A stretch of DNA of 64,000 bases from assembly GCA_964618975.1 (NCBI GenBank), contig CAZUDI010000015.1, positions 412-64,411 on the forward strand. Direction: 5' to 3'. Below the pieces are notes generated by a model. It was not told the origin of the DNA, searched no databases, and saw only the letters and a list, made by a program, of their open reading frames with translations. The stretch's first letter is position 1; each line of letters begins with the position of its first letter. A program made the translations under genes and the position numbers. The DNA is from an uncultured Bacteriovoracaceae bacterium. GTDB taxonomy: Bacteria; Desulfobacterota; Desulfomonilia; UBA1062. Shown one piece after another: positions 1 to 64,000 of the stretch.

Positions 1-91
1 AATACAACCGGATTCAATCCTTGCCACGCCCCCAGGCCCAGGTGCTTAAGCGGGCAGATGTGCCATAGGTGCGGGATGCCCCCTTTGGGCG

Positions 92-121
92 TTGACGGGT
101 GTGCCCGCTTTCCCCTAGAAT
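92..121 (+). promoter_or_regulatory. putative sigma70 promoter of the PMM/PGM gene
   Basis: TTGACG (92-97), 18-nt spacer, TAGAAT (116-121). Confidence 0.45.
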
Positions 122-247
122 GTGGCCCCGGCAATCCCCACCACTGCAGCGTAGCGCAGGTCAGACAGGAGGTTCCAGGGCCGCGAGCGGCCAGGGGCGG
201 GATAAAGGCAACAGACACCAATGAATGATAACGATACGGAGGCTGGC

Positions 248-1615
248 ATGAACCCTCAGGTTTTCAGGGAATACGATATCCGCGGCAGGGTGGGGAGCGA
301 CCTCGACGACGCCTTCGTGGCTGCTCTCGCCCGGGCCCTGGGCGTCTACTGGAGCGAGCACGGCGTGGAAAAAGTGGCCCTGGGGATGGATGCCCGCCTG
401 AGTTCCCCGGGCTTCATGGGGATCCTCACGGAGGGAATCACCGCCAGCGGGATCGACGTGGTCGATCTCGGGCAGGTGCCCACCCCCCTGATGTACTTCG
501 CCCTCTTTCGCCTGGGGCTGGATGGCGGCCTCGAGATCACCGGCTCGCACAATCCGGCCGACAACAACGGCTTCAAGATCGCGCTGGGCAAGGCCACCAT
601 CTACGGCCGGGAGATCCAGATAATCCGGGAGCTCATGCAGCAGGGGATGACGGTCACAGGCCACGGCACGCTGACGGAATGCGACCTCGTCCCCGCCTAT
701 GTGGACGAGATCCTCTCTCGTATCCGGCCCTGTCCGCGCCGGCTCAAGATCGTCATCGACCCCGGCAACGGGGTCGGCGGCCAGGCCGCCCTGGCGGTCT
801 TGGAAGGCCTGGGCATGCAGGTCACGGGCATCTGTATGCAGCCCGACGGGCAATTCCCTAACCACCATCCCGACCCCACCGTGGCCGAAGGCGTGGCCAT
901 GCTGCGCGAGGCGGTGCTGAGAGAGGGCGCCGATCTCGGCATCGGCTACGACGGCGATGCCGACCGCCTCGGCGTGATCGACTCCCGGGGAGAGGTGATC
1001 TACGGGGACATGATCACCACCGTCCTGGCGCGCGCCATCCTCTCCGAACACCCCGGAGCGAAGATCATCGGCGAGGTCAAGAGCTCGAAGGTGCTCTTCG
1101 ACGAGGTGGCCCTTGCAGGCGGGGTGCCCATCATGGGCCGGGTGGGGCACTCGCTGATGAAGGCGCGCCTGATGGAGGAACAGGCGGCCCTGGCCGGCGA
1201 GATGAGCGGCCATATCTTCTTCAACGACCGCTGGTTCGGCTTCGACGACGCCGTCTACGCCTCGGCGCGCCTGGTGGAGATCCTCTCCAACGCAGAATCC
1301 CCCCAGGCGATCTTCGACAGTCTGCCCCGCATGGTGAACACCCCCGAGATCCGCCTGGATTGCCCGGACGAGATCAAGTTCCGCGTGGTCGAGGACTTCA
1401 CGGCCTATGCCCGGGAGCGCTACGAACGCTGCGTGGATATCGACGGCGTACGCTTCGAGGACGGCTCCGCCTGGGGCCTGGTGCGCCCCTCGAACACCCA
1501 GCCGGTGATCGTGCTGCGCTTCGAGGCCGCCGACGCCCATGGTCTCGAGTGTATTGAGAAGGATACGCGCGCCCGCCTGGATGAGATCGTCAGCATCCAT
1601 GCAGACGGCACCTGA
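248..1615 (+). CDS. algC: phosphomannomutase/phosphoglucomutase (AlgC-like)
   Basis: FREYDIRG N-terminus, catalytic ITGSHNP loop, metal loop DGDADR, GEMSGH. Start moved from 221 to MNPQVF. Confidence 0.92.
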   Translation: MNPQVFREYDIRGRVGSDLDDAFVAALARALGVYWSEHGVEKVALGMDARLSSPGFMGILTEGITASGIDVVDLGQVPTPLMYFALFRLGLDGGLEITGSHNPADNNGFKIALGKATIYGREIQIIRELMQQGMTVTGHGTLTECDLVPAYVDEILSRIRPCPRRLKIVIDPGNGVGGQAALAVLEGLGMQVTGICMQPDGQFPNHHPDPTVAEGVAMLREAVLREGADLGIGYDGDADRLGVIDSRGEVIYGDMITTVLARAILSEHPGAKIIGEVKSSKVLFDEVALAGGVPIMGRVGHSLMKARLMEEQAALAGEMSGHIFFNDRWFGFDDAVYASARLVEILSNAESPQAIFDSLPRMVNTPEIRLDCPDEIKFRVVEDFTAYARERYERCVDIDGVRFEDGSAWGLVRPSNTQPVIVLRFEAADAHGLECIEKDTRARLDEIVSIHADGT

Positions 1616-1900
1616 ATAAACGGAATTAAGCAATAACGGCTCGACCTCTCCCAGGCCCCCTCCTTTCCAGGAGGTGGCTGTCGCTTCTGAACGGGTGGAG
1701 AAAGGGCCGCAGACTGCGCGTCTCCCCGGGGGATGGACGGGCGTGTTTTATGTAACTCGCCGGGAATAAAGCAGGCTTCTATGCGTCAGGGCCCCCGCGG
1801 GAGCACCTGTGTCCTTCGGCCTTGTGCCGGGAGAGTTTTTCATATAATTATTCCAGTGATAGATCGTTGCTGGGGAATCATGGTGAAGAGGGGTTCGATT

Positions 1901-2578
1901 ATGAAGCAAAGAACGGTTGCGGTGCTGGTGGCCTTGCTGGCTTTGATGCTGTCGCCCGACGCAGTGGTCATGGCCAAGGGCATGTATGTGCGAGACTGGA
2001 TCACCATCTCGGTCCGCAGCGGCCCCTATGACGATGCCAAGATAATCGGCATGGCCAACACGAACGACTACCTGGAGATCGTCGACGAGCGCGATCAGTG
2101 GTCCAAGGTCAGGATCCCGGCCGGCAAGGATGGCTGGGTGCAGAACCGCTTCCTCACGGACAAGACCCCCAAGGCCCTGATCATCGATCAGCTCAATGAG
2201 AAGGTCCAGTCGCTGTCCGAGGATATCCGGACGCAGCGGGAGGAGAACAAACAGCTCAGCAAGGAGAACCGGGAACAGAAGTTCAGGATCAGCAGCCTGA
2301 CCAAGGAGATCGAGGGCGCCCGCAAGGACTATGAGGACCTCCAGAAGGCCTCGAGTTCCTACATGGATCTCAAGACCGACTATGATACCCTCAAGGCCCG
2401 CGACACGCAGCGCTCCGGGGACATGGAGCTTCTGCTCAAGGAAAACCGGCGCCTGAAGACCTCGGAACGCATGGTCTTCACCCTCATCGGGGGGGGGTTC
2501 ATCGTCCTGGGGCTGGTGCTGGGGATCATCCTGCAGACCCTGAGGTCCAGGCCCAAGAAGTCGGGCTTCCGCTTTTAG
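1901..2578 (+). CDS. SH3-domain coiled-coil membrane protein (TIGR04211/YgiM-like)
   Basis: Signal peptide, SH3b-like segment (YVRDWITISVRSGP...WSKVR...GWV), long coiled coil, C-terminal TM helix with basic tail. Confidence 0.8.
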   Translation: MKQRTVAVLVALLALMLSPDAVVMAKGMYVRDWITISVRSGPYDDAKIIGMANTNDYLEIVDERDQWSKVRIPAGKDGWVQNRFLTDKTPKALIIDQLNEKVQSLSEDIRTQREENKQLSKENREQKFRISSLTKEIEGARKDYEDLQKASSSYMDLKTDYDTLKARDTQRSGDMELLLKENRRLKTSERMVFTLIGGGFIVLGLVLGIILQTLRSRPKKSGFRF

Positions 2579-2591
2579 GCAGGGGGCGTGT

Positions 2592-3575
2592 ATGCTGAAG
2601 AAATACGATAAGTTGAGCCACCAGGTCACCTTCCAGGGCATCTTGAGGGCGCGCAGTGCCCTGCGGCAGTATCTCAAGCCCACCAACCTCATCTATTACT
2701 CCGAGTTGAGCCGGCTCGTCGGGGCCGAGACCTTCGTCAAGCATGAGAATCATCAGCCCACGGGATCCTTCAAGATCCGGGGGGCGGTGAACTTCCTCCA
2801 TGCCCTGCCGAAAGAAGAGGTGGAGAACGGGGTGCTGGTGGCAACCCGCGGCAACCACGGCTTTGCCATGGCCTGGGCGGCGCAGTGGTTCAAGACCCCC
2901 TGCACCGTGGTGGTGCCCGAGCATAACAACCCCGAGACCAACCGCATCATCGAGGGCTGCGGGGCCGAGCTCATCGAGCACGGGCAGGACTTCTACGACG
3001 CCCAGTTCTACTGCGACGAACTGGTCAACGCCGCCGGCTACTACTACGTGGAGCAGGGCAATGAGCCCGAGATTCTCAACGGGCTGGGGACCATGGGGCT
3101 CGAAATCTTCGAGGACCTCCCGGATGTGGATGTGATCATCTGCCCTGTTGGCGGCGGGTCCGGCTGCGCCTCGCTGATCCGCGTGGCCAAGGCCATCAAT
3201 GCCCAGGTGGAGATCATCGGGGTCCAGGCCGAGAAGGCCCCCGCCTTCTACCAGGCCTGGAAACGGGGGGAGTGGTGCGTGTTGGATGAGGCATCCACCC
3301 TCGCCGACGGCCTGGCTGCCCGCAGCGTCTTCCAGCTGCCCTATTTCATCATGAAGGACACCATCGACGATGTGGTGCTGCTCAGCGAGGAGGAGCTCCT
3401 GGAAGGGATCCGCCTGGCGCTGGAGGCGACCCACAACCTGGCCGAGGCGGCCGGGGCGGCGTCCATCATGGCCGCCCTCAAGCTCAGGGAGCGCCTGGCC
3501 GGCAAAAAGGTGGTGCTGGTCATGTCCGGGGGTAACATCGACCGCGAAAACCTTAACCGTGCCCTGAAGCCCTGA
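2592..3575 (+). CDS. PLP-dependent threonine/serine dehydratase family protein
   Basis: ENHQPTGSFKIRGA PLP-lysine motif, TRGNHG, PVGGGSG glycine loop, C-terminal SGGNID. Confidence 0.88.
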   Translation: MLKKYDKLSHQVTFQGILRARSALRQYLKPTNLIYYSELSRLVGAETFVKHENHQPTGSFKIRGAVNFLHALPKEEVENGVLVATRGNHGFAMAWAAQWFKTPCTVVVPEHNNPETNRIIEGCGAELIEHGQDFYDAQFYCDELVNAAGYYYVEQGNEPEILNGLGTMGLEIFEDLPDVDVIICPVGGGSGCASLIRVAKAINAQVEIIGVQAEKAPAFYQAWKRGEWCVLDEASTLADGLAARSVFQLPYFIMKDTIDDVVLLSEEELLEGIRLALEATHNLAEAAGAASIMAALKLRERLAGKKVVLVMSGGNIDRENLNRALKP

Positions 3576-3581
3576 TCCCTG

Positions 3582-4493
3582 CTAGCCCAGATTCTCGGTC
3601 ACGGCGTAGTAGTTTTCCCACTTGGAGTCGATTTGCGCCTGGATGCGCTGAAGCACCTCGTCGTCCAAAAGCCGGAAGCGCCGCTGGGAGCGGTAGTATT
3701 CGCTCACCGGCACAAGCTTGCGCTTCTCGAGGATCTTGCGGGAGGCCCCCGTCAGGTTGAACTGGAAGTTTTCCACCTCGTACAGGTCGAAGACCCCCGT
3801 CTCCACGGCGAGCTTGCCCACCTTGACCGCATAGCGCGGGTCGAAACCCCACCCGGGCGGGCAGGGGATGTGGATGTGGATGTATTTCGTGCCGGGCAGA
3901 TCCTTGGCCTTGATGATCTTGTCATAGAGATCCAGCGGATAGGCGGCCGAGCAGGTGGCCACATAACTGATGCCGTGGGCGGCCAGGATGGCCGGGACGT
4001 TCTTCTTGCGTTGGAGCTTGCCCAGCAGGGGGGTATTGGCGGTGATGGCCCCCTCGGGTGTGGTCCCGGAGCGTTGGACCCCGGTATTCATGTAGCCCTC
4101 GTTGTCGTAGCAGAAGTAGATGAAGTTGTCGCCCCTCTCACAGGCCCCCGAGAGGGCCTGCAGCCCGATATCGCTCGTACCGCCGTCGCCGGCCCAACCC
4201 GCCACGGTGATCCCCTGCCGGCCCCGGGCCTTGAGCGCCCCCAGCAGGCCCGTGGCCGCGGCCGCGGTGGAGGCAAAGGTGACGTTCAGGCAGGGCAGCT
4301 TGGTCGCGGCAATGGGGTAGAGCCCCTGCAGCACGGTCAGGCAGCTCGGCGGCACGACGAGGAGGGTGTTTTTTCCCAGGGCCTTGAGCCCGATACGGTA
4401 GGCAATGGCCAGCGCGCAGCCCGAACAGGCCCGCGTTCCGGGCTGGACGAACTCCTCTTCCGGAAGGCTCAGGATCGTGGTCTTTGCATGCAT
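3582..4493 (-). CDS. porB: 2-oxoacid:ferredoxin oxidoreductase beta subunit (TPP-binding)
   Basis: GTRACSGC, GDGG...YDNEGYMNTGVQRS TPP motif, PCPPGW. Confidence 0.9.
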   Translation of the reverse strand: MHAKTTILSLPEEEFVQPGTRACSGCALAIAYRIGLKALGKNTLLVVPPSCLTVLQGLYPIAATKLPCLNVTFASTAAAATGLLGALKARGRQGITVAGWAGDGGTSDIGLQALSGACERGDNFIYFCYDNEGYMNTGVQRSGTTPEGAITANTPLLGKLQRKKNVPAILAAHGISYVATCSAAYPLDLYDKIIKAKDLPGTKYIHIHIPCPPGWGFDPRYAVKVGKLAVETGVFDLYEVENFQFNLTGASRKILEKRKLVPVSEYYRSQRRFRLLDDEVLQRIQAQIDSKWENYYAVTENLG

Positions 4494-4557
4494 CTTCGTG
4501 TTCCTCTCTTGGCCGGGTCAGGGGCCTCACGGCGAAATAAAGTCCCCCCGGCGACAA

Positions 4558-5751
4558 TCAGATCTTCAGCCCGATCCAGCCCATGGCGGGAACGGCTTCC
4601 TTCCCCCGGGTGCAGGCACGGCGTAGCGCGTCCTCGAGGTCCGCAGTCCTGATCTCCCGGCCGCCCAGGCCCAGGATGAAGTGCTCGAGCTCGGGACGCT
4701 TGGGGGTGTTGTACAGGGCGGCCTTGATGTCCGCGCTCAGGGCGCCTTCGTACCCGTAGCTCAGGGCCTTTTCGAAGACAACCACCCGCCGGGCCTTTCT
4801 CAAGACCGCGGCGATCTGCTGGTCGGGGAACGGCCGGTACAGGCGCACGCTGGCGACCCCGAGGGCCAGGCCCTCTTTCCTCAGAATCTCGGCCACATCG
4901 CGCAGCTGGTAGGAAAGCGACCCCAGCGCCACGGCGATGAACTCGGCATCGTCGCAGCGGTAGGTCTCAACATAGGGATCGCTGCTGCGGTCGAAGGTAT
5001 CCTGAAAGCGTTTTTCAACCTGTGAGGCGGCGTCCAGCGCCCCGCGCAGGTCCTCCTGCAGGAGGTAGCGGATTTCCATATACCCGTGGGCCATCCTCCC
5101 GTGCACGTCCGGCCGGGGCTCCGGCAGGGTCACGGTGTTGAGGTTGGCGGGACGCTCCGGGTCCAGGACGTAATCCGGCCGATAGGGTGGCAGGAAGGCA
5201 TCCGCCTGGGCCTGATCGGGCACCTCGAAGGGCATGTAGGTGTGGGAGAGGAGGTAGCCGTCATAGCAGACCATGACCGGGATGCTGGTCTGCTCGGCCA
5301 GCAGGAAGGCCTTGAGCACCGCGTCGATGATCTGCTGGTGGTCGTTGACATACATCTGGATCCAGCCGGTGTCGCGCTGGGAGATGGAATCCTGATGGTC
5401 GTTCCAGACGGTCCAGGGCGAGCCCACGCCCCGGTTGACCACGCACATCACGATCGGCAGCCGGGCGCCTGCCGCCCAGTGGATCTGTTCGTGCATGTAC
5501 AAAAGCCCGTTGGCGCTCGTGGCGGTGAAGGCCCGCGCCCCGGCGCTGGCGGCCGCGATGCAGACTGCCAGGGCCGAATGCTCGCTCTCCACCGGGATGT
5601 ACTCGGCTTGCATGTCGCCGGATTCGATGTATTCCGAGAGCTTCTCCGTGACCGGGGTCTGGGGGGTGATGGGGTAGGCCGCGATCACCTGGGCCCGGGC
5701 GAGTTTCACCCCCAGGGCGGCGGCCACATTTCCGGATTCAATGATGTGCAT
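4558..5751 (-). CDS. porA: 2-oxoacid:ferredoxin oxidoreductase alpha subunit
   Basis: AAYPITPQT, VESEHSA, TATSANGL. Start MHIIESGN at 5751 overlaps the delta gene. Confidence 0.9.
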   Translation of the reverse strand: MHIIESGNVAAALGVKLARAQVIAAYPITPQTPVTEKLSEYIESGDMQAEYIPVESEHSALAVCIAAASAGARAFTATSANGLLYMHEQIHWAAGARLPIVMCVVNRGVGSPWTVWNDHQDSISQRDTGWIQMYVNDHQQIIDAVLKAFLLAEQTSIPVMVCYDGYLLSHTYMPFEVPDQAQADAFLPPYRPDYVLDPERPANLNTVTLPEPRPDVHGRMAHGYMEIRYLLQEDLRGALDAASQVEKRFQDTFDRSSDPYVETYRCDDAEFIAVALGSLSYQLRDVAEILRKEGLALGVASVRLYRPFPDQQIAAVLRKARRVVVFEKALSYGYEGALSADIKAALYNTPKRPELEHFILGLGGREIRTADLEDALRRACTRGKEAVPAMGWIGLKI

Positions 5752-6064
5752 CGTCGGCCTGGTCCTCCTCTGTGATGAAGCGGGCTTCCTCCACCATGGT
5801 GATGGCCTTGGTGGGGCATTCCTCGGCACAGATGCCGCAGCCCTTGCAGTATTCGAGGTCGATGGTGGGCGGGATGGTCTGGGTGATCACCGCATCGGGG
5901 CAGTACAGCCAGCAGATGAAGCAGGCCTTGGCGTTGCGTTTGACCGGGATGCAGAGATTCGGATCCAGCACGGGGCGTAACACCCGCCAGGAGCCGGTCC
6001 GTCCGCCGTCGCCGGGGCCGGTTTCGCTGTGCGATGTGATCTTTCCGCATTCCCTGGTGCCCAT
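5738..6064 (-). CDS. porD: 2-oxoacid:ferredoxin oxidoreductase delta subunit (2x[4Fe-4S])
   Basis: TGSWRVLRP, C...CFICWLYCP and YCKGCGICAEECP. Confidence 0.9.
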   Translation of the reverse strand: MGTRECGKITSHSETGPGDGGRTGSWRVLRPVLDPNLCIPVKRNAKACFICWLYCPDAVITQTIPPTIDLEYCKGCGICAEECPTKAITMVEEARFITEEDQADDAHH

Positions 6065-6065
6065 C

Positions 6066-6644
6066 TTAAGCCCCTCCGATACAGGTCTGATCGTACGCCA
6101 GGCCCGCGGCCCGGGCGTTTTCTTCCGGTTTGATGCCCTGGAATTCCTCGCGGATGGCCTGGGTCAGGAGCCCCATATCCATATTCATGAAGTCGCAGGC
6201 CCGCGCCAGGCTGCCGATGATGCCGCTGTTGACCACGCCCTTGGGCAATCCGGCCTGACCCGCGAGCGAGGTGATGTCGCAGGTCGCCACCCTGATGCCA
6301 TTGGATGCGTAGTTGGTCGGTTTAAGAGGCGAATTCAGCACCAGGGTTCCCCGGTCCTTGAGCCCGTGCAGGACATCCACCTCGCCCAGTAGTAGGTGGT
6401 CGAGCACCACCACCACGTCCGGGAATTCGATCGGCGAGAGGTCGTAGATCTTGTCCCGGGAAATCTTGAGGGAGGTGAATACCGGGGCCCCCCGGCGTTC
6501 CGTGCCGAAGGTGGGCACCATGACGATGCCCCGGTAGCCCGCCTCAAAGCCTGCCTTGGCGACGATCTTGGCGGCCGTAATGGCGCCCTGGCCACCCCGG
6601 CCGTGCCATCTGATTCCGATCATGTCTGTCTTCATTCTCTCCAC
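6066..6644 (-). CDS. 2-oxoacid:ferredoxin oxidoreductase gamma subunit
   Basis: IRWHGRGGQGA, FGTERRGAPV motifs of the PorC/PorG gamma subunit. Confidence 0.9.
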   Translation of the reverse strand: MERMKTDMIGIRWHGRGGQGAITAAKIVAKAGFEAGYRGIVMVPTFGTERRGAPVFTSLKISRDKIYDLSPIEFPDVVVVLDHLLLGEVDVLHGLKDRGTLVLNSPLKPTNYASNGIRVATCDITSLAGQAGLPKGVVNSGIIGSLARACDFMNMDMGLLTQAIREEFQGIKPEENARAAGLAYDQTCIGGA

Positions 6645-6674
6645 CTGCAGGCCTTTCTCGCCTGTCGTACGTGT

Positions 6675-6706
6675 GTGCGTTCATGATGCCTATCGGATGA
6701 ACGCAC
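6675..6706. promoter_or_regulatory. 10-bp inverted repeat between lrp-like gene and the oxidoreductase operon (operator or terminator)
   Basis: GTGCGTTCAT (6675-6684), 12 nt, ATGAACGCAC (6697-6706); perfect arms. Confidence 0.45.
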
Positions 6707-6736
6707 CGATGCAATTAATACACAACGATCAGGATT

Positions 6737-7201
6737 TCAATTCGGAATCACCCATTTGTTGTAGCTCTTGAGGAGCAGGAAGGTTTCGGTCTTGCCGATG
6801 CCTTCGATGCCCGAGAGCTCATTGGAGAGGAAGTGGATGATGCCCCTGTTGGAATCCACGAGGATCTCGACCAGGAAATCGTAGCGGCCGGAGACGACCG
6901 CGACGTTCCGGACGCTCGGCAGCTCCGCGATCTGGCGTCCGATACTCTCGAGGCCGGAGGCGGATTGGACTTCCAGGGCGATCAGCGCCACCACCTGGTC
7001 TTCGAAGGCCTCGTGATTGATCAGACCGGAGATGCGCACCTGTCCGGACTGAATCAGCCTGTTCAGGCGATTCCGTATGGTAGCCTCCGCCAGGCCGAGG
7101 TTCTGGGCCATGGCCTTGGCCGTGATCCGGCCGTCATGCGCGAGGAGATCGATGATCAAGCGATCGGTTTCGTCAAAGCGCTCCCTTGTCAATGTGTTCA
7201 C
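6737..7201 (-). CDS. Lrp/AsnC family transcriptional regulator
   Basis: DETDRLIIDLL...DGR...AQNLGLAEATIRNRLNRL wHTH; VSGRYDF RAM domain. Confidence 0.9.
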   Translation of the reverse strand: MNTLTRERFDETDRLIIDLLAHDGRITAKAMAQNLGLAEATIRNRLNRLIQSGQVRISGLINHEAFEDQVVALIALEVQSASGLESIGRQIAELPSVRNVAVVSGRYDFLVEILVDSNRGIIHFLSNELSGIEGIGKTETFLLLKSYNKWVIPN

Positions 7202-7319
7202 ACCGCCTTCCTGAGGATCCTCAAGCGACTATATATCAATCCGATTTTTTGATCAAGGCACATACTTTGCATTGTTTATTGAAAAACGTGGCATAGGACG
7301 TGCGAGCTGACGGGGAGGG

Positions 7320-8309
7320 ATGAATATGATCGTAAAGGAACTCAACCAGAGAGGGCAGAGTCGGCCCCAGTTTTCAAAGGATTATGGGCCCACCCGACCG
7401 CTGGCCCTCTTCACGGAGAGCATGGTCGCGCTCCTCTCCAGTACCACCACCCACTCGGCCTTCGTGGACCTTGTTTCCCTCATGGGGCAGACTTTTCCCC
7501 TGGCCGCCCCCTCGGTGTACGTGCTGCAGGAGACTGGTGCGGCCAAGGTGTATTCGGTGCTCGAACGGGATCAGGGCGGCAGGGACGATGCCGTGCGCGT
7601 GCTGGGCACCAAGCAGTTCTCCTATGTACGCCTGCAGATCGGGGGGCACCCCCCCATGCTCAAGGAGCGTCTGGATCTCACCCTCATGGGAAGCTCCCAG
7701 GTGCGGGTGATCGTGTCGATCAACTCGGGGATTCATGACGAGATCTTCCGTGAATGGGTCAAATTATTGGCGCCCGCCGTGGCAAAAATGATGGATAACG
7801 AGCAGCTGCGGGACCTCGCCTTCCGGGACGCCCTGACCGGGGTGATGAACTACCGGGCCTTCAGGGAGATGGTCCAGGCCGAATGCGACCGCTGCTGCCG
7901 CTATAACACCACCTTTTCCCTCATCATGCTGGATATCGACTGGTTCAAACGCATCAATGACCGTTTCGGCCATCAGATGGGCGATTCAGTGCTTAGAGAT
8001 GTGGCCGTACGCCTGCTGCAGTGCGTACGCAAGTCGGACCTCGTGTTCCGCTATGGCGGCGAGGAATTCGCGATCCTCATGCCCCATACCGACCTGGAAA
8101 AGGCGCTCAACCTGGCGGAACGGATCCGGCGCGCCGTGGAACGCATGCGCTTCGGGGGCGATACGGGCATCACGGTCAGCCTGGGGGTGAGTCAATATGA
8201 GGATGGACTTGCCCCGCACGATCTTGTAAAACGCTCGGACAGGGGACTCTATCTCGCCAAGGAGAAGGGCCGCAACCGAACCGAAACGCTCCACAGGGAT
8301 GGGAAATGA
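7320..8309 (+). CDS. diguanylate cyclase (GGEEF) with uncharacterised N-terminal domain
   Basis: DALTG, DIDWFKRINDRFGHQMGD, RKSD I-site, RYGGEEF. Confidence 0.9.
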   Translation: MNMIVKELNQRGQSRPQFSKDYGPTRPLALFTESMVALLSSTTTHSAFVDLVSLMGQTFPLAAPSVYVLQETGAAKVYSVLERDQGGRDDAVRVLGTKQFSYVRLQIGGHPPMLKERLDLTLMGSSQVRVIVSINSGIHDEIFREWVKLLAPAVAKMMDNEQLRDLAFRDALTGVMNYRAFREMVQAECDRCCRYNTTFSLIMLDIDWFKRINDRFGHQMGDSVLRDVAVRLLQCVRKSDLVFRYGGEEFAILMPHTDLEKALNLAERIRRAVERMRFGGDTGITVSLGVSQYEDGLAPHDLVKRSDRGLYLAKEKGRNRTETLHRDGK

Positions 8310-9139
8310 ATATCGATAAGCTGCTCAACGTGAAGAACGGGGTGGTCGTGCAAACCTCCGGCGGGGCCCAGCTGTCCGGCCGGGTGGTGGAGATCGGGGA
8401 CCAGGATGAGTTCGTCTTCGCCCCCGATAGCGCCGAGGAGATCCAGGACGGAACCCTGGTGAAGATTTCCGATGGCAAGGATTCCGTGCTCTCCACCGTC
8501 AGGGCCAGGGGGGACGCCGGCATCCGCATGGCGATCGAATGCAATGTGTCGCCGGGGCAGGAACGCCGGCAGGACGTGCGCATCTACGACAAGATCTATT
8601 TCCAGGAAAGGCTCATCTGCCATGCCGTCGATAAGGGCCGCGCCCTGGTTGAGGCCCTGGAACGCATCCGGGCCAACAAGCTCATTATCGATTCCTTTCT
8701 CAAGGGTAAATACGGCCCCCCGGGGGCCGACGAGATACCCCATACCCGGGAGGCGCCTTTCAACCAGGCCCTGTGGGAGGTCAACCGCAAGCTGGATCTG
8801 CTTATCCATATGACCCTGACCGCGGATTTCAGAACCCTCATGCAGACCTCCCCGGCCGAGGTGAACATCTCGGCCTCGGGCATCCGCTTTATCACGAACC
8901 ATGCATATGCCGAAGGGGATGTCCTGGAGGTGGAAATGATTCTGCCCATGGTCCCCCTGTTGTTCATGCGCCTGGCCGCGGAGGTCATCCGCGTCAAGCC
9001 GGTCACGAGCTATGAGGTCGAGCGCTTCGCCGTGGCCACCCGCTTCCTGGAGACCGACCCCGGAGACAAGGACGACATCATCCGCTATCTGTTCCGGCGT
9101 CAGCGGGAGATCCTCAGGCGCCGGCAGGGCGCTCGCTGA
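8306..9139 (+). CDS. PilZ-domain protein
   Basis: RRQDVR (RxxxR) and NISASG ((D/N)xSxxG). ATGA overlap with the cyclase. Confidence 0.8.
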   Translation: MNIDKLLNVKNGVVVQTSGGAQLSGRVVEIGDQDEFVFAPDSAEEIQDGTLVKISDGKDSVLSTVRARGDAGIRMAIECNVSPGQERRQDVRIYDKIYFQERLICHAVDKGRALVEALERIRANKLIIDSFLKGKYGPPGADEIPHTREAPFNQALWEVNRKLDLLIHMTLTADFRTLMQTSPAEVNISASGIRFITNHAYAEGDVLEVEMILPMVPLLFMRLAAEVIRVKPVTSYEVERFAVATRFLETDPGDKDDIIRYLFRRQREILRRRQGAR

Positions 9140-9317
9140 GGCCTACCGGCCGGCCCCGAGAAGTCTTCACCTCAAGCGACATCCCCCCGCACAAGGAGGC
9201 ATCCCTATGGGCGAGGGAAGGTCTTCTGTCTCAGCCGAAGGCCGCCCTCCATGGTCTGTTGCCTTGAGAAACGCTGTCCTTGCCTGATGCACTCCGGGCA
9301 AGGGGCGGCATTTCGCA

Positions 9318-9347
9318 TTGACACCGGATAACCGAGCCGCCTATAGT
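9318..9347 (+). promoter_or_regulatory. putative sigma70 promoter of mrcB
   Basis: TTGACA (9318-9323), 18 nt, TATAGT (9342-9347); GTG start 8 nt downstream. Confidence 0.55.
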
Positions 9348-9355
9348 CAGTCCCT

Positions 9356-11596
9356 GTGGAGCTCAAAGGCCGGATTTTCTCTGGAACACTGCTCGTCCTG
9401 GTGGTTCTCGCTGCCCTTGTCACCCTGGATGCCTATCGCCAGGTGCAAAAGATCGACGACGGATCACTCTGGCATCTGCCGTCACGGATCTACGGCCGGC
9501 CGTGTACCATAACGGCGGGAACGGATATCGAGCTGCTTGGACTGACAGGGAGGCTGGAACGACTGCGCTACCGCGAGGTGGCAACGGTGAGCACCCCCGG
9601 GGAATATGCGAGCTCTCCTTCCGGGATTACGATCTACCTGAGGGGCTTCCGTGAGGCCGGGCGTCAGGAGCCCCCCCGTAAGGTGAGTCTGGCCCTCGAT
9701 GGGGCGCTGGTGCGCGGCGTGACCGAGTTGGAGACGCGTGCCGAGCTGGCGCACATCGCGCTGGAGCCCGAATGTCTGGCCGAGGTCTTCGGCGAAGGCT
9801 ATGAGGATCGCAGCATCGTGCAATTGAGCGATTGTCCCGCCGCGCTGATCGATGCCATCATTGCCACCGAGGACCGGCGTTTCTATGCGCACCGCGGCAT
9901 CGACCTGCGCTCCGTGATACGGGCGGCGCTGGTGAATCTGAGATACGGCGGGATCCGCGAGGGGGCCTCCACCATAACCCAGCAACTCATCAAGAATCTG
10001 TTCCTTTCCAGTCAGCGGACCTTCTGGAGGAAGTGCCGCGAGGTATGGATCACGCTCGTCATGGAGGCGGTCTATTCCAAGGACGAGATCCTCGAGCTCT
10101 ACCTCAACGAGGTCTATATGGGGCAGTGGGGCCATGCCGGGATCTACGGCGTGGGCCGGGCGGCACGGCTGTTTTTCGACAAGGAGCCCTCCGCGCTCAG
10201 CCTGGAGGAGGCGGCGCTTCTGGCGGGTATCATCCGAGCCCCGAACCGCTATTCCCCATATGCCTTTCCGGCCCGGGCCCTGGCGCGGCGCAACACCGTG
10301 CTGGAACTCATGCGTGACGAGGGCAAGCTGGACGCTCCGGCCGTTGAGCTGGCCCTGAAATCCGAGATGGCGGTCGTGCCTCTGCCCCCCCGACAGAGAC
10401 TGGCTCCCTATTTCATTGACCATATCCTGGAGACCATCCGGGAGCGTTATCCCGTGAGCCTGCTGGCACGGGGGGGGTACCACATCTCGACCACGATCGA
10501 TCCGCACATTCAGCGGGTGGTGGAGGACCGTCTCGCCCGGGGCATCGAGCACCTTTCGCGCGGCGCTGTCCCTGCGCTGCAGGGGGCGGCGGTAGTCTGC
10601 GATCCCTCCACCGGTGAGATCCTGGCCATGGCGGGGGGCAGGGACTACGCGGAAAGCCAGTTCAACCGGGCCACGAATATCACGCGGCATGTGGGCTCGC
10701 TGATCAAACCCGTGATCTACTACACCGCCCTGCGCCGGGGCTATACCCTGGCGAGTCTGGTCCAGGATGACCCACTCAGCCTGGAGATGGGGGATGGTTC
10801 GCCGTGGCGCCCGGAGAACTATGACCATATGAGCCACGGCGAGATCATGCTGGTGGACGCCCTGATACATTCCTACAATCTCGCCACGGTCAGGCTGGGG
10901 CGGGCGCTCGGGAGCGGCAACGTGATCTTTGAGATGCAGCAGATGCTGCCCTCTCTGGCGGTAGCGGACAACCCGTCCGTCCTCCTGGGGGCCGTACCGT
11001 GCTCCCCGCTCGATGTGGCCATGCTCTACTGCGGCCTTGCCAACGGCGGATGCCGGGTGCGCCCCCGGGTGTACAGCGCGATCGAGAACGAGCACGGAAC
11101 CGTGGTGGAGCAATGTGCCCCTTCCGAGCCCGTGAGGGTGTGGGACGCCTCGGTGGTCTATCTGATGAATGCGGCGCTCAAAGATGTGCTCGTGACAGGG
11201 ACCGCCCGCGCGGCACACCTCTACGGCATGCCCGCCAACGTCTGCGGCAAGACGGGCACCACCGACGAGGAGCGCGACGCGTGGTTCGTGGGCTTCACCC
11301 CCGAGCTGGTGGTGGCGGTCTGGATCGGAAACGACGAGTACCTGCCGGTGGGTCTGACCGGGGCCACCGGCGCGCTGCCCGTGGCCTCCATGATCATGGG
11401 TGCGATCACGCGGCCGGGGCCAGTGTCTCCCCCGGACGACATCGTGCTGTGCGCCGTGGACCCCGCCAACGGCAAGCGGGCCTCGCGCTGGAACAGCAAC
11501 CGGCGCACGTTGCCCTTTATCCGGGGCACCGAACCCACCGAGGTCTCGCGCGAGGACCTTCCGGGGATCCTGAAATTCTTCCGGTCCGTCTTTTAG
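9356..11596 (+). CDS. mrcB: bifunctional transglycosylase/transpeptidase PBP1B
   Basis: N-terminal TM, UB2H-like region, EDRRFY.H.GID, GASTITQQLIKN, SLIKP, GKTGTT. Confidence 0.9.
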   Translation: MELKGRIFSGTLLVLVVLAALVTLDAYRQVQKIDDGSLWHLPSRIYGRPCTITAGTDIELLGLTGRLERLRYREVATVSTPGEYASSPSGITIYLRGFREAGRQEPPRKVSLALDGALVRGVTELETRAELAHIALEPECLAEVFGEGYEDRSIVQLSDCPAALIDAIIATEDRRFYAHRGIDLRSVIRAALVNLRYGGIREGASTITQQLIKNLFLSSQRTFWRKCREVWITLVMEAVYSKDEILELYLNEVYMGQWGHAGIYGVGRAARLFFDKEPSALSLEEAALLAGIIRAPNRYSPYAFPARALARRNTVLELMRDEGKLDAPAVELALKSEMAVVPLPPRQRLAPYFIDHILETIRERYPVSLLARGGYHISTTIDPHIQRVVEDRLARGIEHLSRGAVPALQGAAVVCDPSTGEILAMAGGRDYAESQFNRATNITRHVGSLIKPVIYYTALRRGYTLASLVQDDPLSLEMGDGSPWRPENYDHMSHGEIMLVDALIHSYNLATVRLGRALGSGNVIFEMQQMLPSLAVADNPSVLLGAVPCSPLDVAMLYCGLANGGCRVRPRVYSAIENEHGTVVEQCAPSEPVRVWDASVVYLMNAALKDVLVTGTARAAHLYGMPANVCGKTGTTDEERDAWFVGFTPELVVAVWIGNDEYLPVGLTGATGALPVASMIMGAITRPGPVSPPDDIVLCAVDPANGKRASRWNSNRRTLPFIRGTEPTEVSREDLPGILKFFRSVF

Positions 11597-11603
11597 TCGC
11601 TCT

Positions 11604-11673
11604 GGGTCAGATTCCCTGCTGATTGCACCATCGACAGGGTTCCAGGGCTTGCCCTGGGGTGCATACCCCTGAT
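11604..11673 (+). repeat. ~70-bp dispersed intergenic repeat, copy D (degenerate)
   Basis: gggtcagattccctgctgattgcacc...agggttccagggcttgccctggggtgcatacccctgat aligns by eye with the copies at 23845 and 25087. Confidence 0.7.
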
Positions 11674-11691
11674 GATAAAATTCTTGAAAGA

Positions 11692-11733
11692 GGACTTAAG
11701 GAAAACTTCTTGCAAGAAGTTTTCCTTAAGTCC
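11692..11733. repeat. 42-bp perfect palindrome
   Basis: GGACTTAAGGAAAACTTCTTG followed directly by its exact reverse complement CAAGAAGTTTTCCTTAAGTCC. Confidence 0.95.
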
Positions 11734-11778
11734 CGTGAGACTAGCCGTGTCTGTCTTCTTAAAGTTCTCTCAATTGGA

Positions 11779-13647
11779 TCAGGGTGCCCTGGTCTGTGGC
11801 GGGGTGGTTCGGTCACCCGGCGCCGGGATGCGGCGCGGCAGGCCTGAGGAGATGCGGGAGGCCGTCTGGCTGTCGCCCATGGAGGTGAAGGCCGCGGCGA
11901 GCTGGGAAAGCAGGGCGGGGTTGCCGCGGGACAGTTTGAGGGCCTCATCCAGATAGCCTTTCCCCTGCGCGGGCTGTCCGGTTTTCCAGAGGCCCAGCCC
12001 GAGGCGCAGCGCGATGTGGGGGCCGTATGGACGGGTATTTCCCAGCGAGTCTTTGAGCTGGGCATAGACCGAGATGGCGCCCTCGTAGTCGCCCTTTTCC
12101 CAGTAGGCGTTGGCCAGGCCGAGCTGGGCCTTGGTCAGCCCCGGCTTCAGCCTCAGGGCCTGCAGGTAGTTATGGATGGCATGATCGTACTGGTGCATCA
12201 TCATCTGCGCCAGGGCCAGGTTGCTGATGGCCAGGTAGTCGTAGGGCAGGTATTCTATGGCCCGCATACACAGGTCGGCGGCCTCCTGGTAGCGACCCTG
12301 TCGGATGTAGAGCTCCGAGAGGTTGACATTGGCCGGGCTCGAGCGCGGGTATTTCGCCAGGGTGTCCTCCCACAGCGTGAGGGAATTCTGCCAGATGTCG
12401 TTCTGTCGCACGGTCATGGCCGCATAGCCCCCTGTAAGGCAGGCGATGAGAGCGGCAGCTACCAGCATCGGGAAGCGCGGCGAGAGGCCCGGCAGGGTCA
12501 GGCGCCATTGCCAGAGTAGCGTAAGGACATAACCCAGAAGGACGCACCAGCTCAGGGAAGGCAGCAGCGCATAGCGGTCAGCCATGATCTGGGCTATGGG
12601 CAGGACATGGGCGACCGGCAGCAGGAAGAGGTAGAACCAGACCACGAAAAAGGCGATCAGCGCCTTTCTGCGCACGACGGCGATCATTGCCCCGGTCACG
12701 ATCAGCAGGTTGGTTCCCAGGAAGGCCCAGGCCTGCCAGCTCTTGGGGTCGGTGGAGAGCTCGATGGGATAGTCGGCCGCGTAGTTGATATGGAAGCCGA
12801 TCAGGGCGATGTAACTGACGAAGATCTGCGAGACGGCCAGCAGATTGGTCCCTACGGAGCCCCCGTGCCAGGGTTTGATGCCGCCGGCATCCGACATGGT
12901 GCTAAGGAGTCGCCAGATGAGGGGGATCACGAGGATCAGCAGGGGCAGGTACACGAGCAGGCGTCGCTTCCAGAAGGCGCGCGTCGGCTTCTGGCGATGG
13001 ATCAGGAGATCCAGGACGATAAGGACCACGGGGAGCACCAGGGCCGTGGGTTTGGAGAGGATGGCGAGGATCAGGGCCACCAGGCACAGCGCCCCGTGGA
13101 CGCGCGCCCCGGAGCGCGCCCTGAGAAAGGCGTACAGGCACACGAAGGTGAAGAGCCCCAGGAGGGGCTCCTTGCGTGCATAGAGCCAGGTGACACTCTC
13201 CACGTGGACCGGGTGCACGGCATAGATGAGGGTGGTCAGGCTCGCCCAGATGACGGGAACCCGGTCATCCTCACTCAGGAGGTCGAAGAGCTCCCGCAGG
13301 AACAGCCAGCAGGCGATGATCATGAAGGTGTAGAGCCAGATGCTGTGCAGGTGCATCCCCGGGACGGGATTTTCCCCGAAGAGGGCGAAGTCGAGCATGT
13401 ACGAGAGGTCGCGCACCGGCTGGAAGGTGGAGCCCGCCCGGGGGGTGAGGACCTCCCGGAGATTTTCGGGGGTGAGGGCCTGCAGGGTGGTGCGGGAGAA
13501 CAGTGCCGGGTCGTCCCAGTTGGTGGGGAGGTTGTCAAGGGTGTTGTAGTAGAGGGCCAGGATCAGGACGGGCAGGGCCAGGAGAAAGAGGAGATGGGCG
13601 CGGTTTGAAGGTGTTGGCAAGGGTTCTTTCCTTTCAGGTGGCGGCAT
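11779..13647 (-). CDS. TMTC-like multi-TM GT-C glycosyltransferase with C-terminal TPRs
   Basis: NWDD acidic pair after TM1, HPVHVESVTW..ARKE motif, many TM helices, RQNDIWQNSLTLW..T linker, TPRs. Confidence 0.75.
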   Translation of the reverse strand: MPPPERKEPLPTPSNRAHLLFLLALPVLILALYYNTLDNLPTNWDDPALFSRTTLQALTPENLREVLTPRAGSTFQPVRDLSYMLDFALFGENPVPGMHLHSIWLYTFMIIACWLFLRELFDLLSEDDRVPVIWASLTTLIYAVHPVHVESVTWLYARKEPLLGLFTFVCLYAFLRARSGARVHGALCLVALILAILSKPTALVLPVVLIVLDLLIHRQKPTRAFWKRRLLVYLPLLILVIPLIWRLLSTMSDAGGIKPWHGGSVGTNLLAVSQIFVSYIALIGFHINYAADYPIELSTDPKSWQAWAFLGTNLLIVTGAMIAVVRRKALIAFFVVWFYLFLLPVAHVLPIAQIMADRYALLPSLSWCVLLGYVLTLLWQWRLTLPGLSPRFPMLVAAALIACLTGGYAAMTVRQNDIWQNSLTLWEDTLAKYPRSSPANVNLSELYIRQGRYQEAADLCMRAIEYLPYDYLAISNLALAQMMMHQYDHAIHNYLQALRLKPGLTKAQLGLANAYWEKGDYEGAISVYAQLKDSLGNTRPYGPHIALRLGLGLWKTGQPAQGKGYLDEALKLSRGNPALLSQLAAAFTSMGDSQTASRISSGLPRRIPAPGDRTTPPQTRAP

Positions 13648-13851
13648 CAGGCGGGTAAGCGGCCATCCCCCGGGGCGAAGAACTCCGGAGCGAAGCCGGC
13701 CGGCATCCTGGTGTGCATGATATCGCGCGTATCAAGCGGGGATAATGCATCGGCTGGATCGCAGATGCGGGCAGAGGTTATCAAGGCCATAAGGTCCTGT
13801 ATCGGCTGGTCCGCAGTGCGGCTTGAGGGGGTGCCCGTTTGGCACCACCGG

Positions 13852-13880
13852 TGGACAATGCGGCGCAGGGCTGATATACT
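13852..13880 (+). promoter_or_regulatory. putative extended -10 sigma70 promoter of the aminotransferase
   Basis: TGGACA, 17 nt, TATACT, with TGn just before the -10. Confidence 0.5.
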
Positions 13881-13913
13881 TCTGTGGCGATTCCGCAAGG
13901 GGAGGAAGTCACG

Positions 13914-15065
13914 ATGGTAGCTCACCGGATGAAGGCGTATGCGCAGAGTTCTTCGTGGATTCGCCGCATGTTCGAGGAAGGCACCCGACTGAAGGCCATT
14001 CACGGCCCGGACAGGGTCTATGATTTCAGCCTGGGGAACCCGGATGTTCCCCCCCCGCCGCAGGTGCTCGAGGCCATGGCCGCCCACGCACGGGGCATGT
14101 CCCACGGCTATATGGCCAACGCCGGCTATCCCGAGGTGCGCGCCCAGGTCGCCGCGCACGCCTCCAAGATGTACGGGGTGGATCTTGCGGCCGAGGATAT
14201 CATCATGACCTGTGGCGCTGGCGGTGGTCTGAATGTCGTGCTCAAGGCCATCCTGGATCCCGGAGATGAGGTCGTGGCCATCGCCCCCTATTTCGTGGAG
14301 TACGGTTTCTATGCCGAGAATCATGGGGGGCGCCTGGTGGCGGTGGCCTGTGACGAGACCTTTCTGCCGGATGCCGAGCGCATTCGCAAGGCCCTGACCG
14401 CGCGCACCAAGGCCCTGATCATCAATTCACCCAACAACCCCAGTGGCCGGGTCTATCCCCGGGGGATCCTGGAGAACCTGGCACACGTGCTGGCAGACCA
14501 TCCCCAGGTGCTGCTCATCTCCGACGAGCCCTATCGGGGGATCGTCTACGACGGCCACGAGGTCCCCTCGGTGCTGGCGGTTTCTCCCAACACGGTCGTG
14601 GTGACCTCGGCCTCGAAGGAGCTCTCCCTGGCCGGACAGCGCATCGGCTATATCGCCCTGAGCCCTCAGGTCTCCGAGCGCGAGGAACTGCTCGGCGCCA
14701 TGGTCCTGGCCACGCGCATCCTGGGCTTCGTCAATGCCCCGGCGCTCATGCAGCGCGTCTATGCCGAATGCCTGAACGAGCGTGTGGATGTGGCCCTCTA
14801 TGCCCGGCGCCGCGATGCCCTGCGCGCGATTTTCGACGCGTCGGGCCTGTCCTATGCACCCCCGGAAGGCACCTTCTACCTCTTCGTGAAATCCCCGCTA
14901 CAAGACGAGACGGTCTTCTGCCAGGAATTACTCAAGGAGCGGATCCTGGCTGTGCCAGGGCGGGGGTTCGGCTATCCGGGCTATGTGCGTTTCGCCTACT
15001 GCGTCGATGAGCGTACGATCACGGGCGCCTCCCCGGGGATAGGCCGTGTGATGGAACGCCTGTGA
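13914..15065 (+). CDS. class I/II PLP aminotransferase (aspartate aminotransferase-like)
   Basis: FSLGNPD, INSPNNPSG, SDEPY, SASKELSLAGQRIGY. GGAGG SD before ATG 13914. Confidence 0.92.
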   Translation: MVAHRMKAYAQSSSWIRRMFEEGTRLKAIHGPDRVYDFSLGNPDVPPPPQVLEAMAAHARGMSHGYMANAGYPEVRAQVAAHASKMYGVDLAAEDIIMTCGAGGGLNVVLKAILDPGDEVVAIAPYFVEYGFYAENHGGRLVAVACDETFLPDAERIRKALTARTKALIINSPNNPSGRVYPRGILENLAHVLADHPQVLLISDEPYRGIVYDGHEVPSVLAVSPNTVVVTSASKELSLAGQRIGYIALSPQVSEREELLGAMVLATRILGFVNAPALMQRVYAECLNERVDVALYARRRDALRAIFDASGLSYAPPEGTFYLFVKSPLQDETVFCQELLKERILAVPGRGFGYPGYVRFAYCVDERTITGASPGIGRVMERL

Positions 15066-15075
15066 GGTCTGTGGT

Positions 15076-15360
15076 TTACAGATAATAGCCGAGGATCTTT
15101 TTGTGCTGCAGTTCCTCGATGGCCCCGGGGTCGTCCCGGACCGACCGCATGCAGTAGTTTCTCCAGTGTCTCACCGCCTCCGGGAGGGAGGTGAAGGTCC
15201 TCTGCCGCACGATCTCGCCCCGGGAATCCTTGACGGCCATGTACCGGTTGGGGTTTCTGGTCTTGATGAGCTTGAAGCCCCCGTATTCGTCGATGATCTG
15301 GTACCCGCCGTAGTCATTCAGATATCTGAGGTCGACGACTTCATCGCTGAATACCGCCAT
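15076..15360 (-). CDS. hypothetical 94-aa protein
   Basis: GGAGG SD upstream of ATG 15360; sits in an otherwise gene-free gap; no family recognised. Confidence 0.6.
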   Translation of the reverse strand: MAVFSDEVVDLRYLNDYGGYQIIDEYGGFKLIKTRNPNRYMAVKDSRGEIVRQRTFTSLPEAVRHWRNYCMRSVRDDPGAIEELQHKKILGYYL

Positions 15361-15611
15361 GTCTCTTCCTCCCAGGCCAAAATAATCGCTCATTGAGGTC
15401 GAGATGCTCACGGAGAGGATGGTGGGGCACCTTCTCCCGATGCCGCTCCATTTTATCGGCAAGGGGCGCCCCAGGTCAAGGCCCATTACGGAAAGAGGAC
15501 GGATCCGGGACAGTGTGCCCGCCCCGGTGTGTATGGCGGTCTCCCGGGGCAGAAAGGGGGGTGGTCCGGGACCTGCTCCGGCTCTCATAGGCATGATTTA
15601 AAGCCGCTTCC

Positions 15612-15639
15612 TTGACAAGCGCCGGGAACCATTTATGAT
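15612..15639 (+). promoter_or_regulatory. putative sigma70 promoter of the IHF/HU gene
   Basis: TTGACA (15612-15617), 16 nt, TATGAT (15634-15639). Confidence 0.5.
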
Positions 15640-15674
15640 TGATAAGGGATGACCATTATGTCAGGAGGTGGCGT

Positions 15675-15956
15675 ATGAACAAGTCGGATATGATCACACA
15701 GCTCTCCGAGAACATGGCGCTGCACCCGAAAAAGGCCGAGGTCGTGGTGAATACCATTCTCAACTCGATGGTGCGGGCCATGCAGCAGAACAAGCGGGTT
15801 GAGGTGCGTGGCTTCGGCAGCTTCGTGATCCGGAAGTATCATCCCTATGTGGGGCGCAATCCCAAGACCGGCGAAAGGATTCATGTGGATGCCAAGCGTC
15901 TCCCGTTCTTCAAGACCGGCAAGAACATGAAGATCAGGGTCAACAGCCAGGTCTGA
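15675..15956 (+). CDS. ihfB: integration host factor beta / HU family protein
   Basis: MNKSDMI, VEVRGFGSF, GRNPKTGE, PFFKTGK; AGGAGG SD. Confidence 0.85.
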   Translation: MNKSDMITQLSENMALHPKKAEVVVNTILNSMVRAMQQNKRVEVRGFGSFVIRKYHPYVGRNPKTGERIHVDAKRLPFFKTGKNMKIRVNSQV

Positions 15957-16109
15957 TGGTACGTCACGATCATTGGACAAGCAAAGCCTTGCCCTGCGGC
16001 CTGGAGGGCAGGATTTCCCTGGTATGAATCACGCCCCCTCACCGGCAGGCGGGCTTTGCCTGTTGGCTGTGCTGTGAGAGGCCCGTGCGGGGGGGTGTCT
16101 CGTGCGGGT

Positions 16110-16538
16110 CTAGAACGGAATGTCGTCGAACTCGTCGCTTCCCGTGGGGCCGGAATATTCAGGGTGGGGCTCGCCTGCCGGCGCGGACATGCGCTCCGTG
16201 CCCCCGGAGGGGGTCAGGATCTGCATCTGGCTGGCGACGATCTCGGTGGTGTAGCGCTTATTGCCGTCCTTGTCGTCCCAGGAGCGGGTCTGTATGCGAC
16301 CCTCGATATAGACCTGCTTGCCCTTGGAGAGCAGTTTGGCACAGTTTTCTGCCAGTTTTCCCCAGGTGACGATGCGGTGCCACTCGGTACTCTCCTGGAG
16401 TTCCCCGTTGGTGTCCTTCCATCTCTCGCTGGTGGCGATGGTGAAGTTGGTCACCGCTCTGCCGCTGGGGGTAAAGCGCATTTCCGGATCCCTCCCCAGA
16501 TTCCCAATCAGCATCACCTTGTTCAGTGATCCCGCCAT
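16110..16538 (-). CDS. ssb: single-stranded DNA-binding protein
   Basis: [23 protein letters not shown]-terminal DDIPF. Confidence 0.97.
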
Positions 16539-16700
16539 AGTCACCTCCCCAATTTTCACTGCAGGCTAACGGGGTTGCGCCCATAAGTCAAGATCAAAGG
16601 GGCCTCCGGTTTTCATACCCATGATTGCCGCCGGTTTCCCGCCCGCGGGTGCCCTGCTGCATATTGACACCCCTGCATGCCATACGTTAAACCATGACAC

Positions 16701-18322
<1,622 letters not shown>

Positions 18323-18326
<4 letters not shown>

Positions 18327-19138
18327 GACCGGTCAGCGTCGGCGATATCACCATCGGATCGGGCGAATTGGTCCTGATTGCGGGTCCCTGCGTGATCGAG
18401 TCGCGCCGGCATGCCCTTTGCCTGGCGCAAAGCCTGCGCGAGATCGCCGATAGGGTGGGGCTGCCCTTCATCTTCAAGGCCTCCTTCGACAAGGCCAACC
18501 GATCGTCCATCAGCGCCTACCGTGGGCCGGGCCTGGAGGAAGGGCTCGATATCCTGGGGGAGATCAAGGAAAGGGCCGGGGTGATGGTCACCTCGGACAT
18601 CCACGAGCCCTCCCAGGCGCAAGCGGTGTCAAAGGTGCTGGATCTGCTCCAGATCCCGGCCTTCCTGAGCCGGCAGACGGACCTCCTGGTGGCGGCGGCG
18701 GAGACCGGACTGCCGATCAACATCAAGAAGGGGCAGTTCCTGGCCCCCTGGGACATGCGCAATGTCCTCAACAAGGTCATGAGTGCGGGGAATACTCGTA
18801 TCATGCTCACCGAGCGGGGGGCCTCGTTTGGCTACAACAATCTGGTGTGCGATCTTAGATCGCTGGCTATCATGCGCTCCCTGGGGGTTCCCGTGGTCCT
18901 GGATGTCACGCACAGCCTCCAGCTTCCCGGTGGCCGGGGCGACGCCTCGGGCGGCAACCGGGAGTACATCGTGCCCCTGGCCCGGGCCGGGGTGGCCTTC
19001 GGGGTGGATGCCCTTTTTCTGGAGGTGCACGATAACCCGGAGCAGGCCCTGAGCGATGGCCCCAATTCCCTCGATCTCGGCCATCTCGAGGCGCTCCTCA
19101 ACCAGGTCCTCGCCATCCACCAGGCGGTGTCCGTATGA
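18323..19138 (+). CDS. kdsA: KDO8P synthase
   Basis: [50 protein letters not shown]. Confidence 0.96.
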
Positions 19139-19635
19139 CCATCAAGGTCCTCGTGCTGGACGTGGATGGCGTGATGACCGATTCCAGGGTCTACTTTACG
19201 GAAGATGGCTCGGAGATGAAGGCCTTCAACACCAAGGACGGCCATGGGATAAAGCTCCTCATGCGCGCCGGGCTTGATGTGGCCATCATCACCGGCCGGA
19301 CCTCGAAGGCGCTGGAGCACCGGGCGCGGGATCTGGGGATTCGGCATGTGCTTCAGGGATCCAAGGACAAGCGCGCCTCGCTCCTGGAACTTTCCCGGAC
19401 GCTTAAGGTCGATCCCGGCGAGATGGCCTACATGGGGGACGATGTGGTCGATCTCCCTGCCATGCGGCTGTGCGCCCTGAGCTTTGCACCGGCAGATGCC
19501 GTCAAGATGGTCAGGGAGAGGGTGGACGTGGTCACCGAACTGCCCGGGGGCTATGGGGCGCTGAGGGAGGCCGTGGAAATCCTTCTCAGACGGGTCGGCC
19601 TCTTTGATGCGGTCATGGAGCGTTATGTGGTATAA
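19135..19635 (+). CDS. kdsC: KDO8P phosphatase
   Basis: LDVDGVMTD, KDGHG, YMGDDVVD HAD motifs; operon position. Confidence 0.93.
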   Translation: MTIKVLVLDVDGVMTDSRVYFTEDGSEMKAFNTKDGHGIKLLMRAGLDVAIITGRTSKALEHRARDLGIRHVLQGSKDKRASLLELSRTLKVDPGEMAYMGDDVVDLPAMRLCALSFAPADAVKMVRERVDVVTELPGGYGALREAVEILLRRVGLFDAVMERYVV

Positions 19636-20152
19636 GTGGCTGGGGCTCGGCGTCCTGTGCCTGATGGGCGGATATTTCCTTCTCAGTGGTGAGAGACAGG
19701 GGCCGGTCGAGCAGAAGGGGCCACTGTTAAGGCTGGCTGAGGATATCGTCATGAACGAGCGCGACCTGTCGGCACGTGAGGGCCTGACCACGATTACCGC
19801 ACGACGGGCCGAGGAAAGGGATGATCAGACCGTGATCCTGGATGAGTTCGAGATCTCCCAAGCGCCGAATTTGATCATGAAGGGCCGTCTTGCCCGGTAC
19901 GACATGCACGCGTCGGTGCTGTATGTCACCGGGCCCGTGAGCGTGACCACCGGGGACGGAATTCAGGCGACCCTCACCGGTCTCGTCTGGCAGAGGGATG
20001 CGGGGACGGCCCGCACGGACAATCCCGTACAGGTCGTGATGGAGCAGGGGACGGTCGAGGCGGCACGGGCCGAGTTCGACGATGACTTCGGCCGTATCCG
20101 ATTTTCTGGTGGTGTACATGCGAAGATTTCTCCCCATCTTATTGATCGCTAG
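19625..20152 (+). CDS. lptC: LPS export protein LptC
   Basis: N-terminal TM plus beta-jellyroll-like sequence; position between kdsC and lptA. Confidence 0.7.
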   Translation: MWYKWLGLGVLCLMGGYFLLSGERQGPVEQKGPLLRLAEDIVMNERDLSAREGLTTITARRAEERDDQTVILDEFEISQAPNLIMKGRLARYDMHASVLYVTGPVSVTTGDGIQATLTGLVWQRDAGTARTDNPVQVVMEQGTVEAARAEFDDDFGRIRFSGGVHAKISPHLIDR

Positions 20153-20624
20153 TGTTTGTCTGTCCGGGATACTCGCCGCTGCGGAACTCAAGGCCCAGGA
20201 GGTCAGGGCCGATATGATAGAGGTGGATGCGGACAGGATGGATGTCTTTGCCGATGAAGGGAAGGCGGTCTTTCAGGGCAGTGTAAACGCCACCAAGGGG
20301 GGCATGCTCCTTTTGAGTGATAGGCTCACCCTGATGTTTGACAAGACCACCAAAAAGGTCAGGCGCATGCTTGCGGAAGGGGAGGTGCGCATCACCTGGG
20401 AGGACAAGAAGGCCAGCTGTGACCAGGCGGAATATATGCTGGAATCAGAAAGGATCGTCTTTACGGGCGATGTGGTGATCACCAGGGGCGAGGAACTGCT
20501 GCGTGGGCAGAAGGTTACGGTGGACACCGCCGAAAACCGACAGGTCGTGGAAGGCGAGGGTTCCCGGGTGAAGATCCGGGTGCTCACCGGTGAGGAAACG
20601 GGGATACTCCAGTGGGAGAAGTGA
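20118..20624 (+). CDS. lptA: LPS transport periplasmic protein LptA
   Basis: Signal peptide, IEVDADRM, AVFQGSV.A.KG, OstA-like repeats; upstream of lptB. Confidence 0.8.
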   Translation: MRRFLPILLIASVCLSGILAAAELKAQEVRADMIEVDADRMDVFADEGKAVFQGSVNATKGGMLLLSDRLTLMFDKTTKKVRRMLAEGEVRITWEDKKASCDQAEYMLESERIVFTGDVVITRGEELLRGQKVTVDTAENRQVVEGEGSRVKIRVLTGEETGILQWEK

Positions 20625-21343
20625 GGCTCAGGGCCCTCGACCTGGAGAAGAGCTTCGGGCGGGCCCGCATCATTACGGGGCTATCGATCGCCTGTGCACC
20701 GGGTGAGATCATCGGACTGCTGGGACCCAACGGGGCCGGGAAGACCACCACCTTCTACATGGTCGTAGGCCTGATCAGGCCCGACTCCGGACGGGTCTAT
20801 CTGGGAGAGGAGGATGTCACCAGGCTGGATCTGGCGCAAAGGGCGGCCCGCGGCATCGGGTATCTACCCCAGGAGGCCTCGGTCTTCCGGGGGCTGAGCG
20901 TGGAGGAGAATATCATTGTTCCGCTGGAGGCCAAGGGGTTTCGGGGGCCGGCGCTCAGACAAAGGCTGGACGAGATCGTCTCCGGCTTCGGACTGGATGC
21001 GGTCAGGACCCACAAGGGGGTTTCCCTCTCGGGAGGCGAGCGCCGGCGGGTGGAAATCGCCCGGGCCATGGCCCTGAATCCCCTGTATCTGCTCCTGGAC
21101 GAACCCTTTGCGGGCATCGATCCGATCACGGTCAAGGATATCCAGGGCATGATCGTGGACTTGAAAAAAAAGGGAATCGGTGTCATTATTACAGATCATA
21201 ATGTGAAAGAAACTCTGAAGATATGTGATCGGGCCTACATCATTCATCAGGGTGGTGTCATAGAGGAAGGGACTCCGGAAAAGGTGATTGCAAACGAGCA
21301 CGTGAGAGCGATTTATGTCGGAAATGATTTCTCGCTGAACTAA
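20612..21343 (+). CDS. lptB: LPS export ABC ATPase
   Basis: GLLGPNGAGKTT, LSGGERRRVEIARA, LLDEPFAGIDP, ITDHNV. Confidence 0.96.
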   Translation: MGEVRLRALDLEKSFGRARIITGLSIACAPGEIIGLLGPNGAGKTTTFYMVVGLIRPDSGRVYLGEEDVTRLDLAQRAARGIGYLPQEASVFRGLSVEENIIVPLEAKGFRGPALRQRLDEIVSGFGLDAVRTHKGVSLSGGERRRVEIARAMALNPLYLLLDEPFAGIDPITVKDIQGMIVDLKKKGIGVIITDHNVKETLKICDRAYIIHQGGVIEEGTPEKVIANEHVRAIYVGNDFSLN

Positions 21344-21357
21344 GGACAGGAGAGGAT

Positions 21358-22734
21358 ATGGCACTGGAGCTCAAACAGCATCTGAAGATGGCGCAACAGC
21401 TGATCATGACGCCTCAGCTTCAGCAGGCCATCAAACTTCTGCAACTCTCCCGCCTTGAATTGAAGGACTACATCACCGAGGAACTGGAAACCAACCCGCT
21501 ACTGGAGTTGGGTGCGGCGGTCCCGGAGAGGGACCAGGATTCGCAGGAGGCCGCCGATCAGCTCAAAAGGCGCTGGGAGGCCTATCTGGAGACCTACGGC
21601 CAGGACAATATCCCCTATTACGAGGACGATGATCGCCCCTCGCTGGAGGCGACCACCTGCCGCGAGGAAGGCTTGACGGAACACCTCATGTGGCAGCTGT
21701 GCATGAACGACTTCAGCGAGGTCGAGCGCGAGGTTGGGGTTTTCATCATCGGCAACCTTGATGGCAACGGCTTCCTCTCCATGGAGATCGAGGACATCTG
21801 TGCGGCTACGGGGGTGACCCAGGCAGTGGCCCAGGGGGTGCTCGAGAGGATCCAGGGCTTTGATCCGCCGGGGATCGCCGCGCGTGACCTCAAGGAATGC
21901 CTGCGCATCCAGGCCCGCTACTTGGAGCTCGAGGATTCCCTGGTCTGGCGGATGATCGATACCCACCTCGAGGACCTGCAGACCAAGAATTACGATAAGA
22001 TCGCCCAGGAACTGGATGCGTCGGTCCAAGAGGTGGCCATTGCCGCTGAGATCATCACGAATATGGAGCCGCGCCCGGCACGGGATTATTCGGATGAACC
22101 GCCGCAATTCATCGTGCCGGATATCTATGTGGTGAAGGTGGAGGGCGAGTATCTGGTGGTCCTCAATGAGGAGGATATCCCGGTGCTGAACCTGAACCCG
22201 GAGTACCAGAGCATGCTCACCTCGGACACGACCGGAAAGATGGCCCGGGATTATCTGTCGGAGCGTCTCAAGTCGGCCCACTGGCTGATCAAGAGCATCC
22301 AGCAGCGGCAGAGCACTCTGTGCAAGGTGACGGAGAGCATCGTCAGGTTCCAGAGGGACTTCCTCGAGCGGGGGATCGGCCAGCTCAAGCCGCTCGTGCT
22401 CCGGGACGTGGCGGACGATGTGGGCATGCACGAATCCACCATCAGCCGTGTCACCTCCAACAAGTATGTACACACACCTCAGGGCACCTTCGAGCTGAAA
22501 TACTTCTTCAACAGCGGGATATCCAGGAGTGACGGAAGCTTCGTGGCCTCGCAGAGCGTCAAGAGCGAGATCGAGAACATCATCCGCAACGAGAACCCGA
22601 AGCATCCATTGAGCGACCAGGCCATCGCCGTGCAGTTGAAGGTCAAGGGGGTGAGGATCGCCAGGCGTACCGTAGCGAAGTACAGGGAGTTGCTGGGTAT
22701 TCTTCCTTCGAACCGCAGGAAGAAGCACTACTGA
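21358..22734 (+). CDS. rpoN: RNA polymerase sigma54 factor
   Basis: QQLIMTPQLQQAIKLLQLS, MHESTISR, RpoN box ARRTVAKYRE. Confidence 0.98.
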   Translation: MALELKQHLKMAQQLIMTPQLQQAIKLLQLSRLELKDYITEELETNPLLELGAAVPERDQDSQEAADQLKRRWEAYLETYGQDNIPYYEDDDRPSLEATTCREEGLTEHLMWQLCMNDFSEVEREVGVFIIGNLDGNGFLSMEIEDICAATGVTQAVAQGVLERIQGFDPPGIAARDLKECLRIQARYLELEDSLVWRMIDTHLEDLQTKNYDKIAQELDASVQEVAIAAEIITNMEPRPARDYSDEPPQFIVPDIYVVKVEGEYLVVLNEEDIPVLNLNPEYQSMLTSDTTGKMARDYLSERLKSAHWLIKSIQQRQSTLCKVTESIVRFQRDFLERGIGQLKPLVLRDVADDVGMHESTISRVTSNKYVHTPQGTFELKYFFNSGISRSDGSFVASQSVKSEIENIIRNENPKHPLSDQAIAVQLKVKGVRIARRTVAKYRELLGILPSNRRKKHY

Positions 22735-22762
22735 TCAAGCTCGGTTAAGGAAAGGGGGCGCT

Positions 22763-23287
22763 ATGCATATCGACATCACTTTCAAGAACATGGACACTTC
22801 CGATGCCTTGAAGGACTATACGACCAAGCGGTTGTCCAGGATCGAGAAATATATCGACCGACCCACCGAGGCCCATGTGGTGCTCTCGGTTGAGAAGATA
22901 CGCCACAAGGCCGACATAAGCCTGAATGCGGACGGAATCATGATCAATGCGGTGGAGATCACCGAGGACATGTACGCCGCCATCGATATGGTCATGGATA
23001 AGCTGGAACGTCAGGTCAAGAAGCACAAGGAAAAGGTGCAGGGGAAAAAGGGTCAGGCACGAGCCTTCCAGGAGAGTACCGTTCAGACGGAGTCTACAGG
23101 CCTTCAGCCCCGCGTGGTCCGTGAACGCGATTATTTCGTCAAACCCATGAGTGTGGAGGAGGCCGTGCTGCAGATCGGATTGGACAAGAAGGATTTCATC
23201 GTCTTTCAGAACACGGACTCCGATCAGATCAATCTCATTTACAAGCGGCCGGACGGCGATTTTGGACTGATTGAGCCGATGGCATGA
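22763..23287 (+). CDS. hpf: ribosome hibernation promoting factor, long form
   Basis: Follows rpoN; DMYAAID..DKLERQ; C-terminal KPMSVEEAVLQ...YKRPDGDFGLIE. Confidence 0.93.
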   Translation: MHIDITFKNMDTSDALKDYTTKRLSRIEKYIDRPTEAHVVLSVEKIRHKADISLNADGIMINAVEITEDMYAAIDMVMDKLERQVKKHKEKVQGKKGQARAFQESTVQTESTGLQPRVVRERDYFVKPMSVEEAVLQIGLDKKDFIVFQNTDSDQINLIYKRPDGDFGLIEPMA

Positions 23288-23748
23288 AGATTGCTGATAT
23301 TCTCAGGCCGGAATGCGTCGTTTCCGAAATCAGGGCCAAGACGAAGAAGGACATCCTCACTGAACTCGCCCGCCCCATTGCCGAGGCCTACCATGTGGAC
23401 CTCAATGAGATGGTCTCGGTATTGTTGAACCGGGAGAAGCTGGGCTCCACAGGGATCGGGGAGGGTGTCGCCATCCCCCACGGGAAGATCCAGGGGCTCA
23501 AGAGCATCGCGGCCTCCATCGGCAAGAGCGCAGAGGGGCTGAAATTCGACGCCCTCGACGGCAAACCCTGCCATATCTTCTTTCTCCTCGTGGCCCCGGG
23601 CGACTCCATCAGCGGTCACCTCAAGGCCCTGGCCAGGGCCTCCATGCTGCTCAAGAATTCCTCCCTCAGGGAGCGGATCCTGAAGGCCCCCCTGGCGCAG
23701 GATATGTACCAGATGCTTGTCGATCAGGACAACCATCTCGACCAGTAA
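23284..23748 (+). CDS. ptsN: PTS IIA-Ntr
   Basis: REKLGSTGIGEGVAIPHG, FDALDGKP. Confidence 0.93.
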   Translation: MKIADILRPECVVSEIRAKTKKDILTELARPIAEAYHVDLNEMVSVLLNREKLGSTGIGEGVAIPHGKIQGLKSIAASIGKSAEGLKFDALDGKPCHIFFLLVAPGDSISGHLKALARASMLLKNSSLRERILKAPLAQDMYQMLVDQDNHLDQ

Positions 23749-23755
23749 CGACCTG

Positions 23756-23783
23756 CGGCGGGGGGAGGCAGCTCCCCCCGCCG
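23756..23783 (+). terminator. GC-rich hairpin after ptsN
   Basis: 12-bp perfect stem CGGCGGGGGGAG / CTCCCCCCGCCG with GCAG loop; weak U-tract. Confidence 0.5.
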
Positions 23784-23844
23784 GGGTTTGTCTCCGGGTT
23801 CTCTTTCCCCGTATCCTCAGGCCAGGGTCTTCCTGAATCACTCA

Positions 23845-23915
23845 GGGTTGAATTCCCCGCTGCTTGCAACGGCAAAAGGGTCCTGAGGCTTGCCCTGGGG
23901 TTCATGCCCATGATT
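23845..23915 (+). repeat. ~70-bp dispersed intergenic repeat, copy A
   Basis: gggttgaattccccgctgcttgcaacgg...gggtcctgaggcttgccctggggttcatgcccatgatt; extra half-site agggtgcatacccatga at 23970-23986. Confidence 0.85.
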
Positions 23916-23994
23916 CGCTCAGGATCGCATTCCCTTCCAGCTCGTGGCGACAAGGAGGGACTCACCCTTAGGGTGCATACCCATGACTGGGGGG

Positions 23995-24978
23995 TCAATC
24001 CTCCTCGGTGAGGCCACTTTCGTAGCGACGGGTGTAGAGGGTGCGTTCGTAGATGCGGGAGAAAGCAGTGAATTCCTGGTCATGGGGGGTGGCTTCGATG
24101 ATGGAAGAGAATCCGTTGAGCTTGGCGTCGAAGTCGTCGACCATATGAAGGAAGAGGGCCTCTTTGGTCATGGGGAGCTTGGGTGAGCCGAATTCAAGCT
24201 GGCCGTGATGGCTGAGGATGATGTGCAATAGCTGCAATTTAAGCTCTTCCGGGAAGCCGTCGATGCGGCCGATTTCCTCGTCGGCCATCCGGGCCGAGAG
24301 GTAGATGTGTCCGATGAGCCGGCCCTCGGGGGTCATCTCGATGAGCTTGCCGTAGCTGTATTCATAGATCTTGCCGAGGTCATGCAGCACGGCCCCGGCC
24401 AGGATGAGGTCCTTGTTCATGCCCAGGTGTGCGTACATCGGGTACAGGGCAATGATGGCCTTGAGCATCTGCAGTGTGTGCTCGAGCAGGCCTCCCAGAT
24501 AGTTATGGTGAACCCCTTTGGCCGCTGGCGCGTGCAGGAAGGCCTCGCGGATGTCCTCGCGGCCGAGCAGGGAACGGATGAGCTGGGAGAGGTGCACATC
24601 GTTGATGCCGGCGATGATGTCTTCGAGCTCGGCGAACATCTCGGTGATGTCTCCTCGGGATGAGGGCAGGAGGGTGGCGAGATCCACATCCTCTTCGGTG
24701 AGCTTCACGACCTTCTCGATCCTGATCTGCAGGGCGTTGTTGAAGGATTCGGTGATGCCCCGGATGCCGATGATGTCTCCGGGTGCAAGGTTGGCCGTGA
24801 GCTGCTGGGCGTCCTCCCAGATCATGCCGGGGATCTCCCCGCTGCGGTCGGTGAGGACGACCTTTGCATAGGGTTTCCCGGTGCGGGCGGTGAGCAGCCG
24901 TCTGTCCGTGAGCATGAAGACCGCCCGCACCCGCTCTCCGTCCACGAGCTCCGTTACATAGCGTCCCTTGCTGATCAT
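23995..24978 (-). CDS. yhaM: OB-fold + HD 3'-5' exoribonuclease YhaM/Cbf1 family
   Basis: N-terminal OB fold (DRSGEI...W), HHNYLGGLLEH, LHDLGK, SHHG, D.FDAK. Confidence 0.88.
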   Translation of the reverse strand: MISKGRYVTELVDGERVRAVFMLTDRRLLTARTGKPYAKVVLTDRSGEIPGMIWEDAQQLTANLAPGDIIGIRGITESFNNALQIRIEKVVKLTEEDVDLATLLPSSRGDITEMFAELEDIIAGINDVHLSQLIRSLLGREDIREAFLHAPAAKGVHHNYLGGLLEHTLQMLKAIIALYPMYAHLGMNKDLILAGAVLHDLGKIYEYSYGKLIEMTPEGRLIGHIYLSARMADEEIGRIDGFPEELKLQLLHIILSHHGQLEFGSPKLPMTKEALFLHMVDDFDAKLNGFSSIIEATPHDQEFTAFSRIYERTLYTRRYESGLTEED

Positions 24979-25086
24979 ATGGTCTCCTTGTGGGGTATGT
25001 ATCATGAAAACGATCATTCTGCAAAAGAGAGATGAGGCCGCCGGTCGGGACCGTCAGGAGGCAGGGGGGTGGTTTTCCTGACAGGC

Positions 25087-25161
25087 CTGAGGGTCGAATT
25101 CCCCGCTGCTTGCAGCGGAAAGCAGGGTCAAAAGCTTGCCCTGGGGTTCATACCCATGATT
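25087..25161 (+). repeat. ~70-bp dispersed intergenic repeat, copy B
   Basis: ctgagggtcgaattccccgctgcttgcagcgg...gcttgccctggggttcatacccatgatt; contains the perfect hairpin CCGCTGC-TT-GCAGCGG. Confidence 0.85.
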
Positions 25162-25259
25162 CAGGGGCGGCATTTCATACCCCACCGTGAGACGGGGGTA
25201 TTGTGTGATGAAGACCTATCCCCGGCATGGAGGGCAGGGAGACGGGCGCGGTCTCTTTG

Positions 25260-26897
25260 TTAGAATGCCTCGTATGCGCTAAGCATCTCGGAGGAATCAT
25301 CCGGTCGATCAGCGGTCATGTCAAGCGGCCCCTTGTCCGTGGCGTCTGCATCAGCGTTTGTGACCTGGAAACGCTCCACGGTGCGGGCCAACTGGGCGGC
25401 CTCGATGTTCAGGTTGTCCGCCGTGCCCGCGAGTTCCTCCACGGTGGAGGCATTCATCTGGATGGAGGCGTCGATCTGGGCGACAGCGCGGTTCAGTTCG
25501 TCGATTCCGCTGGCCTGCTCGGCGGAGGAGGTGGCTATGGCATCCATGGTCTGGGAAAGGCCTTCGATGTGGGTGATGATCTTTTTCAGGGCCTCCCCGG
25601 TGCGCTTGACCAGTTCGTCACCGGTCATGACCTTGTTCACGGTGTCCTCGATCAGTTCCCTGACCTGGCGGGCGGCTGTAGCCGAGCGCTGTGCCAGGGC
25701 GCGCACCTCGTCGGCCACCACGGCAAAGCCCTTGCCATGTTCACCGGCCCGGGCAGCCTCCACGGCGGCGTTCAGTGCCAGCAGATTGGTCTGAAAGGCC
25801 ACCTCGTTGACGGTAACGATGATGTCACCGATCTTCTTGGAGGCCTGCGAGATTTCGTCCATGGCATGCATGAGTTCCTGGGAGGCCTCCCCGCTGCTGT
25901 TGGCCATCTGGACCATCTTAACGGTTTTATCCAGGCTTTCGGTAGCGTTGGAAGCATTCTGCTTGATCGTCGAGGACATCTCTTCCACGGTGGCTGCAAC
26001 CTCCTCGATGGCCGAGGCCTGTTCCTGGGTCGACTGTGACAGTCCCTGCGCCCCGGACGACACCTCCTGTGTGGACACGTCCACCTGCAGGGCGGACTGT
26101 TTTACCTCCGAGATCACCTGCTCGAGGTTGCCGATGAACGTGTTGAACCAATGGGCCAGATCGCCGATCTCATCCCGGCTGTTCACCGCCAGGCGCATTC
26201 TCAGATTGGCTTCGCCTTCGGCGATGTCTCGGAGCATGTCCACTGTCTGACGGATCGGGCGGCTGATGAAGCGGAGGATGATCACCGTGATCAGGCCCAG
26301 CGACCCGATTACTATCACCAGGAAGATGATCAGGTTCAGATAGCGCTGGTGCTTTGTGTCGGCACTCACCGTTGAGAGCGCGGACCTGAGATCCTGCGCA
26401 AAAGACTGCATGGTGGCCTGCAGTTCCTGCTGCAGATGCCCGGCCTGTTTTTCCACCTGGGAGGTCTTTTCCATGAGGTTCTCGGCAAATACGGAGGAGC
26501 TCATGTCCGTATATACCGAACTTGCCAGTTGCGTATAGCTTGTATGTGTATCCATGGTACGTCGGATCTGTGACAGCTTTTCACCGTCGAGCCCCTTCAG
26601 GGATGCGATCGTTGCCAGCGCCTCCTGGACCTCCAACGCCTTGGCATCGCCCTTTTTCACGACGCTGGCGTCCACGAGCATGACCGAGTCGGCATAGAGT
26701 TTGGCCTGCTCCCTGAAGGAGCTGAAGGCCAGCTGACTTTGCTGTGCCGCCGGGAAGACCGTCTCGGAGACGGCAAACAGACGCCTTTCCGTATCGATCC
26801 CCTGAACAAATCCGAATACCATGGAAAAGAGGTATCCGATCACCAGAATGCTCAAGCTTACCCATATCTTGCAGGGAATGCTCAAAGACCTCCACAT
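25260..26897 (-). CDS. methyl-accepting chemotaxis protein
   Basis: Two TMs, HAMP (DEIGDLA..FN), QTNLLALNAAVEAARAGEHGKGFAVVADEVR. Start moved to MWRSL (GGGAGG SD). Confidence 0.95.
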   Translation of the reverse strand: MWRSLSIPCKIWVSLSILVIGYLFSMVFGFVQGIDTERRLFAVSETVFPAAQQSQLAFSSFREQAKLYADSVMLVDASVVKKGDAKALEVQEALATIASLKGLDGEKLSQIRRTMDTHTSYTQLASSVYTDMSSSVFAENLMEKTSQVEKQAGHLQQELQATMQSFAQDLRSALSTVSADTKHQRYLNLIIFLVIVIGSLGLITVIILRFISRPIRQTVDMLRDIAEGEANLRMRLAVNSRDEIGDLAHWFNTFIGNLEQVISEVKQSALQVDVSTQEVSSGAQGLSQSTQEQASAIEEVAATVEEMSSTIKQNASNATESLDKTVKMVQMANSSGEASQELMHAMDEISQASKKIGDIIVTVNEVAFQTNLLALNAAVEAARAGEHGKGFAVVADEVRALAQRSATAARQVRELIEDTVNKVMTGDELVKRTGEALKKIITHIEGLSQTMDAIATSSAEQASGIDELNRAVAQIDASIQMNASTVEELAGTADNLNIEAAQLARTVERFQVTNADADATDKGPLDMTADRPDDSSEMLSAYEAF

Positions 26898-26939
26898 GAC
26901 AGACCTCCCTTTGGGGTTCGGTAGTTGCTTCATGATATC

Positions 26940-26966
26940 ATATCGGTGCCAACATATTATTTATTA
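26940..26966 (-). promoter_or_regulatory. putative sigma28 (FliA) promoter of the MCP
   Basis: Minus strand TAAT-N15-ACCGATAT versus consensus TAAA-N15-GCCGATAA. Confidence 0.4.
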
Positions 26967-27492
26967 AGGCTAATTTCGAGAAGGTGGCCAGGGCGCCGAC
27001 GGGGCTAATGGGGCATAAATATGGGTTTCCGGGCCCAAAGAATGGCCATGGGGCCTTTTGACGGCGTAGACGGGACGGATTTGCATACGAGTTGGGCGCA
27101 TTTCGTCTATGAGGGCCCTGAAAAGACCTCTGAAAAAAAATAATGTCATGCCTGGGAATGAACCCCGGGGCATGACCTGGAGCCTTCGTGAAGACCGCAA
27201 GATCTCCCCAAGCGGACAGGGGCATGCCGTACGGGGGGCGGGCGGTCGCATCAGATCATACAGCCTCAGTCAGGCATGGCGGTGCGATCTGACACACCCG
27301 GTGGGCAAATTGCCGCCCGAGGCGACCAGGAAGGGGCCCTGCTGAGGCTTTCTGTCCAGCCGAAGGGGGTGATGGGCGCTGTACTCCCCGGCGTGTGCAC
27401 TGCCCGGCCGGCTACGACCGGGTTGTCTTCGCCTGCATGGTGGTTAATATGGGAATGGTAGAGGGTGTCATAGCCTGAAGAAGGAGTGAGGG

Positions 27493-27981
27493 ATGTCTCT
27501 GCGCTGGTGTTCGGCCCTGCCAGTCATCATGGTGTTCTGTTTGATGCCCGGCTGCGCCGGGAACACGGATGATGAGTGGACCCCGTGGTACGACTGGCGC
27601 GGGGCTGTGCGCCTCACGCTGAAGATCGCGGTGAAAAGCCATCCCGATGGTGCCCAGGTATTCCTTGACGGCGAGTTCCAGGGCACGACTCCGCTGGTGC
27701 TGGATGTCGAGGTTCCTGCCGATGTCCGCGGTCAGGGCCGGGATATGCGTTCTCTGGACGAGCAGGGGCTGAGGGTGCAGATCGTCAATACCCGGTTTGT
27801 CAACGAGCATCCCCTTGAAATCAGACTCGTCAAGGAGGGGTATAAGCCGGTCGCACGCTCGCTCGTCATCGAAGACTATTTTTCCCCCGATGCCCTCGAG
27901 CACAACAAGCACTATCGTCGTACGTTGGAGATGGATGTCGGGCTGAAGAAATACTGCTGGCTGCGTCGCCTGTGGCATTGA
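27493..27981 (+). CDS. PEGA-domain (lipo)protein
   Basis: Signal ending MPGC; VKSHPDGAQVFLDG...GTTPL and EIRLVKEGY PEGA motifs separated by an insertion. Confidence 0.72.
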   Translation: MSLRWCSALPVIMVFCLMPGCAGNTDDEWTPWYDWRGAVRLTLKIAVKSHPDGAQVFLDGEFQGTTPLVLDVEVPADVRGQGRDMRSLDEQGLRVQIVNTRFVNEHPLEIRLVKEGYKPVARSLVIEDYFSPDALEHNKHYRRTLEMDVGLKKYCWLRRLWH

Positions 27982-28104
27982 GACGGCCCGGCAGACAACC
28001 CGCCGCTATGCGTCACGGCGTCTCCCCGGCTTAGAGCACACGACGGGAGGGGCCTGCGACATCCCAGGGTTCCCCGGGAATCGGCGTCGGGACCGTGGCG
28101 CTCA

Positions 28105-29169
28105 TCACCCCCCGAAGAGCGTCTGCAGATGCAGCAGTAGTTCGGAATCACCCTCTGCCCGGCAGATCCCCGCAGCGAAGAGTGCCTGGCCGTCGGTCTT
28201 GCCGGTGGTGAGATCCATCCAGTCCTCAAAGGGGGTCCATATCGTCAGGTCGGCCAGAGGTGCAGCTCCTGCGGATGGGGTGCACGTCCCGTCCGCGATC
28301 CTGAAGTGGCAGGTTCCCTCCTGAGGGCCGCTGAAGACGAACTGGATGACCGCCTTGATCCCGCGGGAGGCCTGCGCCTTGAAGCCCAGGCGCATGATCA
28401 GCATGAAGGTCGCGATGCTGTCGGGCCGGGGGACTAGCCTCTGCTGGGTGAATTCGGCCGGGGTCACACCCGCATCGATGCAGGTCTTCCAGAAGAGGTT
28501 GCCCGCCTCCCTGAGCACGTGGCTGTCCGTGATGGGCTGGGTGATGTGCTCAAGGGTCTTGGGTGTGATGCGGAGGTCGCGCACCAGTTCTCCACCGGCC
28601 TGTACGGTGGCCTGCAGGATATCTTCGGCGACGTCTCCAAAGGCGGCCTGATCGAGCATCTCGGCCGCCGGGCGATAGATCTCCGCAATGAGTCCGGGCC
28701 CGAACAGGTAGCGGACATGGGATGAGAGCTGGTCGAAGATCGACATCTCGGGGAATCCGGCCACGGAGAGCATCACGACCGCCGGATGCCGCTCCCGGAG
28801 CGGATGGCGGGTCACGCCGTCCTTCTGCTCCATGAAAGGCTGGACAACGGGAAGCGTGCGCTCGATGAAGGCCTTCAGTGTCGCGTTCATGGTGAAGTGG
28901 TACAGGGGGGTGGCGTATATCACGATGTCAGACTTGAGCAACCGGGGGTAGAGTTCATTGGACATGTCGTCCCGGTGGATGCATCTGCCCGGGGTCTTCG
29001 TCCAGCAGGTATAGCAGCCGATGCAGTTTTTCACGGTCTTCTTTGACAGATTCACGGTGTGCACCTCGGCCCCGGCCTTGCGCATACCTTCGACCAGATG
29101 CGAGAGCATCATCCCTGTCTTGCTGACGCCTTTCTGACGGGGGCTGGAATTGATGGCGAGTACCTGCAT
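28105..29169 (-). CDS. iron-sulfur flavoprotein/flavodoxin-like protein fused to a C-terminal SCP2 domain
   Basis: INSSPR, CIGCYTCWTKTPGRC, ATPLY; C-terminal AVIQFVFSG...ADLTI...DW.DL..GK.DGQALF..G...EGD. Confidence 0.8.
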   Translation of the reverse strand: MQVLAINSSPRQKGVSKTGMMLSHLVEGMRKAGAEVHTVNLSKKTVKNCIGCYTCWTKTPGRCIHRDDMSNELYPRLLKSDIVIYATPLYHFTMNATLKAFIERTLPVVQPFMEQKDGVTRHPLRERHPAVVMLSVAGFPEMSIFDQLSSHVRYLFGPGLIAEIYRPAAEMLDQAAFGDVAEDILQATVQAGGELVRDLRITPKTLEHITQPITDSHVLREAGNLFWKTCIDAGVTPAEFTQQRLVPRPDSIATFMLIMRLGFKAQASRGIKAVIQFVFSGPQEGTCHFRIADGTCTPSAGAAPLADLTIWTPFEDWMDLTTGKTDGQALFAAGICRAEGDSELLLHLQTLFGG

Positions 29170-29242
29170 CACATCCCTCCTTGTCCATGATTTGATCTGG
29201 GCTGCTGCCCGCCGGCGTTCTCAGGGGCATGTCAGCCCCGCT

Positions 29243-29755
29243 CTACCTGCCTTTCTCGAGCAGGCGGGCCCTCAACAGGATGGTGAGCCGCTCCAGCTCT
29301 GACGGGGTGAGCTTGGCGAGGAAGTCGAGGTCCGCCCCGGTGCCCAGGAGCACCCTGATCTCGTCTATCTGGGTGAGCGGAGTGCCCCCCTGAGGAAGTT
29401 CCGGCGGGACAGTGATGGTCCACCGGTGTGAGGCGCTCACCCAGCCGAAGGTGACGATGGAGAGCTCGAGGGTATGGGTTCCCTGATCCTGAACCCGGGG
29501 CGTGTAGCCGAATACGCCGTCCGCCTGCGGGGTTTCCCGTCCGTCCAGATGCCAGATCCTTTCTCCGGGGGGGAACTCTACCACCCAGAACTCCCTGGTC
29601 TCGCCGATGCATACCTCCACGGCGGCGCTGCGGGGTTGAGCCGTGATGATGCAACCGCACAGGAATAGGGTCGCCATGATGGCAATCGGCAGAAATCTTT
29701 GACCTGGCGTCTCCCGGGTCCGGTCTGTTCGGGGTATGCATCTGGATGGATCCAT
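29243..29755 (-). CDS. hypothetical lipoprotein
   Basis: Lipobox-like LFLCGC, beta-rich Ig-like segment, helical C-terminus; purine-rich SD before ATG 29755. Confidence 0.55.
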   Translation of the reverse strand: MDPSRCIPRTDRTRETPGQRFLPIAIMATLFLCGCIITAQPRSAAVEVCIGETREFWVVEFPPGERIWHLDGRETPQADGVFGYTPRVQDQGTHTLELSIVTFGWVSASHRWTITVPPELPQGGTPLTQIDEIRVLLGTGADLDFLAKLTPSELERLTILLRARLLEKGR

Positions 29756-29953
29756 GGAGCTTCCTTTCCCGGCGACCAGGACGCCGGACCTGATCACCCT
29801 GTGCCGCGTTCCCTTCTTGCCAGTAAAACACACCTTCTCTCAAGGGATGTCAACGTCAAATCACCCGGGGCGCAACAAGGGGGCAGGGGTTGTGCCTATG
29901 ATTGCGGAGATACATCCCACCTGCGGAGAGTCTGCCGGGTCGCGGCCCGGAGC

Positions 29954-30775
29954 TCACCCACCCTGCGGCGGACGTCCCCGGAAGCCGTCCATGGCCCGGG
30001 AGCCCCCGCTCAGTCGCAAGGCCCAGTCAAAGAACGTCGTGGGGAGAAGCTTCAGGATCTGCATGGCCTTGATGCTCCAGTAGGGCAGCAGGACATAGGG
30101 CCTGTCCTGCCTGACGGCCTCCACGATCCTCTGGGCCGCGTACTCGGCCTTGACCATGGGATTGAGCAGGAAGGGCCTGAAGCCCGAGAACATGCCGGTG
30201 TCGATGACATAGGGGCAGACGCAGGTCACCTTCACCCCGGACTTGCCGTCCTTCTTCAATTCACGTCGCAGGGTTTCGGACAGCCCCACCTCGGCGAACT
30301 TGCTCGCGCAGTAGTCCGAAAGCCCGGTCATGCCGAGCAGCCCGCCGGAGGAGGCGATGTTAACGATGTGTCCGGTGCCCCTCTGGGCCATCTCCGGCAA
30401 GAACTCCTTGGTAAAGTAGACATGGCCCCAGAAGTTGACGTTCATGGTGCGCTGCATCTCCTCCAGGCTGAGGTCCAGGAAGGCCTTGCCGATGACTATG
30501 CCGGCGTTGTTGACGAGGACATCGAGGCGGTGCAGGTCGTTGCGGATGGAGGCGCAGACCGTGGCCACCGCCTCAGGCTTCGAGATGTCACAGACATACG
30601 TCCCGACGGTGACGCCTTCGGGCCTCAGTTCGTCCGCGAGGCGCTCGAGCCCTCCGGGATCGATGTCCACCAGCGCGAGGTTCGCGCCCAAGCGGGCGAA
30701 GTTGAGGGCCATGAGCCTGCCGATACCACTGGCCGCACCAGTGATGAGGACCTTTTTCCCCTTAAGATCCTGCAT
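29954..30775 (-). CDS. short-chain dehydrogenase/reductase
   Basis: TGAASGIG, NNAG, YCASK catalytic motif; AAGGAGG SD. Confidence 0.93.
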   Translation of the reverse strand: MQDLKGKKVLITGAASGIGRLMALNFARLGANLALVDIDPGGLERLADELRPEGVTVGTYVCDISKPEAVATVCASIRNDLHRLDVLVNNAGIVIGKAFLDLSLEEMQRTMNVNFWGHVYFTKEFLPEMAQRGTGHIVNIASSGGLLGMTGLSDYCASKFAEVGLSETLRRELKKDGKSGVKVTCVCPYVIDTGMFSGFRPFLLNPMVKAEYAAQRIVEAVRQDRPYVLLPYWSIKAMQILKLLPTTFFDWALRLSGGSRAMDGFRGRPPQGG

Positions 30776-31043
30776 GTGAAAGACCTCCTTAATAGATAGG
30801 AATTCAATCGATGCCGACAGTATATACTCAGGAGTTTCCGGGAATCAATCCGAATCATGCCTCAGGACCCTCCCGTCCCGGGGCCTTTCGTAGGGGAGGA
30901 GTTTCGCCCTGAAGGCCGCGGGACCCGGAAGAAAGCGGATCCGATGACACGAAACCACACGTCTGCGGCACCCGAGCAGCTGCCGGTGCTGTTCACCTCA
31001 GGGGTCCACCGGAGGTGGCATCCTTTGCATCACCGTGCCGGCG

Positions 31044-32354
31044 TCATAGGATGTACTTGCTCAGGTCCTCTTTCTGCATGATGGGGTCGAGCCTCGAGCG
31101 TACATATGCGGCGTCCACCTCGATCTGGCCGGGGTTCTCGGAGGCGTCGAAAGAGATTTCCTCGAGCAGCTTCTCCAGCACGGTATGCAGGCGCCTGGCG
31201 CCGATATTCTCGGTGTGGTCGTTGATGTATTCGGCGATGCTGGCGATCTCGTCGATGGCATCTTCACTGAAGACGAGTTCCAGGTCCTCGGTGCCCAGCA
31301 GGGCCTGATACTGCTTGATGAGGGCGTTCTGGGGTTCGGTGAGGATGCGCACGAAGTCCTCGCGGCTCAGGGGGGCCAGTTCCTCGCGGATGGGGAAGCG
31401 CCCCTGGAGCTCGGGGACCAGATCGGAGGGTTTGCTTACGTGGAAGGCACCGGCCGCTATGAAGAGGATGTGGTCGGTCTTGACCGGCCCGAATTTGGTG
31501 TTGACCGTCGTCCCCTCTACGATCGGCAGCAGATCGCGCTGCACGCCCTCGCGGGAGACGTCGGGCCCGTGGGTCGACTCCCGTCCGGCCACCTTGTCGA
31601 GCTCGTCCAGGAAGACAATCCCGGAGTTCTCCACCCGCTCCCGGGCCTCGCTGGTGACCTTGTCCATGTCGATGAGACGCGAGACCTCTTCCTGGGTGAG
31701 GAACTCGCGGGCCTCCCTGACCTTCATCTTGCGCCGTCGGACCTTCTTGGGCATGATGTTGGAAAACATCTCTTTGAAATCGATGCCCATCTCCTCCAGA
31801 CCCTGGCCGGAGAAGACCTCGATGGAGGGCATGGAGGTCTCGCGCGATTCCACCTCGATGATGCGCTCGTCCAGCACGCCCTCATACAGCATGGCCCGCA
31901 GCTTTTCCCGGCTCTCCGTATGGCTCTCCTGGTCCTTGCGGGGCGGCAGCAGACAGTCGAGGATGCGCTCCTGGGCAAGCTCCCCGGCCTTGCTCCTGAC
32001 CTTCTCGCTTTCCTCCTGCTCCACCATCTGTACCCCGGTACGCATGAGGTCCCGGATGATGGACTCCACATCTCTGCCCACGTAGCCCACCTCGGTGAAC
32101 TTGGAGGCCTCCACCTTCACCATGGGGGCGCCGGCCAGACGGGCGAGCCGGCGTGCGATCTCGGTCTTGCCCACCCCCGTGGGACCGATGAGGATGATAT
32201 TCTTGGGGTAGATGTCGTCCCGCATCTCTGCGGTCACCCGCTGACGGCGCCAGCGATTCCTCAGGGCGATGGCCACGGCGCGTTTGGCCTTGTCCTGGCC
32301 GATGATATACTTGTCGAGCTCGGCGACGATCTGTCTGGGGGTCAGTTCGTTCAT
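31044..32354 (-). CDS. hslU: ATP-dependent protease ATPase subunit
   Basis: [38 protein letters not shown]. Confidence 0.98.
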
Positions 32355-32884
32355 GCCAGGTCCTCATAGCTAATATTTTTATTCGTATAGATGCAGATGT
32401 CCGAGGCGATGTCCATGGCCTTTTCCGCAATCTCGCGGGCGGAAAGGTCCGTATTATCGAGCAGGGCCCGGGCCGCGGCCACGGCGTAGTTCCCGCCCGA
32501 GCCGATGCCGCAGACGGCGAAATCCGGCTCGATCACGTCGCCGGTGCCCGAGAGCACGAAGGTCTTGTCGCTGTCCGCGACGATCATGAGGGCCTCGAGC
32601 TTGCGCAGCACGCGGTCGGTCCTCCAGTCTTTGCCCATTTCCACCGCGGCGCGCATGAGGTTGCCACGGTATTCCTTGAGCTTGGCCTCGAAACGTTCGA
32701 AGAGGGTGAAGGCGTCCGAGGTGGAACCGGCGAATCCCGCCAGGACGCGGTCCTCGTGCAGTCGCCGCACCTTCTTGGAGTGTGACTTCAGCACGGCATC
32801 TCCCATGGTGGCCTGGCCGTCGCCGGCCATGACCACGGACCCTTTACGTCTCACACACAGGATGGTTGTGGCGTGTATCTTCAT
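32351..32884 (-). CDS. hslV: ATP-dependent protease peptidase subunit
   Basis: [29 protein letters not shown]. Confidence 0.98.
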
Positions 32885-33762
32885 GTGTCCTCCCTTGATC
32901 GGGGATGTGCCCGCTCATGGATCTCCATGAGTCTGTCCACGGTGACGTGGGTGTAGCGTTGGGTCGTGGAGAGGCTTGCGTGCCCGAGCATCTCCTGGAT
33001 TGACCTGAGATCCGCACCGGCGTCCAGCATGTGGGTGGCAAAGGTATGGCGGATTACGTGGGGACTTACATGCCGCGTCGTCGCGATATGCTGTGACCAC
33101 TGGGAGACGATGCGGCGCATGCTCCTGGAGGTCAGGCGCGTCCCCCGGCGGTTGAGGAAGAGCGGCTCGTCGCTGTAGAGGGGGTCGCGGATCCCCCGTG
33201 TGCTGAGGTAGGCGCGGATGGCCTGCAGGGCCTTGCCCCCCACCGGGACGAGGCGCTGTTTGGCGCCCTTACCCATGACACGCACGACCCCGGAGGCGAT
33301 ATCAAGGTCCCGGCAATGCAGGGTCTCGGCCTCGCCCACGCGGATGCCCGCGGAGTAGAGGAGCTCCAGGAGGGCTCGGTCCCTGAGGTCCTCGGTGGCC
33401 TCGATCAGGTCGATCATCTCATCCGGGCTCAGGAAGACGGGCAGGCCGTCCTCGTGTTTGAGGGAGCGCACATGGGCGAAGGGGTTGGCCGTGAGCCTCC
33501 CATGTCTGACGGCATAGTCGAAGAAGCCCCTGATGGCGCTGAGCTTGCGGTTGATCGTGGCCCGGTTGTAGTGCTGGTGCAGGCGCATCAGGTACGCACG
33601 CACGCTCATGCGGTCCAGAGAGCTGAGTTGACGCTCCTTGAGGAAGCCTACGAGATCGTCGATATCGTTGGTATAGGCCCGGTAGGTTGCATGCGACAGC
33701 CCCCGAACATCGAGAAGATGGAGGCGGTAGCTCGCGACAAGCTCGTCCAGATCCAATTCCAT
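32881..33762 (-). CDS. xerC: tyrosine recombinase XerC
   Basis: [40 protein letters not shown]; xerC-hslV-hslU synteny. Confidence 0.9.
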
Positions 33763-33911
33763 GGCACTCCCATACACCGAAAGGCGCTATGAATCAAGGA
33801 ACTCGCCACGAGAGGAGATATTGACTGAGCTATCAATTTTCTTGCCTCCCGGGCCGGATTATGGAATAAATAAATTTTACTATCCATCATACGAAAGAGT
33901 GAGGAGGCGAT

Positions 33912-35201
33912 ATGTCAAACGTAGTTATCGTGAGCGGTGTGAGAACCGCAGTGGGAACCTTCGGGAAGTCCCTCAAGGACGTGCCCGCCAAGGAACTGGG
34001 GGCGCTGGTAATCCGCAGCGCCCTCGAGAAGGCGGGGCTCAAACCTGTGCTCCCTGCCCAGGCGTCAGAGTATGCCCCGGATGCCTGCAGAGGGGACGGG
34101 GTTTCGCCGGTGGAGCAGAAGTACGCCACCTGGGCGGACGGTCTGCAGGAGATCGCGGTCGACGAGGTGATCATGGGCAACGTGCTGCAGGCGGGTCAGG
34201 GCCAGAACCCCGGCCGGCAGGCCATGATCATGGCCGGGCTGCCTAAGGAGACCACGGCCATTTCCATCAACAAGGTCTGTGCCTCGGGCATGAAGGCCAT
34301 CGCCCTGGCGGCCAGCACGATCAAGGCCGGAGACAACGAGGTGGTGCTCGCCGGCGGCATGGAGAACATGAGTGCCGTGCCCTATGCCCTGGCGGATGCC
34401 CGCTGGGGCTTGCGCATGAACATGCCCTTCGGTCAGGTCACGGACCTCATGGTCTTTGACGGACTCTACGAGATCTTCTACGGCTACCACATGGGGATCA
34501 CGGCGGAGAATATCGCCGAGCGCTACGGGATCAGCCGCGCCGAGCAGGACCAGCTCGGACTCGAGAGCCACCAGCGGGCCCGCAAGGCCATTGCCGAGGG
34601 GCTCCTGAAGGACGAGATCGTGCCGGTGGTCATGCCCCAGAAGAAGGGTGCCCCGGTGATCTTTGACACGGATGAGCGGCCTATGGACACCACCCTGGAG
34701 AAGATGGGGCAGCTCAAGCCCGCCTTCAAGAAGGACGGCACGGTCACGGCGGGCAATGCCTCGGGCATCAACGATGCCGCGGCGGCCCTGCTGGTGATGA
34801 GCGAGGATAGGGCCAAGGCGCTGGGTCTGAAGCCTATCGCCCGTGTCCGGGGCTATGCCTCCGGCGGCGTGGACCCGGCCTTCATGGGGCTGGGGCCCAT
34901 CCCGGCTTGCCGCAAGCTCTTCAACATTACGGGGACGACCATCAAGGACTACGGACTCATCGAGCTGAACGAGGCCTTCGCCTCCCAGGCGATCGCCTGC
35001 ATGCGTGAGCTGGGGGCCGACCCATCGATCACCAACGTGAACGGCTCGGGGATCTCCATCGGGCATCCCGTGGGTTGCACCGGTGCCAGGATTGTGGTGG
35101 CGCTGATGAACGAGATGCAGCGCCGGGGAGTGGGGCTCGGTCTGGCCTCCCTGTGCATCGGCGGCGGCCAGGGCATGGCCATGGCCCTTGAGGCGGTTTG
35201 A
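33912..35201 (+). CDS. acetyl-CoA C-acetyltransferase (thiolase)
   Basis: RTAVG, NKVCASG, NEAFA, GHPVG, SLCIGGGQG. Confidence 0.95.
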   Translation: MSNVVIVSGVRTAVGTFGKSLKDVPAKELGALVIRSALEKAGLKPVLPAQASEYAPDACRGDGVSPVEQKYATWADGLQEIAVDEVIMGNVLQAGQGQNPGRQAMIMAGLPKETTAISINKVCASGMKAIALAASTIKAGDNEVVLAGGMENMSAVPYALADARWGLRMNMPFGQVTDLMVFDGLYEIFYGYHMGITAENIAERYGISRAEQDQLGLESHQRARKAIAEGLLKDEIVPVVMPQKKGAPVIFDTDERPMDTTLEKMGQLKPAFKKDGTVTAGNASGINDAAAALLVMSEDRAKALGLKPIARVRGYASGGVDPAFMGLGPIPACRKLFNITGTTIKDYGLIELNEAFASQAIACMRELGADPSITNVNGSGISIGHPVGCTGARIVVALMNEMQRRGVGLGLASLCIGGGQGMAMALEAV

Positions 35202-35235
35202 GGAAGGGTCCCCTTAGGGGATGTTTACGGAAATC

Positions 35236-35270
35236 AAACCCCAAGGGGGGCTCAGCCCCCCTTGGGGTTT
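35236..35270 (+). terminator. hairpin after thiolase
   Basis: 16-bp perfect stem AAACCCCAAGGGGGGC / GCCCCCCTTGGGGTTT, loop TCA. Confidence 0.6.
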
Positions 35271-35291
35271 CCTGCCTTGGAGCCGGCCTTG

Positions 35292-35358
35292 TCGTGGGTA
35301 TGAACCCCTGGGCAAGCCCTGTCCCCTGACGCCGCAAGCGGTAAGGGAAGGCGACCTC
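35292..35358 (-). repeat. ~70-bp dispersed intergenic repeat, copy E (reverse orientation)
   Basis: Reverse complement reads gaggtcgccttcccttaccgcttgcggcg...agggcttgcccaggggttcatacccacga. Confidence 0.7.
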
Positions 35359-35624
35359 TAGCGCTCCAAAAAGACCAGATCCACGCGAAAGCCGGGGAGG
35401 TGTGTCAGCACCAGAATTTCCCCGGCGGGGCGATTTGTGTCCGGATGCCTTCATTGCTCATGGCGCCAGGGCTGCAGGCCGCCCCCTTTGGGTGGCGTGA
35501 TGGCCGCGATCGGTGTGTCTCGGTGGCGTAAGGGAGGCAGAAATCCGGTACCCAAGATACGGTGGCTGTGGTAAGAGATGGTCTTCGGGATAAGGGTTTG
35601 AGGTCTGTCGTGGGGAGGGGTACA

Positions 35625-37718
35625 ATGCGCGATCTGACGATGCGGGACATCATGACACGCAGCTTCGCCGCGGTCTGTCCCGAGGACGATTTGCAGAAGG
35701 TCGCCTCTCTGCTGAGAAAGACCAAGGTGGATGCCCTCCCCGTGGTTTCTCGTCTGGGCGAACTCATCGGCATCATGACCAAGGCCAACCTCTATGATGC
35801 CGTGGCTTCCGGGCTGCCCCCTTCGGTCCGCGTGGCGGACCTCTATACGCGGGAGGTCATGACGCTGCCCGAAGACCTCACCTACGAAGAGTTGGCCGAG
35901 ATCGTGCGCACCAGTCATGCGGGCAATGCGGTGATCATGAACGCCCTGGGCGGCCCCGCCGGATTATTCACCAAGACCGACTGGATCATGGCCATGTTTC
36001 GCCACGAGGCCGCCCTGAACAGCCAACTCACGGCGATTCTGGATACCATGCACAACGGTCTCATCGCCGTGGACACCAACGGCCATATCACCATGACCAA
36101 CAAGGCCGCCGAGGGCATCCTCGGCGGCGACTGCCTCGGTCGGCCCCTGGCGGAGTTCCTGCCGGGACTGGCTATCGATGACGTGCTGCGGGATGCCCGC
36201 AAGAAGATCGGACTGAGGCATGTGGTCCGCGACGAGGTCACCCTTTTGTGCAACATTACCCCCTTTGTGCGGGATGAGGGCGCGGGGGGGGCCATCATCG
36301 TGATCCAGGACATCACCGATCTGCACCGGATCGTTACCCAGCTCGAGACCGTCAGCGAGATCAACGAGACACTGCAGTCCGTCATGGATCTGGCCTATGA
36401 CGGCATCATCGTCGTGGACAACAGTGGCCGGATTTCCATGGTGAACCGTGCCGCGGCCAGGTTCTTCCGCCGACGGGAGGAGGAGATGGTGGGCCGCCCG
36501 GTGGAGGAGGTGGTCGAGAACACGCGTCTGGAAGAGGTCCTCAGGAGCGGGGTGCAGGAGATCAACCAACTCCAGTTCATCCACGGTGTGCCCTTCGTGG
36601 TCTCGCGACTGCCCATTATCCGTGGGGGGAAGGTGGTCGGCGCGGTGGGCAAGATCCTCTTTCGGAACCTGGATGAGCTCCAGGACATCGCCGTCAGATT
36701 CGCACGCGGCGAGTACGAGATCGCCCAGGAGAAGGATGGAGCCATCGAGGAGGTCCCCTCGGGATTCAATCAGATCGTCACGGCGGACCCCTTTTTTCGG
36801 CATATGCTCGAAGAGGCCGAGATCGCCGCCCGCGGCAACTCGAACATCCTCATCACCGGAGAGAGCGGAACCGGCAAGGAACTCGTCGCCCAGGCCATCC
36901 ACCACAGGAGTCTCCAGCGGCAGGGTCCGCTCGTCAGGGTCAACTGTGCGGCGATCCCCGACAGCCTTATGGAGGCCGAGTTCTTCGGCTATGCCCCGGG
37001 GGCTTTCACCGGTGCCCGCCGGTCCGGACGGCCGGGAAAACTTCTCAGCGCCAATGGCGGAACGCTGTTTCTGGACGAGATCGGTGACCTGCCGCTGAAC
37101 CTGCAGGGCAAGCTTCTCAGGGTGCTGCAGGACCGCCGCTATGAGCCGATCGGCTCCGACAAAAGCGTCCAGGTGAATGTTCGTTTTATCGCCGCCACCA
37201 ACCGGGATCTGCATGAGCTGACCCACAGCGGACGCTTCCGCGAGGATCTCTACTACCGCCTTAACGTGGTCAATCTGAATGTCCCGCCCCTGAGGGCGCG
37301 CAAGGACGATATCATCCTGCTGGCCCAGTTCTTTCTCGAAAAATACAACCACGTCTTCCACACCGAGGTCAGGCACATCTCCCCCGTGGTCCAGCGCCTG
37401 TTCCTGCACCATCCCTGGCCCGGCAACGTGCGTGAGCTGGAGAACGTGATCGAGCGGGCCATCAATTTCGCCCGCGACTCTGTGCTTCATCCCGGCGACC
37501 TGCCGGCCTACCTGAGGGAGACCCCCTTGGATGTGTGTGCCCCGGTGGCGCAGGACAGGCCCGCACTCACCCTGAGGCCGGCACGGGAGGGCTGCGAGCG
37601 GGAGATGATCCTCGATGCCCTCAGCCGGGCGGGGGGTAATAAGGCCCGGGCCGCCCGATTGCTGGGGATCAGCCGTTCGTGGCTCTATGAGAAGATGGCG
37701 CGTAACGGACTGACATGA
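35625..37718 (+). CDS. sigma54-dependent activator, CBS-CBS-PAS-PAS-AAA+-HTH
   Basis: CBS pair at N-terminus, two PAS starts ([20 protein letters not shown]), [40 protein letters not shown], Fis HTH. Confidence 0.93.
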
Positions 37719-37905
37719 AGGCGCTGTCCTCCCCGGACGCCCGAGTGGCCGCCCGTACACGCCGGGGTTGGGTGTGTCCGAGGCCTTGCAGGCGCGCTAG
37801 GTAGGATTCCCCGGCGACCTGCCGTGCAAAGGCGCTCAGGCGGTGACCCCCCGACGCACTGATCTAAGATCGGTGTCTGCTTCGACATGGGGTGCGTGAG
37901 GTCTG

Positions 37906-37965
37906 TGTTCGCCCGGACCGGACAAAGGTGTCCGCGATGACGGACATATTCCATGATGCCGGACA
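37906..37965. promoter_or_regulatory. putative enhancer (UAS) array
   Basis: Perfect TGTCCG-N6-CGGACA at 37929-37946; further CGGACA half-sites at 37919 and 37960. Confidence 0.55.
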
Positions 37966-38084
37966 CCTGCCTCCCTGGGATGCCCCTGGTTGCCGGTCCG
38001 GGCCGCTGTGCGGGCGCAGGATTCCTGAGTCTCTACGATACATGCTCGTAATGATCATTATATCTGTATTAATAGATTGTTGCA

Positions 38085-38097
38085 TAATGGATTGATT
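38085..38097 (-). promoter_or_regulatory. putative IHF site
   Basis: Minus strand AATCAATCCATTA matches WATCAANNNNTTR, in an AT-rich patch between UAS and promoter. Confidence 0.6.
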
Positions 38098-38216
38098 GCT
38101 GACGATGGCCGCTTTCTCAGGGAGGCCTCAAAGGGCCCTGGCGGCTGGGGAGCCGCTTCCCCGGCGGCCGGCCGGCCGGCCTCGTCCCCCACCGTCTGAG
38201 CGAGCGCCCCGGTCTC

Positions 38217-38232
38217 TGGCATGGGGGTTGCT
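38217..38232 (+). promoter_or_regulatory. sigma54 -24/-12 promoter of prpE-satP
   Basis: TGGCATG-GGGG-TTGCT, exact GG-N10-GC spacing. Confidence 0.8.
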
Positions 38233-38299
38233 TTGACTTCTTTTAATCGATGGGCGCCCGCAGGCGGGCGCCCATGAATGCAGATAAGGAGGGTAATCA

Positions 38300-40198
38300 A
38301 TGTACAAGTCGTATGAGGAGGCCTACCGGCGCTCGATCGAGGACCCCGAGGGATTCTGGGCCGTGGCGGCCTCGGAGATCAACTGGTACCGCAAGTGGGA
38401 CAAGGTCCTGGACGATTCCCGCGTCCCCTTCTACCGCTGGTTTGCCGGTGGCAGCCTGAACACGTGCTACAACGCCGTCGACCGCCATGTGGAACAGGGG
38501 CGCGGCTCCCAGGCCGCGATCATCTATGACAGTCCGGTGACGAACACGGTGCGCCAGATCACCTACGCCGAGCTCCAGCGTGAGGTGGCGCTCTTCGCCG
38601 GGCTGCTCGTCTCTCTGGGGGTGACCAAGGGCGATCGCGTGATCGTTTATATGCCCATGATCCCCGAGACCGTTGTCGCCATGCTTGCCTGTGCCCGCAT
38701 CGGTGCCGTACACTCCGTGGTGTTCGGCGGTTTTGCGCCTAACGAGCTCGCCGTGCGTATCGAGGATGCCAAACCCAAGGTGATCCTGTCCGCCTCGTGC
38801 GGGATCGAACCCAAGGGGGCCATCGCCTACAAGCCGCTGCTGGACAAGGCCGTTGACCTGTCCAGTCACAAACCCGAAAGGTGCGTCATCTTCCAGAGGC
38901 CGGAGGTGTCAGCCGCACTGATCCCCGGGCGGGACCTCGATTGGGGCGTGGCGCTCGCGGATGTCCAGCCGGCAGACTGCGCCGAGGTCCTGGCGACCGA
39001 TCCGCTTTACATCCTCTATACCTCGGGGACCACGGGCATCCCCAAGGGGGTGGTGCGCGACAACGGCGGGCATGCCGTGGCGCTCAACTGGAGCATGAAA
39101 TACATCTACGGCGTAAAGCCCGGTGACGTGTACTGGGCCGCCTCGGACGTGGGCTGGGTCGTGGGCCATTCCTACATCGTGTATGCCCCGCTCATCCACG
39201 GATGCACCACGATCGTTTATGAGGGCAAGCCCGTGGGCACGCCCGATCCCGGGGCCTTCTGGCGGGTGATCAACCAGCATGGCGTCAAGGTGCTCTTCAC
39301 GGCCCCTACCGCCTTCCGCGCCATCAAGAAGGAGGATCCGGACGGCAAGCATGTCAAGCGCTACGACCTGACCAGCCTGAAGTACCTCTTCCTGGCGGGC
39401 GAGCGTCTCGATCCCGATACCTACCACTGGGCCTGCGATCTCCTGGGCCTGCCGGTGGTCGACCACTGGTGGCAGACCGAGACCGGCTGGCCCATTGCGG
39501 CCAACTGCATGGGGATCGAGGAACTTCCCATCAAGGCCGGATCTCCCACCAAGCCGGTCCCCGGCTACGACGTACGCATCATCGACGATGGAGGCCGGGA
39601 GGTCGCTGACGGACAGGAGGGGATCATCGGCATCAAGCTGCCGCTTCCGCCCTGCTGCCTGCCCACGCTCTGGCAGAAGGACGAGGCCTTTATCGCGAGC
39701 TATCTGACGGATTACGAGGGGTACTATGCCACCGGCGACGGCGGATACAAGGATGCCGACGGCTACCTCTATATCATGGGCCGGGTGGACGATATCATCA
39801 ACGTGGCCGGTCACCGGCTCTCCACCGGCGGCATGGAGGAGGTCGTCGCCCGGCACCCGGATGTGGCGGAGTGCGCCGTGATCGGGGTGGATGATAGACT
39901 CAAGGGTCAGGTCCCGGTGGGTTTCGTGGTCCTCAAGGCCGGTACGGGCAAGGGCGGTGACGAAGTGGCCCGGGAGGTGGTGCAGATGGTTCGCTCCGAG
40001 ATTGGCGCACTGGCCTGTCTGAAGGACATCAGTGTGGTGCCCCGGCTGCCCAAGACCAGAAGCGGCAAGATCCTGAGGGGCACCATGCGCAAGATCGCCG
40101 ACGGCCAGGAATACAAGGTCCCTTCCACCATCGAGGATCCGGCCGTACTGCACGAGATCAAGGACGCCTTGCACGGCATCGGCTATCCCAGGCCGTAA
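38300..40198 (+). CDS. prpE: propionyl-CoA synthetase (AMP-forming)
   Basis: YTSGTTGIPKG, SDVGWVVGHSY, DHWWQTETG, NVAGHRLSTG, PKTRSGKILR. Confidence 0.9.
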   Translation: MYKSYEEAYRRSIEDPEGFWAVAASEINWYRKWDKVLDDSRVPFYRWFAGGSLNTCYNAVDRHVEQGRGSQAAIIYDSPVTNTVRQITYAELQREVALFAGLLVSLGVTKGDRVIVYMPMIPETVVAMLACARIGAVHSVVFGGFAPNELAVRIEDAKPKVILSASCGIEPKGAIAYKPLLDKAVDLSSHKPERCVIFQRPEVSAALIPGRDLDWGVALADVQPADCAEVLATDPLYILYTSGTTGIPKGVVRDNGGHAVALNWSMKYIYGVKPGDVYWAASDVGWVVGHSYIVYAPLIHGCTTIVYEGKPVGTPDPGAFWRVINQHGVKVLFTAPTAFRAIKKEDPDGKHVKRYDLTSLKYLFLAGERLDPDTYHWACDLLGLPVVDHWWQTETGWPIAANCMGIEELPIKAGSPTKPVPGYDVRIIDDGGREVADGQEGIIGIKLPLPPCCLPTLWQKDEAFIASYLTDYEGYYATGDGGYKDADGYLYIMGRVDDIINVAGHRLSTGGMEEVVARHPDVAECAVIGVDDRLKGQVPVGFVVLKAGTGKGGDEVAREVVQMVRSEIGALACLKDISVVPRLPKTRSGKILRGTMRKIADGQEYKVPSTIEDPAVLHEIKDALHGIGYPRP

Positions 40199-40264
40199 TA
40201 CATCCGGGGGGGCGGGTTGGGGCCCCCCCGTACCCTTCTCAAATGAAGAATGGAGGAAAAGAGC

Positions 40265-40828
40265 ATGAGTGAGCAGAAATTCGGCAATCCGGCGGTGGTG
40301 GGCCTGGCAGGTTTCGGACTCACCACCTTGATTCTGCAGTTTCATAACGTGGGGTGGTGCGGTATCGGTCCGGTGCTGGCCATGGGGCTGATCTTCGGCG
40401 GTCTGGCTCAGATGATCGCCGGTTTTCAGGAACACAAGATGGGCAACAACTTCGGCTACAGCGCCTTTGTCAGCTATGGCGCCTTCTGGATCGGGCTGGG
40501 AATCATCTGGCTGCTGAACGCCTGCGACATCTACAAGGCGAGCACCACGGACGTCGGCTGGTACCTGGTGGCCTGGACGCTCTATACGGCGATTATGTGG
40601 GGGGCGTCCATGCGGGTGCATGGGGCCATGGCCTCGACCTTCACCCTGTTGCTGCTCGGGTTCATCCTGCTGGATTTCGGGCATTTCGGCTTCCCGATCA
40701 TGAATAAGGTGGCCGGATATGAACTCATGCTCTGCGCCTTGAACGCCTGGTACATGATGGCGCATGCCATCTACGCCGATGTCTTCGGCCGCGACGTGCT
40801 GCCGGTGGGAAGGCCCTGGATCGGGTAG
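40265..40828 (+). CDS. satP: acetate/succinate uptake permease, SatP (GPR1/FUN34/YaaH) family
   Basis: NPAVVGLAGFG N-terminal signature, SYGAFW, six TMs. Confidence 0.9.
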   Translation: MSEQKFGNPAVVGLAGFGLTTLILQFHNVGWCGIGPVLAMGLIFGGLAQMIAGFQEHKMGNNFGYSAFVSYGAFWIGLGIIWLLNACDIYKASTTDVGWYLVAWTLYTAIMWGASMRVHGAMASTFTLLLLGFILLDFGHFGFPIMNKVAGYELMLCALNAWYMMAHAIYADVFGRDVLPVGRPWIG

Positions 40829-40874
40829 CAACGCCCGGGACGCGTTGCGCCGGCACCTGAGCCAGATGAGCATA

Positions 40875-40973
40875 CCCCTGTGGCCCCCCTGCCTGATGTG
40901 CGGGGTGGGGCCACAGGGGATTGTTTTATGGGGAAAGTAAAGGGGTTGTGCCCCCCGCCGATCGGGGGGCACA
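40875..40973. terminator. two hairpins between convergent satP and S8 peptidase
   Basis: 13-bp stem 40875-40887/40907-40919; 11-bp stem 40947-40957/40963-40973. Confidence 0.55.
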
Positions 40974-40984
40974 GGGGTATAGGG

Positions 40985-42337
40985 TTATTCCTGACGCTGG
41001 CGCATCGGGAATAGTGCTACCATGAGACCGATGAGGAACAGTACGCCCGTCGCGGACGGGGTTGAGGCCGTGTCGATGTAGCAGGTTCCGCCGTCGCTGC
41101 CGCCGCCCGAGGCGGCTGCCAGGGTGTTGGCGTCGGCGTTCTGTGAGGAGGGGGCATTCCACTCGCGTTTGTCGGGAATGGAGTGGAGGCTCTCATTGGC
41201 CAGGGCATTGGACGCATTCACGCATCCGCCGCTCTCGAGGAGCACTTCGGTATAGCCCTCGTCCATGACCGAGGTCATCACGAGGCGTTCGCGCACCTCC
41301 TGATATCCCAACTCCGGGAACTGGGCGATCACCATGGCGGCGATGGCCGAGACGAAGGGGGCGGCATACGAGGTTCCCGAGGCATAGGAATACGGCCCGC
41401 CATCGTTGTCCGTGGTTTTGAGCCCCTGCCCGGGGGCGGCCAGGTCGACGCTGTAGTATCCGTAGTTGGACCAGCTGGCCAAGTCTCCGTACTGGTTCAT
41501 TGCCGCCACCGCGATCACGTTTTCCGTGGTGTAGTTGGATGGGTAGTGAGCCACCTCGTCGTTGTTCTCGCCGGAATTGCCCGCGGAGCAGATAAAGAGC
41601 ACACCGTTGGCGCGGGCGTAGTCGATGGCATCCTCCAGGGCGCTGGAATAGGAGTCGAAGCCCCAGCTGGCATTGATGATGTCGGCCCCCTGATCGACGG
41701 CATAGTAGATGGCGCTGATGGCATCCGAGATATAGCCCCGACCATCGCTCTGCAGGAACTTGAGCGGCATGATCCGCACATTGACGTTCCAGGCCACCCC
41801 GGCATAGCAGAAGGCGTTGTTGGCCTTGGCGCCGATGATGCCGGCGACCCGAGTACCATGGCCATAATCGTCATCCGGGTTGTTGTCGCTATTGGCGAAG
41901 TCATAACCGTCCAGAAGGATGTCCTCCAGTTCGGGATGATCCAGGTCCACGCCCGAATCGATCACGGCCACCACGACCTCGCTGCCCGGGCCACGATCCT
42001 CGATGAAGTCCCAGGCCTGGGGCAGGCCCACGTCGGTCCACTGGGTCGCGGTATAGCCCCAGTCGCCGGGGACGCTCTCGGCCTCGACCAGGTAGTTGGG
42101 TTCGGCATACTCCACATCCGGACGCTGTTGGAGGTCCGCGAGTGCCTGGCGGGTGTCGTCGACGGCGATCACCGCGGCGCGCTGCTCGGTTTCACCGATG
42201 ACCCGCGCGCTGACCAGGGACTGACTCCTGAATTTGACGATGAGCTCGCCGGGTTTGTACTCCGCGGCCATGAGCGGAAGGCCCATGACGAACAGAAACA
42301 TAACCGTCATTGCTGCTGAGAAACGTAACACTTTCAT
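40985..42337 (-). CDS. secreted S8 (subtilisin-like) serine peptidase with C-terminal sorting-like tail
   Basis: Signal peptide, I9-like prodomain (VEYAEPNY), triad VIDSG / GHGT / GTSYAAP; tail GG-TCYIDT, TM helix, RQRQE. Confidence 0.9.
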   Translation of the reverse strand: MKVLRFSAAMTVMFLFVMGLPLMAAEYKPGELIVKFRSQSLVSARVIGETEQRAAVIAVDDTRQALADLQQRPDVEYAEPNYLVEAESVPGDWGYTATQWTDVGLPQAWDFIEDRGPGSEVVVAVIDSGVDLDHPELEDILLDGYDFANSDNNPDDDYGHGTRVAGIIGAKANNAFCYAGVAWNVNVRIMPLKFLQSDGRGYISDAISAIYYAVDQGADIINASWGFDSYSSALEDAIDYARANGVLFICSAGNSGENNDEVAHYPSNYTTENVIAVAAMNQYGDLASWSNYGYYSVDLAAPGQGLKTTDNDGGPYSYASGTSYAAPFVSAIAAMVIAQFPELGYQEVRERLVMTSVMDEGYTEVLLESGGCVNASNALANESLHSIPDKREWNAPSSQNADANTLAAASGGGSDGGTCYIDTASTPSATGVLFLIGLMVALFPMRQRQE

Positions 42338-42381
42338 CCTATACCCCCTGAAGCTTTTTAACGACTGTTGGGGCATGACAA

Positions 42382-42397
42382 GGCAAGAGCGGTGCCA
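42382..42397 (-). promoter_or_regulatory. sigma54 -24/-12 promoter of the S8 peptidase
   Basis: Minus strand TGGCACC-GCTC-TTGCC, 45 nt upstream of ATG 42337. Confidence 0.7.
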
Positions 42398-42503
42398 AAA
42401 AGTTGGCGAGGATGGCCATGCAAAAAATAGCCGTATAATCAATTATATATGAATGGTCAGAGAGAGGGTGACCATGTATTGACAGTTACATGGGGTACGA
42501 GGC

Positions 42504-42542
42504 TGTAACCCGGATTACAGGCCTTGCGTAATCCGGGTTACA
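42504..42542. repeat. REP-like inverted doublet
   Basis: TGTAACCCGGATTAC, 9 nt, GTAATCCGGGTTACA (15-bp perfect arms). Confidence 0.75.
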
Positions 42543-42635
42543 ATCGAGGCCAGAGCGTTCCCCGGAGGGAGACGCTCTGGCTCAGCTGCGGCCGGGGAGG
42601 CTTCCCGGTCTGATGTGCGCCGGCAGGATTTAATC

Positions 42636-42698
42636 GCCTGAGGGTCGAGTTCCCCCCTGCGTGCAGCGGCATGGCGGGTCCAGGGTTTATCCTGGGGG
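42636..42698 (+). repeat. ~70-bp dispersed intergenic repeat, copy C
   Basis: gcctgagggtcgagttcccccctgcgtgcagcgg...gggtccagggtttatcctggggg aligns with copy B. Confidence 0.75.
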
Positions 42699-42747
42699 AT
42701 TGAAGGGCACACGCTTGCGGCAGGTGCCCTTACAGAAAGGCGGCATC

Positions 42748-43539
42748 TCAGCCTCGCAATTCACGATAGGCACGGCTCAAGGCCAGGAATTGGGCGACAT
42801 CGAGTTCCTGCGGGCGGCACCTCAGGTCCACACCCCCCCTGAGGGCGAGCTCCTCCAGGTGTTCCGCGTCCATGCCGGGCAGGCTTCCCAGGGTGTTACG
42901 CAGCATCTTGCGCCTCTGGCCGAAGGTGTGGTGGATCACGGAAATGAAGAGCCTGCGTTCGGTGGGGGGTACGGGGTGATCATGCGGCATCAGATGGATG
43001 ATCATGGAGTCCACCTTGGGCCGTGGCCGGAAGTGCTCGGGCCCGATCACAAAGCCCGGCCGGGCGATGAAACTACCGGCGAGGATGACGCTGAGGCCCG
43101 AGTAGGCCCGCTCTCGCGGATGGGCGCAGATGCGTTCCCCGACCTCCCTTTGCACCATGACGACGATCGAGGAAAAATGTGCGGCATGCTCCGCCAGGGC
43201 GAGCAGAATCGGGGTGGCGATGTTATAGGGGAGGTTGGCCACGATCTTCGAGCCCGGAGGTGTCAGTTCGGCAGGGTTGAGCTTCAGGATGTCGCCGGTG
43301 ATTACGGTGACGTCTGCATGAAGCGCGAAGGCGCGAGCCAGATCGGCGGCCAGCCGCTCGTCCTTTTCCACCGCCACGACCCGGGCGCCGCGCCGGGCCA
43401 GCACCTTTGTGAGGGCGCCCCTGCCGGGCCCAATCTCGAGTACCCGCTCGTCGCTGGTCACCGCGGCCAGGGCGACGATGCGCTCCACTACATGCGTATC
43501 GCTCAGGAAATTTTGGCCCAGGGATCTTTTTGCATGCAT
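42748..43539 (-). CDS. rsmA: 16S rRNA m6,2A dimethyltransferase
   Basis: KRSLGQNFL, LEIGPGRG, VANLPYNI, MVQREV, PKVDS, QRRKML. Confidence 0.96.
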   Translation of the reverse strand: MHAKRSLGQNFLSDTHVVERIVALAAVTSDERVLEIGPGRGALTKVLARRGARVVAVEKDERLAADLARAFALHADVTVITGDILKLNPAELTPPGSKIVANLPYNIATPILLALAEHAAHFSSIVVMVQREVGERICAHPRERAYSGLSVILAGSFIARPGFVIGPEHFRPRPKVDSMIIHLMPHDHPVPPTERRLFISVIHHTFGQRRKMLRNTLGSLPGMDAEHLEELALRGGVDLRCRPQELDVAQFLALSRAYRELRG

Positions 43540-43785
43540 GTCGCCTGCCCCCTCCTTGACTCTGCCGCCCCTTGTTCAGGCATCTCCCCCTTGCGTGGTC
43601 CATCAAGAGAGGATTGCACGAATCTGCCAGAGGGTGCGAGCCGCTGTCAATGCCAGAACGACGCTCGAGACGTTTCAGGCAGGATGCAAACCGTAACACG
43701 CGGCTTTACTCATGGGGCAAAGGCGGTTATGCTCGGCTGTAGAACGGGCTGCCGCCAAGGAGGCTCGTTGGGAAGGAGGGGCGGC

Positions 43786-44940
43786 GTGAACTTCGCATTC
43801 TCCACCGTCGGGCGCATCGTCTTCGGCGCCGGGGAGCTGCGGTGCATACCCGCGGAGGTGCGTTCCCGCGGAAAGCGCGTGCTGGTGCTCACAGGGGCCA
43901 ACATCGAACGCACGGTCGGGCTGAGGGAGGCCCTCAAGGGGTGCGGGGTCGCGGTCACGCTCTTCCAGGTCGCCCATGAGCCCACCACCTCCCTGGTGCT
44001 GGAGGGGGTGGAACTGGCACGGCAGGCACACTGCGACTGCCTCCTGGCGGTGGGCGGCGGCAGTGTCCTGGATGCCGGCAAGGCCATTGCGGCGCTTGTA
44101 ACCAATGCCGGCGAGCTCATGGACTATCTCGAGGTCATCGGCCGGGCGCGGCCACTTACCTGCGCCCCGATGCCGCTGATCGCCGTGCCAACGACCGCGG
44201 GCACGGGCGCCGAGGTGACGCGCAACGCCGTGCTCTTCTCCCCCGAGCACGGGCTCAAGGTGAGTCTCCGATCGGACCTGCTGCTTCCCTGGCTGGCGGT
44301 GGTGGACCCCGAAATGGGGCGATCTTTGCCCCCCGGGGTGACGATGGCCACGGGCCTGGATGCCCTGACGCAACTTCTGGAGGCCTTTGTCTCGCGTCGG
44401 GCGAACCCCCTGACGGACGGCCTCTGCCGTGAGGGGTTGGCGCGGGTGGGAGATTGCCTGCCGCGGGCCTGTGAGCGCGGTGACGACCTGCAGGCACGGG
44501 AGGGCATGGCCCTGGCGAGCCTTTTGAGCGGCATGGCCCTGGCCAATGCCGGGCTGGGCGCGGTGCACGGGCTGGCGGCGCCGCTGGGCGGAATCACCGC
44601 GGCCCCGCACGGGATGCTCTGCGCCTGCATGTTGCCGTACGTCATGGAGGCCAATGTGCTGGCCCTTAGGCGGTCGGACCCCAACCACCCGGTGCTGGAC
44701 CGCTACGGGGAGGCGGCGCGGCTCATCACCGGCCATGCAGATGCCACCTGCGACAATGCGGCGGCCTGGGTCAGGCGCCTGAGTTCGCAGTACGGCACGC
44801 CTTCCCTGGCGGGGTTGGGCCTGCAGCCGCTCCAGATACCGGACCTGGTGCTGAAGGCCCAGGGCGCGAGCAGCATGCGAGGCAACCCCATCGAGCTGAG
44901 CGACAGGGAACTGGAGGGTATTCTGAAGTCGGCCCTCTAA
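43786..44940 (+). CDS. iron-containing alcohol dehydrogenase
   Basis: GTG after AAGGAGG; GGGSVLDAGK, PTTAGTGAE, DALTQ, LGAVHGLA, HG. The track's 375-aa N-terminal extension is antisense shadow of rsmA. Confidence 0.92.
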   Translation: MNFAFSTVGRIVFGAGELRCIPAEVRSRGKRVLVLTGANIERTVGLREALKGCGVAVTLFQVAHEPTTSLVLEGVELARQAHCDCLLAVGGGSVLDAGKAIAALVTNAGELMDYLEVIGRARPLTCAPMPLIAVPTTAGTGAEVTRNAVLFSPEHGLKVSLRSDLLLPWLAVVDPEMGRSLPPGVTMATGLDALTQLLEAFVSRRANPLTDGLCREGLARVGDCLPRACERGDDLQAREGMALASLLSGMALANAGLGAVHGLAAPLGGITAAPHGMLCACMLPYVMEANVLALRRSDPNHPVLDRYGEAARLITGHADATCDNAAAWVRRLSSQYGTPSLAGLGLQPLQIPDLVLKAQGASSMRGNPIELSDRELEGILKSAL

Positions 44941-45068
44941 AGGGTGGGAGAGGCGTTCCCTGTTGACACTGCCGGACGATACCGCTAGAGGGTCTGGGAG
45001 GCGGGGAGTGTTTGGGCCGGGCCCCGCGGCAGGGATAAGGCGGCGCATCCTGAAGGGAAGGTGGAGAT

Positions 45069-45548
45069 ATGTATCTGGTAGAGGGGGTCATGGTGATGTC
45101 CCTGGTAGTGGGGGTGGGATTACCCCTGTGGGTGCTGCGGGACAAGATGGCGCGTATGGTATGGAAAAGGCTGGGGGGCGGTGTTCTGATCCTGGGCATG
45201 ACGTTCTTCTGTGCCGGAGGCCTGTATGTGAGGGCCCCCTTTGTGGCCATGGCCTGTCTGGGTGTCGGCGTCCTGACCATGTCCCTGTGCACGCTGCTGG
45301 CGGCCGGATATCTGGGCAGAGCCAGAGGGTCGGGTTGTATACAGCCCCCCCCTGCCATTGGGCCGTCCTCTCCGCCTGTCGACGCGGAGGGCTCCCCGCT
45401 GGGGTGGGCTGACCTCTCAGGAGGGGATGGGGATGACCGTGCGCAGCGCATACGGCAGTTCATCGATGAGATAGACACGGTAGTTCTGGCCCTGAAAATG
45501 CGTATTGGCATTGCGGCCGGGGCGCAATGCGGCCGGCACAACAGCTGA
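45069..45548 (+). CDS. hypothetical membrane protein
   Basis: GGAG SD, about three hydrophobic helices then a short soluble tail; TTGACA-N17-TAGAGG at 44963-44991. Confidence 0.55.
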   Translation: MYLVEGVMVMSLVVGVGLPLWVLRDKMARMVWKRLGGGVLILGMTFFCAGGLYVRAPFVAMACLGVGVLTMSLCTLLAAGYLGRARGSGCIQPPPAIGPSSPPVDAEGSPLGWADLSGGDGDDRAQRIRQFIDEIDTVVLALKMRIGIAAGAQCGRHNS

Positions 45549-45636
45549 CAATATTAATCGACGGAATCAATAACTGATTAAAATATAAAGGTTAAATGAG
45601 GCACATGCTGGCCCTGGGACGGACATGTGCCGATCA

Positions 45637-46503
45637 TCATGCGGCGCTGGCGATGAAGCAGGCCCCCAGCAGCATGATGACCGCTCCCAGGAACCGTTCC
45701 CGGATCTGTTCCTCTCTGAAGATTAAGGCCCCGTAGAGCACCCCGAAGATCATGCTGGTACGCTTGATGGCGATCATGTAGGCGGCCTGGACCTGGGATA
45801 TCGCCAGCATGTGGCTGAAGATCATGAGCGCCATGAGGGCCCCGAGGGCCAGGCCCGACAGTGGTTGTCGGGTGAGCCTGTGGGCCGAGACCCTCGGTGC
45901 CAGGGGCATCAGAAGGAACATCAGCACCGTGAAGGCGGTAAAGTAGACCACGGCGAAGGTGCAGGCGTTCGAGTGCAGGATGGCCAGTTTGCCGAGGGAG
46001 GAGGTCAGCGAGTAGAGGAAGGCCGCCAGCAGCATCAGACGGGGGCCCTGGGCGCTGAGGATGGCCCGGAAGGGCTCCAGCAGGCCACCCTCTATACGGG
46101 AGAGATTCAGACAGTAGAAACCCGCCACAATGAGCACGATCCCCACGATCCCCGCCAGGGCGAGGGCCTCTCCCAGGAGCAGCCAGGCGGTCATGATCAT
46201 GAACAGCGGGGTGAAGGCCAGCAGGGGCAGGCAGAGCGAGAGCGGCGAGGTGCGGATGGCGCGCATGTAGCAGATGAAGGCCAGCGCCTCCAGCGGCAGG
46301 GCGCAGGCGAGGCAGACGAAAAAGGTCCGGTCCGGCCAGGTCCAGGGGATGAAGAACATGGATATGACCAGCCAGGGAAGCGTATAGGTGAGACGGATCA
46401 GCCCCATCTCATAGGCGCCCAGATGGCCGAAACGCCCCTTGGTCAGGGCGTCGGCGCTCGCCAGGCTGAAGGCCGCCAGCAGGGAAAGCGCCAACCAGGT
46501 CAT
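45637..46503 (-). CDS. EamA/DMT family transporter
   Basis: Ten-TM two-repeat pattern; AIRTSPLS...PL.AFTP, IKRTS. Confidence 0.88.
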   Translation of the reverse strand: MTWLALSLLAAFSLASADALTKGRFGHLGAYEMGLIRLTYTLPWLVISMFFIPWTWPDRTFFVCLACALPLEALAFICYMRAIRTSPLSLCLPLLAFTPLFMIMTAWLLLGEALALAGIVGIVLIVAGFYCLNLSRIEGGLLEPFRAILSAQGPRLMLLAAFLYSLTSSLGKLAILHSNACTFAVVYFTAFTVLMFLLMPLAPRVSAHRLTRQPLSGLALGALMALMIFSHMLAISQVQAAYMIAIKRTSMIFGVLYGALIFREEQIRERFLGAVIMLLGACFIASAA

Positions 46504-46727
46504 GGGGGTCCACTCGCAAGCATGTGCATGAACCACGAAAACCATATTCCGCGCCCAAGATCAATCAGGGAAAGGTAATCGCTTAAGGGCGCAATCCCCA
46601 CGGTTTGCGGCGGCAGAGATGCTTCCGTCCCTGTTCTGGGGTTGGTGCCCATAATTACTCTATGCCCCTCAACGACCTTTTCCGTATCCAGGGGGCCGCG
46701 GCCGCAATCTCCCCGAGGGGAGGGTGG

Positions 46728-46799
46728 ATGCGGCTCAAGGAAGAGGCAATCGCCGTGATTATCGGGATCGCCACCGTCATCGGGCGGTCCCTGGCGTGA
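46728..46799 (+). CDS. possible 23-aa hydrophobic peptide
   Basis: GGAGGG SD; MRLKEEAIAVIIGIATVIGRSLA. Confidence 0.25.
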   Translation: MRLKEEAIAVIIGIATVIGRSLA

Positions 46800-46946
46800 A
46801 AGCTGGCCCGCAGGGACCGCCCTCCGGCGCTTGCGGACAAGGCTCCGGCCTGCCACAGGCCCGCGGCCTCGGCCAGACGGCACCCCGATTGATGATTGAC
46901 ACGAGCGCGGGTTTCTTTATACATGGTTATGTCTGAAGGGGGCTGA

Positions 46947-47597
46947 ATGCCGAGGAAGTACCACAAAGAGACCTTCGACAAGATCTCTGGTGAGAAGCGT
47001 GAGCGTCTGCTCGCCGTGGCCACCAGCGAATTTGCCGCCAAGGGCTTCGCCGGCACCAACATCAATCATATCGCTTCCCGGGCCCGCATCAGCATCGGCT
47101 CTCTCTACCGCTATTTTGCCTCCAAGGAGGATCTCTTCCTGACCGTGCTCGATCAGGGTTATCAGGCCTTGGACCGGATCCTGTGGGAAATCATCGCGGC
47201 CGAGGGGGACCTTTTCGAGAAGATCGAGAAGATCCTGCGGGCGGCGCAGTCCTATTCCCGCGATCATCCCGCGATCATCCAGATTTACCTGGGATCCACC
47301 GGGGAGGAGGGTCTCGCGCATCTCTCCAAGGAGCTCTCGCAGAAGATCGAGAGCATCGCTGCTAACTATTACCGCTCCCTCATCGCCTCCGCGCGTACCA
47401 CCGGAATGGTAGCGCCTGACGTGGACGAAAGGGTTGCGGCCTTTTGCCTTGACAGCCTTTTTCTCATCCTCCAATTTTCGTATGCCTCCTCCTACTACAG
47501 GGAACGTATCAAAATCTTTGCCGGAGAGAATGCCCTGGACGAGGATGAACACATCATCGCCGGCATGATGCAGTTCATCCGGCGGGCGCTTTCCTAA
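46947..47597 (+). CDS. TetR/AcrR family regulator
   Basis: EFAAKGFAGTNINHIASRARISIGSLYRYFASKEDLF HTH. Confidence 0.93.
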   Translation: MPRKYHKETFDKISGEKRERLLAVATSEFAAKGFAGTNINHIASRARISIGSLYRYFASKEDLFLTVLDQGYQALDRILWEIIAAEGDLFEKIEKILRAAQSYSRDHPAIIQIYLGSTGEEGLAHLSKELSQKIESIAANYYRSLIASARTTGMVAPDVDERVAAFCLDSLFLILQFSYASSYYRERIKIFAGENALDEDEHIIAGMMQFIRRALS

Positions 47598-47928
47598 AGG
47601 CGCACAAGATACCATCCATCTCCTTGCGACAAGCGCTCCCTGCAGGAGGGTTATGCGCGGGATGCACCAGCAGAGGTTCGTTCCCCATGGGGCGTCATCC
47701 GACAGGCATGCCGGTCGAGGTGTATCGTCACGGATATGTGCAGTGCGACTTCCATCACCCCAACCAGGAATGAGCAACTGCTCGCACAAGACCGTCCTTG
47801 AGAGGGGCTGGGCCGGTGCAGTGAGAGGACCAGAGACACCAACGTAACTTTGAAGAGTATTTAGCTGCCCAATTAAACAGCTATAAAAGCATGAGCTATA
47901 GAAAGTGACCGATAACTGAGAAATATTC

Positions 47929-47981
47929 TTGCAAACAAGGATGGGATTGGTGTAATTGATTAAATGAGTGAGTGATCGCTC
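47929..47981 (+). promoter_or_regulatory. putative sigma70 promoter with downstream operator-like palindrome
   Basis: TTGCAA (47929-47934), 16 nt, TGTAAT (47951-47956, TGn-extended); imperfect palindrome GAGTGATCGCTC (47970-47981). Confidence 0.45.
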
Positions 47982-48003
47982 CATAACGAGACAGGAGGGT
48001 CGT

Positions 48004-48699
48004 ATGCACACATATCGGACATGTCAGCAGCAGGTGCTTGAATGCACCCATCGACTGACCCGGCAGGGGATTTTTGTGGGTACCGGCGGCAATGTGTCGG
48101 TACGGATTCCGGATGAAGAACTCATTGCCGTGACCCCCTCAGGCAGGGATTACCTGGGGCTGGAGACGGATGATATCTGTGTGGTGGATTATTCCGGGCG
48201 TCTGGTTCGCGGGGAGTTGCGTCCGTCCATCGAGACCGGGATGCACATCGCGATCTACCAGCATCGGCTCGATGTGGGGGCCGTGGTCCACACCCATCAG
48301 GTGGGTGCCAGTACCTTTGCCGTGATGAATATGCCGATCCCCGCCTTGTTCGATGAACAGGCCGCCAGTCTCGGCCGCGAGGTGGCACTCGTGCCCTATG
48401 GACTCAGCGGCAGCGCCGAGCTTCTGACCAACGTGAGTGCGGTGATCAGCAATCAGTGCAACGCCTTTATCCTGCAGAATCACGGCGTGCTGCTGCTGGG
48501 CGAGACGCTGGAGGAGGCCGAACGCCATGTGAGTCTGCTGGAGAAGACGGCCATGGTGTACTACCGGGCCCTGACCTCGGGGCATCCCGTCTCCGCCCTG
48601 CCGGAGGACATTGCCAACATGCTCATGGAGATTCTCAAGTCCAAACAGGCCGGCGTAATCGAGCGTAGGGCAGCGTGCTCCCCAAGCCGTGAAGCCTGA
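48004..48699 (+). CDS. class II aldolase/adducin family (fuculose-1-phosphate aldolase-like)
   Basis: GTGGNVS, VTPSG, PSIE..MH, HTH, LQNHG zinc ligands; AGGAGG SD. Confidence 0.9.
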   Translation: MHTYRTCQQQVLECTHRLTRQGIFVGTGGNVSVRIPDEELIAVTPSGRDYLGLETDDICVVDYSGRLVRGELRPSIETGMHIAIYQHRLDVGAVVHTHQVGASTFAVMNMPIPALFDEQAASLGREVALVPYGLSGSAELLTNVSAVISNQCNAFILQNHGVLLLGETLEEAERHVSLLEKTAMVYYRALTSGHPVSALPEDIANMLMEILKSKQAGVIERRAACSPSREA

Positions 48700-48720
48700 T
48701 ACCAACGAGGAGGACAGACG

Positions 48721-50160
48721 ATGAACGACTATGCCATTTCCCATTGGCCGGATACGCACGATCTTCTGGAACGGCTCTATGACCTGGCCAACCATCAACC
48801 CCTGCACCCCATCCGCCGCGACAAGATGGAGGCCTACCTCGCCTACTTCGAGGAGCACTGCCAGGGGTCCAAGCGCCTGACCGCGGAGGCCGCGACCTAT
48901 ATCCCGGGTGGTGTGCAGCACAATCTCGCCTTCAACTATCCCTTTCCCCTGGCCATCGCCCAAGCCCAGGGGGCCTATCTCTGGGACGTGGACGGTAACC
49001 GCTACATCGACTTCCTCCAGGCGGGTGGGCCGACGCTTCTGGGCAGCAATTACGAACCGGTGCAGGAACAGGTCATCCAACTCATCCGCGAGTGCAGCCC
49101 GGTCACCGGGCTCTTTCATGAGTATGAGCTCAAGCTCGCGCGGCTGATCTGTGAGCATATGCCCTCCGTGGAGATGTTCCGCATGCTCGCCAGCGGCACC
49201 GAGTCGGTTATGGCAGCCCTCCGCGCGGCACGCTGTTTCACGGACAAGCGCAAGGTGATCAAGGTCGGAGGCGGCTACCACGGCTGGAGCGACCAGATGG
49301 TCTTCGGCATGCGCATCCCCGGATTAGGGGCGCTGGATGCGCACGGCATCCCTGCGGGCAGTTATGAGCACACCCAGGAGGTTTTCCCCAACGATCTCGA
49401 TGCGCTGGAAGGATTGCTCGCGGCCAATGAGGCCGAGGGCGGCACGGCGGCCGTGATTCTGGAACCGCTGGGGCCCGAAAGCGGCACGCGGCCCGTTTTG
49501 CGCGATTACAACCAGCAGGTGCGCGGGCTCTGCGATACCTACGGCACCCTGCTCATCTTCGACGAGGTCGTCACCGGCTTCCGAGTGGGCCTCGGAGGCG
49601 CCCAGGGTTTCTTCAAGGTGCGGCCCGACCTCACGATCTTCGGCAAGTGTGTGGCCGGCGGCTATCCGGCGGCCGGCGGCGTGGGCGGCCGCCGGGATGT
49701 CATGGAATGTTTTGCTGCCGGCATCCAGGGGCTGAAGAAACGCGCCATGGTGGGCGGGACCCTCTCGGCCAATCCCCTGAGCTGTGCGGCGGGTTACTTC
49801 ACCATCAAGGCCATCGAGGAGACACAGGCCCACCTCAAGGCCGGCCGGGCCGGCGACCGCCTCACCCAGGGACTACAGGAGATCATTGCGCGCCGGCGAC
49901 TGCCCTTCATCGCCTTTAATCATGGATCGATCTGCCACCTCGAGACCTCGGCGGCCATGCTCATGGACATCAACAACCCCAAGATCTTCTCCGAGGTGGG
50001 CGAGCGCAAACATCTCATGGAGGAGGTGGGGGCGGCCCTCATGGCCGAAGGCGTAGTGACGCTGGCCGGCAGCCGGCTGTATACGAGCATGGCAGACAGC
50101 GATGATGTCATCGATGACGCGCTTGAGCGCATTGACCGTGTGATGGCGCATATTGAATGA
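48721..50160 (+). CDS. class III PLP aminotransferase, GSA-aminomutase-like but probably not HemL
   Basis: YLWDVDGNRYIDF, GTES.MAA.R.AR, GGYHG, LIFDEVVTGFR, FGK Schiff-base Lys, GGTLSANPL; GGVQHN where HemL has GGVNSP. Confidence 0.88.
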   Translation: MNDYAISHWPDTHDLLERLYDLANHQPLHPIRRDKMEAYLAYFEEHCQGSKRLTAEAATYIPGGVQHNLAFNYPFPLAIAQAQGAYLWDVDGNRYIDFLQAGGPTLLGSNYEPVQEQVIQLIRECSPVTGLFHEYELKLARLICEHMPSVEMFRMLASGTESVMAALRAARCFTDKRKVIKVGGGYHGWSDQMVFGMRIPGLGALDAHGIPAGSYEHTQEVFPNDLDALEGLLAANEAEGGTAAVILEPLGPESGTRPVLRDYNQQVRGLCDTYGTLLIFDEVVTGFRVGLGGAQGFFKVRPDLTIFGKCVAGGYPAAGGVGGRRDVMECFAAGIQGLKKRAMVGGTLSANPLSCAAGYFTIKAIEETQAHLKAGRAGDRLTQGLQEIIARRRLPFIAFNHGSICHLETSAAMLMDINNPKIFSEVGERKHLMEEVGAALMAEGVVTLAGSRLYTSMADSDDVIDDALERIDRVMAHIE

Positions 50161-50311
50161 CCCTCAGTGGACTAGGGCCCTTTTTCGATTATGGAGTAAC
50201 CGGCTTCAGGGGGTTTGCGGGGGGCATTCGGGTTTTTGCACGCTGTTTGCGCCCCATCTCTGGGGGTGGGGCGCATGGAGGTAAGGGGGTAATCTTGAGG
50301 GGAAAGACGCG

Positions 50312-51964
50312 GTGGATGACGTGAATGCGGGAAAGGACGCCGGGTATGTGTTGGCCTACGATGTGGGGACCACCGGCACCAAGACCTGTCTCTACGGTAT
50401 CGGGGAGGCCATCGGGCTGGTGGACTCGGCCATCGGGGAGTACCCGCTGTACCTGAGTGAGGAGGGGGGCGCCGAGCAGGACGTGGAGGACTGGTGGCGG
50501 GCGATCGTCAAGGGCACCCGGGATGTGTTGTCAAGAACCGGGATCGCTGCGGGCGCAGTCAAGGGGATTTCCCTGTGCTGCCAGATGCAGGGCTCGATCA
50601 TGGTGGATGCTCAAGGCCGGGCCTTGCGCAGGGCCATGGGCTACCTGGACGGTCGGGCCACCAAACAGTTTGCCCGTGGTTTCCAGCACGGGCTGTGGCG
50701 TATCAGCGGCTGCAACGCCTTCAAACTCCTCAACTGGCTGCGCATCACCGGCGGTTGCCCGGCCACGTCCAAGGATCCGGTGTGGAAATACCTGTGGGTC
50801 AAGGAGCACGAGCCCGAGGTGTATGCCGCCACCCACAAGTGGCTCGACGTCAAGGATTATCTGGTCCTGCGCAGCACCGGCTGCTACGGCATGACCCAGG
50901 ACTCGGCGCATGTCACCTTTCTCTACGACACCCGTCCCGGCCGGCTCGGCTGGCATGTGGGGTTGTGCCGCACACTGGGGGTGGACCCGGACCACCTGCC
51001 GCCGGTCATCGAATCCACGCACAGGGTGGGGGGGCTCACGGCCCAGGCGGCCTCTGATCTGGGGCTCATAGAGGGCACCCCGGTCTTCGGCGGCGGCGGC
51101 GACGTGTCGCTCATCTCCATCGGTGCGGGTTGCGTGGGTCTGGGGGACACCCATATCTATGTGGGCACCTCGGGATGGGTGAGTGCCTGTGTGGACAAGC
51201 GTATGGTGGATGTCTCCAACTTCATGGCCTCGATCCTCGGTGCCATTCCGGACTATTACAATTTTGTCGCCGAGCAGGAGACCTCGGGCCTCTGCCTGCA
51301 GTGGGTGAGGGATCACCTGGCGCTGGACGAGATCGGGCTCTACCTGGGCTCCCGGCATATCGTGGACAAGGGCGCGGAGTTTGACAATCTCTACCAGTTT
51401 TTGAACCAGAGCGTGAACGAGACCGAGCCGGGCTCCGGGGGGGTGATTTTTACCCCGTGGCTGCACGGAAACCGCGCGCCGCGGGAGGACCCTTACGCGC
51501 GCGCCATGTTTTTCAACCTCGGGCTGCATACGGGCAAGCGGATGATGATCCGTGCCGTGCTCGAGGGCGTGGCCTATCACAAGCGCTGGATGCTCCAGGC
51601 ACTGGAGAAGAGGGTCACCCCGCAGGAGCGGCTGCGCTTTGTGGGCGGTGGGGCGCATTCGGAGGTGTGGTGTCAGATCATGGCCGATGTAACGGGTCGG
51701 GTCGTCGAGACCACCCCCGAGCCGCAGAATGCGGGCGCCGTGGGCGCGGCCGTGGTTTGCGCGGTAGGGCTTGGGTTGCTGAAAGACTTTTCCCAGGCCA
51801 GGGACCTCATACCTATCAAGGAGACGTATCATCCGCGAGCCAGGTATAAAGAGGTTTATGATCGCAGTTTTACTGTTTTTGAAAGCCTCTACAAGAACAA
51901 TCGGCAGGCCTTTGCCCGCTTGAACAGGCAAGTTGACCCCCCCCGAGCGCCGTGCGTGCCATAA
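50312..51964 (+). CDS. FGGY family carbohydrate kinase (xylulokinase-like)
   Basis: YDVGTTGTK, GAEQD...WW, CQMQG, GGGD, VGTSGW, PWLHGNRAP, RAVLEGVA, VGGGA.S. Confidence 0.92.
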   Translation: MDDVNAGKDAGYVLAYDVGTTGTKTCLYGIGEAIGLVDSAIGEYPLYLSEEGGAEQDVEDWWRAIVKGTRDVLSRTGIAAGAVKGISLCCQMQGSIMVDAQGRALRRAMGYLDGRATKQFARGFQHGLWRISGCNAFKLLNWLRITGGCPATSKDPVWKYLWVKEHEPEVYAATHKWLDVKDYLVLRSTGCYGMTQDSAHVTFLYDTRPGRLGWHVGLCRTLGVDPDHLPPVIESTHRVGGLTAQAASDLGLIEGTPVFGGGGDVSLISIGAGCVGLGDTHIYVGTSGWVSACVDKRMVDVSNFMASILGAIPDYYNFVAEQETSGLCLQWVRDHLALDEIGLYLGSRHIVDKGAEFDNLYQFLNQSVNETEPGSGGVIFTPWLHGNRAPREDPYARAMFFNLGLHTGKRMMIRAVLEGVAYHKRWMLQALEKRVTPQERLRFVGGGAHSEVWCQIMADVTGRVVETTPEPQNAGAVGAAVVCAVGLGLLKDFSQARDLIPIKETYHPRARYKEVYDRSFTVFESLYKNNRQAFARLNRQVDPPRAPCVP

Positions 51965-52103
51965 AGGCGCCGGGATCAGAGACAAACAAGGGGTGTCTTT
52001 TCCCGCCAGAGGTGCTACTATCGCCACAAAGGGGGCCCGACCCCGTCGGCTTGAGATACGCCTTCACCTGCGGGCGCGTACCATTTTCTGAGGAGGGTAT
52101 GCA

Positions 52104-53336
52104 ATGAATCAGGAGCATGTGGTCACAATCTATCCCTACCGGTGGGTCGTATTGATAGTATTCATGCTAGCCAATGCCATGATCCAGGTGCACTGGGTGG
52201 TGTTCGCTCCCATCACCAGTGAGGCCGCCGCCTTCTACGGGGTGACGCCGCTCAAGATTGGCCTGCTCTCCATGGTTTACATGATTGCCTTCATCTTTCT
52301 CTGTATTCCGGCCTCCTATACAATCGACACCTACGGGCTGCGCATCGGGGTCGGGATCGGGGTGGTCCTCACCGGGATCTTCGGCCTGCTCAAGGGACTC
52401 TACCCCACGAACTATACCGCGATCATGATATCCCAGTGCGGACTGGCCGCGGCCCAGCCCTTCATCATGAATGCCATGACCAAGGTCGGTGCCAATTGGT
52501 TCCCCGTTCAGGAGCGTGCCACTGCGGCAGGGATGGCGGCCCTGTCCCAGTACATCGGTATCATCGTGGCCATGGCGGCCACCCCCCTGCTTGTGAAGGC
52601 CTACTCGCTGGAGGGCATGCTCATGATCTACGGGGTGCTCTCGATTATCACCACGGCGGTGTTCCTCGTCTTCATGCGCGAGATGCCCCCGACACCCCCC
52701 TCGGAGGCGACCATGGCCGCACGAATCGCGGTTTTCCCCGGGATAAGGCGTATCTTCACCCATCGCGACATGCTGCTGCTCCTGGTGCTGTTTTTCATCG
52801 GACTGGGCATGTTCAACGCCGTGACCACCTGGATCGAACAGATCCTCGCGCCGCGGGGGCTTAACTCCGAGCAGGCCGGACTGGTGGGAGCGGCCATGAT
52901 GATCGGTGGTATTGTGGGGGCCTGCATCCTGCCGCCTTTGTCCGACAGGCTCAGACAGCGCAAGTCCTTCCTCATCGTGGCCATGGTGGGCATGGCCCCG
53001 GGGCTCGTCGGCATCACCTTCTGCACCAGCTATTATCTCCTGTTGGCGAGCGGCTTCGTCCTGGGCTTCTTCATCATGTCGGCCGGACCCATCGGATTCC
53101 AGTATGGGGCCGAGGTGAGCTACCCCGCCCCGGAATCCACCTCACAGGGCCTCATCCTGCTGGCGGGTCAGATCTCGGGGATCATCTTCATCTTCGGCAT
53201 GGATACCTTCCGGGCCGCCGGCTCGGGCTCCATGACCCCCTTCATGATCGTTTTCATAGCGCTGACCCTCGTGTGTGTCGGTGTTTGCCTCAATCTGAAC
53301 GAATCCTCGCTTATCAAGGAGGCGCACGACGTTTGA
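52104..53336 (+). CDS. MFS transporter
   Basis: YRWVVL start, 12 TMs, IDTYGLR, WFP..ERATA, LSDRL.QRK. Confidence 0.92.
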   Translation: MNQEHVVTIYPYRWVVLIVFMLANAMIQVHWVVFAPITSEAAAFYGVTPLKIGLLSMVYMIAFIFLCIPASYTIDTYGLRIGVGIGVVLTGIFGLLKGLYPTNYTAIMISQCGLAAAQPFIMNAMTKVGANWFPVQERATAAGMAALSQYIGIIVAMAATPLLVKAYSLEGMLMIYGVLSIITTAVFLVFMREMPPTPPSEATMAARIAVFPGIRRIFTHRDMLLLLVLFFIGLGMFNAVTTWIEQILAPRGLNSEQAGLVGAAMMIGGIVGACILPPLSDRLRQRKSFLIVAMVGMAPGLVGITFCTSYYLLLASGFVLGFFIMSAGPIGFQYGAEVSYPAPESTSQGLILLAGQISGIIFIFGMDTFRAAGSGSMTPFMIVFIALTLVCVGVCLNLNESSLIKEAHDV

Positions 53337-53379
53337 TCCCCACCGTGGGTTACAGGCAGGGTTTAATCGCTACATGGTG

Positions 53380-53402
53380 AGTCCTTAGGCTTGCCCTGGG
53401 GT
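53380..53402 (+). repeat. partial copy F of the dispersed repeat
   Basis: gagtccttaggcttgccctggggt versus copy A gggtcctgaggcttgccctggggt. Confidence 0.6.
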
Positions 53403-53404
53403 GA

Positions 53405-54469
53405 TTATGTCTGCCAGCGCGAGAAGGCATTCATGTCCAGGGGGGCGCTCTGCCCTCGGCGTGCCAGGCGCAAACCCGCGACCCCGATCATGGCGGCATT
53501 GTCGGTGCAATACCGTGGGTGGGGGATGACGAGCCGGATCCCCCGCACGCTAGCGGCTTCCTCGAGAGAGGCCCTCAGGGCGCTGTTGCAGGCCACCCCG
53601 CCGCTGATCACCAGGGTCGACAGGCCATGATCCTCCACGGCCGCCAGGGCCTTGGAGACCAACACCTCGACCACGGCCGCCTGGAAGGCGGCGGCGATTA
53701 CGGGGATGCGCCCCTCCTTGCCAGGGGCGGGGTGCCTCTCTCCTGGCAACCCGGAGAAGCGCAGATTCAGCCCCGGAAAGATCCCTTCGCGCACGACGAG
53801 GTTGAGCACGGCCGTCTTGAGTCCGGAGAAGCTGAAGTCATACGTGCCGTCGCCCAGCAGGGGACGCGGTAGCTTAAGGTCGTGGTGGTCAACCCCGGCC
53901 GCGATCCGATCGATGATCACGCCCCCCGGATAGCCCAGGTTCAAAAGCTTGGCCACCTTATCGAAGGCCTCTCCGGCGGCGTCATCCAGGGTCTGTCCGA
54001 TGAGGGTCATGTCCGAGGGGGCCTCTACACGGTACAGGGAGGTGTGTCCGCCCGAGACCACCAGGCCGATGTGGGGGTAGCAGACCTCATGCTCGATCTC
54101 GGCCGCACACAGGTGCCCTTCCAGGTGGTTCACGCCGAAGAGCGGCACCTTCAGGCCGTAGGCCAGGGCCTTGGCGAAGGAGATCCCCACGAGCAGGGCG
54201 CCCACGAGCCCGGGGCCCTGAGTGACGGCTACCCCACCCAGGTCCTGCATGCCCAGGTGCGCGGAGCGGAGGGCCTTGAATACCACGGGCTGAATGAGTT
54301 CCACGTGCCGGCGGGAGGCGATCTCCGGCACCACCCCGCCGAAGGCCTGGTGGTCCTTGATCTGAGAGGCCACGACACTGCTGAGGACCTTCCCGGTCGC
54401 GCTGATCACCGCTGCGGCGGTTTCGTCGCAGGAGGTCTCGATGGCCAGGAGTTTCACGGGCGGCCTCAC
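53405..54469 (-). CDS. tsaD: t6A tRNA N6-adenosine threonylcarbamoyltransferase
   Basis: IETSCDETAAA, GGVVPEIASRRH, GPGL.GAL, NHLEGH, DDAAGEAFDK, FSFSGLKT, CTDNAAMI. Confidence 0.97.
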   Translation of the reverse strand: MRPPVKLLAIETSCDETAAAVISATGKVLSSVVASQIKDHQAFGGVVPEIASRRHVELIQPVVFKALRSAHLGMQDLGGVAVTQGPGLVGALLVGISFAKALAYGLKVPLFGVNHLEGHLCAAEIEHEVCYPHIGLVVSGGHTSLYRVEAPSDMTLIGQTLDDAAGEAFDKVAKLLNLGYPGGVIIDRIAAGVDHHDLKLPRPLLGDGTYDFSFSGLKTAVLNLVVREGIFPGLNLRFSGLPGERHPAPGKEGRIPVIAAAFQAAVVEVLVSKALAAVEDHGLSTLVISGGVACNSALRASLEEAASVRGIRLVIPHPRYCTDNAAMIGVAGLRLARRGQSAPLDMNAFSRWQT

Positions 54470-55893
54470 TCCTTGATGTCGATATAGAAGCTCACCACCG
54501 GGGAATCCCCCCGCATGGCCGAGATCCTATAACGCTGGGTGTGTGCGTCGATGATGTTGGCATAGCGACCCAGGAGATTGGAGGTGTTGATCGGGTAGCC
54601 CCGGTCCTCGCCGGTGTTGTCGTTCCAGTTGGAGACGAAACCCTTGAAGTTGACAATCAGCCCGTGATTGGTGTTGCCGTTGTATATGAGATCCCGGAGC
54701 ACGATCACGGCCCCCCGGGGAAGGGGGATGCTGCCTTCCGGACCCAGGGCGTAAAGGACATGATCAGCCTCGAGGATGAGCCAGGTCCGTCTGATCTCGG
54801 AGATGACATCCACATGGATCCTGCCGCAGGGGAAGGCATCCTTTTTGATGTCAATGGTGGTGGAATTCTCGATGGTGAAGGCCCCATCCATGTCATTGAT
54901 ATTGCCCACGCCGCGGATGTCGGCCACCACCCCGCGCTTGTAGTTGGTCTTGATGTCGGCCACGGTGAGGGTGTCGCCTTTGTTGATGACGATGTGCTGA
55001 TCGTCATGCACGGCGATGGGGTTGCCGTTGTTGATGGAGAGGAGGGCATATTCCATCAGGGGCGGGTCGATGTAGATGCTCGGCTGCTCGGGGATGATGC
55101 CGATCTCCTTCATGAAGGCATTCACCACCATGGTCTGGAATACCACCCTTTTGCGGAAGTCTTTGATTTCCTTGGAGCTTTCGCTGGCAAAGGCGGGTTT
55201 GTTCAGGCTGGTGAGCACGTAGTAGGTGGCGGATTTGCGCTGTTCCTTGTGGAGGCTATCGTTGGCCAGCGTGCGGTGGTTATTGTAGTGGAACCTGTAC
55301 TCCGCCTCATGGATGGCCGGATTCACCTGCTGGATGACCCGCTCGGCCATCTCGGCGAGATCGATCACCTCGCCGGAGGGGAGGATGTAGCGGTCCGTAT
55401 CCGTGATAATCGATTGACCGAAGCGCCGGGGATTGTGCATGGGATCGATATATTCGGGATGATAGAACCCGGAGCCGTCGTGCATGTTGAGGAAGTAGTC
55501 GGCCTGCTGCATGAGTTCCTTGATCTTGGTGACCACCTCGCTGTCGGGATCGATGGGGATGTCACCGGCGAATTTGCGGTTCATGTCTCCGTTGGGCCCG
55601 CGCTGATTGACAAGGATGGAGTAGAAATTGGCCCTAGGCACCACGATCAGGTTGCCCTTTTTCAGGCGCATATCCGCGTACAGGTCCGCGGCCAGATATC
55701 CGCCCGGTTCATCGCCCTGGATACCGCCCATGATCATCAGGGTGGGACCCGCTTCGACGCCGAGGCTGTGGTAGACATGCAGTTCGTGATCACTGCCCTT
55801 GAAGAATACCTCGTGAGAAGCCCCCGCGTGAGAGGCCAGCGGAACCAGCACGAGCAGCACAACACTCAGGATGAAGGCGGCACGACGGATCAT
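54466..55893 (-). CDS. M14/M99 metallocarboxypeptidase, Csd4/Pgp1-like
   Basis: Signal peptide; GGIQGDEPGG (Gln as first metal ligand), GDMNRKF, LNMHDGSG; C-terminal beta domains. Confidence 0.78.
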   Translation of the reverse strand: MIRRAAFILSVVLLVLVPLASHAGASHEVFFKGSDHELHVYHSLGVEAGPTLMIMGGIQGDEPGGYLAADLYADMRLKKGNLIVVPRANFYSILVNQRGPNGDMNRKFAGDIPIDPDSEVVTKIKELMQQADYFLNMHDGSGFYHPEYIDPMHNPRRFGQSIITDTDRYILPSGEVIDLAEMAERVIQQVNPAIHEAEYRFHYNNHRTLANDSLHKEQRKSATYYVLTSLNKPAFASESSKEIKDFRKRVVFQTMVVNAFMKEIGIIPEQPSIYIDPPLMEYALLSINNGNPIAVHDDQHIVINKGDTLTVADIKTNYKRGVVADIRGVGNINDMDGAFTIENSTTIDIKKDAFPCGRIHVDVISEIRRTWLILEADHVLYALGPEGSIPLPRGAVIVLRDLIYNGNTNHGLIVNFKGFVSNWNDNTGEDRGYPINTSNLLGRYANIIDAHTQRYRISAMRGDSPVVSFYIDIKE

Positions 55894-56576
55894 GGCGAGG
55901 CTTCTTCCAGTTGTTCCCGGGTAACGGGCAGGGCCAGGCGCAGCTTGTCCTCCTCATCGAAGATATAGAAGGTGACATTCTCCCAGTCGGAGATGATGTC
56001 CGTGGCCTTGATGCGCATGGGTTTAAAGTTGCGGATGCTGAAGGCGAACCCGGAGTTTTTCTCCACGGGGACCCCGTCGAGAAGATTGACGGCGGGATGG
56101 CTGACCATCACCTCCCCTTTACGGAAGACGGCGAACAGGTGCCCGGAGGCACTTGCCCCGGAGGAGGCCTTGATGTTCACGATCTTGAAGACCAGGTCGT
56201 CCCCCTCGAGTTGCAGCTCCGCGATCTCGGCGATCGGCGGATGGAGCTCGGGCAGCTTGATCTGAGTGGGGATGATGTACGATTTGTGGCGGATGGCCGA
56301 ACTCATCTTCTTTTTCAGGGAGAGGATCTCCTCATCCCGGCGGGCCAGGCGGATGCTGAGATCCTTGATGTCGGCGGCCTGGCTCGCGATGGTGACGTTC
56401 TGGTGCGCGAGGTTGCGCCGGGTCTGGACGAGCCCGATCGCCAGGGAGGCCACCACCGTGACCAGCAGCAGCAGGAGCAAGAGAATCAGTCGCACCCAGC
56501 GCGAGTGGATGGTCAAGATGGCCTGGCCTCCGGTGGGCCGCATGATAATGATCTGGTACGGCTCACGATTCATCAT
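55890..56576 (-). CDS. hypothetical single-TM coiled-coil protein
   Basis: Hydrophobic helix (LILLLLLLLVTVVASLAIGLV), coiled coil, beta-rich C-terminus; overlaps both neighbours. Confidence 0.7.
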   Translation of the reverse strand: MMNREPYQIIIMRPTGGQAILTIHSRWVRLILLLLLLLVTVVASLAIGLVQTRRNLAHQNVTIASQAADIKDLSIRLARRDEEILSLKKKMSSAIRHKSYIIPTQIKLPELHPPIAEIAELQLEGDDLVFKIVNIKASSGASASGHLFAVFRKGEVMVSHPAVNLLDGVPVEKNSGFAFSIRNFKPMRIKATDIISDWENVTFYIFDEEDKLRLALPVTREQLEEASP

Positions 56577-57852
56577 TCAGCGCTCCCCCCAGGCGCTCCC
56601 ACGTTTCCTGGACAATGCGGAAATCGCCGTTGGTCTTCACCAGTCGCAGGTGCTTGATCCCCAGGTCCTGGTAAGTGTCTGCGATGAAACGCTGCCGGGC
56701 CGTGACATTCCAGAATGCCCCGCTGCGGGAGATGGAGATATCGGAAAGCTCCACGTCGATGGTGCTGTAGTTGGAGAGCCGCTGTCCCTTGCAGGCGAGG
56801 TAGCTCTCCCGGTCCGGATAGCTTGCGCTGTAATAGCCCTGCATACGTCCCATGTCGTTGGCCTCCCAGGTATGGATCCATTGCTGAAGAAAGGCCAGGA
56901 GACGCTCGCGGGTCTGGGACTGCATCCGGGAGACCTCCCCATCCCACTGTGGGGCCTCCTCCAGGGTCAGAAAACGCTCGTTGATGATCCGCGGTTTGCC
57001 CTCAAGGTGGGTGAGGTAGACGAATTTCACCCCGGTCGTCTGGTAACTGTCCGCGGCGAACTCCATGACAAAGCAGGCCAGTTCATAGTGATGTGCCCCG
57101 ATCACCAGGGGTTGGCCGGCCGTGATGGAGACGAAGCGGTAGGGGGTCAGCACCTGCCGCTTCTGTTCAAGGTATTCATCGAGATTCAGACCGCGGGACG
57201 TATCGACATACCCGGGTGAATAGCAGGCCCTGTAGGCGTCGAGATCACGGCTCTCCCAGGCATGCAGCCAGCGGTCAAGGAAGGCCTGATAAGCTTTTGC
57301 ACGTTTTTCGAGGCCGGTCTCCTCGATCATGCTAATGCTGTCCAGGGTGACGATGGGGGTCCAGAACTCGTGCAGGTAGGGGGCCAGACGCTTGAGGTCT
57401 TCATTGTTCAGGGACACGCAACCCTTGGTGTCCGGCTCTGCGATAGGGATGTTTCTCCCGTGGATCCAGATCCCGTCACCGTTCTTGCGCTTGGTACGAT
57501 CTACCGGGTTGGGGTAGTCGAGCACATAGGCCCGCCATCCGTAGAGGTCGGGCAGGCTTGTCCCGTCAATGATCTTCCTGAAGAAGTAGACCCCCTCCGG
57601 GGTGCGCCGGTCCCCCTCCACCCTCTTGTCGCCGGGGTTCATGCCCGTGGAGCAGGGAAAGCTTGCCACTGCGGACCGGCCGTTGAAGATGGTCAGCCGC
57701 TGGGCGGCCTTGTCGACGCACACGGCATAACGGCCGTCCGGCACCTTGATGAGGTTGTCGGGGACCTGCCCGTCCGCCCATAGCCAGCCCGGAACGGCAA
57801 GCGTGAACGCGAAAGTCAGTACCAGTCTGTGAATACAGTTCTTAAACTTCAT
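56563..57852 (-). CDS. YkuD L,D-transpeptidase/carboxypeptidase with two NTF2-like domains, Csd6/Pgp2-like
   Basis: GDKRVEGDRRTPEGVY, LDYPN, GIWIHG...TKGCVSL; two FL..W..AWE...Y...YS repeats. Confidence 0.8.
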   Translation of the reverse strand: MKFKNCIHRLVLTFAFTLAVPGWLWADGQVPDNLIKVPDGRYAVCVDKAAQRLTIFNGRSAVASFPCSTGMNPGDKRVEGDRRTPEGVYFFRKIIDGTSLPDLYGWRAYVLDYPNPVDRTKRKNGDGIWIHGRNIPIAEPDTKGCVSLNNEDLKRLAPYLHEFWTPIVTLDSISMIEETGLEKRAKAYQAFLDRWLHAWESRDLDAYRACYSPGYVDTSRGLNLDEYLEQKRQVLTPYRFVSITAGQPLVIGAHHYELACFVMEFAADSYQTTGVKFVYLTHLEGKPRIINERFLTLEEAPQWDGEVSRMQSQTRERLLAFLQQWIHTWEANDMGRMQGYYSASYPDRESYLACKGQRLSNYSTIDVELSDISISRSGAFWNVTARQRFIADTYQDLGIKHLRLVKTNGDFRIVQETWERLGGALNDES

Positions 57853-58382
57853 CCAGTGAGAGATCTTTTCGGTTTAACAGACTGATTACTTGATATCCCC
57901 GTTCCTCGACGGCGGGTGCCCCCCCTTCCAGGCGGTCAAAAACCGCGATCACGAGCTCGACCTTAAGCCCTGCCTTCTCGATACGGCCGATGGCCTGCAG
58001 GGTGGATCCGCCGCTGGTGATGACGTCCTCCACCACCACCACCCTCTGTCCGGGCTGAACTGGCCCCTCGATCCACTTCTGGGTGCCATGGGCCTTCTTC
58101 TCCTTGCGCACCAGAAAGGCGTTGAGTGGTTGACCCTGTTGGAAGGCGATAATGGCGGCGGCCGTGGCGATGGGGTCGGCCCCGAGCGTCATGCCGCCGA
58201 TGGCCTCGACCCGTCGGCCCTGGATACGCTCCCAGATAAGCCTGCCGATGAGGATGGCACCCTCGGGATTCAGGGTCACCTTCCTCAGGTCCACATACAG
58301 GTCCGATTCCTTGCCCGAGGCCAGCACGAAGTGGCCGGTTTTGACCGCGTCCCTGAGTAACAGGGTTTTGAGTGCGTCGAGA

Positions 58383-58390
<8 letters not shown>
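57842..58390 (-). CDS. pyrE: orotate phosphoribosyltransferase
   Basis: FVLASGKESDLYVD, RKEKKAHG, VVVEDVITSGGS. Confidence 0.96.
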
Positions 58391-59677
<1,287 letters not shown>

Positions 59678-59681
<4 letters not shown>

Positions 59682-60601
59682 GTGCGGCCATTCCTCCGGT
59701 TAATCATGTAATTGCTCCCCTCGAGATTTTTGATATGGTACTTGATCTCGGTGGCCTCCTGCGATGCCTCGCCGTAGTGCCGGTAGTTGCCCCCCTGGTT
59801 CATGACCACCGCGAGCGAGATGCTCATGACGGGGAAGTTCCTCTCGGCGCCGGTTCGGTCCTGTGAGAGGATGCCGCCGCGGGCCAGATCGTCGTCGTTG
59901 TAGAAATTGCGCACCACCATGTCGAAGCGCTCGATGATCTCTTCGCACAGGGCCCTGACACTTTCGATGGAACAGATGAAGACGAAGTCGTCACCACCGA
60001 TATGGCCCACGAAGCACGGTTCCTGATGCAGCTCCCGAACGGCGTTGGTGATGATGCGCGAGGTGGCCAGCAGGACCTCGTCACCCCTCGAGAATCCGTA
60101 ACGGTCGTTGAAGGGTTTGAAATTGTCGATGTCCGCCCAGGCGATGGCGATCTCCTGACGGGCATCGAACAGGTGCTGGATCTGTCGCATGATGGTTTCG
60201 TTGCCCGGGAGTCGCGTCAGGGGGTTGGTGTCGAGCTCGTGGTGCGAGCGGGTCTGAATGAAGCTCAGACGGGCCCGGATGAGCTCGGGAGGATCGGTGG
60301 TCAGGATGAAATCGTCCACCGGGGTCTGCGGCCAGGAGATGTCGGCCAGCTCGGTCGGGGTCAGGAGCATCACGATCGGCAGGTAACCGTAGACCGTGTT
60401 GCTGCGGAAGTCCTCGATGAGGCTGGTCGAACCCGCAGCTATCCAGGCGCAATCGATGAGGATGAGGTCGGGCAGGTCCATGAAGATGTGCGTGACGGCT
60501 TCCTCAGGGGTATGGATGAGGTGGAAGGTCTCGCAGAGCTCATCCAGCACGGACTGCATCCGTGCATCGAGATCCTCCTTGACGATGACGACAACCTTCA
60601 A
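59678..60601 (-). CDS. REC-like + GGDEF (GGDDF) protein
   Basis: PDLILID receiver-like strand, NPLTRLPGN, DIDNFKPFNDRYG..RGD, HIGGDDF. Confidence 0.88.
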
Positions 60602-60613
60602 GATGGCATACCT

Positions 60614-61447
60614 TCACGACAACCGGAAGCTGTCCAGATCGTCCAGGTCCTGCAAGATGCGCTGCATGAGGTCATCGAGCGCCACCTCCTCCATGCCGAG
60701 CCGTTCCCAGGCTACGGGGCTGATAGCACCGACCCAGGGATCGCCCCCATAGCCCACCCCCAGGGCCCGCACCACGCAATCGGCGATATGGATCACGGCG
60801 CAACGGTCCTGGAACTTGCGGGACTCTGCGGGGGTATGGTGCTCGGCGATGGGCAGCGCCAGCCGTTCCGGCAGATTCCATTCGGCGGCGAGCCAGGCCC
60901 CGATCTGGCCGTGGTCGACGCCGAGCACCTCCAGCTCCGCCTCCCTGAACGAGCAGCCCGTGCCCTCGATCAGCCGGGTGATGGCGGCGTAATCATCCTC
61001 CAGGGAGACCTTGATGAGTACCTTGCCGATGTCATGCAGGAGCGCCGCGGTGGAGATCTCCTCCGGCTCGCTGAGTTTCAGGTGTCGGCTGATGGTCCCG
61101 GCGGCCACGGCACTCCCCAGGGAATGTTCCCAGAGCCCGAGCATGGACTGCTCCATGATGTCGAAGACCGAGGCCGAGAGCACGACCCCCTTGATCACAT
61201 TGAACCCCAGCAGGATGATGGCGTGGCTGATGGAGGAGATACGCCCCGGAAAGCCGTAGAAAGGGGAGTTCACCAGCCTGAGCACCTTGGCGCTCAGGAC
61301 GTGGTCCGAGGAGATGAGCCGGCCCACGTCCTTGGCCGTCACCTCGGGGCTTTCCACCATGCGCGTGAGCTTCTCCACCACCTGGGGCAGGGTGGGCAGG
61401 CTGTGGATCTTCTTGGTGATGGACTTGAGCTGTTCGGCCTTACTCAT
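60614..61447 (-). CDS. HDOD-domain protein
   Basis: LPTLPQV, D..LSAKVLRLVNS.FYG, LWEHS, ALLHDIGK, HG.IGA.L..EWNLP. Confidence 0.9.
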   Translation of the reverse strand: MSKAEQLKSITKKIHSLPTLPQVVEKLTRMVESPEVTAKDVGRLISSDHVLSAKVLRLVNSPFYGFPGRISSISHAIILLGFNVIKGVVLSASVFDIMEQSMLGLWEHSLGSAVAAGTISRHLKLSEPEEISTAALLHDIGKVLIKVSLEDDYAAITRLIEGTGCSFREAELEVLGVDHGQIGAWLAAEWNLPERLALPIAEHHTPAESRKFQDRCAVIHIADCVVRALGVGYGGDPWVGAISPVAWERLGMEEVALDDLMQRILQDLDDLDSFRLS

Positions 61448-61796
61448 CGTTGACCCCCTCCGTTTGATGGGTGATGGCCTCGTCATCCTCTGCGCCTTCC
61501 GACATCAGTGCGGCCTGGATGGCCGCCTTGAGGCGTTCCATCAGAGGGTCACCCGCCACGTGTGCGAAACGCGACTGCATCTCGGCGATCTTCTGCTGAG
61601 TGCTTTTGACCGGGCTTCCGAGGTCCACGGGGTGGCCCTTGAGGGTCACGGAGCTCACATTCATGCGTTTCAGGCGTTCGATGAGGGTGGCATTCAGCTC
61701 GGTGCCCTCGGCGCACAGGGCCATGCCCTTTTCGTTGAGCACCGGTTTGGCCAGGACCATGCCGGGTTTGACAAGCTCGAGGGGAACCTTCTGCAT
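61440..61796 (-). CDS. small hypothetical protein resembling the N-terminal module of HD-GYP proteins
   Basis: KVPLELVKPGMVLAKPV...L..EG.EL...LIERL pattern, here stand-alone. Confidence 0.65.
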   Translation of the reverse strand: MQKVPLELVKPGMVLAKPVLNEKGMALCAEGTELNATLIERLKRMNVSSVTLKGHPVDLGSPVKSTQQKIAEMQSRFAHVAGDPLMERLKAAIQAALMSEGAEDDEAITHQTEGVNDE

Positions 61797-61804
61797 GTAG
61801 TCTC

Positions 61805-63694
61805 CTACCTTATGCGCGCACCGACCACGGGCGGGCGGTCAAAGGTGATCAGTGTAAGGCTTTTGTCGGGTGTATCGGTAGCCAGGAGCATGCCCTGGGA
61901 GGCGATGCCCATGAGGGTGGCGGGCTTGAGATTAGTGACTACCGCGATATGCTTGCCCACCAGTTCCTGGGGGTCATAGGCCGTCGCGATTCCGGCCGCG
62001 ATCTGGATGGGGCGGCCTATATCCACCTGCAACAGGAGCAGCTTCTTGGACTTTTCCACGCGTTCGGCCGTGAGGATGCGGCCGACGCTTATCTCCACCT
62101 TGGCGAACTCTTCGATGTCGATGAGATTTTGCCGCGTGTGGCCATCCCCTGCCTCGGGTTGCTCGCGGACGAATTTTTCCACGCGGGGGAACAGCGCCGG
62201 GGCCGTCTGAACGGGCCTGCCCGGGCGCAGCACGTTGAAGCGCTCGAGGAGAGTCGCCTCGAGCGGCTCGGAAGCGCCGATGAGCGTGAGGATCTGTTGC
62301 GCGGTGGCGGGCATGACCGGATAGATCAGGGAGGCAACTATGCGGATGCCCTCCATGATGTGATACAGCACCGTGGCCAGACGCGCCTTGTCGGACTTGG
62401 CGAGCACCCACGGGGCGTTGTGGTCGATATATTTGTTCAGGGCCGAGATCAGGGACCAGACCGTTGCCATGGCCCCGTGCATCTCCAGGACTTCCATCTT
62501 GTCACGGTAGGTCTGTACGCATTTCAGGGCCAGGGAGCTAAGCTCGTGCTCGGTGTCCGTAAGGTCGTCTCCCGGCTGCGGCAGGGTGCCGGCACAGTAC
62601 TTGGCGACCATGCGGGTGCTGCGGCTGACAAGGTTGCCGAGGTCGTTGGCCAGGTCGGCATTGTAGCGGTCCACCAGGGCCTCCTCGGAAAAGTTGGAGT
62701 CGAGCCCGAAGACCATTTCGCGCACCAGGAAGTAGCGGAAGGCATCCAGGCCATAGGTCTGCTTCATCTCGAGGGGGTCCACCACGTTGCCGAGGCTTTT
62801 GGACATCTTGGTGGCGTCGATGTTCCAGAAGCCGTGGACATTCAGGTGCGCGTAGGGTTCGAGCCCCATGGCCTTGAGCATGGTGGGCCAGTAGACGGCA
62901 TGCGGCTTGAGGATGTCCTTGCCCACCAGATGCTGGCAGGAAGACCATAACTCATTGAAATCAATGCCTTCCGGGTAGCCGATACCGGTGAGGTAATTGA
63001 TGAGCGCATCAAACCATACGTAGCAGACATAGTTCGGGTCAAAGGGCAACTCGATGCCCCAGGTGAGCCGTTTCTTGGGACGGGAAATGCAGAGGTCATC
63101 CAGGGGCTCGCGCAGCATGCCCAGAACCTCGTTCCGGTAGCGTTCGGGACGGATGAAATCCGGATGCGTATTGATATAATCGATGAGCCAGGGCCGGTAT
63201 TTCTCCATCCTGAAGAAGTAATTCTGCTCCTGGACATAGACGAGTTCGCTGAGGTGGATGGGGCAGCGGCCGTCTTCCATCTCGCTGTCGGTGTAGAAGC
63301 GTTCGCACCCGATGCAGTAGTGTCCGCCGTATTCGCCGAAATAGATGTCCCCGTTGTCATAGACCTTTTGGAGGATGTTCCTGACGGTGGCTACATGGTC
63401 GTCTTCCGTGGTGCGGATGAAGCGGTCGATCTCGATCTCCAGGTCGGGCCAGAGTGCACGGAAGCGTGCACTGTTCTCGTCGGCGAGTTTGTCCGCGGTG
63501 GTGCCGAGCTTCTTGGCGGTTTCCACGATCTTGTCGCCGTGTTCGTCGGTGCCGGTGAGGAAAAAGACCTTCTCCCCCATTAGCTTGTGATAGCGGGCCA
63601 GCACATCCGCAATCACGGTGGTATAGACATGGCCCAGATGGGGCTTGGCGTTTACGTAGTAGATCGGTGTAGTGACGTAGAACGACTGTCTCAT
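61805..63694 (-). CDS. metG: methionyl-tRNA synthetase with C-terminal tRNA-binding domain
   Basis: TTPIYY...PHLGH (HIGH), GTDEHG, YVWFDAL, KMSKS, NDLGNL, C-terminal Trbp111-like domain. Confidence 0.98.
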   Translation of the reverse strand: MRQSFYVTTPIYYVNAKPHLGHVYTTVIADVLARYHKLMGEKVFFLTGTDEHGDKIVETAKKLGTTADKLADENSARFRALWPDLEIEIDRFIRTTEDDHVATVRNILQKVYDNGDIYFGEYGGHYCIGCERFYTDSEMEDGRCPIHLSELVYVQEQNYFFRMEKYRPWLIDYINTHPDFIRPERYRNEVLGMLREPLDDLCISRPKKRLTWGIELPFDPNYVCYVWFDALINYLTGIGYPEGIDFNELWSSCQHLVGKDILKPHAVYWPTMLKAMGLEPYAHLNVHGFWNIDATKMSKSLGNVVDPLEMKQTYGLDAFRYFLVREMVFGLDSNFSEEALVDRYNADLANDLGNLVSRSTRMVAKYCAGTLPQPGDDLTDTEHELSSLALKCVQTYRDKMEVLEMHGAMATVWSLISALNKYIDHNAPWVLAKSDKARLATVLYHIMEGIRIVASLIYPVMPATAQQILTLIGASEPLEATLLERFNVLRPGRPVQTAPALFPRVEKFVREQPEAGDGHTRQNLIDIEEFAKVEISVGRILTAERVEKSKKLLLLQVDIGRPIQIAAGIATAYDPQELVGKHIAVVTNLKPATLMGIASQGMLLATDTPDKSLTLITFDRPPVVGARIR

Positions 63695-64000
63695 GTGGGC
63701 GTGCTCCTTTTCTTTTTCGATCTGCGCTTGCGTGGGGGACGCTTCTTCTTGGCGGGTGCCTTCTCCGTTTCCTTCACGGAGGACCTTGCCGCGTGGGCAC
63801 TGGAGGCGGCCTCGATCTGCGCCTTGCGCTCCTGTTGCTTTTCCTCGGAGACGCGTGCGAAATCCTCGGCCGTCAGGATGTCCATGGCCTTGGCCTTGAC
63901 GAAGCGCCGGTCTTCCAGTTTGGCGATGAAGGTCTGGGAGATTACGTTGATACTGACCACCGTGGCCTCCCCCTGTTCGAGGAAGACCTTTTTGCCGGTC
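63691..64000 (-). CDS. 3' end of a PSP1/RicT(YaaT)-like protein, truncated by the window edge
   Basis: Frame stays open to the edge (TGKKVFLEQGEATVVSINV...), Lys/Arg-rich tail, stop overlaps metG start; family call rests mainly on synteny. Confidence 0.5.
   Translation of the reverse strand, partial: TGKKVFLEQGEATVVSINVISQTFIAKLEDRRFVKAKAMDILTAEDFARVSEEKQQERKAQIEAASSAHAARSSVKETEKAPAKKKRPPRKRRSKKKRSTPT

Follow-up and report, generated by a model that had tools for sequence, protein, structure and literature searches.

A conserved bacterial gene cluster with an FGGY kinase, a class III aminotransferase, and a class II aldolase as a candidate operon for sphingoid-base catabolism

INTRODUCTION

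In L-fucose and L-rhamnose catabolism, an FGGY ketose kinase works together with a Zn-dependent class II aldolase (FucA or RhaD), which yields DHAP and an aldehyde. Both families are encoded in a cluster of five genes that we analyzed in a 64-kb stretch of bacterial DNA (the window). We propose that these genes form an operon under TetR control for the catabolism of a sphingoid long-chain base. This base would most likely be 4-hydroxylated, of the phytosphingosine type, and derived from ceramide; we give this reading about an even chance of being right. What we observed are the gene families, the conservation of their linkage, and the links to ceramidase, SCP2, TetR, and the operator, from which we infer what the substrate is, in which order the steps occur, and which products arise, as follows: an FLVCR-type MFS transporter would import the amino alcohol; the FGGY kinase would phosphorylate the C1 hydroxyl of the base, giving a 1-phosphate; the class III aminotransferase (AT) would transfer the amine of C2 to a keto acid and leave a 1-phospho-2-oxo-3,4-diol, a "lipid ketose-1-phosphate" comparable to L-fuculose-1-P or methylthioribulose-1-P; and the aldolase would cut between C3 and C4, releasing DHAP together with a fatty aldehyde that has three carbons fewer than the base. 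TetR would sit on a palindrome just upstream of the aldolase gene, from which the base presumably releases it.

The proposed route shares with the L-fucose system the metal, Glu73, and phosphate-site residues of FucA, together with a predicted (3R,4R) intermediate. Unlike that system, it would obtain the ketone from an amine through a transaminase rather than through an aldose-ketose isomerase, its substrate would carry a long alkyl tail, and its transporter is of FLVCR type instead of a sugar permease; its enzymes also score under the FucA and FucK cut-offs, with Asp in place of FucA Tyr113. The DHAP shunt and methionine salvage (MtnK; Ald2 or MtnB; MtnW; MtnX) likewise proceed through a 1-phospho-2-keto-3,4-diol with a non-polar tail, and class II aldolase family, RuBisCO-like, and HAD proteins also occur around the module described here. 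In contrast to methionine salvage, however, the kinase here is of the FGGY family and not MtnK, the keto group would come from transamination and not from isomerization by MtnA, the RuBisCO-like protein falls under the MtnW cut-off, and the module has no sulfur or nucleoside context.

Eukaryotes degrade sphingoid bases by means of LCB/sphingosine kinase and sphingosine-1-phosphate lyase, a route that resembles our proposal in phosphorylating C1 before a PLP step and in freeing a fatty aldehyde. The protein families are nevertheless unrelated (a DAG-kinase-like fold versus FGGY, and SGPL1/Dpl1 versus a class III AT), and the eukaryotic cut lies between C2 and C3 and yields phosphoethanolamine, whereas the cut proposed here would lie between C3 and C4 and yield DHAP. 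In bacteria, the sphingosine regulon of Pseudomonas aeruginosa (SphR, SphA, SphBCD, CerN) comprises, besides a neutral ceramidase, enzymes that putatively degrade the base (PMC3900636). This regulon is comparable in being bacterial, sphingosine-responsive, and equipped with a neutral ceramidase, but it differs in its AraC-type SphR, porin, cytochrome c, flavin oxidoreductase, and threonine-aldolase-like PLP enzyme, and in its proposed products, glycine and an aldehyde.

Relatives of two of the encoded proteins have also been characterized. HemL and the GSAM-like transaminases (beta-Phe AT, D-phenylglycine AT, GntE, and the aminopentol AT FumI) share the fold and PLP-binding residues of AT, which differs in lacking the GSA residues, in having 45 more residues at its N terminus, and in motifs that are invariant within its own family. 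One of these transaminases, FumI (PDB 6hbs), removes the amino group of a sphinganine-like aminopentol. Its similarity to AT is only distant (81 bits). The closest solved relatives of the MFS transporter are the human choline/ethanolamine transporters FLVCR1 and FLVCR2 (E value, 4e-42), from which the candidate differs in being bacterial and in having lost one cation-pi partner through replacement of Tyr349 by Asn.

RESULTS

The five ORFs are co-oriented on the + strand between positions 46947 and 53336, as the initial annotation had stated (Table 1). Its claim of intact catalytic motifs holds for the metal and phosphate residues of the aldolase (apart from Asp at the Tyr113 position), for the Lys and Asp of AT, and for both kinase domains; aldolase, AT, and kinase each score under every curated family cut-off (NCBIfam). 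Among the neighboring genes, which encode an acetyl-CoA synthetase, a SatP-like protein, an S8 peptidase, KsgA, an iron-containing alcohol dehydrogenase (Fe-ADH), EamA, and TsaD, we found no haem genes, in keeping with the lack of haem context reported earlier. The lipid-related genes said to lie elsewhere in the window do exist (a thiolase and an FMN-reductase-SCP2 fusion), and they lend the lipid reading little weight. The Fe-ADH, 2 kb upstream of the cluster, may be a sink for an aldehyde product; it is not conserved beside the module in other loci, so its membership in the cluster is doubtful.

Table 1. Positions of genes and sequence elements in the 64-kb window
Feature	Position	Strand	Remarks
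Iron-containing alcohol dehydrogenase (Fe-ADH)	43786-44940	+	PF00465 + PF25137
TetR-family repressor	46947-47597	+	PF00440, E 7e-15
Short palindrome TAGCTG-N10-CAGCTA	47862-47883		AT-rich stretch before aldolase
Putative TetR operator TGAGTGAGTGATCGCTCC	47965-47982		Consensus TGAGTGA-N4-TCACTCA; 22 nt before aldolase ATG
Class II aldolase	48004-48699	+	PF00596, E 2e-44; gene-caller start, ORF opens at 47968
Class III aminotransferase (AT)	48721-50160	+	PF00202, E 1e-52
FGGY kinase	50312-51964	+	PF00370 + PF02782
MFS transporter	52104-53336	+	PF07690; FLVCR-type

Judged by its sequence, AT is a class III, GSAM-like PLP aminotransferase that retains the FGK lysine and the DEV aspartate of the PLP site. 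Its best family and structure matches are GSAM (approximately 35% identity), which is the argument for regarding it as a second HemL (glutamate-1-semialdehyde 2,1-aminomutase) beside unrelated sugar genes. We give this idea a vanishingly small chance, and HemL identity was ruled out on the basis of the missing GSA-binding residues (Ser29-Pro30-Val31-Arg32 and Glu406) and a score of 275 bits against the HemL (TIGR00713) cut-off of 527; moreover, the gating-loop motif YHGH of GSAM reads YHGW, AT is linked across genomes to aldolase and kinase, and haem genes are absent nearby. The initial annotation had correctly noticed that GGVQHN replaces the GGVNSP of HemL and that the N terminus is longer (by about 45 residues). 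The 2,1-aminomutase step that it offered as an alternative is disfavored by the same missing residues and by a conserved Arg at what we take to be the keto-acid carboxylate site of class III transaminases. Across many phyla, members of the AT family are 63 to 81% identical and share the invariant motifs IPGGVQHNLAFNYPFP, YHGWSDQM, and TLAGSRxYTSMAD.

To describe gene neighborhoods, we used the best 80 loci (from 80 species-level genomes) of the 587 places at which the AT family occurs in a one-genome-per-species collection. Of these loci, 72 have the aldolase beside AT and 67 have the kinase; the 62 loci with both have aldolase, AT, and kinase as their only conserved enzymes. TetR and MFS genes are found in 40/80 and 38/80 loci, respectively. 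This gene set recurs in many phyla, indicating more than a chance arrangement, and the strong linkage, together with an aldolase-AT fusion in one protein (P0117), bears out the co-occurrence on which the initial annotation depended. We place the kinase before AT in the pathway solely because of this fusion. In Burkholderia ambifaria, Duganella, and Acidobacterium, an aldehyde dehydrogenase gene follows the module.

The residues of the aldolase mark it as a class II (Zn) aldolase-superfamily enzyme that is FucA-like but not FucA. More specifically, it shares N29, S/T43, G44, S71, E73, H92, H94, and H155 with E. coli FucA, and its best NCBIfam scores remain below cut-off (143 versus 251 bits for PRK06557, 131 versus 264 bits for FucA). 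By our own CIP derivation, 2-oxo-D-ribo-phytosphingosine-1-P is (3R,4R), the configuration that FucA-type aldolases make and cleave. Lacking Tyr113 of FucA, the protein could be an epimerase or an MtnB-like dehydratase instead of a cleaving aldolase. We consider it quite unlikely that sphingoid bases are catabolized with this protein acting on the 2-oxo-1-phosphate as an MtnB-like dehydratase or AraD-like epimerase, with enzymes from other loci handling the carbon chain as they do in methionine salvage. Pointing that way are the Asp itself, which lies within a conserved FDEQ motif, the top NCBIfam match (a subfamily named ribulose-5-P 4-epimerase), the two aldolase paralogues in several loci, and a parallel to MtnB, MtnW, and MtnX, in that aldolase and a RuBisCO-like enolase-type protein are both present in L005 and L107 and HAD hydrolases follow MFS in several loci. 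On the other hand, (i) a dehydratase or epimerase would leave the pathway unfinished, since aldolase, AT, and kinase are the sole conserved enzymes of 62 loci; (ii) similarity to FucA is full-length, whereas MtnB models cover the N-terminal 100 residues only; and (iii) many carriers are, by our reading of their taxa, anaerobes, which could not run the O2-dependent end of a salvage-type route.

Both FGGY domains are present in the kinase, which is XylB/LsrK-like but under the cut-offs (XylB model, 281 versus 380 bits) and occurs as two sequence types. We know of no FGGY kinase that acts on a lipid. It is retained where a RuBisCO-like protein replaces the aldolase (L040, L069, L097, L099, and L110), this protein being closest to DK-MTP-1-P enolase (324 bits versus the MtnW cut-off of 409). 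In contrast, it is missing from an operon governed by the same TetR and operator that encodes an SCP2-like protein, a class III AT, and a split transketolase; this transketolase system adjoins the kinase-bearing system in L058 and a ceramidase gene in L109 and L120. Such replacements of the aldolase by non-orthologous enzymes are consistent with a ketose-like intermediate, and the distribution of the kinase agrees with the reactions involved: a 1-phosphate is required by aldolase and RuBisCO-like protein, whereas the hydroxyl at C1 must be free in the donor of a transketolase.

These variants also bear on two readings to which we give a slim chance each. In one, AT would be a sphingosine-1-phosphate-lyase analogue that, in a retro-aldol reaction, cuts the base 1-phosphate made by the kinase between C2 and C3 into fatty aldehyde and phosphoethanolamine, with the aldolase as an accessory. 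The combination of a kinase and a PLP enzyme would parallel the eukaryotic LCB kinase and Dpl1/SGPL1, and some close relatives (L002, L003, and L083) have AT and kinase without the aldolase; yet the aldolase is the most constant partner of AT and even fused to it, its swaps for RuBisCO-like protein or transketolase point to a 2-keto intermediate, and AT has the Arg at the presumed carboxylate position. Nor do we know of any enzyme of the class III aminotransferase fold with this lyase activity. In the other, biosynthesis or salvage, the aldolase would join DHAP and an aldehyde, AT would aminate the product to an amino-polyol or sphingoid-like base, and MFS would export it. Aldolase and transaminase reactions are reversible, and the HAD or EEP phosphatases of some loci could complete the synthesis, but the kinase has no role in that direction, an acyl-reducing enzyme to supply the aldehyde is not conserved nearby, and the genes linked to the module encode a hydrolase (ceramidase), a repressor, and an importer-like MFS.

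Catabolism of a ceramide-derived base gains support from the lipid genes around the module. A neutral ceramidase gene (PF04734, E 1e-152) adjoins it in 4/80 loci; conversely, a ceramidase-centered search recovered the AT and kinase module in 7 of the 35 loci that had 5 kb or more of flanking sequence, including a diverged version of the module (AT identity, 46%). SCP2 lipid-carrier genes lie inside the operon in L017, L022, L031, L042, L061, and L090/L091. We found no ceramidase gene in the window.

The regulator extends these links. It belongs to a small family (153 proteins at E<=1e-30), and orthologues 52 to 64% identical to it adjoin the AT/kinase module (L003 and L172), neutral ceramidase genes (L109, L114, and L120), and the SCP2-like/AT/transketolase operon (L173 to L176); TetR is probably the sensor of the pathway substrate. 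The palindrome TGAGTGA-N4-TCACTCA, with 0 to 2 mismatches, precedes the ceramidase genes in 7 loci and also occurs in intergenic regions flanking the TetR orthologues in L172 to L175. In the 64-kb window, TGAGTGAGTGATCGCTCC is the only match with at most 2 mismatches (0.11 expected by chance); it has 2, both in the right arm. The initial annotation had described a promoter and an operator-like palindrome before the aldolase gene. A simple consensus scan found no sigma-70 promoter there, whereas two palindromes are present; TAGCTG-N10-CAGCTA, possibly the one seen earlier, shows no conservation across the related loci that we examined, and TGAGTGAGTGATCGCTCC is the better supported putative operator.

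The MFS protein keeps four of the five choline/ethanolamine-binding residues of FLVCR1 (W125, Q214, F348, and Q471; Y349 is Asn), which have roles in amine and hydroxyl binding (PMC11168923), and is predicted to be an FLVCR-type transporter for an amino-alcohol head group. The solved FLVCR relatives transport small, soluble amino alcohols (PMC11168923). These ligand residues favor a reading that we regard as unlikely, namely that the same enzyme logic serves a small amino alcohol or amino-polyol that is soluble in water, the candidates being a 2-amino-tetritol or -pentitol, serinol, and glycolaldehyde that is derived from ethanolamine and condensed with DHAP by the aldolase; nearby lipid genes would do no more than supply head groups. 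Small sugars are, moreover, the usual substrates of FGGY kinases and FucA-like aldolases; EEP phosphodiesterase-like and HAD phosphatase genes, present in some loci, could free ethanolamine-type head groups; and most loci, above all those of Anaerolineae, have the core genes alone without a lipid-related neighbor, a ceramidase, SCP2, or EEP gene occurring in only 9/80. This reading leaves unexplained the ceramidase linkage found in both search directions, which speaks against head groups because ceramidase frees the long-chain base, as well as the SCP2 genes within the operon and the absence of the kinase exactly where transketolase replaces the aldolase. In the ethanolamine version, the kinase would have a substrate only if a phosphatase were always present, and a HAD gene occurs in only about one-tenth of loci. 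To our knowledge, there is no abundant natural 2-amino-tetritol or -pentitol, which also counts against a small substrate.

DISCUSSION

The core proposal of the initial annotation, i.e., import of a 2-amino-1,3,4-triol followed by conversion of the amine to a ketone, phosphorylation, and sugar-type C-C cleavage, fits the comparative sequence data best. Its first-named substrate, a soluble amino-sugar alcohol, found no specific support, whereas the phytosphingosine-type base, raised there as speculation, is now the best-supported candidate in light of the ceramidase and SCP2 genes and the shared TetR and operator. We found no description of this bacterial pathway in the literature that could be searched, in agreement with the earlier statement that no described pathway with this gene set is known. 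If true, our proposal would represent a bacterial sphingoid-base route, probably new, in which lipid bases are treated like sugars.

RESULTS

Architecture of the cluster and its surroundings

Five plus-strand open reading frames were recovered for the TetR/class II aldolase/class III aminotransferase (AT)/FGGY kinase/MFS cluster that the initial annotation had described as co-oriented. All five products gave strong Pfam matches, and none of AT, aldolase, and kinase reached a curated NCBIfam cut-off. The last four genes (aldolase to MFS) are separated by gaps of 21, 151, and 139 bp and preceded by a 406-bp spacer; therefore, they probably constitute a single operon behind this intergenic region. 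The cluster's neighbors in the window encode acetyl-CoA synthetase, a SatP-like protein, a peptidase, KsgA, Fe-ADH, EamA, and TsaD, none of which is a heme gene, as the initial annotation had remarked of the AT's context. Since Fe-ADH is not kept beside the module in other loci, we claim neither Fe-ADH nor EamA as part of the system. A 759-amino-acid (aa) reading frame in this region is an artifact: GC-rich DNA leaves the frame open over a long stretch, within which Fe-ADH is the actual gene, with KsgA encoded on the opposite strand.

The window contains no ceramidase gene. Its class I/II aminotransferase is of the ordinary PRK06836 type, and we therefore rejected its identification as serine palmitoyltransferase, i.e., as a sign of sphingolipid synthesis in the window. 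Elsewhere in the window, an NADPH-dependent FMN reductase/flavodoxin-like domain is fused to a C-terminal SCP2 lipid-binding domain; this protein has no NCBIfam match and no operator near its gene.

Coordinates of features in the window and in loci of other genomes or metagenomes carrying homologues (L-numbers)
Feature	Source	Location	Strand	Remark
TetR regulator	Window	46947-47597	+	PF00440
Putative operator	Window	47965-47982		Palindrome
Class II aldolase-family protein	Window	47968-48699	+	Independent gene call starts at 48004
Class III aminotransferase (AT)	Window	48721-50160	+	PF00202
FGGY kinase	Window	50312-51964	+	Both FGGY domains found
MFS transporter	Window	52104-53336	+	Strong Pfam match
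Class I/II aminotransferase	Window	13884-15065		PRK06836 type
FMN reductase/flavodoxin-like-SCP2 fusion	Window	28105-29172	-	
Artifactual reading frame	Window	42661-44940		759 aa
KsgA	Window	42748-43539		Strand opposite to Fe-ADH
Fe-ADH	Window	Start about 43786		
Alternative palindrome	L003	9810-9831		Before AT gene
Two tandem neutral ceramidase genes	L097	Region 7238-11977		DUF2147 gene precedes
Neutral ceramidase gene	L107	Region 9350-11980		DUF2147 gene precedes
DUF2147 gene	L081	234-665		Near module
Lgt-like membrane protein	L109	Region 12047-13688		PF01790
Lgt-like membrane protein	L114	Region 3592-5071		PF01790
Lgt-like membrane protein	L120	Region 12011-12805		PF01790
Divergent aldolase-like paralogue	L081	10438-11085		No Pfam match
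RuBisCO-like protein	L097	704-2047		
RuBisCO-like protein	L107	2818-4161		
Transketolase operon	L173	1-8000		
Transketolase operon	L174	1850-7725		
Transketolase operon	L175	2776-7554		
Transketolase operon	L176	2784-7591		
Transketolase operon	L120	3045-7918		
Transketolase operon	L109	16062-17932		
Transketolase operon	L058	17890-21429		

The aminotransferase is a class III enzyme distinct from HemL

The AT matched PF00202 with 179.6 bits (gathering score, 30.5), and its FGK and FDEV motifs align with Lys273 (Schiff-base lysine) and Asp245 (pyridine-nitrogen aspartate) of glutamate-1-semialdehyde 2,1-aminomutase (GSAM, HemL). Its scores against the HemL models were 274.7 bits for TIGR00713 (cut-off, 527.3) and 306 bits for PRK00062 (cut-off, 398). 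In GSAM, the substrate is bound by Ser29-Pro30-Val31-Arg32 and Glu406, and the gating motif is YHGH (Synechococcus numbering, PMC7338781). Upon alignment to three HemL structures, GGVNSPVRAF of HemL corresponded to GGVQHNL-AF in the AT, with the Arg position gapped; the segment bearing Glu406 was deleted or replaced (LAGSRLYTS), and YHGH was changed to YHGW. The alignment thus confirmed both the GGVQHN substitution and the longer N terminus (~45 extra residues) noted previously, and on the basis of scores and active-site residues we rejected identity with HemL. The Arg of the GSR motif is nearly invariant across the AT family, at a position that probably corresponds to the site at which class III transaminases hold the keto-acid carboxylate; because of this residue, a true transaminase is favored over a mutase. 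The alternative first offered, a 2,1-aminomutase acting on an amino sugar (2-amino-aldose), was accordingly rejected on the HemL score, the missing active-site residues, and the GSR Arg with its probable role in keto-acid binding.

Sequence features of the aldolase, kinase, and transporter

Scores of the aldolase against FucA models were 111 bits for TIGR01086 (cut-off, 400) and 131 bits for PRK06833 (cut-off, 264). The FucA zinc ligands His92, His94, and His155, as well as Glu73, are all aligned and conserved, and in the phosphate site Asn29, Gly44, and Ser71 are kept, with Thr43 changed to Ser; these are the roles of the residues in the FucA structures. Tyr113, the proton relay to the aldehyde oxygen in FucA, is an Asp within an FDEQ motif conserved in the family, so the protein may instead serve as a dehydratase or epimerase. 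In seven loci (L066, L067, L068, L041, L104, L172, and L081), the AT gene has beside it a second class II aldolase-like paralogue of very divergent sequence; the Burkholderia copy (L081) is annotated as hypothetical.

The kinase likewise stayed below the cut-offs of named sugar kinases (XylB, 281 versus 380 bits; gluconokinase, 219 versus 649; LsrK, 165 versus 528). The MFS protein finds its best match in human FLVCR1 and FLVCR2, which transport choline and ethanolamine (E 4e-42). In FLVCR1, the amine makes cation-pi contacts with W125 and Y349 in a site lined by F348, and the hydroxyl is bound by Q214 and Q471 (PMC11168923). Because the window protein keeps W125, Q214, F348, and Q471 (Tyr349 being Asn), its substrate should carry an amino-alcohol head group.

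The module is widely conserved

Homologues of the AT number in the thousands, the best 120 being 67 to 81% identical (Spirochaetota, Desulfobacterota, Chloroflexota, and others), and all are named either generically or as "glutamate-1-semialdehyde aminomutase." A one-genome-per-species collection contains 587 places coding for a close AT relative, and several hundred species-level genomes carry the module; the counts below use the best 80 (all at least 63% identical), which include Burkholderiales, Acidobacteriota, Actinomycetota, Myxococcota, Bacteroidota, Clostridia, Leptospira, and two Thorarchaeota metagenome-assembled genomes (MAGs). Beside the AT gene we found the aldolase in 72/80, the kinase in 67/80, both in 62/80, an FLVCR-like MFS gene in 38/80, and a TetR gene in 40/80, and no further broadly conserved enzyme was detected among these 80; an aldehyde dehydrogenase (ALDH) gene lay near the module in 4 loci only. 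One Anaerolineae protein is an aldolase-AT fusion, with the kinase gene coming after it. Among cultured organisms, a Burkholderia ambifaria plasmid has the order TetR, FGGY-aldolase-AT-hypothetical-SDR-ALDH, with an MFS gene nearby, and a Butyrivibrio fibrisolvens plasmid has FGGY-aldolase-GtrA-AT. The genes therefore co-occur across genomes, as a functional unit of the kind first suggested would. AT identity of at least 63% across at least ten phyla is unusual for a catabolic enzyme, and the aldolase (31 to 55%) and kinase (30 to 67%, two types) are far more divergent.

The Thorarchaeota MAG contigs (L064 and L077) encode an AT 63 to 64% identical to that of the window, together with the aldolase, reflecting either horizontal transfer or a binning error. 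In five Chloroflexota loci (L024, L030, L036, L047, and L048), a D-isomer-specific 2-hydroxyacid dehydrogenase gene follows the AT gene, in some cases with the kinase gene missing or distant.

Ceramidase, lipid-transfer genes, and a common regulator

A neutral/alkaline ceramidase gene (PF04734, E 1e-152) adjoins the module in 4/80 loci (L013, L042, L061, and L068; Spirochaetota, Myxococcota, and Leptospirales), compared with a roughly estimated chance expectation of ~0.02 cases per 80 loci. In the reverse search, AT plus kinase modules were found in 7 of 35 metagenomic ceramidase loci having at least 5 kb of flank, with AT identities to the window of 75% (L093/L094), 63% (L104), and a diverged 46% (L097, L099, L107, and L110). 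SCP2 lipid-transfer genes lie between module genes in L017, L022, L031, L042, L061, and L090/L091. Other lipid-related neighbors are a phospholipase A1 (L003), an alkylsulfatase (L007), an HpnA-like SDR (L013 and L083), an Aas-like acyltransferase (L088), and a GH5/sulfatase/GH38 set (L090). The aldolase-less variants L002, L003, L083, and L172 carry an Exo_endo_phos gene, for which sphingomyelinases were the sole matches among solved structures, at an E value (about 1e-3) so weak as to be a hint at most.

The TetR family of the window is small (153 proteins at E ≤ 1e-30), and its orthologues (52 to 64% identity) adjoin (i) the same module in L003 and L172; (ii) ceramidase in L109, L114, and L120; and (iii) a second operon, of a transketolase type, in L173 to L176. 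A palindrome scan identified TGAGTGA-N4-TCACTCA (putative consensus, TGAGTGAGTACTCACTCA) with 0 to 2 mismatches before the ceramidase genes of L109, L112, L113, L114, L120, L134, and L164. The palindrome also precedes an SCP2-like gene in L109 and occurs in the TetR-flanking intergenic regions of L172 to L175. In the window, a single site matches with ≤2 mismatches, 22 nucleotides before the aldolase ATG, versus a chance expectation of 0.11 per 64 kb and far fewer for the 400-bp spacer. Of the promoter and operator-like palindrome first placed there, palindromes do occur in the spacer; the promoter found no support in a simple sigma-70/terminator scan, which yielded no informative hit ahead of the aldolase gene. 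The helix-turn-helix domain of TetR and the palindromes beside its orthologues make the two a candidate repressor-operator pair. The consensus is not universal, because the locus of the closest TetR orthologue (L003, 64% identity) instead has a different perfect palindrome, ACGGTGAATAGTTATTCACCGT.

Two gene arrangements were seen around ceramidase genes. A DUF2147 gene precedes those of L097 and L107 and is also found near the module on the B. ambifaria plasmid. An Lgt-like membrane protein gene lies directly 3' of the TetR-regulated ceramidase gene in L109, L114, and L120, followed in L109 and L114 by one for an Rce1-like CAAX protease (PF02517).

The cleavage enzyme is replaced in some operons

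In L040, L069, L097, L099, and L110, the aldolase gives way to a RuBisCO-like protein with the kinase kept, and L005 and L107 encode both aldolase and RuBisCO-like protein. The RuBisCO-like protein scores best against the model of the DK-MTP-1-P enolase MtnW (324 bits; cut-off, 409), making it a candidate for an additional RuBisCO-like function. A kinase-less operon (L173 to L176, L120, and L109) encodes an SCP2-like protein (253 aa), a class III AT (416 aa; 27 to 29% identical to the window AT), a transketolase split into N and C subunits, and a 258-aa protein lacking any Pfam match. This operon has TetR and operator in common with the window-type system; it flanks TetR together with ceramidase in L120 and L109 and directly follows a window-type module in L058.

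The kinase thus tracks the cleavage enzyme, being present with aldolase or RuBisCO-like protein and absent with transketolase. The substrates of class II aldolases and RuBisCO-like proteins are 2-keto-1-phosphates, and transketolase donors require a free C1 hydroxyl adjoining the 2-keto group. This pattern is what would be expected of an AT that converts a 2-amino-1,3-diol into a 1-hydroxy-2-keto-3-hydroxy "ketose." The transketolase operon may be a route for bases without a 4-hydroxyl, with the caveat that keto-sphinganine is 3R and canonical transketolase donors are 3S.

DISCUSSION

We consider it very probable that the module catabolizes an amino alcohol, and we lean, with less assurance, toward a sphingoid base as its substrate. 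The linkage expected of a sphingoid-base system was observed, i.e., ceramidase in both search directions, SCP2 genes within operons, and a common TetR/operator. On these grounds, a phytosphingosine-type base, called speculative in the initial annotation, is now the best candidate. In the proposed scheme, the MFS protein would import the base and the kinase would phosphorylate C1; the AT would then convert the C2 amine to a ketone, and the aldolase would cleave C3-C4 to yield DHAP and an aldehyde (pentadecanal from a C18 base). Judging from the aldolase-AT fusion, the product of the AT may pass straight to the aldolase, in which case the kinase would act before the AT. Aldol cleavage needs a 4-hydroxyl, hence a base of the phytosphingosine type; by our CIP derivation, 2-oxo-D-ribo-phytosphingosine-1-P is (3R,4R), the configuration that L-fuculose-1-P also has. 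Import, transamination, phosphorylation, and aldol cleavage, as first envisaged, are supported by module conservation and comparative context, and we rate the complete kinase-AT-aldolase sequence to DHAP and fatty aldehyde, every step of which is inferred, as at best evenly poised.

A serious rival is a route for a small soluble amino-polyol or an ethanolamine-derived compound. Most of the 80 loci lack a lipid-related neighbor, and the solved FLVCR relatives carry small amines (PMC11168923), both of which speak for such a route; it leaves unexplained, however, the ceramidase and SCP2 genes and the pattern of kinase presence. Weighing against the sphingoid-base reading, no FGGY kinase is known to act on a lipid, and the window itself yielded no ceramidase gene.

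In its broadest form, our reading is that bacteria, and possibly some archaea, possess a widespread route that breaks down sphingolipid long-chain bases in the manner of sugars, with the AT making a ketone and interchangeable cleavage modules following within one TetR regulon that includes ceramidase and SCP2; we regard it as a proposition that could fall either way. Its three modules would be FGGY kinase plus class II aldolase (the version in the window), FGGY kinase plus RuBisCO-like protein, and a kinase-free split transketolase.

No bacterial sphingoid-base route with this gene set was described in the full-text literature searched, which covers few subscription journals. The nearest bacterial proposal found is the unproven SphBCD scheme of Pseudomonas aeruginosa (PMC3900636). 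It is unrelated to the window module, as AraC-type SphR, cytochrome c SphB, flavoprotein SphC, and threonine-aldolase-like SphD have no family counterparts in the cluster. The pathway logic resembles that of fucose/rhamnose catabolism and of the DHAP shunt/methionine salvage. The eukaryotic route via a kinase and S1P lyase is a parallel, but its proteins are unrelated and a different bond is cleaved.

Plants, fungi, Bacteroidota, and animal tissues are rich in sphingolipids and their phytosphingosine bases, and sphingoid bases are both antimicrobial and host signals. If correct, our reading would account for the way in which sphingolipids are turned over in soils, sediments, digesters, rumen, and gut, and the FGGY, class II aldolase, RuBisCO-like, and transketolase families would gain new activities. 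It would also offer enzymes to make or cleave chiral amino-triols and a ligand-responsive TetR/operator pair as a sphingoid-base sensor, and it would assign a function to a very large family misannotated as "glutamate-1-semialdehyde aminomutase."
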